From Candidatus Rokuibacteriota bacterium (GTDB taxonomy: Bacteria; Methylomirabilota; Methylomirabilia; Rokubacteriales; CSP1-6), in assembly GCA_016184305.1 (NCBI GenBank), contig JACPCX010000026.1:1-26111 (forward strand): a stretch of 26,111 bases of DNA, written 5' to 3'. The translations under genes were made by a program, and so were the position numbers. The notes under the pieces were generated by a model. It did no database searches, was not told where the DNA came from, and worked only from the letters and a program-made list of their open reading frames with translations. This document shows, in pieces, positions 1 to 26,111 of the stretch. How positions within the stretch are numbered: position 1 is the stretch's first letter; every line of letters starts with the position of its first letter.

Positions 1-830
1 CCGCTCTCCGCCCTCGGTCCCGTCTCCCCACAGTGCCAGCTGCGCGGAGACCGCCTGCTGGATGACCCTCCGGTACGCCAGGTACGCGGCGCCGCGCGCC
101 CCGGAGCGGATGAAGTCCGCCTTGTTGAGCGTCAGGCACTCCGCCAGCGGCGGCGCCTCGATGAGGCCGCCCACGCGGTCGGGCGCGGCGGGAGTGAGGC
201 CCAGCCAGTCCCAGCCGCGCTTGATCACCTTCCCGAAGGTACTGATGGCGATCCCCCGGCGCTCCTCCGGGAGCGGCTCGGGCTCGCGGAGGAGATAGCC
301 AGCCGCCGAGGGCTTGCGCCTGCGCGCGAGACGCACGGCCATCGGGGCCGACTCGGTCGCGGCCCAGCCCTCCGGGTCGAGCCGAGCGCCGTTGAGGACG
401 AAGCGCACCCCGGAGGGGTAGTGCGCGGCGAGGATCTCCGCGAAGGCGGGGTCGAACAGTGGCTGGAACTGCCGGCGCAGCACGGCCTCGATGAAGCCTG
501 GATCGAGCAGCGGGGACAGGGCGTTGTCCAGCGTCAGCCGCACGGCCGTCCCCCGCGCGCCCACGAGCCCGGGCGGCGGCACCCACCGCCACGGGGCCCG
601 GTGGCGCGAGGCGAGCGCCCAGGCCGTCGCCACGTGGCGCTGACCCTGCCGCGTCTCGGTGAGGACCGCCCGGCAGAGCAGCAGCGCCACCTTGATGCCG
701 ACCCCCGCGAAGCCGATGCCCTCGCCCCTGACCTTACGATCTCGGTGAGGATGGTCTCCTCGGCAGGCCCGGGGTAAGCATCCCGCAGGTCTTCGAGGAG
801 ATGCAGCAGGTCCACGCGCGTCTCACCCAC
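1..830 (-). pseudogene. GHKL/HSP90-like ATPase-domain protein with internal deletion and frameshift at ~735; runs off the window edge
   Basis: ORF 534..830 starts MGETRVDLLHLLEDLRDAYPGPAEETILTEIV. After 736/735 a different frame reads KVRGEGIGFAGVGIK...STFGKVIKRGWDWLG...LTLNKADF and stays open to position 1. The N-box Asn and DxGxGM segment expected between ExxxN and the G-rich G2 box are missing. Confidence 0.7.
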
Positions 831-863
831 GGTTCGCGCTCCGGTCCCGGCCCGCCCGTGGTG

Positions 864-1925
864 CTAGTGCCGGCAAATGTAGATGCTGTTCTGCGGGCCG
901 GGGGCGTCCACCACCTCGACGCTCCGGAGGCCCGCCTCGGCGAGCATGCCCCGGGCGACCTGCTCGCCCCAGCAGGTGCCGAGCCCCGTGCCGCCCTCGG
1001 CGAGGGACACCGTCAGGCAGTGCAGCACGCTGATCCCGTACATGTACGGCGCGAACGGGTTGCCGATATTGTCCTCGAGCTGGCTCGAGGCCTTGGGCTC
1101 GATCATGAGGTAGACCCCGTCAGGCTCCAGCGCGCCGACGATGCGCCGGAGCACCGCCGCGGGATCGCGCTGGTCGTGGATGGCGTCGAACGAGGTGATG
1201 AGGTCGAACTTGGGCTCGGCAGCCAGCTGCGTGATGTCCAGCGCCTCGAAGCGCGCGTTGGCGAGGCCCATGGCCTCCGCCTCCGCCCTGCCGCGCGCGA
1301 TGGCGTCCTCGCCCCAGTCATAGCCGATGAAGCTCGAGGCCGGGTACTCCCGGGCCATCACGTTGACGGCGTGCCCCGTGCCGCAGCCCACGTCCGCCAC
1401 CCGGATGCCCGCCTTGAGCCGCTCGGGCAGCCCCTTGGCCGCGGGCAGGAACCCCTTGATCAGGAGCCCGTCGTAGAGGAGCCGCCACGAGGCGTCCTGG
1501 GACGCGGTGAAGTCGGGCCTGAACTCGCTGTACGGCACCCCGCCGCCGGTCCGGAAGCACTCGGCCACCTTCAGCATCCGGGCGGCCAGCATCGGCACCA
1601 GATGGCTGTTGGGCGCGAGGTTGCGGCTGGAAGTCCCGGTGAGGCAGAGGGCGTGCTCGGCCGGGAGCGTGAAGGTCTTCGAGGCGGCGTCGTACTCGAC
1701 GAGGCCGCCCGTAGCCATGGCGCCGAGCCACTCGCGCGTGTAGCGCTCCACGAGCCCGGCTCGGTCGGCGATCTCGCGGCTGGTGCCCGGGCCCTTCGCC
1801 ACAGCCTCGAAGAGCCCCGTGCGGTGGCCGACATCGACGAGCAGCGTGAGCAGGCTGCTCGTGTACAGCCCGAACACCTTCCGGGCGAACTCCTGGACGC
1901 GCTGACGATCGAGCTTCTGCTCCAT
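864..1925 (-). CDS. Class I SAM-dependent methyltransferase with N-terminal winged helix (Rv2258c-like)
   Basis: 353 aa; VADVGCGTGH motif I, FDLITSFDAIHD, N-terminal LVERYTREWL wHTH; GGAGGAGG RBS upstream. Confidence 0.93.
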   Translation of the reverse strand: MEQKLDRQRVQEFARKVFGLYTSSLLTLLVDVGHRTGLFEAVAKGPGTSREIADRAGLVERYTREWLGAMATGGLVEYDAASKTFTLPAEHALCLTGTSSRNLAPNSHLVPMLAARMLKVAECFRTGGGVPYSEFRPDFTASQDASWRLLYDGLLIKGFLPAAKGLPERLKAGIRVADVGCGTGHAVNVMAREYPASSFIGYDWGEDAIARGRAEAEAMGLANARFEALDITQLAAEPKFDLITSFDAIHDQRDPAAVLRRIVGALEPDGVYLMIEPKASSQLEDNIGNPFAPYMYGISVLHCLTVSLAEGGTGLGTCWGEQVARGMLAEAGLRSVEVVDAPGPQNSIYICRH

Positions 1926-2083
1926 GGGTCCTCCTCCGCATTGCGTGGCAGGCTGCCGCGGGCCCGGAGCCTCCGGGGGATCGGCGTTCCGGGGGTATCG
2001 AGCCCCGTCTAGCTGGAGGGATACTGCGCCGGCGACAGCGGCGCCGTCAAGGAGCGTCCGCGGCCTTCTTGAAGCCCGGGTGA

Positions 2084-2168
2084 CAGCTCTTCCTCGTCGA
2101 GGAGGGCGAACCCGTCAGAGGGCAGAGGCCTGGACCGCCGCGCTCGCGTCTATGACCAGCACGCTCAC
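2084..2168 (-). pseudogene. vapC: 5' remnant of a VapC/PIN toxin (frameshifted, truncated)
   Basis: GTGA overlap with the HTH gene stop. Reads MSVLVIDASAAVQAS (PIN first-strand xVxDAS motif), then after a 1-nt shift PSDGFALLDEEEL, and ends. Confidence 0.7.
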
Positions 2169-2410
2169 CGCCCCGCGCGCGATCGCCGCACGGAGTGGAC
2201 GACATTGGGCATGGCCTCCCCCGTGCTGGTCTTCTTCCAGGCCGGAGGCAGCGGCAGCACGTCCGGCTTGAAGAGACTCCTCAGGTCACCTTCGTCGACC
2301 ACGTGCTGCGTGCCCACCTTGCGGGCGCGCAAACGGCCCGAGCGAATCCAGCGACGGACCGTCTCGGGATCGCGTCCAAGCCTGGCGGCAACTTCCGGCA
2401 CGGTGAGCAT
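2165..2410 (-). CDS. Excisionase-like helix-turn-helix (HTH_17) protein, probable antitoxin
   Basis: MLTVPEVAARLGRDPETVRRWIRSGRLRA; translationally coupled to the vapC remnant; start 2410 preferred because TATGCT lies 7 nt upstream. Confidence 0.85.
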   Translation of the reverse strand: MLTVPEVAARLGRDPETVRRWIRSGRLRARKVGTQHVVDEGDLRSLFKPDVLPLPPAWKKTSTGEAMPNVVHSVRRSRAGR

Positions 2411-2417
2411 GTGTAAC

Positions 2418-2423
2418 AGCATA
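2418..2423 (-). promoter_or_regulatory. -10 box (TATGCT) for a probable leaderless transcript
   Basis: TATGCT-gttacac-ATG, no SD; no good -35. Confidence 0.5.
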
Positions 2424-2506
2424 CAAGACTACGGCCCGCCGCGGACGCCCCGGACGAAGCGGCGCGTGCGGCCGAGCGCGCGAGCCGACGCTGGATCCGG
2501 TGCCGG

Positions 2507-3070
2507 TCAGCTGCGCGGCGTGATCGGGCGATCGATGAGCACGGCGAGGAACAGCGCCGGTCCGCCATGGGCAGCCCAGGCGTGGCTGGTGCCGCGCTGG
2601 ATCACGATCTGGCCGGGTCTCAGCCGCGTCTCGCCGCTCTCCAGGATCAGGGACGCATCCCCCTTGAGGAGACAGATGACGTCGAGGGTGTGCGTCTCGT
2701 GCATCGCGTGATGCCGCGTCTGGTCCTGCAGGTGGGCGGCCGCACCCATGCGCGCGAAGGCCGCCTTGGCGGCCGCGTCCAGGGCCGCCTTCGGCGCGCC
2801 GGGCGGCGGCGGCTCGACGATGAACCAGCGCACCTTCACCTCGCCGCGCGCCGGCGACAGGACCGGCGCCCCTTTCGGCCCCAGGTCGCCGCCCCCCCGC
2901 GGGTCCAGGGGTGCCGAGGCCGCGTCGGCCCAGATCTCGAACAGGCCGCCGAGCCCCGCCTCGGCCATCACGGCGGAGGGGGGGCCGTCGACGATGATGA
3001 CCGACTGCCCCTTCGCGTCGTCCCCGGTGATGACCCGCCGCAACGCTTCTTCAAAGCCCGGATAACTCAT
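2507..3070 (-). CDS. Cupin-domain protein
   Basis: RRVITG..GQSVI N-terminus, MHETHTLD and VIQRGTSHAW cupin motifs; GGAGG RBS. Confidence 0.88.
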   Translation of the reverse strand: MSYPGFEEALRRVITGDDAKGQSVIIVDGPPSAVMAEAGLGGLFEIWADAASAPLDPRGGGDLGPKGAPVLSPARGEVKVRWFIVEPPPPGAPKAALDAAAKAAFARMGAAAHLQDQTRHHAMHETHTLDVICLLKGDASLILESGETRLRPGQIVIQRGTSHAWAAHGGPALFLAVLIDRPITPRS

Positions 3071-3112
3071 CGCTCCCTCCTGTCAGGTGAGCCGCGCGCC
3101 CGAGGTCAGCGC

Positions 3113-3362
3113 TCAGCCGAGGCGTTCGATCCCCGGGAAGCCGTCGAAGCCGGGATCGAAGCTCAGTATGCGGCCGATGCCCTCTCGTTCCATGACAGCC
3201 ACGTGGATAGCGTCCCGGGCCGACAGGCGCCGGCTCCCGAGGACGATGCTGCGCGCGCGCCACGGCGGGGAGATCGACCGGGAAGACCTCGTCCACGAGG
3301 CCCAGCAGGGCATCGAATGCCGGCTGGATCGCGTCCAGACGGTCAATGGCGACATAGCGATG
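3113..3362 (-). pseudogene. vapC: 3' remnant of a VapC/PIN toxin (5'-truncated, frameshifted at ~3262)
   Basis: HRYVAIDRLDAIQPAFDALLGLVDEVFPVDLPAV, then in another frame RARSIVLGSRRLSARDAIHVAVMEREGIGRILSFDPGFDGFPGIERLG (RDAIH and SFD PIN motifs); begins abruptly next to the neighbouring stop codon. Confidence 0.85.
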
Positions 3363-3364
3363 GA

Positions 3365-3775
3365 CTACTTCTTCTTGAGGAACTGAATACCCCGCAGGAT
3401 GGCGACGCCCTTGCCCTTGTTGGACACGTCGAGCACGATCCCCTCCTGGTGGAGCCAGCTCTCACCCGTCTTCTTCTCCGCGACCTTGTCCCCGTACTTG
3501 TAGGTGAAGGTGCCCTTCGTCACCCAGAGGATCTCGGTGGACCCCACCTTGAAGTCCTTCACGGCGGCCCCGGGATCCATCTCGAACTGAATGAGCTGGG
3601 CCTTCTCGATCCCCGGGAAGCCGGGCTCGAAGGTGTTGACCACCGCGAAGCGCACCGGCTCCTTCTTTGCCTTCTCCTGCTTTGCCTTCTCCTGCGCGAG
3701 CGCGGCGCCCCCCAGCATGACGCCCAGGGCGGACACGAGCATGAAGCCCACGGCCACTGTCCAGATCCTTCGCAT
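3365..3775 (-). CDS. Secreted/periplasmic cupin-fold protein
   Basis: Start at ATG 3775 after GAGGAG; signal peptide MRRIWTVAVGFMLVSALGVMLGGAALA|Q; beta-rich cupin pattern (EILWVTKG..GESW..N.G....L) with few His ligands. Confidence 0.75.
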   Translation of the reverse strand: MRRIWTVAVGFMLVSALGVMLGGAALAQEKAKQEKAKKEPVRFAVVNTFEPGFPGIEKAQLIQFEMDPGAAVKDFKVGSTEILWVTKGTFTYKYGDKVAEKKTGESWLHQEGIVLDVSNKGKGVAILRGIQFLKKK

Positions 3776-3862
3776 TGGGCTCTCCTCTCTCCTCGATGGT
3801 CGGTTGCCTCGCAGCCGGTCGGCGCCGCTCACCGACGCCGCCGCGTTCGCCACGTCGCGCAA

Positions 3863-3891
3863 CGGATAGCGCCTGGCCCGGGGGGTGTCAA
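3863..3891 (-). promoter_or_regulatory. Putative sigma70 promoter for the cupin gene
   Basis: TTGACA-17 nt-TATCCG; in repeat copy 2 the -35 is GTGACA. Confidence 0.5.
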
Positions 3892-4012
3892 CCCCGGATT
3901 TCGCCCCCGCAGGTTGACGGGGGGCGCGATCCTCGGAAGGTGCCGCGCTCGGTTCAGCACAAGATCCGCCAAGGCCGTGTAGACTGGCCTCGGCTGTCGC
4001 GTAGGTCCTTGC

Positions 4013-4051
4013 GTGCCCGTAGCTCGGCTTGATAGAGCATCGGCCTTCTAA
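4013..4051 (+). pseudogene. 5' half of tRNA-Arg(UCU), ending at the last base of the anticodon loop
   Basis: GTGCCCGTAGCTCGGCTTGATAGAGCATCGGCCTTCTAA matches 5888..5926 with 3 changes; the sequence after it is unrelated. Confidence 0.9.
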
Positions 4052-4294
4052 AGTGCCTAGACGCGTGTTGCGTGGTGTCCCTCTCGCTCACGCGGCGGAG
4101 CTATCGCCCTCTGTTCACGCGGCCTTCCGCTGCGATTGGCGAGACAGCGCCATGAGCGGGAGCGATACGGAGGGGGCGCAAGCGAGTCACCGCACTTCGA
4201 GAAAACTTCGCGTCGCTTTGCTCCCGGTTCCGACTGCCGCTCGCTCATTGCCCGCCGTAGACCATCGCGTAAACCTCTGAGCGGCCCGAGGCTT

Positions 4295-4486
4295 GACCGC
4301 CGGTTGTGCGCCAGCCGGTCGCGAATTCTGCCCTCTCCGGTGACCCTCAACGCACCGGGATCGGGTGCGCGCCGGACACTTGCAGCCGATCGATGGTGCA
4401 AGCGTAGCCAACTCTGGCCCCCTTCGGCGGCGCGCGCCCCGTCCGGGGTCCCCGTCCCCATGACATGATCTCCCAAATTCGGACGC
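4295..4486 (+). mobile_element. Orphan IS110/IS1111-like right-end non-coding region (candidate bridge/seek RNA), no transposase
   Basis: Shares AGCGTAGCYAAC and (A/T)TGACA-N10/11-ATTCGGACGC with the mini-IS110 at 5359..5592; stacked stems at 4299-4318, 4336-4376 and 4380-4401; left boundary approximate. Confidence 0.5.
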
Positions 4487-4525
4487 TGGCCGCGCCAGGA
4501 ACCACAGGAGCCGATGCCACAGTGC
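4473..4525 (+). repeat. ~52-bp direct repeat copy A (CCARATTCGGACGCTGGCCGC...CGATGCCACAGWGC)
   Basis: Aligns to 5579..5630 with a handful of differences. Confidence 0.9.
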
Positions 4526-4566
4526 TGCCGGGTGCCCTGCGCCGCGCCCCGGGACAGGCGCGCGCC

Positions 4567-4594
4567 ATGGTAATCCCGCATCGCGCCCTGTCAA
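4567..4594 (-). promoter_or_regulatory. Putative sigma70 promoter with no obvious downstream gene
   Basis: TTGACA-16 nt-TACCAT overlapping the DUF5615 stop codon. Confidence 0.5.
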
Positions 4595-4965
4595 CGCCGT
4601 TTCCTGCGGTCGCGCGACCCGCCTGCCCGGCGGGTGTCCTCGACGGTGATAATCGCCCCAGCCTTGGCGTCGGACTCGAGGCTCGGCAGGACGCGCTCGA
4701 GGATGGCGTCAACGAGCTCGATGCGCGAAGAGGAGAGGCGCAACGAGATGAGCGACGGCGCCCGTCCTCCTGCGAACGCCAGGATCGCCGAGAAGCGGAG
4801 ATCCTGGGTGAGGATGACACGGTCGTCCTGGATGGCGCGGGCGACAATGGCCTCGTCCGCCGAGGTCGCCGGCATGATCTCGTTGATGCGCGCCACGTCA
4901 TGGCCACGGGCCTGCAGAGATCGCACGGTGCGCGGCGAGATGTGCATGTCGGCGAGGAGCCTCAT
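4591..4965 (-). CDS. DUF5615 family PIN-like toxin (C-terminus possibly clipped)
   Basis: MRLLADMHISP...GHD...DEAI...VILTQDLRF; ATGA overlap with the DUF433 gene. Confidence 0.88.
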   Translation of the reverse strand: MRLLADMHISPRTVRSLQARGHDVARINEIMPATSADEAIVARAIQDDRVILTQDLRFSAILAFAGGRAPSLISLRLSSSRIELVDAILERVLPSLESDAKAGAIITVEDTRRAGGSRDRRKRR

Positions 4966-5180
4966 GCAATCGCCGAGGTCGTCTCACTCGCCAGCCAGGC
5001 GCCGTACTTGGCGGCCTGGTAGACGTCCTCCTTCTCCAGTTCGGGATACTCCTTGACAATCTCGTCGGCCGTGTAGCCGTCGCCGAGCAGCTTCAGCACA
5101 AAGTCCACCGTGATGCGCATCCCGCGGATGGTGGGCTTGCCATCACAGACCCGAGGGTCAACGGAGATCCGGTCCAACAT
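4962..5180 (-). CDS. DUF433 family antitoxin
   Basis: RISVDPRVCDGKPTIRGMRITV...EIVKEYPELEKEDV. Confidence 0.93.
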   Translation of the reverse strand: MLDRISVDPRVCDGKPTIRGMRITVDFVLKLLGDGYTADEIVKEYPELEKEDVYQAAKYGAWLASETTSAIA

Positions 5181-5186
5181 GCTTCC

Positions 5187-5215
5187 AGGTTACTCGGTAC
5201 GAGGTGAATCGGCAA
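5187..5215 (-). promoter_or_regulatory. Leaderless sigma70 promoter with small operator-like palindrome
   Basis: TTGCCG-17 nt-TAACCT-6 nt-ATG; CTCG-gta-CGAG at 5193..5203 in the spacer. Confidence 0.65.
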
Positions 5216-5358
5216 CACCGGTGCATCGGCGATATCCGGCCCGGCCACGGGGGCGCAAGCCGTCCGCCGCTGCGATAGGGGCGCACCCCGGCGCCCGCCT
5301 TATCCCTCGGAACCTCCCGCCCGCGCGGGTCACCCGGAGCGCACCACGTCGCGAGCGT

Positions 5359-5592
5359 AGATGTCATGAAGCGGCTGGCCTCTCGCTCGACGTGGTGGCA
5401 TAGACTGCCCCACAAGAGCTACTCGCGCTCAACGGCGCAGAGAGGAGAGGCCAGCCATGGACCATATTGGCGTCGACGTCGACAAGAAGGGAGCGTAGCT
5501 AACACAATGGGTGTCGGGGGGCGGGTGCGGCCGAGGCCGGGGCGGCGCCGTCGGGTGGGGCGCCGCTTGACACAACAGCCAGATTCGGACGC
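5359..5592 (+). mobile_element. Internally deleted mini-IS110 (left end + first codons of transposase + right end)
   Basis: GAGGAG RBS then MDHIGVDVDKK at 5457 (IS110 DEDD N-terminal GxDxxK motif); perfect 12-bp IR 5373-5384/5445-5456; outward-facing TTGACA at 5567-5572; ends approximate. Confidence 0.7.
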
Positions 5593-5692
5593 TGGCCGCC
5601 CCAGGAGCCCAGGAGTCGATGCCACAGAGCCGATGCCACAGAATGTCTCGATGGCCTCTGAACTGATGTCCGAGCTGTAGATGATGCCACAG
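5579..5692 (+). repeat. ~52-bp repeat copy B plus two further GATGCCACAG motifs
   Basis: GATGCCACAG at 5618, 5632 and 5683 (also 4513). Confidence 0.9.
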
Positions 5693-5926
5693 TCGGCGCC
5701 GCTCACCGGCGCCGCCGCGTTCGCCACGTCGCACAACGGATAACGCCTGGCCCGGGGGGTGTCACCCTCGGATTTCGCCCCCGCGAGGTTGACGGGGGGC
5801 GCGATCCTCGGAAGGTGCCGCGCTCGGTCCAGCACAAGATCCGCCAAGGCCGTGTAGACTGGCCTCGGCTGTCGCGTAGGTCCTTGCGCGCCCGTAGCTC
5901 AGCTGGATAGAGCATCGGCCTTCTAA
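5692..5926 (+). repeat. Direct repeat copy 2 (~235 bp): upstream region and 5' half of the intact tRNA
   Basis: Aligns to 3818..4051. Confidence 0.95.
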
Positions 5927-5964
5927 GCCGAGGGTCGCAGGTTCGAATCCTGCCGGGCGCGCCA
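5888..5964 (+). tRNA. tRNA-Arg(UCU)
   Basis: 77 nt; acceptor stem GCGCCCG/CGGGCGC, D arm GCTC/GAGC, anticodon stem TCGGC/GCCGA with loop CTTCTAA, GGTTCGAATCC T arm, encoded CCA. Confidence 0.98.
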
Positions 5965-6014
5965 TTGTCTTTCAGGGACTTCCACCGCGGCGCCTTCCAC
6001 GCCGCCAGGCCTGA

Positions 6015-6080
6015 GTGCCGGTTTTAGTGCCGGTTGCGCCCTCGGGATTGCTCTTCGCTCGCCGGCGGGCGCGCATGCGC
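6015..6080 (-). pseudogene. Extreme 3' remnant of a tyrosine integrase gene, with tandem GTGCCGGTT repeat
   Basis: 6015 GTGCCGGTTTTAGTGCCGGTTGCGCCCT aligns to 7453 GTACCGGTCTTGCTGTCGGTGGCGCCCT (EGATGTKTGT vs KGATDSKTGT). Confidence 0.65.
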
Positions 6081-6095
6081 GCACGGGAGAGGCCA

Positions 6096-6554
6096 TCAGG
6101 CTCGTCGGGGCCCTCGGGGCTTGAAGAGCATCTGGACTCTGCCGGAGCGGGCGATCCTTGCAATGAATGGCGGCTCGTGTCGGATGGAAAACCTGGCGAT
6201 GTGGGGCAAGGCGGCCACCACGGTCGCCGCCATCTCGGGACCAGTCAGATCGCCACGGGTCAGGACGAACGCACGGACGCCACCGGCGATGAGAGCCGCC
6301 TGTTCAGTGAGGCGGTACCGGATCTTCGCGTCCTTGGTGATTACCGCCCATCCCCGCCGCCCGACTTCAGGAAGCCACTCCTCGTCTCGAGCGTCCTGAG
6401 GGAAGTGGTCATCGTGGACGTGGACCTCGATACCCTGCATCCGGAGGGCGTCGGGGATGGCGTGTCGGCCGAGGGACCGATCGATGAAGAGAGGTGGCGG
6501 CTGGCTAGGCGGCTTCGAGCGGGAGCTCGCAGCGGAGGGCTTCCTGGATCTCAA
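6096..6554 (-). CDS. VapC45-like PIN toxin
   Basis: FIDRSLG...HDDHF...DEEWL...GWAVITKDAKIRY; overlaps the 3' end of the antitoxin. Confidence 0.88.
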   Translation of the reverse strand: MRSRKPSAASSRSKPPSQPPPLFIDRSLGRHAIPDALRMQGIEVHVHDDHFPQDARDEEWLPEVGRRGWAVITKDAKIRYRLTEQAALIAGGVRAFVLTRGDLTGPEMAATVVAALPHIARFSIRHEPPFIARIARSGRVQMLFKPRGPRRA

Positions 6555-7155
6555 GGGGACCTCGTTCGTAGTCCCGGGCGAGGTCGTCGACCGATTCCCC
6601 CGCCTTGAAGCGCTCCGCGATCACTGCCGTTGCGATTCCCGTCCCCGTCAACACCGGGCGTCCAAAGGAGACGAACGGATCGATCACGATGGCCCTCGGC
6701 TCTTCCGGCTCGCGCTTCCTGATGAAGGGAAAGAGGCGAATGGGCAGCCCCTTCAGATCCCAATCGATGCGGCGGAGGTAAGCCCTCACCAGCTCGCGCA
6801 TCGCCAGCTGCCCGTCCTGCGTCAAGTTGATGAGCAGGCCCGCCTTGTCGATGAAGAGATCCAGGCCGTCTGTCTCGAACCGGTATTCGGCGAGCGGATG
6901 CCTGGAGCTGTAATGCCGTTCGAGGAACGCCACCGCCGAGCGCACCTTGCGAAGGGAGATCTCGTGCTGGCGACGGATGGCCTCGAGGATGTGCGCCTCC
7001 ACCAGATTGACGAAGGACAGCACCGGCCACTCTGGCTGGGGTAGGCGGATGACGGGTCTGAAGAACTCCCGGCCCCTGGCGGTCGGGTAGAACCGTCCGA
7101 GAACCCACGACCTCAGGGTCGCCGTGGGCATCCGAAGATACCTTGCCGCGTCCAT
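6505..7155 (-). CDS. VapB45/Rv2018-like antitoxin (HTH + DUF433); true start probably further upstream (~7224-7232)
   Basis: AARYLRMPTATLRSW, LSFVNLVEAH, IDPFVSFGRP..GTGI...RFKAGES; the family-like GRDPREIPAY lies in frame upstream of ATG 7155. Confidence 0.88.
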   Translation of the reverse strand: MDAARYLRMPTATLRSWVLGRFYPTARGREFFRPVIRLPQPEWPVLSFVNLVEAHILEAIRRQHEISLRKVRSAVAFLERHYSSRHPLAEYRFETDGLDLFIDKAGLLINLTQDGQLAMRELVRAYLRRIDWDLKGLPIRLFPFIRKREPEEPRAIVIDPFVSFGRPVLTGTGIATAVIAERFKAGESVDDLARDYERGPLEIQEALRCELPLEAA

Positions 7156-7392
7156 GAGCCCGTAGGCGGGGATCTCCCTGGGATCCCGGCCCGTCTCGAT
7201 CGTTGGATGCCTCTGAGCCTTGATGATGACATTCCCCCTGGCTGGAGTTTACCTCAAGAGGCTCTCGATCGATCCAAGGGCCGATGCTGTGGCACCGTCA
7301 TGCGCCCATCCGGGCGACCTGGCCTTGAGCCACCTCACCAGAACCCAGCAGCCCAGAAGGTCGCCTCGGCATCGCAGAGGGCTCCAGCGGGG

Positions 7393-7408
7393 TGCCGGCC
7401 GCGCCCCA
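7393..7408 (+). repeat. Possible degenerate tRNA 3'-end fragment (att scar)
   Basis: TGCCGGCCGCGCCCCA vs tRNA end TGCCGGGCGCGCCA; ~45 bp from an integrase 3' end, like the real tRNA (~50 bp). Confidence 0.4.
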
Positions 7409-7439
7409 TCGGCTCTCAGGCCTCCGTAGCGCATCACCG

Positions 7440-7832
7440 TCATTGGGACGTGGTACCGGTCTTGCTGTCGGTGGCGCCCTTGCGTGCGGAGTTCGCGAGC
7501 CGCTCGACTGCCGTCCGCATGTGGTCCGGGCTCAGGTGCGCGTACCGCTGGACCATCACCTGGGTCTTCCAGCCTCCCGCCCGCTGTACCGTGTAGAGGT
7601 TCACGTCGGCCATCGCCGGCCGCTCGCGCTGGATGAGCTTGGGGCAGCATTCCTGTCGCGCCTTGCGGGCGTCTCGCACCTCGGCGCGCCTGGCCTTGTG
7701 CTCCTCCCCGGCGGCCGGCTTCGAGTCGCCGCTCGGCTGCCGGTGGTCGTGGCCCAGGGAGCAGGCCCACCGGATCCACCATTGCCCGTCCCGCTCGAAC
7801 ACGCCGCTGACCTTCGGCCCCCGTGTCGTCAT
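7440..7832 (-). pseudogene. Tyrosine integrase with in-frame internal deletion
   Basis: N-terminal arm-binding-like GVFERDGQWWIRW is joined at ~7620 to C-terminal AMADVNLYTVQRAGGWKTQVMVQRYAHLSPDHMRTAVERL; core-binding domain and HxxR missing; GGAGG RBS. Confidence 0.85.
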
Positions 7833-7883
7833 CGCGCCCTCCGCGTCCCCCGCCGTCGCGCGGCCGGGAAGAAATCCCGCCAG

Positions 7884-8366
7884 TCACTGGTCACGCGTCC
7901 CGCGCCGGCGCGTCCAGAGCCGTGGGTCGAAGCTGAAGGGCCGCGGCGTGCCGACCCGGACCGTCCGGAAGGCCGGGTGCAGCGGGTTGACGACGAAGTT
8001 CCGCTCGTGGGGAATGATCGCGGATGGCACGGCGAGCACCGCGGTCTCGCGCGCCCGCGCCCAGGCCGTGCCGAGGTCGGTGACCGCGGCCGGCGCGGGC
8101 ACCGACCGCCAGTCCGGCGGCAGCTCGCGGGCGGAGACGTCGCGGACGCGCAGGGTGTCCGGGATCTCCGCCGGCGTGGCCATCCACTCCCCCTGCACGT
8201 GCTCCACGTCCGCGTGCACCAGGATCTCCAGCGCCGCCAGCGAGAGCGTGGCGGAGGCGTAGACGAGGGGCACCCCGGGCCAACCCCACCGCCCGCCCCA
8301 CTGGCGCGCGCCCTCGCCATCGAAGGCGACATGGGGCGCGCGCGCGAGTCGCCAGACCCGGGTCAG
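7884..8366 (-). CDS. RES-domain toxin (NAD+-consuming family)
   Basis: VWRLA..FDGEGARQWGGRW..VYAS..LAALEILVH..LAVPSAIIPHERNFVVNPLHP..FDPRL; start placed at the CTGA overlap. Confidence 0.92.
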   Translation of the reverse strand: MTRVWRLARAPHVAFDGEGARQWGGRWGWPGVPLVYASATLSLAALEILVHADVEHVQGEWMATPAEIPDTLRVRDVSARELPPDWRSVPAPAAVTDLGTAWARARETAVLAVPSAIIPHERNFVVNPLHPAFRTVRVGTPRPFSFDPRLWTRRRGTRDQ

Positions 8367-8818
8367 CTGTAGATCCCGCGCGCCAGCCGCTGCAGGATCG
8401 TCTCGACCTCGCGCGCCCCGACCTCGGTGGAAAGCAAGTGCAAGGGCGCCGCGCCGGCGAGCGCGCGGTTGGGAGCGCGCAGCCACCCCGCGGCGCGCTC
8501 CGGCGCGCCGAGCACCTCCTCGGCGAGGGCCCCGATGCGCGCGAGCCGCAGCAGCCGATCGGACTCGTCGGGCGGCAGACGCCGCGCGAGCTTGCGGCGA
8601 GCCAGGGTGCGCCTGGGGATGCGCAGGACGGCGACGACCTCGTTCCCCGTCAACGCGTAGCGCGCCACGAGCGTGGCCAGCGCCGCATACGGCAGCCCGG
8701 CGCGGACCCGTTCGTGCAGCGTCTGGTAGGTCGCCGTCACCTCGCGCATTCCGAGCGATCGGCCCATCACCGCCGCCATCTGCCGCGCCGTCACCGCCCC
8801 CGCCGCCGAGCGTGCCAT
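8363..8818 (-). CDS. Xre/MbcA/ParS antitoxin
   Basis: VRAGLPY, IPRRTLARRK, ESDRLLRLARI, WLRAPNRALAGAAPL, VETILQRLARGIYS. Confidence 0.93.
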   Translation of the reverse strand: MARSAAGAVTARQMAAVMGRSLGMREVTATYQTLHERVRAGLPYAALATLVARYALTGNEVVAVLRIPRRTLARRKLARRLPPDESDRLLRLARIGALAEEVLGAPERAAGWLRAPNRALAGAAPLHLLSTEVGAREVETILQRLARGIYS

Positions 8819-8855
8819 CTGGCCTCAGCATACGGCCAGATGGCCGACCTGGCAA
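8814..8855 (-). promoter_or_regulatory. xre-res promoter with inverted-repeat operator
   Basis: TTGCCA-17 nt-TATGCT-8 nt-ATG; perfect 11-bp IR GCCATCTGGCC/GGCCAGATGGC (8814-8824/8834-8844) brackets the -10. Confidence 0.8.
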
Positions 8856-8951
8856 GGCGGGGGCCGGGGGGGTCGTTCAGACTATCCTGTGGCGGAAGAG
8901 GTCTGCCGGAAACCGAGGCGCGTTGCCGCGGGCTGGCGCGGGAGGGACGGC

Positions 8952-9131
8952 ATGACGGGCAGGGGCAGGCCGGGAACTCTGGTGCGCGCGGCGAGCGGCG
9001 CGGAGAGCCGGGCCGGACAGGTCTGGCGGTGGAAGAAACTCCTCCAGCCCACCGCGTCCGCGGAAAGGCTGCGCGCCGTGCCGCCGGCGCCCGATCTCGA
9101 CGCGGTGCCGCCGGCGCGCGAGCCGCCCTGA
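8952..9131 (+). CDS. Possible 59-aa hypothetical protein
   Basis: GGAGG 6 nt before ATG 8952; fills the gap between xre and the cyclase; no recognised domain. Confidence 0.35.
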   Translation: MTGRGRPGTLVRAASGAESRAGQVWRWKKLLQPTASAERLRAVPPAPDLDAVPPAREPP

Positions 9132-9156
9132 GCCGCCCGCCCGCCCGCGCTCCCCG

Positions 9157-9945
9157 TCAGCCGCGCCGGCTGGCCGGCCCGTCCGGCTCCGCCGCGAGGC
9201 CGCGCATCCGGAACACGCGATGCGGGTGGCGAAACCCGCGTAGGTGCATGCTGCCCACCAGCTCCGCGCACACGTGGCCCTCGACCGCCGCCATGACGCG
9301 CTCGCAGACGAGGGTCTCGGCGGCATGCGCCCGCCCGCAGAGGCGCGAGGCAAGGTTGGTGACGCTGCCAATGGCCGCGTAGTCCCAGCGGTCCTCGGTG
9401 CCGATAAGGCCCACGGTGGCGAACCCGTGGCTGACGCCCACGCCCAGGCTGAGCGCGGCGCCGTGCTGACGCCAGCGATGGGCGAGCGCCGCCACGGCGG
9501 ATTGCGCCGCCAGGGCGAGCGATACCGCGCGGAGCTGCGGGTCCGGGACCGGGACCGGGTCGTTGAAGAACGCCATGATGCCGTCGCCTGCGAAGCGCTC
9601 GAGCATGCCGCCGTGGTCCTCGACGAGCCGGCCCACCGCGCGGTGATAGTCGCGCAGGACGGCCATCACGTCCTCGGGCTCGGCACCCTCGGAGAAGGCC
9701 GTGAAGCCGCGCAGGTCGAAGAAGGCCACCGTCACCTCGCGGCGATGGCTGAGCAGCGCCGACTCATCGGCGGCCAGGACCAGCTCGCGCGGGGGCGACG
9801 AGACGAATCGCCGCAGCCGGTCGATGACGGCGGGTAACCTGTCTGGTGGCTCCACGCCATCCGGCGGCACGAGTGCCGGGTAGGCGTAGCCGTTGCGTCC
9901 TGACTGCCGGCGCTCAACCTGAGTGGTGCTGTGCATGTCGGGCAT
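9157..9945 (-). CDS. Stand-alone class III adenylate/guanylate cyclase-domain protein
   Basis: FFDLRGFTAFSE, ERFAGDGIMAFF, GSVTNLASRL; start at ATG 9945 after GAGGAG, downstream of the sigma54 promoter. Confidence 0.9.
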   Translation of the reverse strand: MPDMHSTTQVERRQSGRNGYAYPALVPPDGVEPPDRLPAVIDRLRRFVSSPPRELVLAADESALLSHRREVTVAFFDLRGFTAFSEGAEPEDVMAVLRDYHRAVGRLVEDHGGMLERFAGDGIMAFFNDPVPVPDPQLRAVSLALAAQSAVAALAHRWRQHGAALSLGVGVSHGFATVGLIGTEDRWDYAAIGSVTNLASRLCGRAHAAETLVCERVMAAVEGHVCAELVGSMHLRGFRHPHRVFRMRGLAAEPDGPASRRG

Positions 9946-9972
9946 GGTCGATCTCCTCGTGCACTTCTTATC

Positions 9973-9987
9973 GCAAGAGGAGTGCCA
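9973..9987 (-). promoter_or_regulatory. Sigma54 -24/-12 promoter for the cyclase gene
   Basis: TGGCAC-TCCTC-TTGC, exact consensus spacing. Confidence 0.88.
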
Positions 9988-9992
9988 CGTCA

Positions 9993-10085
9993 TACGCCTT
10001 TGAAAACATATACTTGCAGTCGACATCGCGAGTAATTGCGCAGAGATAGATCATTTCTCTTGAGCAATTGACCAATTTCTCGATC
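9993..10085. promoter_or_regulatory. AT-rich enhancer region: IHF-like site and candidate activator-binding repeats
   Basis: TTTCAA-AGGC-GTA (minus strand, 10005..9993) resembles WATCAANNNNTTR; GATCATTTCTC at 10049 and GACCAATTTCTC at 10070 are 21 bp apart. Confidence 0.5.
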
Positions 10086-10098
10086 CTGGTGCCAAGGC

Positions 10099-13000
10099 AT
10101 GAGTATGCAGACCCAGGCCGAGATCCTTGGACGCGGCCCGGCTATCCAGGCCGTCCGGAAGTCGATACAGCGGCTTCTCGACCGGCTGCAGGACTCACCG
10201 CGGCCGCCGGCCGTGCTGATCGAGGGCGAGACCGGGACGGGCAAGGGCCTGGTCGCTCGCCTCCTCCACGAGCGCGGCCCGCGCGCGGCGGGGCCGTTCG
10301 TGGACGTCAACTGCCCGGCGATCCCGGACCAGCTGCTCGAGAGCGAGCTGTTCGGCTACGAGCGCGGTGCGTTCACGGACGCCAAGCGCAGCAAGCCCGG
10401 GCTGCTCGAGAGCGCTCACCGCGGGACGATCTTCCTGGACGAGATCGCCCTGCTCCCCGAGGGGCTGCAGGCCAAGCTCCTCAAGGTGCTCGACGAGCGC
10501 GTGGTGCGGCGGCTGGGCGCGACGCGCGGCGAGCCAGTCGATTTCTGGCTGCTGGCGGCCACGAATGCCGATCTCGTGGCCGCGGTGCGCCGTGGGCGCT
10601 TCCGCGAGGATCTCTACCAGCGGCTGGCCGTGGTCCGGCTCGGGCTGCCGCCGCTGCGCGCGCGGGGCGAGGACATCGTGCTCCTGGCCGAGCACTTCCT
10701 GGCCCGCGCCGCGGCGGAGCACGGGCTGCCGCCGCGCGCGCTCTCGGACGACGCGCGCGAGGCGCTGCGGCGCAATGCCTGGCCGGGCAATGTCCGCGAG
10801 CTCGCCAACGTGATGGAGCGGGTGGCGCTCCTCGCGGAGGGAGACCGGGTGACGGCGAGCGCGCTCGACCTGCGCCAGCCAGCGGCCGAGCCGCAGCCGG
10901 GGCCGGGCGAGGCGGCGCCCGTGGGGCGGACCCTCGAGGCGGTCACCCGCGATCATCTGCGCGCGGCCATCGCCGAGGCCGGGGGTAATCTCTCTCGCGC
11001 GGCGAGCGCGCTCGGGATCTCGCGCAACACGCTGCGCGCGCAGATCCGGCGGCTCGATGTCGCGGTCACACCCACCCGCGGCCGGCCCCGCCGGCAGTTT
11101 CCCGCCGCCCCTGCGCCGGCCGCGGCCCTGCCGGCGCCCGAGCCCCCGCGCCTGCCGGCCGCCACCCCGGCGGTGACCGTGCGCTGGGAGCGCCGGCGGC
11201 TGACCTTGCTCCGCGCCGCGCTCGGGCCCGAGGGGGCGGGCGCGCTTGATCCGGGGCGCGCCCTGGAGGGCATCGTCGACAAGGTGCAGGCGTTCGGCGG
11301 CCGCATCGACGAGCTGTCGACCGCGTCGGTGGGCGCCGTCTTCGGGCTCCAGTCCGGGGACGATCCCTCCCGCCTCGCCGTGCAGGCGGCGCTGGCCGTC
11401 GTGAAGAGCCTCGAGCGGCTGCGCGTGGCCGCCGATCCGCTGCAGGTGCGCGTGGCGCTGCACACCGGCACGATGCTGGTCGGGCACATCGGCGCGGAGG
11501 TCCAGCTCGAGCGGTCCGAGAAGGCGGCGGCCACCGCCGTCCTCGACGAGGTTGCCGAGGCCTGCGCGCCCGGCATGGTCGCGGTGAGCCCGGTGACGGC
11601 GGCCTTCCTCGAGCGGCGATTCGACCTGCGCCCGCTCGGCGGACCGCCCCCGGTGGCCCAGGCGGTGAGCGGACCCGAACGGCGCGGCTTCGAGACGCTC
11701 CGGCGGCAGAGCGCGCTGATAGGCCGCGAGCAGGAGCTCGGGCTGCTGGTCTCGCGCTGGCGTGCGGCGCAGGACGGCCAGGGCCAGCTCGTGCTGCTGG
11801 TCGCGGAGCCGGGTATGGGCAAGTCGCGCCTGGTGTGGGAGTTCCTGGGGTCCGAGCACGCGCGCAGCGGGCACGTGCTCGACCTGCACGCGAGCCCGAC
11901 CGGACAGTCGTCGGCCTATGGCCCGCTCCTGGACCTTCTTCGCCGGTACTTCGAGATCGCCTCCGAGGACGACGACCGCGGTGTCCGCGCCAAGGTTGCG
12001 GCCAAGCTGGCGGTGCTCGCGCCGGAGGGGCCCGACCCGGCGCCGGCGCTGCTCGCCTTCCTCGGCCTGGAGCCCGGCGATCCGGAGTGGTCGGATCTGA
12101 CCGCCCCCGACCGCGCGCGCGAGGTCCGCGACGCCCTGCGCCGCCTGCTGCTGGCCGAGGTCAAGGCCCGGCCCGTGCTGCTGGTGATCGAGGACCTGCA
12201 CTGGCTCGACGCCGGCTCGCGTGAGCTCCTGGAAGCGCTCGCCGAGGGGCTCGCCGCGATCCCGCTGATGCTGCTGGTGACCTCGCGGCCGCCCATCGCG
12301 CACGGCTGGGGCACGGTCGGCGTCCTCACCCAGTTCTCGCTGGCTCCGCTCGGCCGCGAGCGGGCCCGCGAGCTCCTCGACGCGCTGCTGGGGGCGCACC
12401 CGAGCCTGGATGCCCTGCGCCGCAGCATGCTCGACCGCGCCGGGGGCAACCCGTTCTTCCTCGAGGAAAGCGTGCGCGCGCTCGTCGACAGCGGCGCGAT
12501 CGCCGGCGCGCCCGGGGACTATCACCTGGCGTCCAGCGCGCTCGCCCTGCCGCTGCCGCCCACGGTCGAGGAGCTGGTGGCGGCGCGGGTCGCGAACCTG
12601 CCCGCGCCGCTGCGGCAGATCCTGGAGGCGGCCGCCGTGCTCGGCCGCGAGACGCCGCGCTCGGTGCTGGCGGCGGTGCTGGGCGAGCCGGCGGCGGTGG
12701 TGCGCGCCAAGCTGGCCGAGCTGCGCCGCCTCGACCTCGCCGCCGAGATCGGCGCGGGCGACGATCCGATGGTGCGCTTCCATCACCCACTCCTGCACGA
12801 GGTCGCGCTGGCGCGCGTGACGGACGAGGCGCGCCGGGCCATCCACGAGCGCGCGTACACGACACTGCGGGCCCGCGCGCGGCCGGGCCTCGCCGACGAC
12901 ACGGAGCAGCTCGCGCGGCACGCGTTCCACGGCGGGCGCTGGGACGAGGCGGTCGAGCTGCTGGAGGCGGCGGCGCGCACCGAGGCGCTGCGGGCCACTC

Positions 13001-14190
13001 ACGCCGAGGCGGCCGCCCACCTGGAGATGGCCCTCGTGGCGCTGGGCCACCTGCCCGAGACCCCGGAGCACGTCGCGCGCGGCATCGACATCCGGCTCAC
13101 GCTCAAGTCGAACCTCACCGAGATCGGGGCGCACGCGCGTGTGCACGAGCACCTCGAGGCGGCGGAGGCCGCCGCCGCGCGCCTGGGCGACGTGGGGCGG
13201 CTGGCGCGGGCGGCGGCGTTCCTCAGCGACTACCATCGGCTGCTGGGGCAGCGGGCCGCCGCCCGTCGCCAGAGCGAGCGGGCGCTCGATCTCGCCCTGG
13301 CGGCGGGCGACGCGCGCCTGCAGGTGGTCGCCGGCACCTACCTCGGCATGGTGCTGCACGGCGAGGGCGATTACCCCGCGGCGATCGCGTGCTTCCGGCG
13401 CAACCTGGCGAACCTCACCGGGGCGATCGCGCGCGAGCGCCTGGGCACGACGGGGCTGCCGGCGATCCACTCACGGACCTGGCTCGCGTGGGCCCTGTGC
13501 GAGACGGGCGACTTCGGCGAGGCCGAGCGCGCCGCCGAGGAGGCGATGCGCATCGCGGCCGAGCTGCCGCAGCCGATTCACGCGGTGGTCGCGTCCGCGG
13601 GGCTGGGCCGGGTGCAGCTGCGGCGCGGGCATCCGGAGGCGGCCCTGCCCGTGCTCGCCCAGGGGCTCGAGCTGTGCCGCCGCCACGGCATCGCTTTCTG
13701 GCTGCCCGGCCTGGCGTCGGCCCTGGGGCTGGCGCTCGTGCGCGCCGGCCGGCGCGAGGAGGGCCTCGTCTTGCTGGAGGAGAGCGTGCACCGCGGCCAG
13801 AGCGACCGCGCGCTCGCCGGGCAGGCGCAGCGCGAGACGTGGCTGGGCGAGGGCTACCTGCTCGCCGGCCGCCTGGACGACGCGCGCGCGGCGGCGGGGC
13901 GGGCGATCGACATGGCGGGCCGGTACGAGCAGCGCGGCACGCTGGTCTGGGCGCGCTGGCTGCGCGCGGAGATCGCCAGGCGGTCCGGGAACGGCCGCGC
14001 CGCCGTCGAGGAGCATCGCGCCGTGGCGGAGGCCGCGGCCGCGCTGGGGATGCGGCCGCTGGCCGCGCTGGCCGGGTTGGGGCTCGCGCGGGCGCTCGCG
14101 AGCCTCGGCGAGACGGCCGAGGGCCGCCGGGTCGAGGATCAGGCGCGGGCGGCGCTCGCCGCGCTCGAGATGGCGGCCCCGCTCGACTGA
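10099..14190 (+). CDS. Sigma54 activator AAA+ / Fis-type HTH / degenerate class III cyclase / STAND (AAA_16-like) NTPase / TPR fusion protein
   Basis: GETGTGK, ESELFGYERGAFTDA, FLDEI, RFREDLY, WPGNVREL; GGNLSRAASALGISRNTL; FGGRIDEL..VFG and VRVALHTG; LIGREQEL, AEPGMGKS, LLVIEDLHW, GGNPFFLEE; helical TPR-like tail. Confidence 0.93.
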   Translation: MSMQTQAEILGRGPAIQAVRKSIQRLLDRLQDSPRPPAVLIEGETGTGKGLVARLLHERGPRAAGPFVDVNCPAIPDQLLESELFGYERGAFTDAKRSKPGLLESAHRGTIFLDEIALLPEGLQAKLLKVLDERVVRRLGATRGEPVDFWLLAATNADLVAAVRRGRFREDLYQRLAVVRLGLPPLRARGEDIVLLAEHFLARAAAEHGLPPRALSDDAREALRRNAWPGNVRELANVMERVALLAEGDRVTASALDLRQPAAEPQPGPGEAAPVGRTLEAVTRDHLRAAIAEAGGNLSRAASALGISRNTLRAQIRRLDVAVTPTRGRPRRQFPAAPAPAAALPAPEPPRLPAATPAVTVRWERRRLTLLRAALGPEGAGALDPGRALEGIVDKVQAFGGRIDELSTASVGAVFGLQSGDDPSRLAVQAALAVVKSLERLRVAADPLQVRVALHTGTMLVGHIGAEVQLERSEKAAATAVLDEVAEACAPGMVAVSPVTAAFLERRFDLRPLGGPPPVAQAVSGPERRGFETLRRQSALIGREQELGLLVSRWRAAQDGQGQLVLLVAEPGMGKSRLVWEFLGSEHARSGHVLDLHASPTGQSSAYGPLLDLLRRYFEIASEDDDRGVRAKVAAKLAVLAPEGPDPAPALLAFLGLEPGDPEWSDLTAPDRAREVRDALRRLLLAEVKARPVLLVIEDLHWLDAGSRELLEALAEGLAAIPLMLLVTSRPPIAHGWGTVGVLTQFSLAPLGRERARELLDALLGAHPSLDALRRSMLDRAGGNPFFLEESVRALVDSGAIAGAPGDYHLASSALALPLPPTVEELVAARVANLPAPLRQILEAAAVLGRETPRSVLAAVLGEPAAVVRAKLAELRRLDLAAEIGAGDDPMVRFHHPLLHEVALARVTDEARRAIHERAYTTLRARARPGLADDTEQLARHAFHGGRWDEAVELLEAAARTEALRATHAEAAAHLEMALVALGHLPETPEHVARGIDIRLTLKSNLTEIGAHARVHEHLEAAEAAAARLGDVGRLARAAAFLSDYHRLLGQRAAARRQSERALDLALAAGDARLQVVAGTYLGMVLHGEGDYPAAIACFRRNLANLTGAIARERLGTTGLPAIHSRTWLAWALCETGDFGEAERAAEEAMRIAAELPQPIHAVVASAGLGRVQLRRGHPEAALPVLAQGLELCRRHGIAFWLPGLASALGLALVRAGRREEGLVLLEESVHRGQSDRALAGQAQRETWLGEGYLLAGRLDDARAAAGRAIDMAGRYEQRGTLVWARWLRAEIARRSGNGRAAVEEHRAVAEAAAALGMRPLAALAGLGLARALASLGETAEGRRVEDQARAALAALEMAAPLD

Positions 14191-15965
14191 GCGGCCGGCG
14201 CCTTGGGCTCGGGCGCGCGCCGCTCGACGCGCTGGCCCGGCGCGTGCCCAACCAGCTCACCGCGGGCGTCTACCCGTCGCGCGAGGGCGGCTACGAGTAC
14301 GCGGTGATGCTCCTCGTATCGCATCCGGTGCCCGCGCACCCCGGCCTCGCCGTGCGCTCGGTGAGCGGACCGGTCATCATGCGGCGAAAGGACGGGTCGC
14401 CGTTGCGGCTGGTCACCGCCGAGCTCGGGCGGTCGTGGCGGGCGCAGCTCGACTGGGCGGTGCCGAACGCGCAGCTCGACGCCCTCACGCACGGGGGCGC
14501 GCCGATGACGGGCGCCGACGTCGTCGTCGGGATCATCGATCTGGCAGCCCTCGATTTCTACCATGCGGACTTCAGGCGGGCCGACGGCACCACGCGCGTC
14601 GCGTACCTGTGGGATCAGGAGCCCGGGCTCGTCCAGGCGGTGCCGGGCGCGGCGGCCCTGGCGCCCGGCGTTGCGTACGGGGTCGAGTACACCGCGGCCC
14701 AGATCGACGCCGAGCTCGCCCAGTTCAACCCGCCCGGCTCGCCGGCCTACACCATCGTCCCCCACGCGCCGCCGCCGCCGCCGTTGAGCGGCGTGAACGG
14801 GCACGGCACGGCGGTGACGAGCTGCGCGGCCGGCAACGGCCGCGCGAGCCGGGGGCAGTTTCGAGGCGCGGCGCCGGGGGCGGACATCATCTACGTCCGG
14901 CTCACGCGGCTCGACCCCGAAGGGGTGACGGTGGACCACACGCAGGTCTTCGATGCCTTCGAGTACATCTTCGCCAGGGCGGCGCAGCTGCGGACCGCCC
15001 AGGGCCAGCCCAAGCGCGGCTGCGTCGTGAGCATGAGCCTCGGCGACCTGCAGGGGCCGCACGACGGGACCACCCTGGGTGAGCTGCACCTGGACACGCT
15101 GCTGGTCCAGCCCGGCCGGGCCGTCACCGTGCCCGCCGGCAACTGGAACGGGAACTGGCGCCATGCCCGCGGGCAGGTCGCGGAAGGGCAGACGGTCGAC
15201 GTGCCCATCGAGTTCGGCGGCGGCGCGCGATCGAGCGACGCCGTCGAGCTCTGGTACGAGGGCGGCGACGTCTTCGAGGCGTCGTTCATCGCGCCGGGCG
15301 GCACGACCCTCGGGCCCCTCATGCCCTTGGGCAGCGACACGAAGAATGTGGGCAATGACGTGATGGCCACGCTGTCGTCGCAGTCGGGCATGTTCGTCAA
15401 CGGCGACAACCGCATCTCGGTCATCATGATGGTGCCGACCGGGAAGAAGATCCCCCTCGGTCCCTGGACGCTCCGGCTGCGCGGCGTGACGGTCACGACG
15501 GGGACGTTCCAGGCCTGGCTCGACCGGAACAACCCGTACTCGAATTTCCCGCCGCCCCTGCGCACCGAGGACGACGGCACGCTCGGCGTCCCCGGCAGCG
15601 CGCTCGGGCCCATCACGGTCGGGGCGCACGACAAGCAGGCCGGCGCCGCGGACGAGTCCGGCTTCAGCGGCCGCGGCCCGACGCGGGACGGCCGGAGCAA
15701 GCCCGATCTGCTGGCCGCCGGCGAGATCATGACGGTGGCCCTCGCGCAGAATCGCAACGCGCCGCCGGCCGCGTCCGAGTACGTCGGCGGGCGCTACGGC
15801 ACGAGCTACGCCACGCCACTCGTGGCGGGGGCCTGCGCCCTGTTCTTCGAGTGCCTCGGGCCGACGACGACGAGCGACGAGCTCAAGCGCCTGCTGCAGC
15901 AGCGCGCGGGGCCCTCCAAGGCCGGCGGGGCGGGCATCCTCAGGGTGGGAACCACCTGCCGGTGA
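14187..15965 (+). CDS. S8 subtilisin-like serine peptidase (CspA-like, with internal insertion domain); start uncertain (CTG 14187 or GTG 14244)
   Basis: Triad VGIID / NGHGTAVTSCAAGNG / GTSYATPLVAG; oxyanion PAGN; FSGRGPTRDGRSKPDL; no signal peptide. Confidence 0.9.
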   Translation: MSGRRLGLGRAPLDALARRVPNQLTAGVYPSREGGYEYAVMLLVSHPVPAHPGLAVRSVSGPVIMRRKDGSPLRLVTAELGRSWRAQLDWAVPNAQLDALTHGGAPMTGADVVVGIIDLAALDFYHADFRRADGTTRVAYLWDQEPGLVQAVPGAAALAPGVAYGVEYTAAQIDAELAQFNPPGSPAYTIVPHAPPPPPLSGVNGHGTAVTSCAAGNGRASRGQFRGAAPGADIIYVRLTRLDPEGVTVDHTQVFDAFEYIFARAAQLRTAQGQPKRGCVVSMSLGDLQGPHDGTTLGELHLDTLLVQPGRAVTVPAGNWNGNWRHARGQVAEGQTVDVPIEFGGGARSSDAVELWYEGGDVFEASFIAPGGTTLGPLMPLGSDTKNVGNDVMATLSSQSGMFVNGDNRISVIMMVPTGKKIPLGPWTLRLRGVTVTTGTFQAWLDRNNPYSNFPPPLRTEDDGTLGVPGSALGPITVGAHDKQAGAADESGFSGRGPTRDGRSKPDLLAAGEIMTVALAQNRNAPPAASEYVGGRYGTSYATPLVAGACALFFECLGPTTTSDELKRLLQQRAGPSKAGGAGILRVGTTCR

Positions 15966-17953
15966 GCGCCACGGCGGCGCCGCGGCGCGTCCTGGTGCCG
16001 GCCGCCGGATCGGGGCAGAGCAACAACCTGATCCGCGCGCTGCGCGCCGCCGGCCTGCCCCTGTGGATCCTGGGCGTCCACCACGACCGCTTCTACCTGA
16101 CGCAGTCGCCGGCCGACCGGAACCGGACGCTGCCGCCACCGTCGAGTCCGGGCTTCGACGACGCGCTGTGCGGCGTGGTCGAGGAGGAGCGGGTGGACCT
16201 GCTCATCCCCACGCGCGACTGGGAGGTCGCGCGCTTCGCGGCACTCGCCCCGCGGCTGGCGGGCCGCCTGTACATGCCGCCGATCGAGACGGTGCTGCTC
16301 TGCCAGGACAAGCAGCGCCTGTGCGACCTGCTCGAGGCGCGCGGGCTGCCGGTGCCGCGCACGGTGCCGGTCGGCCGCCTCGAGGACGTGGACCGCGTGT
16401 TCGCGAGGTTCCCGCGCGGCGCGACGCTGTGGTGCCGCAGCCGGTTCGGCTCGGACTCGCGCGCGGCCACGCCCGTGCGCACCCCGGACCAGGCGCGCGC
16501 CTGGATGAGCTACTGGGAGGACATGCGCGGCTTTCCGGTGAGCTCGTTCACGCTCGGCGAGTATCTGCCGGGCCGCGACTTCGCCTGCCAGAGCCTCTGG
16601 CAGGCGGGCCGGCTCGTGCTCGCGAAGACGTATGAGCGGCTGGACTATATCGGCGGCAGCTCCCGCCCGAGCGGCGTGGCGTCGCGGGTCGCCCTGGCCA
16701 AGAACGTGTGCGAGCCCCGGGTGCTGGAGATCGGCTGCGCGGCCATCCGCGTCGCTGATCCCGGCGCCACCGGCGCCTTCGACGTCGATCTCAAGTGCCG
16801 GGCGGATGGCGAGCCGGCGGTGACGGAGCTCAACGCCGGGCGATTCCTGTCGAGCCAGACGATCTTCGACTTCACGGGGGCGCACAACCTCACGGGTGTC
16901 TTCCTCCGGCTCGCCGCCGGCGAGCCGGTGGTCCTCGATCCCGTCTACGATACGGGGGTCGGGTGGTACATGGTGCGCGACGTGGACCTCGTGCCCGGCA
17001 TCGTGCACGAGCGCGACCTGCTCCGCGTCACGGGCGCCGGCGGGGGCGGGATACCCGACCGCGAGCGCCACGCACGCCTGAGGTCGTCGCCGACGATCGG
17101 GGACGCGCCACGGCGACGGGCGCATCCTGGAGCCGCCGGACCTGTAGGAGACGTCTCTCGATCGCCGGTACCGCGATCGCGCGCCGCGGATCCGGGTGGG
17201 CGACGACGGCGACGAGCCTCTCGAGATCGACGGCCGGCGCGCGACGCTGCCGCGGCCCGGCCAGCTCGGCCCGCTGGGCGGCGTGGGCAAGCGGGGGGAC
17301 GAGGCACGCGAGCTGCGCGCTCGCACCCGCGCGGCGCGGTGGTGCTCTCGGCGACCGGCCTCGTCAAGCGGTTCGGCGCCCTCGTCGCGGTGAACCGCGT
17401 CGAGCTCGACGCGCGGGTCGGCGAGGTCCACTCCGTGATCGGCCGGAACGGCGCCGGCAAGACGACGACGCTGCGGAGCATCATGGGCGTCGCGCGGGCG
17501 CGGAGCGGGCGGATCCTGGTCGATGGGACCGAGGCGCGCTCATGGCGGTCCGCCACGGAAGGCCGGGCCCGTGGAGCATCGCCCGGGTCCTGGAGCTGCT
17601 GCCCAAGCTCGGCACGCTCGCCGACCACCGCGGCGAGCACCTCTCGGGAGGCGAGCGCAAGATGCTCGCGATCGCCCGCGGCCTGCTCGCCAACCCGCGG
17701 CTCCTGCTCCTCGACGAGCCGCTCGAGGGGCTCGCGCCCTCCGTGGCGGACACCATCCTGGACGCGCTGGCGGCGATGCGCGGCGAGATGGCGATCCTGC
17801 TGGTCGAGCAACGGGCGAGCCTTGTGCTCCCGCTCTGCGAGTCGGCGCTCATCCTCAACAACGGCGCCGTCGCGTACAGCGGCGACGCCCGCGACCTGCT
17901 GGCCCGCGAGCGGGACCTCCAGCAGCAGCTCGGCGTGTGACCGTCATGCCTGA
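15962..17953 (+). CDS. ATP-grasp enzyme (CarB/PylC-like); domain ends ~17030 and the ORF reads through into unrelated gene fragments
   Basis: GTGA overlap; RVLVPAAG, VDLLIPTRDWEV, CQDK, LPVPRT, EYLPGRDF, TELNAGRF; low-complexity out-of-frame sequence after HERDLLRV. Confidence 0.8.
   Translation: MSATAAPRRVLVPAAGSGQSNNLIRALRAAGLPLWILGVHHDRFYLTQSPADRNRTLPPPSSPGFDDALCGVVEEERVDLLIPTRDWEVARFAALAPRLAGRLYMPPIETVLLCQDKQRLCDLLEARGLPVPRTVPVGRLEDVDRVFARFPRGATLWCRSRFGSDSRAATPVRTPDQARAWMSYWEDMRGFPVSSFTLGEYLPGRDFACQSLWQAGRLVLAKTYERLDYIGGSSRPSGVASRVALAKNVCEPRVLEIGCAAIRVADPGATGAFDVDLKCRADGEPAVTELNAGRFLSSQTIFDFTGAHNLTGVFLRLAAGEPVVLDPVYDTGVGWYMVRDVDLVPGIVHERDLLRVTGAGGGGIPDRERHARLRSSPTIGDAPRRRAHPGAAGPVGDVSRSPVPRSRAADPGGRRRRRASRDRRPARDAAAARPARPAGRRGQAGGRGTRAARSHPRGAVVLSATGLVKRFGALVAVNRVELDARVGEVHSVIGRNGAGKTTTLRSIMGVARARSGRILVDGTEARSWRSATEGRARGASPGSWSCCPSSARSPTTAASTSREASARCSRSPAACSPTRGSCSSTSRSRGSRPPWRTPSWTRWRRCAARWRSCWSSNGRALCSRSASRRSSSTTAPSRTAATPATCWPASGTSSSSSACDRHA
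17109..17330 (+). pseudogene. 5' fragment of an amidohydrolase_2 family gene
   Basis: Unlisted frame: HGDGRILEPPDL*ETSLDRRYRDRAPRIRVGDDGDEPLEIDGRR resembles the D.D.H..EPPDLW..yl...yrdra N-terminus; TAG at 17145 replaces the expected Trp. Confidence 0.7.
17339..17940 (+). pseudogene. Chimeric livG/livF-type ABC ATPase remnant
   Basis: LivG-type start VLSATGLVKRFGALVAVNRV..GEVHSVIG joined to LivF-type GRNGAGKTTTLRSIMG; deletion/frameshift ~17535; LivF-type LSGGERKMLAIAR..LLLLDEPLEGLAP in another frame. Confidence 0.82.
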
Positions 17954-18261
17954 AGGGCTCGAGATACGGCGCGCGGGGCGGTGAGGAGCGGCCCCCGAGG
18001 GCCGCGACGCGACCATCTAGGGGCCAGGCCGGCCTTTCACGGTCCGCTCAGCGGGTCTCCTCGATCGACGGCGCCTGCCGCCAGGGCAGCCGTCTGCGCG
18101 GCTCACGCAGCCCTTGACGGCGCCCCTGTCCCGGGAGCAGGATCGCCGCAGGACCCGGATCAGAGCCGGGCGGTCCCGGCTCCAGGGAGGGCTCCGGGGC
18201 CGGCGGCTCGACGACGCTGGGGTCGTTCAGGGGGTCTGGAGGCCCGCTGCATGGGGCCGCG

Positions 18262-18353
18262 TGATGCGAACTGGCGGTCATGTTCCCTCTGGGCCGCCGA
18301 GCGGCTCACGCGAAGTGTTCGGGTGGACCGACGACCGCGGCGTCACGACCTGA
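18262..18353 (+). pseudogene. Possible signal peptide + DUF4124-like remnant
   Basis: LAVMFPLGRRAAHA then, after a 1-nt shift, EVFGWTDDRGVT (resembles VYxWxDxxGv). Confidence 0.35.
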
Positions 18354-18453
18354 ACCGATCGGCTCGACAGCGTCCCCGAGCGCGATCCGCCCAGGGGCAG
18401 CGCCAGCGCCGATCATCCCTGCACATTCGCATGAGTCCGAAAGGAGTCTCTCG

Positions 18454-19473
18454 ATGAGCCGATGTCGTTCGGTCGCCGTGTTCGTCTTCGCCGTCGCCGC
18501 CGCGCTGGCGGGCGGCTCCGCGGTGCTCGCGCAGGGCGACATCCGCAGCCCGCTGCCGGCGCCGGTGAAGCTCAAGCAGGGCATGCTCAACGTGCCCGCG
18601 CTGTCGCCGCTGTGGCTGCTGCCCGAGTTCGCGGCCAAGTACAACGTGCAGATCGAGACGGTGATGTTCCAGCGCTTCGCGGATGCCCGCACCGCGCTCG
18701 CCTCCGGCGACATCGACCTCACCGCCTTTGGCCCCCAGGATATCTCGCTGGCGCTGGGACAGGGCGCGCGGTCCATGGTCGGCGTGGCCGGCGTCGGCTC
18801 CGGCAACGACTGCCTGATCGTCCGCAAGGGGGACGACATCAAGGACTGGAGCGCGCTGCGCGGCAAGGCGATCGGGGTGGGCGCGGGGTCGATCTCGTGG
18901 CTGAAGTTCGCGGCCTCCGTGAAGGAGCACGGGCTCGAGTACGGCGGTCTCAAGATCGTCAACATCATGGGCGGGGGCGGCAACTATCTGAAGGCGCTGC
19001 AGGCCAAGGAGATCGACATGGCCGTGGTCTGGCAACCGTTCTGCGCCCAGGGCGTCGTCGACGGCTTCGCGCAGTATCCCACCCTCGATCACAATCGCTC
19101 GAAGACGGTGGGCGGGCTCATCTCCGTGCTCGCGGTGAACCGTGGCTTCATGGACAAGAATCGCGACGCGGTGCAGCGGCTCGTGGTGGCCTACCTCGAC
19201 GTGCTGAAGGTCGCCCAGGCCGATCAGCAGCGCTGGGCGAAGATCTACGCGGAGAAGGCGGGGCTGCCCCTGCCGGTGGCGGTGGAGTCGATCCGCATCA
19301 CGAAGCTCGATCCCACGCTGCCGCTGGAGTCCATCAAGCGCATCTCGAAGTTCCTGTCGGACAACGGCGTCATCGCTCGCGACGTGTCGAGCGACCTCGC
19401 GCACTCCTACACGTTCGACTTCCTGAGCCGCGCCACGGGGAAATCGCCGGCCGAGCTGGGTCTGAACCAGTAG
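18454..19473 (+). CDS. NitT/TauT/SsuA-type ABC substrate-binding protein
   Basis: AAAGGAG RBS before ATG 18454; signal peptide ending AVLA|Q; ALASGDID, LRGKAIGV, EIDMAVVWQP. Confidence 0.92.
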   Translation: MSRCRSVAVFVFAVAAALAGGSAVLAQGDIRSPLPAPVKLKQGMLNVPALSPLWLLPEFAAKYNVQIETVMFQRFADARTALASGDIDLTAFGPQDISLALGQGARSMVGVAGVGSGNDCLIVRKGDDIKDWSALRGKAIGVGAGSISWLKFAASVKEHGLEYGGLKIVNIMGGGGNYLKALQAKEIDMAVVWQPFCAQGVVDGFAQYPTLDHNRSKTVGGLISVLAVNRGFMDKNRDAVQRLVVAYLDVLKVAQADQQRWAKIYAEKAGLPLPVAVESIRITKLDPTLPLESIKRISKFLSDNGVIARDVSSDLAHSYTFDFLSRATGKSPAELGLNQ

Positions 19474-19496
19474 CGCGCGGCGCGGCCACGACGCGC

Positions 19497-20291
19497 ATGA
19501 CCGTCCGTCGCCTCGCGTGGGCGCTCGCGCTGCCGATCGCCCTCTTCGTCGTCTGGGACCTGGCCGTCCGGCAGCGATGGGTGGTGGAAGGCATCATCCC
19601 CGCGCCGGCGCAGGTGGCGGCCGCCTGGTACACGTGGATCTTCGGGGCGGCCACGACATCGCTCTCCCCCTACTCGGGCACGTGGCTGGCGAACGTGGCG
19701 CACTCCACGCGGCGGGTGATCGAGGGCTTCCTGCTCGCGGCCGCGCTGGGGATCCCGCTCGGCGTGTTCATCGGCTGGAACCGCGCGGTGGCGCGGGCGG
19801 TGGACCCGTCCATCCAGATGCTGCGCCCGATCCCCATCACGGCGTGGCTGCCCTTCGCCATCGCCGTCTTCGGCATCTACGACGCGAGCGCGCGCTTCTT
19901 GATCGGGCTGGGCGCGTTCTATCCGATCGTGGTCAACACCACGCATGGGGTGCGGGACACCAATCTCCTGCTGCTGCGGGCGGCGCGCATGCTCGGCGCC
20001 GGCCCCGCCGCGGTGCTCTTCAAGGTCGTCTTCCGCTCCGCGCTGCCTTCGATCTTCACCGGCCTGCGCCTCGGGATCGGCGTGGCGTGGACGGCGGTGA
20101 TCGTGGCCGAGATGATCGCGGTGAAGTCCGGCCTCGGCTACGTGCTGTGGGACGCCTACTACGTGGGACGGATGGACATCTGCGTGGCCACGATGTTCTC
20201 GGTGGGGTTGCTCGGCTTTCTCTCCGACCAGGTGATCCTGCGCGCCTCGCGGGTGGCGCTGCGCTGGCGCGCCCTCGAGGCGCACGGCTGA
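19497..20291 (+). CDS. NitT/TauT-type ABC permease
   Basis: LRPIPITAWLP, AARMLGA, ALPSIFTGLRLG, IVAEMIA. Confidence 0.93.
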   Translation: MTVRRLAWALALPIALFVVWDLAVRQRWVVEGIIPAPAQVAAAWYTWIFGAATTSLSPYSGTWLANVAHSTRRVIEGFLLAAALGIPLGVFIGWNRAVARAVDPSIQMLRPIPITAWLPFAIAVFGIYDASARFLIGLGAFYPIVVNTTHGVRDTNLLLLRAARMLGAGPAAVLFKVVFRSALPSIFTGLRLGIGVAWTAVIVAEMIAVKSGLGYVLWDAYYVGRMDICVATMFSVGLLGFLSDQVILRASRVALRWRALEAHG

Positions 20292-20295
20292 GCCG

Positions 20296-21093
20296 ATGGC
20301 GACCGCCGTCGAGCTTCGAGGAGTCGCCAAGGAATTCGCGGCGCGCGGCCGCCACGTGGTGGCCGTGGAGGCGATCGACCTCGCCGTCGCGCACAACGAG
20401 TTCGCGGCCATCCTGGGGCCGAGCGGCTGCGGCAAGTCGACGTTGCTGAACATGGTGGCGGGCTTCGAGCGGCCCACGCGAGGGCGGGTGCTCGTGGAGG
20501 GCGAGCCCGTGCAGGCGCCCCATCCGGGGCGCGCCGTCGTGTTCCAGGAGGCGGCCCTGTTCCCGTGGTACACCGTGCTCGACAACATCGCCTTCGGTCC
20601 CCGCACGCGGGGGACGCCGGCGGCGCAGTACCGCCCGCGCATCGACACGCTGCTCGATGTCATGGGGCTGCGCGGGTTCGAGCGTCACTACCCGGCGGAG
20701 CTGTCGGGCGGCATGAAGCAGCGCGTGGGCCTCGCGCGTGTCCTCATCATGGAGCCCGCGGTGCTGCTGATGGACGAGCCCTTCGGCAGCCTCGACGCCC
20801 AGACGCGCTCGGTCATGCAGGAGCTGCTGCTCACCGTGTGGGAGCGGCGGCAACAGACCGTGCTGTTCATCACGCACGACATCGAGGAGGCGCTGCTGCT
20901 GGCCGACACCGTGAGCGTCATGACCGCGCGCCCCGGGCGCATCAAGACGCGCATCGCCGTCGACCTGCCGCGGCCGCGCTCGCTGGAGGTCACCACCTCG
21001 CCGCCCTTCAACGATCTCAAGCGCCGGCTGCTGGCGCTCGTCCGCGAAGACACCTTCAACCCCGGAGCCGACCATGCCCCACGCGCGCGTTAA
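20296..21093 (+). CDS. NitT/TauT-type ABC ATP-binding protein
   Basis: GPSGCGKST, VVFQE, LSGGMKQR, LLMDEPFG, ITHD. Confidence 0.95.
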   Translation: MATAVELRGVAKEFAARGRHVVAVEAIDLAVAHNEFAAILGPSGCGKSTLLNMVAGFERPTRGRVLVEGEPVQAPHPGRAVVFQEAALFPWYTVLDNIAFGPRTRGTPAAQYRPRIDTLLDVMGLRGFERHYPAELSGGMKQRVGLARVLIMEPAVLLMDEPFGSLDAQTRSVMQELLLTVWERRQQTVLFITHDIEEALLLADTVSVMTARPGRIKTRIAVDLPRPRSLEVTTSPPFNDLKRRLLALVREDTFNPGADHAPRAR

Positions 21094-21964
21094 CAGTGTC
21101 AACCTCTTCTACGAGGAGACCGGTCAGGGTCTGCCCCTGATCTTCGTCCACGAGTTCGCCGGCGACAGCGCGAGCTGGCACCTGCAAGTGCGGTGCTTCT
21201 CGCGCCGCTACCGCACCATCGCCTACAACGCGCGCGGGTACCCGCCCTCCGACGTGCCCGAGGACCCGCGCGCCTACTCGCAGGACCAGGCCGTGGACGA
21301 CATCGTGGGCGTGCTCGATCACCTCGGCATCCCGAAGGCGCACGTGTGCGGGCTGTCGATGGGCGGCTATGCCTCGCTGCACTTCGGCCTGCGCTACCCG
21401 CAGCGCGCGTTGTCGATCACGGTGGCGGGCGCCGGCTACGGCAGCGTGCCCGCCGAGCGCGACAAGTTCCGCCAGGACTCGGGCGAGGTGGCGCGCCGCT
21501 TCGAGGCGGATGGCATGGCGAAGGTCGCGGAGTTCTACACCAAGGGCCCCACGCGCGTGCAGTTCATGGACAAGGACCCGCGGGGCTGGAAGGAGTTCTA
21601 CGACCAGTTCGCGGCGCAGTCGGCCGAGGGCCATGCCCGCACCATGCGCGGCGTGCAGATGTCGCGCCCGTCCATCTACGAGCTGGAGGCCGGGCTCGAG
21701 ACACTCGAGGTGCCCACGCTCATCGTCACCGGCGACGAGGACGATCCGTGTCTGGAGCCCGGCATCTTCATGAAGCGCAAGATCCGCTCCTCGGCGCTCG
21801 TCGTGCTTCCCAGGTCCGGGCACACGATCAACCTCGAGGAGCCCGAGGCGTTCAACCGCGCGCTGCTGGATTTTCTGACCGCGGTGGACGCGGGACGCTG
21901 GCCGCTGCGCAACCCGCTCTCGCAGACGGGCTCGGCCATCCTGCCGCCGCCGGGGAAGCCATGA
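21074..21964 (+). CDS. Alpha/beta hydrolase
   Basis: VHEFAG, GLSMGG nucleophile, GDEDD, GHTINLEEP. Confidence 0.93.
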   Translation: MPHARVNSVNLFYEETGQGLPLIFVHEFAGDSASWHLQVRCFSRRYRTIAYNARGYPPSDVPEDPRAYSQDQAVDDIVGVLDHLGIPKAHVCGLSMGGYASLHFGLRYPQRALSITVAGAGYGSVPAERDKFRQDSGEVARRFEADGMAKVAEFYTKGPTRVQFMDKDPRGWKEFYDQFAAQSAEGHARTMRGVQMSRPSIYELEAGLETLEVPTLIVTGDEDDPCLEPGIFMKRKIRSSALVVLPRSGHTINLEEPEAFNRALLDFLTAVDAGRWPLRNPLSQTGSAILPPPGKP

Positions 21965-22126
21965 GCGACGGCGGCGAGCTGGCCCGGGAGCGTTCCGCTG
22001 GCCGGACGCATCCGGGGTCGCGCGTGGATCGAGGTCGAGCGCCGCTCGACGATGCCGCTGTGAGCTCCGAGGAACCGGCGCAAGCGCCGGTTCCGGGCCG
22101 GGCGCTGTAAACCAGGAGACGACACG

Positions 22127-23035
22127 ATGCCCTCTCTCACGACCGACGACGGTGTACGGCTCTATCATGAGGAGACCGGAGCGGGCGATCCGATCCTGTT
22201 CGTGCACGAGTTCGGCGGCCATTATCTGAGCTGGGAACCGCAGGTCCGGTATTTCTCGCGCCGCTACCGCTGCATCACCTATGCCGCGCGCGGCTGGCCG
22301 CCGTCCGACATCCCCGAATCCGTGAGCGCCTACTCGCAGGCTCGTGCCGCGGACGACGCCGCCGCGGTGCTGCGGGAACTCGGGATCGGGACGGCGCACG
22401 TTGTGGGACTGTCCATGGGCGCGACCGCGGCGCTCGAATTCGGCATTCGCCATCCCGCGATGGCACGGTCGCTCACCGCGGCCGCCTGTGGCGGGGGCGC
22501 GAGCACCGACCCCGTACAGAAACGCCGCTTCCACGATGACTGCGTCGCCTTCGCCGAGCGGCTCGAGCGAGAGGGCATCGCCGCCATGGCCGAGCTCTAT
22601 TGCGCGGGACCCGCTCGCGTGCAGTACCGCGGCAAGGATCCGCGCGGCTGGGAAGAGTTCAAGCGTCAATTCGCCGAAGGGTCCGCGCGCGGCCACGCCC
22701 TGACGATGCTGGGCGTGCAGGCGCAGCGAGCCCCACTCTTCGAGCGCCAGGCAGAACTCGCCGCCATTCCCGCGCCGGTGCTGGTGGTGGCGGGGGACGA
22801 AGACGAATCCACGCTCGAGCTCGGGTTATTCCTCAAGCGCAACATCCCGCGCTGCGGCCTGCTGATGCTGCCGAAGACCGGTCATACCATCAATCTGGAG
22901 GAGCCGGCCGCGTTCAACACCGCGGTGGAGAACTTCATCTGCGCGGTCGAGCACGGCCGCTGGAGGGAGCGCGACGCCGTCGCCCGGCAGAAATACCTCC
23001 TGGTGCCGAAGGACACATCGCCTGTAAAGGCGTGA
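22127..23035 (+). CDS. Alpha/beta hydrolase (paralogue of the preceding gene)
   Basis: VHEFGG, GLSMGA, GDEDE, GHTINLEEP; AGGAG RBS. Confidence 0.93.
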   Translation: MPSLTTDDGVRLYHEETGAGDPILFVHEFGGHYLSWEPQVRYFSRRYRCITYAARGWPPSDIPESVSAYSQARAADDAAAVLRELGIGTAHVVGLSMGATAALEFGIRHPAMARSLTAAACGGGASTDPVQKRRFHDDCVAFAERLEREGIAAMAELYCAGPARVQYRGKDPRGWEEFKRQFAEGSARGHALTMLGVQAQRAPLFERQAELAAIPAPVLVVAGDEDESTLELGLFLKRNIPRCGLLMLPKTGHTINLEEPAAFNTAVENFICAVEHGRWRERDAVARQKYLLVPKDTSPVKA

Positions 23036-24429
23036 GCGACCTGACCGAGTTCGCCATCGGCGCTGCGTCGGAGCATCTGGCGCGCGGCGAGGTCTCATCA
23101 TCCGGCCTCGCGGAGGCCTATCTCGCGCGCATCGCCGCGCTGGACCCGACGCTCAACTGCTACCTCGCGGTGCGGGCCGAGGAGGCGCGGGCGGAGGCGC
23201 GCGCGGCGGACGCACGGCGCGCGCGAGGAGAGCGACGCGGGCCGCTCGACGGGATTCCGATCGCGCTCAAGGACAACATCGACGTCGCGGGCCTCCCGAC
23301 CACCAACGGGATGGGCCCGCGTCCGGATACGACGCCCGTGCGGGATGCGGAGGTGGTGCGGCGGCTGCGGGCCGCCGGCGCGGTGATCCTCGGGAAGCTC
23401 AACATGCACGAGGGCGCCCTCGGGGGCACCACCGACAACCCGCACCACGGGCGGACGCAGAACCCCTGGCGGCTCGGCTTCACGCCCGGGGGATCGAGCG
23501 GTGGAACAGGGGCCGCCGTGGCGGCCCGGCTCTGTGCCGGCGGGATCGGCACCGACACGCTGGGCTCGGTCCGGCTGCCGGCCGCCTACTGCGGGATCGC
23601 CGGCCTGAAGCCGACATTCGGGGTCGTCAGCGCGCGGGGGGTCGTCCCGCTCTCCTGGCGCCTGGACGCCGTGGGACCTCTCACCCGCTGCGTGACGGAT
23701 CTGGGGCTGATGCTCGATGCCATGGCGGGCTTCGACCCGGAGCACATGGGGTCGGTTCGAGCCCCCGAGGGCCCGAGCTATGCGGTGGCGGCCAGCGGCG
23801 ACCTGGCGGGCCTCAGTCTCGGCCTCATCGAGAGCCTGGAGCGGGCGGACATGGACCCTGACGTCCGGCGGGCGTTCGGTGAGTCGATCGAGATCCTCGA
23901 GCGCCTCGGCGGAACGCTCCGCCGGCTCGACCTGCCCGGCTACGAGCCGACGCTGGCCCGTCGCGCCGGGCTCCTCGTCTGCGAGGCCGAGGGCGCCGTC
24001 GTTCACGAGCGGGACCTGGCGGCCTCTCCCGGTGCCTTCTCGCCGGCCTTCCGCCGGATGCTGGAGTTCGGCCGGGACGTGCCGGCCGCGCGACTCGTCA
24101 AGGCCGAGGTTGCGATCCAGGTGGCCGGATTCCTGCTCCGCCGAGCGCTGACGGAGGTGGATCTCATCATTGCCCCGACCGCGCCTCAGCCGGCCTTCGC
24201 CTTCTCCGCTCCGGCGCCGGCCGGCCAGGCGGACTTGACGGCGCTCGCGAGCCTCGGAGGCTGCCCGGCCGTGAGCGTTCCGTGCGGGGTCAGCCGGGCG
24301 GGTTTGCCCATCGGCCTTCAGCTGATCGGCCCGCCGTTCGGGGAGCGTGCGCTCCTCGCGGCGGCTCGCGCCTTCGAGGCCGCGTGCCGCTTCGTGCTGG
24401 CGCCGCCCGCGATGAGCCCGCCGGCGTGA
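23032..24429 (+). CDS. Amidase-signature family enzyme
   Basis: GTGA overlap; ALKDNI, GGSSGG, GTDTLGSVRLPA (Lys-cisSer-Ser), GLPIGLQLIG. Confidence 0.93.
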   Translation: MSDLTEFAIGAASEHLARGEVSSSGLAEAYLARIAALDPTLNCYLAVRAEEARAEARAADARRARGERRGPLDGIPIALKDNIDVAGLPTTNGMGPRPDTTPVRDAEVVRRLRAAGAVILGKLNMHEGALGGTTDNPHHGRTQNPWRLGFTPGGSSGGTGAAVAARLCAGGIGTDTLGSVRLPAAYCGIAGLKPTFGVVSARGVVPLSWRLDAVGPLTRCVTDLGLMLDAMAGFDPEHMGSVRAPEGPSYAVAASGDLAGLSLGLIESLERADMDPDVRRAFGESIEILERLGGTLRRLDLPGYEPTLARRAGLLVCEAEGAVVHERDLAASPGAFSPAFRRMLEFGRDVPAARLVKAEVAIQVAGFLLRRALTEVDLIIAPTAPQPAFAFSAPAPAGQADLTALASLGGCPAVSVPCGVSRAGLPIGLQLIGPPFGERALLAAARAFEAACRFVLAPPAMSPPA

Positions 24430-24504
24430 ACGCGGGACCGGCGCGAGCGGTAGGTGAAGCGCGGCGGCGCTTCTCCAGGAAAACGATGTCCCCATGCCCT
24501 CCGG

Positions 24505-24533
24505 TTGACACGGTCCCGCCTCTAGCGTAGCGT
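24505..24533 (+). promoter_or_regulatory. Sigma70 promoter for the second ABC operon
   Basis: TTGACA-17 nt-TAGCGT. Confidence 0.7.
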
Positions 24534-24629
24534 CTCCGCGTAACTTGCGAGAGCCGAGATGGAGGGCGGTGACGGGAGCGCACCCCATCGAGGAGCCAGG
24601 CCGTTCAGCGTAAGCGGGGGGGGCGTGTC

Positions 24630-25448
24630 ATGGCCACCGACACGATGGTGATGGTCTCGCATCGGGCCGGGCGGCTTGGCCGTAGTCCCTGGGCTCGGCG
24701 CGCCCTTTCTCTGATCGGCGTCCTCGCGGTGTGGCAGCTCATCGTGTGGGCGAACGAGGCGGTCGGCTTCATGAACCCGGCCCTTCTCCCCACCCCGGCC
24801 GGCGTCCTGAGCGGCGCCTCCGAGCAGGTCGCCGAAGGCATCCTGCTCCTCGATGTGCTGTACAGCCTCTACCGAGTCGTCCTCGGCTTCCTCCTTGGCG
24901 CCGCCGTGGCGGTGGTGCTGGGATGCTCGGCCGGGTCGGTCCGGCTCATCGAGGATTTCCTGGATCCGCCGCTCGAGATGCTGCGCCCGATTCCGCCGCT
25001 GGCCTGGCTCCCCCTGTTCATCTTCTGGTTCGGGATCGGCGAGCCGTCCAAGATCTACTTCACGGCCTTCGTGGCCTTCTTTCCGGTGTACGTGAACACC
25101 ATCGAGGGCGTGAAGTTCACCGACCCGCTCCTGCGCCGGGCGGCCTTGAGCCTCGGGGCGACCAGCGGGCAGATGTTCAGGCTGGTCACCCTCCAGGCGG
25201 CCCTGCCGCAGATCATCACCGGGCTGCGCCTGGGGTTCGGCATGGCCTTCCTCGCCCTGGTGGCGACCGAGCTGATCGCGTCAAATGCCGGGCTCGGCTA
25301 CCGGATCATGGAGTCGCGCAACTACTTCAAGGTGGACTGGATGGTCTTCGGCGCCCTGATGATCGGGCTCATCGGGTTCACGATCGGCAGCCTGATCCGG
25401 GCGGGCGAAGCCAGGCTCCTGCGATGGCGCCCCAGAGACGAGAAGTGA
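24630..25448 (+). CDS. NitT/TauT-type ABC permease
   Basis: LRPIPPLAWLP, AALSLGA, ALPQIITGLRLG, VATELIA. Confidence 0.92.
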   Translation: MATDTMVMVSHRAGRLGRSPWARRALSLIGVLAVWQLIVWANEAVGFMNPALLPTPAGVLSGASEQVAEGILLLDVLYSLYRVVLGFLLGAAVAVVLGCSAGSVRLIEDFLDPPLEMLRPIPPLAWLPLFIFWFGIGEPSKIYFTAFVAFFPVYVNTIEGVKFTDPLLRRAALSLGATSGQMFRLVTLQAALPQIITGLRLGFGMAFLALVATELIASNAGLGYRIMESRNYFKVDWMVFGALMIGLIGFTIGSLIRAGEARLLRWRPRDEK

Positions 25449-25451
25449 GCG

Positions 25452-26111
25452 ATGGCCTACCTGGAGGCGGCGGGAGTGAGGAAGACGTTCGAGGTCGAGG
25501 AGGGGGAGCCGACAGTCGCCGTGGAAGAGTTCACTCTGTCGATGGCCGAGGGGGAGTTCGTGGCGCTCCTCGGCCCCAGCGGGTGCGGCAAGTCCACCGT
25601 GCTGAACATCATGGCGGGCTTCCTGCGGCCGTCCGCCGGGCACGTTCTGGTGGAGGGCCAGAGGGTGACGGCTCTTCCCCTGGATGCGGGTCCTGGACAA
25701 CGTCACCTTCGGGCTGCGCCTCAGAGGCGTTCCGCGGCGCGAACGGCTCGCGATGGGGCAGCGATTCGTGGACCTGGTGGGGCTGACCGGCTTCGAGCGC
25801 CACTGGCCACGCCAGCTCTCCGGCGGGATGAAGCAACGCGTCGCGATCGCCCGGGCACTCACGAACGATCCCAAGGTCCTGCTGATGGACGAACCCTTCG
25901 GGGCGCTCGATGCGCAGAACCGGCGGATGATGCAGGACGAGCTGGTGAAGATCTGGGCTGCTACCAAGAAGACCTGCCTGTTCGTGACCCATAGCATCGA
26001 GGAAGCGTTGCTGCTGGCCGATCGGGTCGTCACGATGACGGCCCGGCCCGGCCGGATCAAGGCCGTGCACGAGGTGAGTCTGGCCCGGCCCCGGGACGAC
26101 GCGGCGCCGGC
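25452..26111 (+). pseudogene. NitT/TauT-type ABC ATPase with deletion/frameshift at ~25671; runs off the window edge
   Basis: GPSGCGKST in one frame; LFPWMRVLDNV..LSGGMKQR..LLMDEPFGALD..VTHS in another; the Q-loop segment (VVFQ, present in 20296..21093) is missing. Confidence 0.88.

Follow-up and report, generated by a model that had tools for sequence, protein, structure and literature searches.

We found that the sequence of about 40 bp that occurs twice around a toxin-antitoxin (TA) module in a genome of Candidatus Rokubacteria is the conserved 3' part of an interspersed intergenic repeat of 114-138 nt, hereafter called the unit. The 5' head of the unit is probably a programmed insertion site of an IS1111-type insertion sequence (IS), hereafter called IS-A. 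The units constitute a previously undescribed repeat family of Candidatus Rokubacteria genomes that serves as a landing pad, and our search for literature on Rokubacteria insertion sequences with repeats found none. The window is the whole stretch of DNA that was analysed (26,111 nt of contig JACPCX010000026.1), and its source MAG is labelled G000.

A sequence-only reading of the window had described two direct copies of the 40-mer around a DUF433/DUF5615 gene pair, and this was confirmed. The word ATTCGGACGCTGGCCGC has exactly two matches in the window, at 4477-4493 and 5583-5599 (0 in 100 dinucleotide shuffles), and BLAST aligned 4477-4522 with 5583-5627 at 91% over 46 nt. The two copies are co-oriented and both terminate in ...CGATGCCACAG, at 4522 and 5627. 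This 11-mer has three matches in the window against 0.04 expected, and the third, at 5631-5641, lies within a 14-nt duplication of the tail. The features of the region are the following.

3818-4051, plus strand: diverged duplicate (95%, 234 bp) of the tRNA-Arg upstream region and the first 39 nt of the tRNA (repeat search)
4052-4399, no strand: spacer X, without Pfam or Rfam match
4400-4522, plus strand: unit I, body subtype I (nhmmer E=1.5e-21, 37-unit alignment), with head AAGCGTAGCCAAC at 4400-4412 and conserved tail (the 40-mer) at 4477-4522
4523-4630, no strand: promoter/5'-UTR-like fragment, 81% like G000:C186:8602-8691
4591-4965, minus strand: DUF5615 (PIN-like) toxin gene (Pfam PF18480, E=1.1e-19)
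4962-5180, minus strand: DUF433 antitoxin gene (Pfam PF04255, E=2.8e-23)
5353-5360, plus strand: GAGCGT (left target half of IS-A) followed by the core dinucleotide AG (from the left-end flanks of 23 distinct IS-A copies and from unit heads)
5361-5490, plus strand: left-end fragment of IS-A (IS1111-type), ~130 nt, 80-94% identical to the left ends found in many relatives
5491-5627, plus strand: unit II, body subtype II (nhmmer E=4e-20, alignment), with head GAGCGTAGCTAACAC at 5491-5505 and tail (the 40-mer) at 5583-5627
5628-5692, plus strand: 14-nt duplicate of the unit tail in tandem (5628-5641), then a spacer and, at 5683-5692, a third GATGCCACAG, with which the second tRNA-upstream copy is contiguous at its start
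5692-5964, plus strand: second copy of the tRNA upstream region, then the intact tRNA-Arg(TCT) at 5888-5964

The duplicate at 3818-4051 is context and lies outside the repeat; it stops directly past the anticodon loop (CTTCTAA/AGTGCC), and the same junction is kept in the relative G002 (contig C174). Spacer X was considered as an IS remnant or a gene and rejected, having no Pfam match and a single paralogue (~79% like 4154-4335, in G003:C118). The label of the fragment at 4523-4630 is a tentative reading based on a TTGACA-type box in the region like G000:C186, and 89 additional nt are present at 4631/4632 in G003 and in Logan contigs. The DUF433 and DUF5615 genes are small and adjacent, with a 4-nt overlap of the antitoxin over the toxin start, and by this layout and their two Pfam domains they are predicted to form a type II TA module. 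The 8-mer at 5353-5360 is identical to the 8-mer heading the repeat unit, and it gives the IS-A stump, which lies directly 5' of unit II, a GAGCGT-AG left flank of its own. The stump is the only IS110-family DNA in the window. It contains the subterminal inverted repeat ATGAAGCGGCTGGCC, a ribosome-binding site and an ATG at 5457, keeps the first 11 transposase codons (MDHIGVDVDKK) and breaks at AAGAAGG.

Nine units were found in G000 at E<=0.01 by nhmmer, plus two weaker matches (on C25 and C7), and 28 more distinct units came from fetched loci of the relatives G001, G002, G003, G010, G029 and G033, giving 37 distinct units after eight rows had been dropped (duplicates of the window locus in G003 and re-fetched copies). 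The expectation that the 40-mer would recur in the genome and its relatives beside other cargo was borne out. The two copies might also be a mere local duplication or a coincidence, and a separate 234-bp, 95% identical duplication of the tRNA upstream region does exist in the same area. However, no shuffle reproduced the match, the unit is present on seven other G000 contigs and in many relatives with different flanks each time, and units I and II have bodies of different subtypes, so we give this explanation practically no weight.

The unit is ~125 nt long on the whole, with about 10 copies per MAG. It begins with the head G(A/G)G(C/G)(G/A)TAG-YCRACAT, continues in a GC-rich body of three subtypes and then reads, in this order, (T/G)TGAC(A/G), CCAGAyTCGGACGCyGGCCGCCCCAGGAGCC, an optional extra CCAGGAGCC and GATG(C/G)CACAG. 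Flanks diverge past CACAG and 5' of the head. Both heads in the window deviate from the strict head pattern, so a search with that pattern returns 0 copies and the counts were made otherwise. Tail duplications like that at 5628-5641 also occur in C38, L031, L033 and L034. Several other identities of the unit were tried and rejected. No Rfam match was obtained for 3950-5750 at E<=1 and no consensus fold across units (RNAalifold on 20 of the 37: 4 invariant pairs, -1.1 kcal/mol), and a structured RNA was rejected on this basis. REP/BIME elements are imperfect palindromes of 20-40 nt with a GTAG head, which are present in many copies and flank a RAYT gene. GTAG does occur in the unit head, but 114-138 nt and ~10 copies do not agree with REP/BIME; as to RAYT-type REPs, G000 has one Y1_Tnp gene (on C13), and the inverted repeat on either side of it, GGGGTCAGGTCTTGCA..., is not that of the units.

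The sequence-only reading had further taken the stretches preceding the 40-mer for two diverged IS110-like right ends. That the sequences just inside the two copies differ is correct, and the difference is that between the unit subtypes. The rest of this claim failed: unit bodies aligned to neither the right nor the left end of IS-A (local alignment scores 21-30), the window contains no IS-A right end, and its sole match to the right-end pattern, on the minus strand, is the inverted repeat of the left end. Moreover, none of the 37 units directly followed an IS110-family transposase (tblastn with three transposases, at loci sampled through their matches to left ends or units). A collapsed right-end/left-end junction (GGCCAG...CTGGCC) was rejected as well, the resemblance covering 6 nt only, and nothing showed the repeat to be the end of a mobile element.

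IS-A is ~1.42-1.57 kb long, with ~280 nt of non-coding DNA between the transposase stop codon and the right end. A full copy (L041:1605-2648) matched PF01548, the N-terminal DEDD (RuvC-like) domain (E=3.7e-16), and PF02371, the C-terminal Transposase_20 domain (E=9.9e-24). The 15-bp subterminal inverted repeats, whose right member is GGCCAGCCGCTTCAT, are accompanied by terminal extensions of 7 nt on the left (AGATGGG) and 3 nt on the right (ACA/AGA). According to PMC11187229, IS1111 elements are defined by subterminal inverted repeats (11-13 bp or more), asymmetric extensions (6-7 nt left, 3 nt right) and a downstream non-coding region. The domains, the repeats with their extensions and the downstream guide region of IS-A all match, and its sequence features place it in the IS1111 group of the IS110 family.

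At the left ends of IS-A, T precedes AG in 22 of 23 distinct copies, and the left flank is GAGNNT in 15 and GAGCGT in 8 of these 23 (all counted by eye). In relatives, full copies sit at GAGCGT-AG-YCRACAT. This sequence forms the 5' head of the unit, and the 40-mer begins only ~85-110 nt further downstream. Of 24 distinct right ends of IS-A, four (that of G000:C7 among them) run straight into a recognisable headless unit. Most of the others share only a 10-15-nt head with the unit, so the whole unit may not be the target outside this family.

The guide lies in the non-coding DNA 3' of the transposase gene and is complementary to AAG-YCRACAT. It matched the right flank of its own copy at 9 of 9 positions in 15 of 28 distinct copies and at 8 of 9 or better in 20, against 9 of 9 in 10 of 624 pairs with the flank of another copy (pairs limited to guides with at least 3 differences in 11 positions). 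Covariation with the insertion site extended over at least 21 guide variants, and strongly reprogrammed guides (e.g., for GGAAGTCC, GGAACGATT and GGAAGGACA) matched their own flanks; the match was poor (4-7 of 9) in 8 of the 28 copies. This covariation supports a right-target guide, the RNA itself being predicted. A candidate for the left-target guide, the stretch GC(A/G)TAGATGG within the non-coding region, resembles the left junction, with no clear covariation in five copies compared by eye. The suggestion that the 40-mer marks a recurrent programmed IS110 target therefore stands as regards an RNA-programmed target, of IS1111 type, and falls as regards position, the insertion being in the unit head.

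We propose that IS-A, guided by its downstream RNA, inserts at the unit head. Recombination would take place at the AG core, so that occupied sites would read GAGCGT-AG-[IS-A]-AG-YCRACAT.... The circle junction, right end to left end, would read ...CTTCATACA-AG-ATGGGATG..., and TTGACA-17 nt-TAGATG would form across it, which could be read as a candidate junction promoter; such a promoter is reported for ISPpu10 (PMC12288879). As to the origin of the stump, IS-A may have inserted into a unit head and then lost most of its length in a deletion, internal or adjacent; alternatively, a partial IS-A element may have inserted. The stump is followed by a complete unit II that retains its own GAGCGTAG head, and simple insertion with internal deletion does not yield this arrangement, which counts against our explanation. 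It also accounts only loosely for the co-orientation of units and for their association with TA modules: both may accumulate in the accessory DNA next to the tRNA-Arg gene, which is prone to rearrangement, and so come to lie near each other.

In an alternative that we regard as unlikely, the units would be non-autonomous modules, bounded by AG, of IS110-type loci (like MITEPpu9/ssr9 or 'non-coding repeat units') that the IS-A recombinase moves or duplicates via half-matched sites, and DNA between units, the TA pair for example, could travel as partial circles. Units do begin right after ...GT-AG and finish with ...CAC-AG, they form tandems and tail duplications (L032, L033, L034, C38 and 5628-5641 of the window), and the four headless ones directly follow an IS-A right end. 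The stumps in the window and in L036 have breakpoints within 4 nt of each other (those of L022 and L023 are nearby) and are bordered by AG on both sides, and IS-A fragments adjoin TA modules in the window, in C239 and in G002:C183. Modular circles and half-match recombination are, moreover, documented for other IS110 elements (PMC12288879; bioRxiv 10.64898/2026.08.14.744561). But the AG at both unit boundaries is not accompanied by boxes like the IS-A ends (IS-A being the parent compared), the unit ends being unlike the donor ends, and the flanks past CACAG carry no target-like consensus. The second unit of a tandem keeps its own head, which modules of this kind would not predict.

The TA pair itself argues in the same direction. 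It recurs, 92% identical, in G001:C233, where the surrounding ~1.5 kb contain no unit, and the ParE TA module of C239 is found in G002:C183 without a unit; unit-TA-unit was thus rejected as a conserved mobile block. TA modules were present in 4 of ~12 unit loci examined, and units also flank DHDPS, TauE+PNP, GYD and PIF1 genes. The window region was present in four runs of one groundwater study as Logan contigs, in which neither a circle nor a deletion junction was found; such contigs cannot reveal rare circles. The sole joint in them, 4215 to 5887 (one contig, a 24-nt side and 38 foreign letters), was rejected as an excision product, since it corresponds to the sequence upstream of the tRNA in a G002-like relative. 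We consider it improbable that IS-A-type recombinases use the units as AG-bounded non-autonomous modules via half-matched guides, with the DUF433/DUF5615, HepT/MNT and ParE segments excised and reinserted as partial circles; if true, Rokubacteria would possess an RNA-guided equivalent of integron cassettes.

A subgroup of IS1111 elements is known to target attC, and the units could be attC-like sites of an integron-type cassette array (CALIN), with IS-A belonging to the IS1111-attC group. Like attC sites in such arrays, the units are co-oriented repeats of ~120 nt between small genes including TA pairs: co-orientation holds in 13 of 13 multi-unit loci, with spacings of 0.1-7 kb and TA modules between. 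Integron integrases scored above the curated cut-off in 16 of 61 related genomes, in G006:C78 two tandem units and the start of an intI gene are ~700 nt apart, and a unit-like fragment adjoins a 5'-truncated intI in G000:C229. In contrast to attC sites, however, the units have ends that are not complementary and by inspection contain no RYYYAAC...GTTRRRY (R''/R') pair; the head has only a 6-of-7 RYYYAAC-like word, and the tail is without a GTT partner. No hairpin is conserved across subtypes, and a consistent link to intI is lacking, units lying within 1.5 kb of 1 of 12 intI loci (L199; the 12 include L197 and L205 from the unpublished genomes G025 and G012) and in none of four other extended intI flanks. 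The cargo also includes housekeeping-type genes of 1.2-2 kb. We judge this identity very improbable. A new cassette system, which the sequence-only reading had considered, is not borne out either, given the TA pair without units, the housekeeping-type neighbours and the missing attC features. Since the 40-mer belongs to a repeat probably targeted by an RNA-guided IS, the case is one of a known kind of mobile-element targeting.

The phylum is an uncultured one of soil and groundwater, and IS-A provides a clean example from nature of an IS1111-type downstream guide that co-varies with its insertion site; and the naturally reprogrammed guide/target pairs are offered for seekRNA or bridge recombinase engineering. 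Since such units and IS stumps interrupt MAG assemblies and can be mistaken for IS ends, defining the units helps annotation. The findings on the unit and IS-A point to no new mechanism of mobility. Publications describing the capture of cargo by IS110 loci date from 2025-26 (PMC12288879; bioRxiv 10.64898/2026.08.14.744561).

Among known systems, the expanded, cargo-bearing IS110 loci resemble the window in having IS fragments, non-coding repeat units and cargo at one site, as well as recurrent internal break points, and partial circles and half-match recombination are described for them (bioRxiv 10.64898/2026.08.14.744561). Unlike them, the window has no intact transposase or right end, no circle was found for it, and its repeat boundaries are unlike the IS-A donor ends. 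The ISPpu9/ISPpu10 elements of P. putida (PMC12288879) insert like IS-A at a fixed position in an intergenic palindromic repeat and recombine at AG, and truncated or modular IS derivatives adjoin their REPs as they do the units. ISPpu9, however, belongs to the IS110 group, with no subterminal repeats and a guide RNA upstream, whereas IS-A is of IS1111 type; the P. putida REPs are 35 bp long with >800 copies, against 114-138 nt and ~10 per MAG for the units; and MITEPpu9 (ssr9) carries boxes like the IS ends, which the units do not.

IS-A also resembles the seekRNA IS1111 elements. Both have subterminal inverted repeats, left and right extensions of 7 and 3 nt, a guide in a long non-coding region downstream of tnp, natural reprogramming seen as guide/flank covariation, and a repeated, partly palindromic target; targets given in PMC11187229 are a REP for ISPa11, attC for ISKpn4/ISPst6 and the Tn21 inverted repeat for IS4321/IS5075. 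IS-A differs in its host phylum (uncultured Rokubacteria) and in the new repeat that is its probable target, and covariation supports its right-target guide only. IS621 reportedly lands in E. coli REPs and has a CT core, while that of IS-A is AG. The bridge-RNA element IS621 (PMC11208160) is of the IS110 group with its bridge RNA in the left end, whereas the guide of IS-A lies downstream of the transposase gene, and the two share an RNA-guided DEDD recombinase, a short core dinucleotide and a repeat-borne target.

The sequence-only reading had placed a DUF433/DUF5615 toxin-antitoxin (TA) pair between two direct copies of a sequence of about 40 bp, and this arrangement was confirmed. ATTCGGACGCTGGCCGC occurs exactly twice in the window (4477-4493 and 5583-5599) and in none of 100 shuffles, and BLAST aligned 4477-4522 with 5583-5627 at 91% identity across 46 nt. 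Both long copies share the 3' end CGATGCCACAG, an 11-mer observed three times against 0.04 expected; its third copy is part of a tandem duplicate, 14 nt long, that the tail forms at 5628-5641, and positions 5683-5692 hold a fourth GATGCCACAG. Between the long copies are two genes:

4591-4965, minus strand: DUF5615/PIN-like gene
4962-5180, minus strand: DUF433 gene

When the search was extended, as that reading had proposed, the 40-mer was found on other contigs of the source MAG (G000; 3.2 Mb, 239 contigs, 88.8% complete, the window being its contig C156) and in relatives, with unrelated 3' flanks. In G000 it also lies on C123, C38, C239, C114 (twice), C18 and C11; a stretch of about 80 nt precedes every copy and the sequence after it is always unrelated. 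The 40-mer is the conserved tail of an interspersed intergenic repeat, here called the unit. A profile built from seven copies, applied to G000 and to loci fetched from relatives, recognised 9 units in G000 at E<=0.01, with weaker matches in C25 and C7, and 28 more distinct units in the fetched loci of G001, G002, G003, G010, G029 and G033; eight rows repeating the window locus, which is 100% identical in G003:C22, were left out of this set of 37. The 23 cleanly delimited units were 98-138 nt long (114-138 nt in 22 of them). The alignments gave the following parts, from 5' to 3', and the two window copies:

head: G(A/G)G(C/G)(G/A)TAG-YCRACAT
body: GC-rich, in three subtypes
element after the body: (T/G)TGAC(A/G)
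tail: CCAGAyTCGGACGCyGGCCGCCCCAGGAGCC, in some copies with an extra CCAGGAGCC
3' end: GATG(C/G)CACAG
4400-4522: unit I, subtype I
5491-5627: unit II, subtype II

The differing sequences already noticed just inside the two supposed ends, before the 40-mer, are the subtype-specific unit bodies.

Positions 5457-5489 encode the first residues of an IS110-family transposase (MDHIGVDVDKK), and 5353-5490 matched dozens of sites at 75-94% in 38 of 61 related genomes, a tally whose query also included unit II. Full copies of this element, IS-A (fetched loci L041, L036, L014 and others), encode a protein of 347-352 aa with PF01548 and PF02371, and carry 15-bp subterminal inverted repeats (ATGAAGCGGCTGGCC and GGCCAGCCGCTTCAT), terminal extensions of 7 nt on the left and 3 nt on the right, and about 280 nt of non-coding DNA from the stop codon to the right end. 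Subterminal repeats, asymmetric extensions and a long downstream non-coding region define the IS1111 group in the available text of PMC11187229; judged on sequence, IS-A has every one of the group's features that could be tested. Two IS110-like right ends had been thought to abut the 40-mer. The IS-A right end (...TTGACACGGCCAGCCGCTTCATACA) does not occur in the window and the unit bodies do not align with it; therefore the right-end label is unsupported, and the window has no IS110-family DNA apart from one IS-A left-end stump (5361-5490). In runs X1-X4, the contigs covering the left end of IS-A (5340-5513) added up to 30-200 times the flanking depth, so relatives of IS-A are very abundant in the community of these four groundwater runs.

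The flanks of IS-A led back to the unit. Among 23 distinct left ends, inspected by eye, T preceded AG in 22, and the flank was GAGNNT in 15 and GAGCGT in 8, corresponding to the unit head's first half. Beyond most right ends stood A(C/G)A-AG-YCRACAT..., which gives its second half. At 4 of 24 distinct right ends the profile detected a unit without its head immediately next to IS-A (G000:C7, G002:C40, G006:C81 and G009:C301), and several further right flanks resembled diverged units below threshold. Recombination seems to use AG as its core. Directly after GGGTGAGCGCG, within the non-coding DNA downstream of the transposase gene, a guide of 9-10 nt is the reverse complement of the copy's own right flank. 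Guide and own flank agreed at 9/9 positions in 15 of 28 distinct copies (14 of 27 without L090, from the unpublished genome G025) and at >=8/9 in 20, compared with 9/9 in only 10 of 624 pairings with other copies' flanks, for which guides differing at >=3 of 11 positions were taken. Reprogrammed guides fit their own odd flanks: AGGACTTCC fits GGAAGTCC, CAATCGTTCC fits GGAACGATT and TGTCCTTCC fits GGAAGGACA. Such covariation is, at the level of sequence, the hallmark of targeting by a seekRNA/bridge RNA that has been naturally reprogrammed, as far as the available text of PMC11187229 describes it. The proposal of a recurrent programmed target was right in spirit. About 60 nt of homologous sequence immediately follow the right end (AGCGCGGYACG...CCAGAAACTGG) in two IS-A copies of different families (L011/L041, after 2925, and L089; G001 and G060), which suggests that some copies carry an extra 3' module; their guides are among those not matching their flank.

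The locus is arranged in this order:

from the left: cupin gene
3818-4051: duplicate (95%) of the DNA upstream of tRNA-Arg, with the first 39 nt of the tRNA
then: spacer X, up to unit I
between unit I and the TA pair: fragment like the C186 promoter region
then: TA pair, antisense to the units, followed by about 170 nt
5353-5360: GAGCGT-AG, directly before the IS-A left end
5361-5490: left end of IS-A, cut off after codon 11, then complete unit II
5628-5692: tail duplication and spacer
5692-5964: second tRNA upstream copy and intact tRNA-Arg
6096-6554, minus: PIN_10 gene
6505-7155, minus: HTH_66+DUF433 gene
7440-7832, minus: weak C-terminal tyrosine-integrase remnant (PF00589, E=0.014)
7884-8855, minus: RES-domain gene

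The same order was found on C239: a unit, an antisense ParE TA module, about 210 nt, GAGGAT-AG and 60 nt of IS-A left end, in a block replacing about 420 nt; G002 and G003 have an intact crotonase gene there, whose 5' third is among the replaced DNA. This shared order suggests that at both loci IS-A inserted into the head of a unit lying upstream of a TA module and was truncated later. The window stump is followed by the complete unit II, which keeps its own head. Its break (after AAGAAGG, 5480-5498) and that of the L036 stump (after AAGAAGGGAAG) fall within 4 nt of each other, those of L022 and L023 lie a few bases away, and the window and L036 stumps have AG on both flanks. The nearly shared break of these independent stumps may reflect a pseudo-site or a mobile partial element of the sort that the available text of bioRxiv 10.64898/2026.08.14.744561 describes for IS110 loci, or a hot spot of recombination. 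The L036 stump (2288-2424) is inverted and adjoins a unit tail.

Other rearrangements were seen around the locus. The tRNA-Arg(TCT) upstream region and 5' half form 234-bp copies (3818-4051 and 5692-5926, 95% identical), the 5'-half copy stopping exactly after the anticodon loop (CTTCTAA/AGTGCC). This junction is kept in G002:C174 (L053, 1246-1393 and 6900-7049), where pseudo-half and intact tRNA are 5.5 kb apart versus 1.6 kb in the window, and the DNA between the two halves varies in content among genus members; the pseudo-half has the appearance of an ancient event at the anticodon loop, an insertion or a rearrangement, which brought its own 5' half. On the tRNA 3' side, 6096-8855 looks like a decayed island. 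At the junction of TA block and C186-like fragment (4631/4632), G003:C22 and Logan contigs from all four runs hold 89 extra nt that the window lacks, and the assemblies therefore disagree on how the DUF5615 gene ends at its 3' side. The left side of the window is mosaic too: within G000, the PIN fragment at 3110-3364 resembles C16:875-1131 (93%) and, from a break at 3365, 3365-3897 (cupin gene and spacer) is 91% like C87:17354-17871.

Units might alternatively bound cassettes that move TA cargo, which had been suggested as a new cassette system. They are co-oriented in all 13 loci holding at least two, and TA modules lie between or beside them at four loci: the window, C114 (HepT/MNT), C239 (ParE) and G001:C150 (Unstab_antitox). 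However, DHDPS, TauE+PNP, GYD and PIF1-helicase genes are also unit-flanked, the window TA block (4631-5194) is 92% identical in G001:C233 with no unit within about 1.5 kb, and the C239 ParE block is present without a unit in G002:C183, where it adjoins 60 nt of inverted IS-A right end. Because 13 of 17 Pfam-supported neighbour genes are antisense to the unit as oriented here (by eye), co-orientation may simply follow gene direction. Moreover, units have neither attC-type end pairing nor a shared fold; of 12 intI loci just one has units close by, and none were found in the 4 other extended flanks. A unit-to-unit joint was found in no Logan contig on 3600-6200 (four runs, one groundwater study), which speaks neither for nor against the idea, as such contigs cannot show rare circles. 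The proposed cassette system is thus unsupported.

Full-length integron integrases above the curated cut-off were found in 16 of 61 related genomes (e.g. G001, G002, G006, G016, G024, G026 and G047), and BLAST self-comparison of five intI-flanking regions (5-13.5 kb) gave no repeated attC-like sequence. On G000:C229 (L196; features at 5908-7056, 6318-6381 and 6493-6780), a piece of an integron integrase that lacks its 5' part (TIGR02249 positions 65-160, 122 bits) is fused to a ChsH2-like gene in one ORF and directly adjoins a unit-like fragment. Nearby are an Unstab_antitox/ParE pair and another, second element of the IS110 family (371 aa). The single Y1 (RAYT-like) transposase gene of G000, on C13 (L073), is flanked by a repeat different from the unit, the 20-nt inverted repeat GGGGTCAGGTCTTGCAATCC (957-976 and 1937-1956), which also forms a hairpin pair on G000:C7 (about 19705-19760) and so belongs to a separate REP/REPIN-type family. 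An attC identity is unsupported, given the missing end pairing and fold and the slight intI link, and so is a REP/RAYT identity, given the different repeat at the RAYT gene. The unit has AG at both boundaries but no boxes like the IS-A ends, and is probably not a MITE derived from IS-A. The unit is therefore best called a new repeat family serving as an IS landing pad.

A literature search gave no paper that connects Rokubacteria with insertion sequences and repeats, and a cassette system, even if real, would no longer be categorically new after papers of 2025-26. As far as the available texts describe them, the closest known systems include ISPpu9 and ISPpu10 in the REPs of P. putida, with MITEPpu9 (PMC12288879), the IS1111-family seekRNA elements ISPa11, ISKpn4 and ISPst6 (PMC11187229), and IS621 (PMC11208160); the apparent AG core of IS-A is like that reported for ISPpu9 (PMC12288879).

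Follow-up and report, generated by a model that had tools for sequence, protein, structure and literature searches.

A probable one-ended IS1111-type relic bordering a repeat that flanks toxin-antitoxin modules in Rokubacteria

The locus and its neighborhood

The window analyzed here is a whole contig (C156) of 26,111 nucleotides from a Candidatus Rokuibacteriota genome (G000; 3.2 Mb in 239 contigs, 88.8% complete). Two toxin-antitoxin pairs are recognized by Pfam in its first third: DUF5615/DUF433 on the minus strand (4591-5180) and PIN_10/DUF433-HTH (6096-7155). Between them lie a tRNA-Arg(TCT) gene (5888-5964) and three adjoining plus-strand features, namely the hexamer GAGCGT (5353-5358), a 132-base insertion sequence (IS) relic (5359-5490) and R3, a complete copy of an interspersed repeat that we call R (5491-5631; profile match 5490-5631, E 1.6e-25, and family alignments). 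An uninterrupted plus-strand copy, R1, is found on the far side of the DUF5615/DUF433 pair (4397-4526; profile E 9.2e-24). An Rfam scan of window 3500-7500 and of three full-length loci of the related IS returned the tRNA-Arg as its sole match; the leader of the IS, its 3' non-coding region and R each lacked a family match.

The region from about 3365 to 7880, which includes the tRNA-Arg, the toxin-antitoxin pairs and the IS relic, is 91-100% identical to G003:C22:48195-54198, from another species-level genome of the same genus, which carries 89 bp extra near window position 4632 or so. Window 1-2823 is found on a different contig of G003, and 7880-26000 has no syntenic match in that genome. 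In G001, the toxin-antitoxin genes are 92% identical and their context is unrelated.

A direct duplication of 234 bp, 96% identical, links window 3818-4051 with 5692-5926. It consists of the region upstream of the tRNA-Arg and the first 39 nt of the gene, and stops within the anticodon loop (...CTTCTAA|). Because the 5' part of the tRNA-Arg is duplicated, 4052-5691 resembles an insert at the tRNA gene that brought its own 5' half and promoter; R1, the DUF5615/DUF433 pair, the IS relic and R3 all lie within this putative insert. Inserts at tRNA genes usually involve the 3' half, and the arrangement seen here is the reverse. Further on, a minus-strand ORF of 130 aa (7440-7832) matched nothing in Pfam at E 0.001; in its ends we see a resemblance to a tyrosine integrase's N-terminal and C-terminal parts (...RYAHLSPDH...).

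A left end shared by many Rokubacteria

The relic starts with seven terminal bases, AGATGTC, followed by the left subterminal inverted repeat ATGAAGCGGCTGGCC (5366-5380, plus strand), which was delimited by right-end alignment and by a motif scan of the loci and of G000. A structured leader of 91 nt and 11 transposase codons complete it. An earlier note, made from the letters of this stretch, had drawn attention to a ribosome-binding site and to a frame reading MDHIGVDVDKK from 5457. Both are present, as GGAGAGG and an ATG at 5457, and the frame continues with GA and a stop at 5496-5498. The whole residual frame on the plus strand, MDHIGVDVDKKGA (5457-5498), takes codons 1-11 from a transposase gene and its final two codons and stop from the adjoining repeat R.

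With window 5340-5500 as a query, 39 of 61 related genomes proved to contain left ends 80-94% identical to the relic, frequently more than one each; the matching stretch is 5353-5490. Most alignments end at query position 151, that is, at window 5490, and similarity to the IS copies of relatives ceases exactly there. The abrupt change of sequence near GGAG that the earlier note had remarked upon is thereby located at 5490/5491. On the other side, GAGCGT or a near variant precedes the left end in 13 of 19 loci of relatives, whose upstream DNA is otherwise unrelated. IS1111 geometry places the first base of the element at 5359, which is where the note had begun it.

These 19 left-end loci fall into three groups: six are long, two are cut by contig ends, and the remaining 11 are truncated at 11 different points (positions 103-271). 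Stumps retaining only the left end are common in this IS family. One candidate, L023, was considered as a second stump followed by a complete target and rejected, since its GCATAG more likely belongs to the terminal bases of a right end (CATAGA), so that L023 would be an internal deletion. G000 itself holds a second stump of the same left end, 60 bp long and 85% identical, on the minus strand of C239 (30650-30710). Directly adjoining it is an enoyl-CoA hydratase gene missing about 108 N-terminal profile positions, and a ParE module and a copy of R lie 1 kb upstream.

A conserved leader fold over the ribosome-binding site

A perfect 12-bp inverted repeat (5373-5384/5445-5456), also reported in the earlier note, forms the outer helix of a predicted plus-strand leader fold (5373-5456) that covers the Shine-Dalgarno sequence GGAGAGG and encloses two inner hairpins. 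The note's proposal that this hairpin sequesters the ribosome-binding site agrees with the preservation of the helix across 25 left ends. Their consensus fold has 22 pairs and -32.2 kcal/mol. Three leader pairs change on both sides among the 25 sequences; in the outer helix two pairs do so (UA in 13 and CG in 9; CG in 12 and UA in 11). Leader cells are paired in 98.4% of cases, against 41-54% when partners are slid by 1-3 columns, and all 500 shuffles scored below the observed covariation of 0.133, although the covarying changes amount to few independent events because the sequences form two clades. The repeat is thus a conserved feature of the family and not a product of chance. The hairpin is a legacy of the active element, where it most likely restricts translation of the transposase.

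We also considered whether the stump has been kept for a role in the host, such as that of a promoter, a leader or a small-peptide unit ahead of R3 and the tRNA-Arg. Its leader fold and start codon are intact and it is 100% identical in G003, but the surrounding 2.4 kb are also 100% identical there, so that this identity is uninformative about selection. Moreover, the other stumps break at 11 different points, and His9 of the transposase, which full-length copies keep, is Asp in the relic. We regard a host role as very unlikely.

Full-length relatives and their true right end

In four loci (L015, L016, L018 and L029) the same ATG starts an ORF of 347-352 aa. The L015 and L016 products match PF01548, DEDD_Tnp_IS110 (E 3.7e-16, 59.7 bits for a cut-off of 29), and PF02371, Transposase_20 (E 1e-23 to 2e-25, 84-90 bits for a cut-off of 21.3), which bears out the earlier assignment of the relic to an IS110-family left end and transposase start. 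In all four, about 270 nt of conserved non-coding DNA separate the stop codon from the right end, and the right terminus of full-length copies reads ...TTGACA-N2-GGCCAGCCGCTTCAT-AGA. GGCCAGCCGCTTCAT is the inverted partner of ATGAAGCGGCTGGCC; full-length copies have it at their right end, and the window lacks it. Outside the subterminal repeats, full-length copies carry AGATGGG on the left and AGA on the right, that is, seven and three bases when the shared AG is assigned to the left end. Joining the two ends on paper yields TTGACA-17-GAAGAT, a predicted circle-junction promoter. The note had expected an outward -35 at right ends of this kind, and TTGACA is indeed seen there in full-length relatives.

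Excerpts of PMC11187229 describe IS1111 members as having subterminal repeats, with seven bases outside the left repeat and three outside the right, and a long non-coding region 3' of the gene, and use these features to distinguish them from IS110 proper. Judged by sequence, the parent of the relic is an IS1111-type element (ISfinder "IS110 family") with a DEDD transposase. The transposase is at most 38.7% identical to any plasmid match in PLSDB; the family is widespread in Rokubacteria and apparently uncatalogued.

No matching transposase was found in G000, where the best identities were 32-33%, to other IS110-family genes on C229 and C224. These two genes were rejected as partners of the relic, being 30-33% identical to the family transposase and lacking the left end. 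Elsewhere, G001 holds a single full copy and G002 one to three; in G003 there are only fragments. A search with the L015 gene and right end revealed one right-end relic in G000 (C7:19905-20090), and the right-end motif occurs in that genome only at C7:20067-20089. Against C156, the same query matched 5457-5490 only.

The repeat that follows the junction

R3 begins GAGCGT|AGCTAAC..., continues through a variable GC-rich middle to TTGACA (5567-5572), and then reads ...TTCGGACGCTGGCCGCCCCAGGAGCC...GATGCCACAG. The R family is about 115-140 bp long and has about 10 copies in G000 (10 strong and three partial profile matches). Its consensus starts with GGAGCGTAGCCAACAT, has a variable GC-rich middle followed by (T/G)TGACA, ACTCGGACGC and CCCAGGAGCC (often doubled), and ends GATGSCACAG; uninterrupted copies start GAGCGT-AG-CCAAC. 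The TTGACA that the earlier note had assigned to the right end of the element is really present, but it sits inside R and is a conserved R motif. Furthermore, nothing ends at 5592, where the note had seen the end of the element: R continues to about 5631. A blastn comparison of 5491-5700 with 19 oriented IS loci matched only the orthologous G003 locus. On these alignments R3 is no part of the IS.

Other copies of R in G000 are found on C114 (1-133 and 1087-1199), C7 (20090-20205 and 21318-21396), C239 (31672-31791), C123, C11, C38 and C18. Several bracket toxin-antitoxin modules: HepT/MNT on C114, PIN and DUF433 on C7, ParE on C239, and DUF5615/DUF433 in the window. Copies around these modules are spaced about 1.0-1.2 kb apart, and in three of the four R-bounded modules of G000 the genes are antisense to R. 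We detected no supported RNA fold shared by R copies (consensus -1.4 kcal/mol, 10 pairs, none supported). Single-strand DNA folds differ among subfamilies, with a long bulged hairpin in C239 and G002_C248 that the C114 type does not form. The 3' end of R was also considered as a ribosome-binding site and start codon, and this was rejected because the downstream frames, read by eye, are short and unrelated.

Insertion target and putative guide segment

The left edge of R, GAGCGT|AGCCAACAT, is the insertion target of the IS family. Compared across loci, the target reads GAGCGT|AG(C/T/G)C(A/G)ACAT; GAGCGT stays on the left of the IS and the remainder of R on the right. The right-end relic on C7 runs directly into a copy of R, and five right-end junctions in this and related genomes (L032, L052, L062, L063 and L065) abut stretches recognized by the R profile. 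In L063 the repeat resumes at AG-TCAAC, the same point as in C123 and C38, where the uninterrupted sequence is GAGCAT-GG-TCAAC or GAACGC-AG-TCAAC.

The 3' non-coding region of the full-length elements contains a 9-mer, placed after a conserved anchor, whose sequence is reverse-complementary to the right flank; beyond it, GCGT-AGATGG corresponds to the left flank followed by the left end. Examples of such pairs are ATCGTTCCT with AGGAACGAT (L029), GACTTCCT with AGGAAGTC (L066) and GTGTTGCCT with AGGCAACAC (L051). The 9-mer matches its own flank at 8 or more of the nine positions in 9 of 21 right-end-bearing copies (four of them at 9/9), against 7% of 416 non-self pairings, with a mean match of 6.9 for own and 5.7 for non-self flanks. 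One of the perfect matches, L049, comes from an unpublished genome; leaving it out gives 8 of 20, three at 9/9. The fit to the own flank is poor in five of the 21 copies (at most 5/9 in L015, L050, L061 and L072, and 6/9 in L018). L015 (G001:C171) and L050 (G060:C79), two copies in different families, have homologous DNA as their right flank, AGCGCGGYACG...CCAGAAACTGG, and their guide segment does not match it; this could be an off-target site or a longer variant of the right end.

In the parts of PMC11187229 that deal with IS1111 elements, the same order is given: the complement of the target top strand first, then left flank and left end. A segment that covaries with the flank follows the logic of a seekRNA, and we refer to it as a putative guide.

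These observations also bear on the idea that R itself comes from another IS1111-like element, as a miniature version or right end of it, which would make 5359-5631 a chimeric composite with two ends. R starts with the same GAGCGTAG as the IS junction, and its TTGACA is followed by ..CCAG.., loosely like the TTGACAcgGCCAGCC of the true right end. However, GAGCGT-AG is explained as the target: uninterrupted copies of R have it in unrelated surroundings, and the bases after it are those with which the non-coding guide pairs. R also lacks a copy of the subterminal repeat, and it was not seen within the elements of the other two IS110-family genes of G000, the nearest case being one weak partial R about 1.9 kb from the C229 gene, beside an integrase fragment. 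We consider this composite highly improbable.

The junction at 5490 in metagenome contigs

The joint between relic and repeat could in principle be an assembly chimera of a multi-copy IS end with a repeat. Both sides are repetitive, and in four metagenome runs the depth of the left end exceeds that of its flanks 10-fold to over 200-fold. Against this, in two groundwater metagenome runs there are contigs that span 5490 with 0-1 differences (record 4 of X1, covering 5449-5815, and record 21 of X3, covering 5459-5614), and a second assembly has the joint at 100% identity (G003:C22), with the limit that the sample behind G000 may also be the source of G003 and of the four runs. A chimera is extremely unlikely in our assessment, and the earlier note's deletion or rearrangement joint at GGAG is supported. 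In one other run, contigs that leave the fit at 5490 continue with AAAGCCAGATCTG, the transposase gene of intact copies. The excess depth of the left end indicates that intact relatives are abundant in the community.

Among the contigs of the four runs we saw neither a joint removing 5359-5490 nor a circle-type joint, contigs being prone to drop rare variants. One apparent joint that goes back 1627 positions was set aside as the duplication of 5692-5926 at 3818-4051. In run X3, a single weak record, a 433-nt contig with a depth of 3.8, joins 4397 to 5351 and thus places GAGCGT and the IS left end directly after the DNA to the left of R1. It may come either from a strain without the 953-bp unit of R1 and toxin-antitoxin pair or from a strain with the IS in R1. 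The ancestral full-length insertion at this locus was present in none of the genomes or contigs searched, and a metagenome scan for the ancestral or empty site with a 25-mer from the left junction gave 0 loci. The single locus returned by a 21-mer scan was a chance match in unrelated DNA and was dropped. RNA runs hold 0.05-0.06 of the words of the stretch.

The earlier note had combined these elements into a two-ended, non-autonomous mini-IS110 that had arisen by an internal microhomology deletion and could be mobilized in trans. The left end is genuine, the GGAG joint leaves 1-4 bases of possible microhomology, a TTGACA lies downstream, and matching elements are abundant in the community, all of which suits such a derivative. 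Yet the stretch with the TTGACA is R, which occurs about 10 times without the IS left end and is unlike real right ends, and neither a right subterminal repeat nor any right-end sequence lies anywhere in the window. No excision joint or circle junction was seen among the contigs, from which rare forms could escape. The two halves, predicted by the note to hit opposite ends of one IS110, proved to belong to unrelated elements when searched separately. As to mobilization, excerpts of PMC11187229 describe mini-IS experiments with ISEc11 that combine left end and left flank with right end and right flank, plus transposase and seekRNA, whereas the locus has one end only and the assembly no matching transposase. 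We judge a two-ended mini-IS extremely improbable.

Origin and meaning of the relic

The reading that we favor, and hold to be very probably correct, is that 5359-5490 is a one-ended relic of an IS1111-type element at the left edge of R, left behind by a later deletion or rearrangement and now immobile. From what was observed, namely the homology and its boundaries, the missing right end and, in relatives, the way guide and target correspond, we infer the following order of events and mechanism of deletion. An IS1111-type element would have entered the left edge of a copy of R, between GAGCGT and AG. It would have possessed a DEDD transposase, subterminal repeats, a long 3' non-coding region presumably giving a seekRNA, and an outward -35 at its right end. 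A later deletion or rearrangement would then have removed everything from transposase codon 12 through the right end, joining the stump to the left boundary of an intact copy of R. Since the relic has no guide region, transposase or second end, it cannot form a circular intermediate and is immobile. Multi-copy insertion sequences are often missing from assemblies, and given 88.8% completeness and 239 contigs an intact copy could be present in the cell.

One oddity of the locus deserves attention. After the stump comes a complete R that brings its own GAGCGT, so that the left half of the target occurs twice. An internal deletion of an IS within the same R would leave only the right half (AGCTAAC...); the order left flank, stump, left flank, right flank therefore calls for two copies of R or some other event. 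The simplest account is that two copies of R were neighbors, that the IS entered the first, and that a deletion took out what lay between codon 12 and the edge of the second. Copies of R that are close together or in tandem are found in G006:C78, G033:C62 (331 bp apart) and G029:C232 (98 bp apart). The joint, AAGAAGG|GAGCGT, has 1-4 bases in common with the IS sequence AAGAAGGAGAGCC, which fits illegitimate recombination but is no proof of it.

The stump itself is a product of ordinary genome decay, a dead IS remnant that matters little except as a pointer. Tracing it exposed a widespread, apparently uncatalogued IS1111-type family in Rokubacteria. In natural copies of this family across many genomes, the guide segment varies with the insertion flank, as the seekRNA principle would predict, and the preferred target is the border of a repeat that flanks toxin-antitoxin modules. 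The locus also calls for caution in annotation: an outward TTGACA and a change of identity beside an IS end do not amount to a second end, and each half needs to be traced to a full-length element before a two-ended IS is called.

Comparison with known systems

In retaining one end and a few codons, with no partner end and many differently truncated siblings, the relic is like ordinary IS remnants; there is no difference of substance, and the only oddity is the duplicated left half of the target.

Its full-length relatives agree with the IS1111 family as represented in excerpts of PMC11187229 (ISEc11, ISKpn4, ISPa11 and IS4321/IS5075). They share with it the transposase, the subterminal repeats, the non-coding region and the -35, as well as one fixed target and orientation and the order of guide segments. 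IS1111 elements are seekRNA-guided (Siddiquee et al. 2024, PMC11187229). The difference is that the window keeps only the first 132 bases and that the family described here is known from sequence alone. The bridge-RNA layout of IS110-type elements was not found in this family: the 98-nt leader forms a hairpin occluding the ribosome-binding site, and the segments matching the target lie 3' of the gene.

A second comparison concerns the target. ISPpu9 and ISPa11 are IS110/IS1111 elements that insert into REP repeats, according to excerpts of PMC12288879 and PMC11187229. As far as these excerpts go, the likeness lies in a short interspersed repeat with hairpin potential used as target, in one position and orientation of insertion, and in scattered partial modules and relics. 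R differs from REP in that its ends are conserved in primary sequence, its middle is variable and it borders toxin-antitoxin modules. REP units are also shorter than R (115-140 bp).

The third comparison is with the IS1111-attC group. Members of this group (ISPa21, ISPst6 and ISKpn4) target integron cassettes at their attC sites, according to excerpts of PMC3001079. The family described here resembles them in that the IS lies at one end of a repeat bordering cassette-like modules and antisense to the genes in three of four modules. R differs from attC in lacking the canonical RYYYAAC...GTTRRRY pair: its ends are AGCCAAC and GATGSCA, in which five of seven positions could pair, and there is no GTT; nor was a fold detected that its subfamilies share.

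Of the 61 relatives, 16 carry integron integrases above the NCBIfam cut-off (14 of 59 when two unpublished genomes are left aside); the 14 control genomes gave no match at this level. In G006:C78 an intact IntI of 375 aa (L121 2362-4196; 462 bits for a cut-off of 265) has 1.5 copies of R 530-880 bp upstream, in the divergent arrangement expected for a cassette array. The IntI and R copies stand directly before a dppB-like gene, and between them is a fragment that by eye looks cysS-like. In G000, an IntI-like fragment of about 100 codons, truncated at both ends, lies at C229:6319-6780 (L102 1327-1788; 122 bits, TIGR02249 model positions 65-160); a partial R lies upstream at about 100 bp, and another IS110-family gene downstream at about 1.5 kb. 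R adjoins intI in only one of the roughly 10 intI loci examined, plus this one fragment. About 10 other intI loci have no R within the DNA fetched, and the truncated intI genes of G001 (C2 and C4) have neither R nor a repeat array. Among the papers listed in a literature search, none relevant combined Rokubacteria, integrons and attC.

We may nevertheless speculate, as an unlikely but serious possibility, that R copies serve a non-canonical cassette system of Rokubacteria as its recombination sites, that this system is kin to or descended from integrons and shuffles toxin-antitoxin modules, and that the IS is a seekRNA-guided lineage specialized on the edge of R. If so, the succession of left flank, stump, left flank and right flank would record a cassette recombination at the boundary of R, beside a site disrupted by the IS, and not a random deletion, and the IS family would be the counterpart of the IS1111-attC group.

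Follow-up and report, generated by a model that had tools for sequence, protein, structure and literature searches.

A putative STAND-gated sigma-54 activator and a presumed rearranged accessory cassette in a Rokubacteria locus

Introduction

How is a sigma-54 activator switched on when it carries no N-terminal sensor, and why do a nucleotidyl cyclase, a subtilase, and an ATP-grasp ligase lie next to it? This question is raised by a Rokubacteria locus that we studied within a stretch of 26,111 nucleotides (the window, always meant at its full length). To our knowledge, sigma-54 activators are controlled via N-terminal domains or partner proteins. A STAND/TPR module placed behind the HTH, of the type found in MalT and in NLR immune receptors, would offer a new way of gating an AAA+ ring, and the activator family could serve as a tractable bacterial model in which one NTPase switch is coupled to another.

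The host is a soil or groundwater bacterium whose genome encodes rpoN (on C168). The features of the locus are collected in Table 1, including the toxin-antitoxin modules (DUF433/DUF5615, DUF433-HTH, and RES with Xre/MbcA/ParS) that make up the hotspot noted beside it in an initial annotation. Contigs from four studies cover the locus at 98-99% identity in the same arrangement, and both the cyclase-activator and the S8-ligase junctions are spanned by them; small indels occur in the window. For runs X5-X7, only the stretches covered by contigs were interpreted. Scans for sigma-70 promoters and terminators inside the locus returned nothing useful.

Table 1. Positions of the features in the window
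Feature	Position	Strand	Remarks
Toxin-antitoxin neighbors, DUF433/DUF5615	4591-5180		
Toxin-antitoxin neighbor, DUF433-HTH	6505-7155		
RES toxin	7884-8372		toxin-antitoxin neighbor
Xre/MbcA/ParS antitoxin	8363-8818		with the RES toxin
Class III nucleotidyl cyclase, stand-alone	9157..9945	-	262 aa; PF00211, E 3.5e-16
Sigma-54 -24/-12 element TGGCACTCCTCTTGCG	9987..9972	-	TGGCAC-N5-TTGCG
Inverted repeat AATTGCGCA / TGAGCAATT	10034..10069	.	arms 18 nt apart
Activator: sigma-54 AAA+ domain, AAA lid, Fis-type HTH_8	10099..11088	+	Pfam
Activator: pseudocyclase domain	11089..11703	+	residues ~331-535; class III fold
Activator: AAA_16 STAND-type P-loop NTPase, then TPRs to the C-terminus	11704..14190	+	
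S8 subtilase, Csp-like	14244..15965	+	573 aa; PF00082, E 1.9e-24
ATP-grasp ligase core	15962..17041	+	360 aa; NCBIfam PRK12767-like, E 6e-15
Indel site	17107..17147	+	8 extra bases behind 17106-17109 in contigs of runs X1 and X7

Architecture and family of the activator

The activator (10099-14190 on the forward strand, 1363 aa) is built from an EBP part, an HTH, a pseudocyclase, an AAA_16 STAND domain, and TPRs. Pfam places Sigma54_activat (PF00158) at residues 16-181 (E 5.4e-57) and HTH_8 at 279-318 (E 2.2e-8), and since the AAA+ domain begins near residue 10, an N-terminal sensor is lacking. Motif and Pfam reading thus confirmed what had been proposed, namely intact Walker A (GETGTGKG), Walker B (IFLDEI), and GAFTDA motifs in a protein without such a sensor. 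These motifs hold across the family: GAFTDA and Walker B are found in all 22 fusions checked and Walker A in 21 of them, the lone miss being a gene call that lacks its 5' end. The fifth residue of the sigma-54 contact loop is Asp, not Gly, in 22/22 fusions.

The middle domain was modeled with a pLDDT of 89.1, and its best Foldseek matches are CyaB, CyaC, and Cya2 (E ~1e-11). The window's protein and nine other aligned fusions have other residues in place of both metal-binding Asp, the Asn, and the Arg; as the class III fold is kept and the catalytic residues are replaced, the domain is a pseudocyclase. Behind it, PF13191 matches at residues 540-724 (E 1.6e-24), with a Walker A GMGKS and an hhhhED motif readable in the translation, followed by TPR_12 and other TPR families at about 946-1194. 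Alignment, Pfam, and structure prediction hence agree with the C-terminal pseudocyclase-STAND-TPR module first suggested. Three paralogous cyclase-AAA_16-TPR genes are found elsewhere in the same genome.

Among the best 120 proteins, 118 (the window's own included) align over at least 92% of the 1363 aa, with identities of 40-70%, and none of the 120 bears a name more specific than "sigma 54-interacting regulator". The named relatives are from Rokubacteria/Methylomirabilota, and 184 of the 251 genomes of the phylum match the activator at E <= 1e-100, the gene often being present in several copies. Apart from two short contigs of the same population (98% identity), a metagenome scan with the activator yielded nothing. 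Judged by its sequence, the activator is a genuine sigma-54 EBP coupled to a STAND module, and the family to which it belongs is large and uncharacterized.

With EBPs of the NtrC, PspF, NorR, and RtcR type, the activator shares the AAA+ motifs, a GAFTGA-type loop, a Fis-type HTH, and a divergent sigma-54 promoter. It differs from them in lacking an N-terminal regulatory domain and in carrying its presumed regulatory module (~1000 aa) C-terminal to the HTH, and it falls below the cut-off of every NCBIfam EBP equivalog. STAND transcription activators are represented by MalT, AfsR, and the LAL family (including mycobacterial cyclase-ATPase-HTH proteins). These have in common with our protein the STAND NTPase, a C-terminal helical-repeat sensor, a DNA-binding output, and a cyclase-type domain upstream of the NTPase, as also seen in the genome's own paralogues. 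Their output, however, is a LuxR or SARP HTH acting at sigma-70 promoters, whereas the activator uses a second ATPase (sigma-54 AAA+), and its cyclase domain, set against this group, is catalytically dead. Lastly, TIGR03903 ("TOMM system kinase/cyclase fusion protein") aligns to residues 411-1198 (E 7e-91). Membership was rejected at 305.7 bits versus a cut-off of 705.75, with no kinase domain in the Pfam scan; nor did the Pfam scan of the window's ORFs reveal TOMM genes near the locus.

The divergent promoter and the cyclase

The sigma-54 element announced upstream of the cyclase is present, with one mismatch to TGGCAC-N5-TTGCW; 27 nt separate it from the cyclase ATG and 112 nt from the start of the activator. 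Taken alone, the window's promoter is modestly above chance: at up to one mismatch the window holds 2 matches (0.40 expected), and at up to two mismatches it holds 6 (7.3 expected), which is not above chance. Within the family, an outward element occurs in 16 of 25 fusion upstream regions (shuffles give a mean of 0.8 and a maximum of 4), and in 13 of these 16 positive loci, the window's own counted, it lies at 99-116 bp, a range that includes the 112 bp seen here. Inward-facing elements were found in 2/25 fusions, and 9/25 have no promoter at up to two mismatches. Over 28 loci, 13 of the 23 intergenic promoter-like matches fall in the region divergent from the fusion. The window's element is kept in contigs from other studies. 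Palindromes at the same position as the window's inverted repeat were seen by eye in other family loci.

The gene faced by the promoter varies. Outside the window it is a small membrane/helical protein, MucR, or YdjC, and a cyclase takes this place in the window only, apart from a fragment in the relic of a related genome (G166, see below). The usual target (c2) has no Pfam family, and in the ESM Atlas both c2 and c15 (a label of this analysis for a small conserved protein) fall only among unnamed Methylomirabilota/Rokubacteria clusters.

The long ORF of the cyclase runs from 9157 to 10026 on the reverse strand, with the PF00211 domain inside it. Since the sigma-54 promoter lies within this ORF, the cyclase must begin at ATG 9945, which is preceded by the RBS GAGGAG; its N-terminus is short. 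Among solved structures, CyaB (3r5g, E 2.8e-29) is nearest to it, followed by Cya2 (2w01, E 1.3e-24). The cyclase's FFDLRGFT, GDG, and TNLASRL motifs align to both, completing the catalytic set, and we take them to provide the two metal-binding Asp residues, the transition-state Asn, and the Arg. The catalytic motifs are thus shared with CyaB and Cya2, but the window's cyclase has no sensor domain. In class III cyclases, the specificity pair is Lys with Asp or Thr for ATP and Glu with Cys, Ser, or Gly for GTP. At what we take to be these positions, the window's enzyme has R/A, compared to K/T in CyaB and E/G in Cya2. Cyclase matches of 47-55% identity near ATP-grasp genes (L134 and L052) and on contig C106 of the same genome were set aside as other cyclases: by eye, the N-termini in L134 and C106 are response-regulator-like and L052 has a different extension, so they do not represent the same locus. 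The stand-alone cyclase is presumed to be the sigma-54-dependent target.

The S8 peptidase and a possible role in defense

The D/H/S triad of the S8 peptidase aligns to CspB (4i0w, E 1.2e-26), its nearest solved structure, and no signal peptide was seen by eye. Although the S8 fold and triad are shared with the Csp subtilases, the CspBA model scores 103.9 against a cut-off of 1250 (E 5e-30), and the spore context is missing. The gene does not overlap the activator stop codon as initially described, for its first possible start (GTG 14244) lies 53 nt downstream. The GTGA overlap between its own stop and the ATP-grasp start is indeed there, at 15962-15965.

The presence of a STAND protein, a cyclase, and a subtilase might bring to mind an anti-phage system, in which an Avs/NLR-like sensor of a phage protein would induce a Pycsar-like cyclase, with the S8 protein as an IetAS-like effector. 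The STAND-TPR architecture, the accessory locus beside toxin-antitoxin modules, and the PADLOC matches of PycC models to the cyclase (best E 2.7e-21) and, weakly, of IetS to the S8 protein (E 4e-6) are consistent with this. Yet the PADLOC matches are at the domain level: PycC does about as well as the generic Pfam cyclase, the activator is matched by RtcR models via its AAA+ domain alone and by no Avs/NLR model, and the IetS match is partial (residues 430-541). The S8 fold is shared with IetS/IteS, but the NCBIfam IteS score is 22.6 versus a cut-off of 900, and no IetA partner was found among the 7 proteins scanned. Neither the four locus genes nor the Pfam scan of the window's other ORFs contained a Pycsar effector. 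Furthermore, occurrence in 184/251 genomes of a single phylum, often in several copies and usually with a small membrane/helical target, looks more like housekeeping signaling. The Avs/IetAS analogy of the first description has therefore found no support beyond generic domain matches, and we deem a defense function very unlikely.

The ATP-grasp ligase and its conserved neighbors

The ligase (model pLDDT 88.1) has no Pfam family. Foldseek matches it with probability 1.0 to biotin carboxylases, GAR synthetases, 2pn1, and L-amino-acid ligases. ATP-grasp enzymes acting on small proteins or peptides include RimK (on S6), LysX (on LysW), L-amino-acid ligases, and graspetide ligases. The window's enzyme shares their fold and matches their profiles weakly (RimK 3vpd, E 4e-6; LysX, E 1e-3), but its best matches are the CPS-like 2pn1, generic carboxylases, and GAR synthetase instead. 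As in that group, relatives have a small conserved protein gene behind the ligase, which is absent from the window.

Linkage was scored in the best 80 of 246 ATP-grasp relatives, a locus counting as linked when a STAND-TPR gene lay no more than 5 kb from the 3' end; a first batch of 20 loci, picked with both genes on one contig, was left out of the counts. Such a gene is linked in 60 of 68 testable loci (8 negative, 12 untestable), with 30 of the STAND proteins being of the EBP type, 17 of the cyclase type, and 13 without a type call. A second sample of 40 loci, not independent because it was drawn from the same genomes, gave 29 linked, 9 untestable, and 2 negative. The link between the ATP-grasp gene and the STAND-TPR module is genuine, the former being a near-obligate neighbor of the latter.

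Usually, the ATP-grasp gene is convergent and accompanied by an M4-like peptidase and c15. Convergence holds for 59 of the 60 linked loci, the remaining one having the ligase upstream, and none has the window's order (activator, S8, and ligase on one strand). A peptidase lies directly upstream of the ligase in 21/60 linked loci (one query), and an S8 peptidase replaces the M4-like one beside the ATP-grasp gene here and in genus g3 only. Of the four-gene neighborhood, it is the ATP-grasp/STAND-TPR linkage that recurs, and not the S8 gene, the cyclase target, or the same-strand order.

Of 63 ATP-grasp loci, 51 contained c15, a protein whose helical core is conserved and whose short C-terminal tail varies. 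Most members are without a Pfam family; a STAS assignment, for which a single member matched at E 0.009, was not trusted. Predicting the complex of ATP-grasp and c15 from the same locus, both as alignments, gave a score of 0.01, which counts neither for nor against their association. Neither the window nor its genome, which is 88.8% complete, contains the M4-like peptidase or c2, the usual target; c15 is missing from both as well, a c15 profile search having given no match.

This set of genes could also be read as a cluster for a peptide product, where the ATP-grasp enzyme and the peptidase would mature a ribosomal peptide (c15-like in relatives) into an exported natural product or signal, and the STAND activator would regulate genes close by without sensing that product. 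The core-and-tail layout of c15, the peptidase directly upstream of the ligase, and the resemblance of the STAND part to TIGR03903, named for TOMM peptide systems, point in this direction. We nevertheless regard it as improbable: c15 is absent from this window and genome, no conserved exporter gene and no motif for a signal or for leader cleavage emerged from the cluster map or the reading of c15, the sequence of the ligase does not place it in the RimK/graspetide type, and TIGR03903 fits neither by score nor by its kinase domain.

Integrity of the locus

The four genes, first taken for a unit, occur as an intact set nowhere else. One relative (G166) retains a decayed relic in which a cyclase fragment is joined to the C-terminal end of the activator and S8 is absent. 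Three genomes of the same genus match the activator only partially (best E 1e-148 to 1e-163) and returned zero matches to the S8 or ATP-grasp queries. The ligase was also expected to end near 17030, and the window's frame has no stop there, staying open to 17953; its homologues end at about residue 355. The 8 extra bases carried by contigs of two other runs (Table 1) would shift it into a frame ending at TAG 17145-17147.

Accordingly, one may ask whether this is a decaying accessory locus, i.e., a copy that was rearranged and partly eroded and has ceased to function as a unit. The relic, the same-genus genomes, and the ligase without a stop would fit such decay, as would the disrupted ABC ATPase downstream, the loss of synteny with G221 at window position 18191, the missing c15, c7, and c2, and the flanking toxin-antitoxin modules. 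However, the activator, S8, and cyclase ORFs (1363, 573, and 262 aa) are uninterrupted and retain every catalytic motif, and the arrangement recurs in contigs of four studies. The ligase has all 59 family-invariant residues and a dN/dS of about 0.30 relative to the G166 copy; it is under purifying selection. Moreover, the 8-base indel and a joint seen in those contigs fall where the stop is absent and the ABC gene is disrupted, and both defects could thus stem from misassembly or from strain variation. Decay is, in our opinion, an improbable explanation as well.

Proposed mechanism and significance

On balance, we lean toward reading the locus as a STAND-gated sigma-54 activator with a rearranged form of a conserved accessory cassette, an interpretation drawn from sequence. 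The TPR/STAND module would govern the assembly of the AAA+ domain into an active ring, presumably upon binding of a ligand. Once assembled, the activator would bind the intergenic repeat and drive transcription from the sigma-54 promoter that lies 112 bp ahead of the activator gene; the inverted repeat is, as a lead only, a candidate enhancer (UAS) for the HTH. Expression of the stand-alone cyclase with its full catalytic set would follow, and the output would thus be a burst of cyclic nucleotide. The S8 and ATP-grasp genes may represent this lineage's rearranged form of the cassette (peptidase, ATP-grasp, and c15), which might make, modify, or remove whatever the TPR sensor reads.

The tie of a ligase and a small protein to STAND proteins with live and with dead cyclase domains points to an unrecognized accessory system with concrete genes; a full-text literature search found nothing in print on such a link. 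A bolder and rather doubtful extension is that the cassette generates an intracellular signal for the TPR sensor of the neighboring STAND protein to read, the two making up a two-part module, widespread among Rokubacteria, with two outputs. A live cyclase domain would then lead directly to cNMP synthesis, and a dead one with an EBP fused ahead of it to sigma-54 transcription. In the window, where the transcriptional version would turn on a separate live cyclase, both outputs would be rejoined. If true, an NLR-like oligomerization switch would constitute a new principle of sigma-54 control, replacing phosphorylation or a small N-terminal sensor. The cassette itself accompanies (pseudo)cyclase-STAND-TPR genes whatever their output domain.

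Overall reading of the locus

The sequence features of the locus are real. They are best read as a sigma-54 activator, gated by a STAND module, that would switch on a divergent cyclase, together with a rearranged accessory peptidase/ATP-grasp cassette that accompanies the STAND-TPR sensor across the phylum; we infer all functional steps of this scheme. The initial annotation had proposed a self-contained four-gene system. As a conserved unit this does not hold, whereas two pairwise links within it, between the activator and a divergent sigma-54 promoter and between the STAND module and the ATP-grasp enzyme, are conserved. In those parts of the full-text literature that our search covered, no published description of either link was found. 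Gene calls in the window were set by codon-position G+C.

Coordinates of features in the window and of the cyclase-AAA_16-TPR paralogues in the same genome (G000)
Feature	Position	Strand	Remarks
DUF5615 (PIN-like) and DUF433 genes	4591-5180	-	toxin-antitoxin-like module 1
DUF433-HTH_66 gene	6505-7155	-	toxin-antitoxin-like module 2
RES toxin gene	7884-8372	-	toxin-antitoxin-like module 3
Xre/MbcA/ParS antitoxin gene	8363-8818	-	toxin-antitoxin-like module 3
Cyclase ORF	9157-10026	-	class III cyclase domain
Sigma-54 element TGGCACTCCTCTTGCG	9987..9972	-	within cyclase ORF
Inverted repeat, 9 nt	10034-10069		candidate enhancer for activator
Activator gene	10099-14190		1363 aa; divergent from cyclase
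Activator, sigma-54 AAA+	residues 16-181		followed by AAA lid
Activator, HTH_8	residues 279-318		
Activator, AAA_16	residues 540-724		followed by TPRs
LivF-like ABC ATPase gene	17260-17940	+	divided between two frames near 17440-17500
ABC transporter, two alpha/beta hydrolases, part of amidase gene	18191-23979		common to G221
Paralogue 1	C115:~3100-6150		
Paralogue 2	C113:~25980-29000		
Paralogue 3	C103:~15970-18920		

The activator and its family

Walker A, Walker B and GAFTDA of the activator are intact as claimed, and GAFTDA is present in 22/22 of the fusions (proteins of the activator's architecture) that were checked. Residues ~331-535 can be aligned with the cyclase domains found in three paralogous cyclase-AAA_16-TPR proteins of the genome and lack both metal Asp as well as the Asn/Arg; the AlphaFold model of this stretch (pLDDT 89.1) matches CyaB, CyaC and Cya2 at E ~1e-11. 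Owing to this cyclase fold and the lost catalytic residues, the label "pseudocyclase" is correct. The three paralogues carry live-looking cyclase motifs, AAA_16 and TPR, and, as judged by eye, a Cys-rich zinc-ribbon-like N-terminus.

The activator belongs to a large family. Among the 120 best database proteins (the window's own included), 118 align over at least 92% of it, at 40-70% identity and with lengths of 1135-1412 aa; names among these 120 are generic at most, e.g., "sigma 54-interacting transcriptional regulator". Matches at E <= 1e-100 occur in 184 of the 251 representative genomes of the phylum, a tally that counts the window's own genome and three unpublished ones and scores two candidates per genome. 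Many of these matches are full-length (~40-45% identity), often with two or more per genome; three same-genus genomes have partial matches only (best E 1e-148 to 1e-163). Labels of the relatives' proteins and of the related-locus records are mostly Candidatus Rokubacteria/Methylomirabilota.

A divergent promoter with changing targets

The sigma-54 promoter proposed ahead of the cyclase is real, with one mismatch, and rpoN was found in the genome. Since the element lies inside the long ORF, the true cyclase start is ATG 9945, which is preceded by GAGGAG. At no more than one mismatch the window holds two such elements versus 0.40 expected; at up to two mismatches there is no excess over expectation in the window. 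The second one-mismatch element, TGGTACCGGTCTTGCT at 7451-7466 (+), falls within an ORF on the minus strand, and no target gene is evident for it. The cyclase itself aligns most closely to CyaB (3r5g, E 2.8e-29), catalytic motifs included, and has Arg/Ala where CyaB has Lys/Thr and Cya2 Glu/Gly, positions that we take to be the substrate-specificity pair.

To count promoters across the family, 25 fusion genes were scanned over 300 bp of upstream sequence each, with GG and GC fixed and at most two mismatches. An outward-facing -24/-12 element stands ahead of 16 of the 25 and an inward-facing one ahead of 2; shuffled upstream regions averaged 0.8 positives and never exceeded 4. The distance to the fusion start codon is 99-116 bp for 13 of the 16 outward elements (112 in the window). 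This geometry supports a family rule by which the activator would drive its divergent gene. The gene served varies: mostly it belongs to a family that we call c2, at times it encodes a MucR-type regulator or a YdjC-like enzyme, and a divergent cyclase is found in the window only, among the loci compared, which shows the cyclase as a probable lineage-specific target. The c2 proteins (150-230 aa) have a hydrophobic N-terminus and helical repeats, are often encoded as tandem pairs (e.g., L009:576-1079(-), L011:6021-6722(-)), have no Pfam match and are confined in the Atlas to Methylomirabilota/Rokubacteria clusters.

Several other loci show, by eye, palindromes that are placed like the inverted repeat of the window, in the stretch separating the sigma-54 promoter from the fusion start, namely GGTGGTCAA...TTGAACACC and CTGGTAA...TTACCAG (e.g., L016, L051, L013, L026, L012, L034). 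Likewise by eye, TTGAAC-N18-TAAGAT, a candidate sigma-70-like promoter for the fusion gene, recurs upstream of fusions.

The ATP-grasp enzyme and its STAND partner

The ATP-grasp assignment is based on a PRK12767-like NCBIfam match (E 6e-15), a profile search against solved structures, and a model (pLDDT 88.1) with a generic ATP-grasp fold. The window's ligase retains 59/59 invariant residues of the family alignment and is the only ATP-grasp enzyme found in its genome. Relatives are present in 94 of the 251 phylum genomes, and 246 turned up among 185,579 species genomes that were scanned. Among the best 80 of these 246 loci, a STAND-TPR gene lies within 5 kb of the ligase 3' end in 60; 12 are too near a contig end for testing and 8, mostly with Burkholderiales or beta-proteobacterium labels, are without one. 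The two genes are convergent in 59/60 linked loci (median gap 554 bp), and the partner is an EBP fusion in 30, a live-looking cyclase-domain protein in 17 and not typed in 13. In a second sample of 40 phylum loci, drawn from the same genomes and hence not independent, the link is present in 29 and absent in 2, the other 9 being untestable. The ATP-grasp enzyme is thus tied to the STAND module rather than to the EBP itself.

In eight loci (L113, L119, L125, L127, L128, L136, L137, L140), labelled Burkholderiales, beta-proteobacterium and once Alphaproteobacteria (bin labels may be unreliable), a convergent cyclase-STAND-TPR gene follows the ATP-grasp gene as in the phylum; the spacer is longer (0.6-4 kb), and further genes may intervene.

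Between the ATP-grasp and STAND genes, 51 of 63 ligase loci encode a small conserved protein, here called c15 (e.g., L013:5580-5759(-), L022:9142-9363(+), L028:11035-11232(+)). It matches no known family. Its N-terminal tail is basic or acidic, its core has the motif LDxHxAEALxLEIRRLAxRxG, and its C-terminus is short and variable, often closing in SA or SG. Just upstream of the ligase there is often a ~400-aa HExxH protein, weakly M4-like (PF01447, E 2e-4). The c15 architecture and the activator's resemblance to TIGR03903 are suggestive of a peptide-product cluster, but the TIGR03903 score is far under the cut-off, neither exporter nor kinase was seen, and c15, like the M4-like peptidase and c2, is absent from the window and from its whole genome.

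A substituted peptidase and a rearranged cassette

The window departs from the usual arrangement: in it, activator, S8 and ligase share one strand. The S8 stop overlaps the ATP-grasp GTG as GTGA (15962-15965), as described initially; the activator stop, said to overlap the S8 frame as well, does not overlap an S8 start, the earliest possible one being GTG 14244, 53 nt downstream. The S8 triad aligns to CspB. S8 relatives occur in 11/251 genomes, among which S8 adjoins the ligase in the window and the genus g3 only (the latter based on G073-G075). In g3, c2 comes first, followed by an amidohydrolase gene, an S8 gene whose product has a CARDB domain and about 900-1000 aa, the ligase gene and c15; next comes a convergent fusion gene on the opposite strand. 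S8 is a local substitute in the cassette.

The earlier analogy with Avs and IetAS would make the locus a defence system. PADLOC does match PycC (cyclase), an RtcR-type protein (AAA+ domain) and, weakly, IetS, but these matches are domain-level only and none concerns Avs, IetA or a Pycsar effector, so that the analogy was not borne out.

Could the locus be a decaying copy? Its partner genes are missing, there are indels, and a relic exists in G166 (L027 8497-11593, G166:C3), in which a fragment of the cyclase (window 9258-9616) directly adjoins the final ~440 bases of the activator (window 13660-14096), followed by ~1 kb of unrelated DNA and an intact ligase with 76% DNA identity to the window's, without S8. 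Against decay stand the intact long ORFs, purifying selection on the ligase (dN/dS about 0.30 between the two ligases) and conservation across the population: contigs of four groundwater and soil studies tile the locus at 90-100% identity, spanning 9694-10242 and the S8-ligase junction.

These contigs also bear on the indels. Homologous ligases stop at about residue 355, whereas the window's frame is open to 17953. A contig of run X1, otherwise identical over 15228-17468, has 8 extra bases behind 17107, with which the ligase would end at TAG 17145-17147; in run X7 the extra bases are divided, 3 at 17106 and 5 at 17109. Inside the LivF-like ABC ATPase gene, the contigs of all four runs show additional letters at a joint at 17537/17538, which suggests that DNA, an estimated 90 bases or so, is missing from the window at this point. 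Given these extra bases, the open ligase frame and the split ABC ATPase may be assembly errors or strain variants.

Genomic setting

The window is the complete 26,111-base contig C156 of a metagenome-assembled genome of 3.2 Mb (88.8% complete, ~72% G+C). G221, a genome of the same genus (L151, G221:C187), matches window 18191-23979 at 96-98% identity and is unrelated left of 18191, a recombination breakpoint bounding the variable region; G223 matches 1-2823 at 99% identity, where its contig stops. The locus therefore lies in a variable stretch. The toxin-antitoxin hotspot noted beside the locus was confirmed as three toxin-antitoxin-like modules, and the antitoxin gene of the third has a sigma-70-like promoter at 8855-8827.
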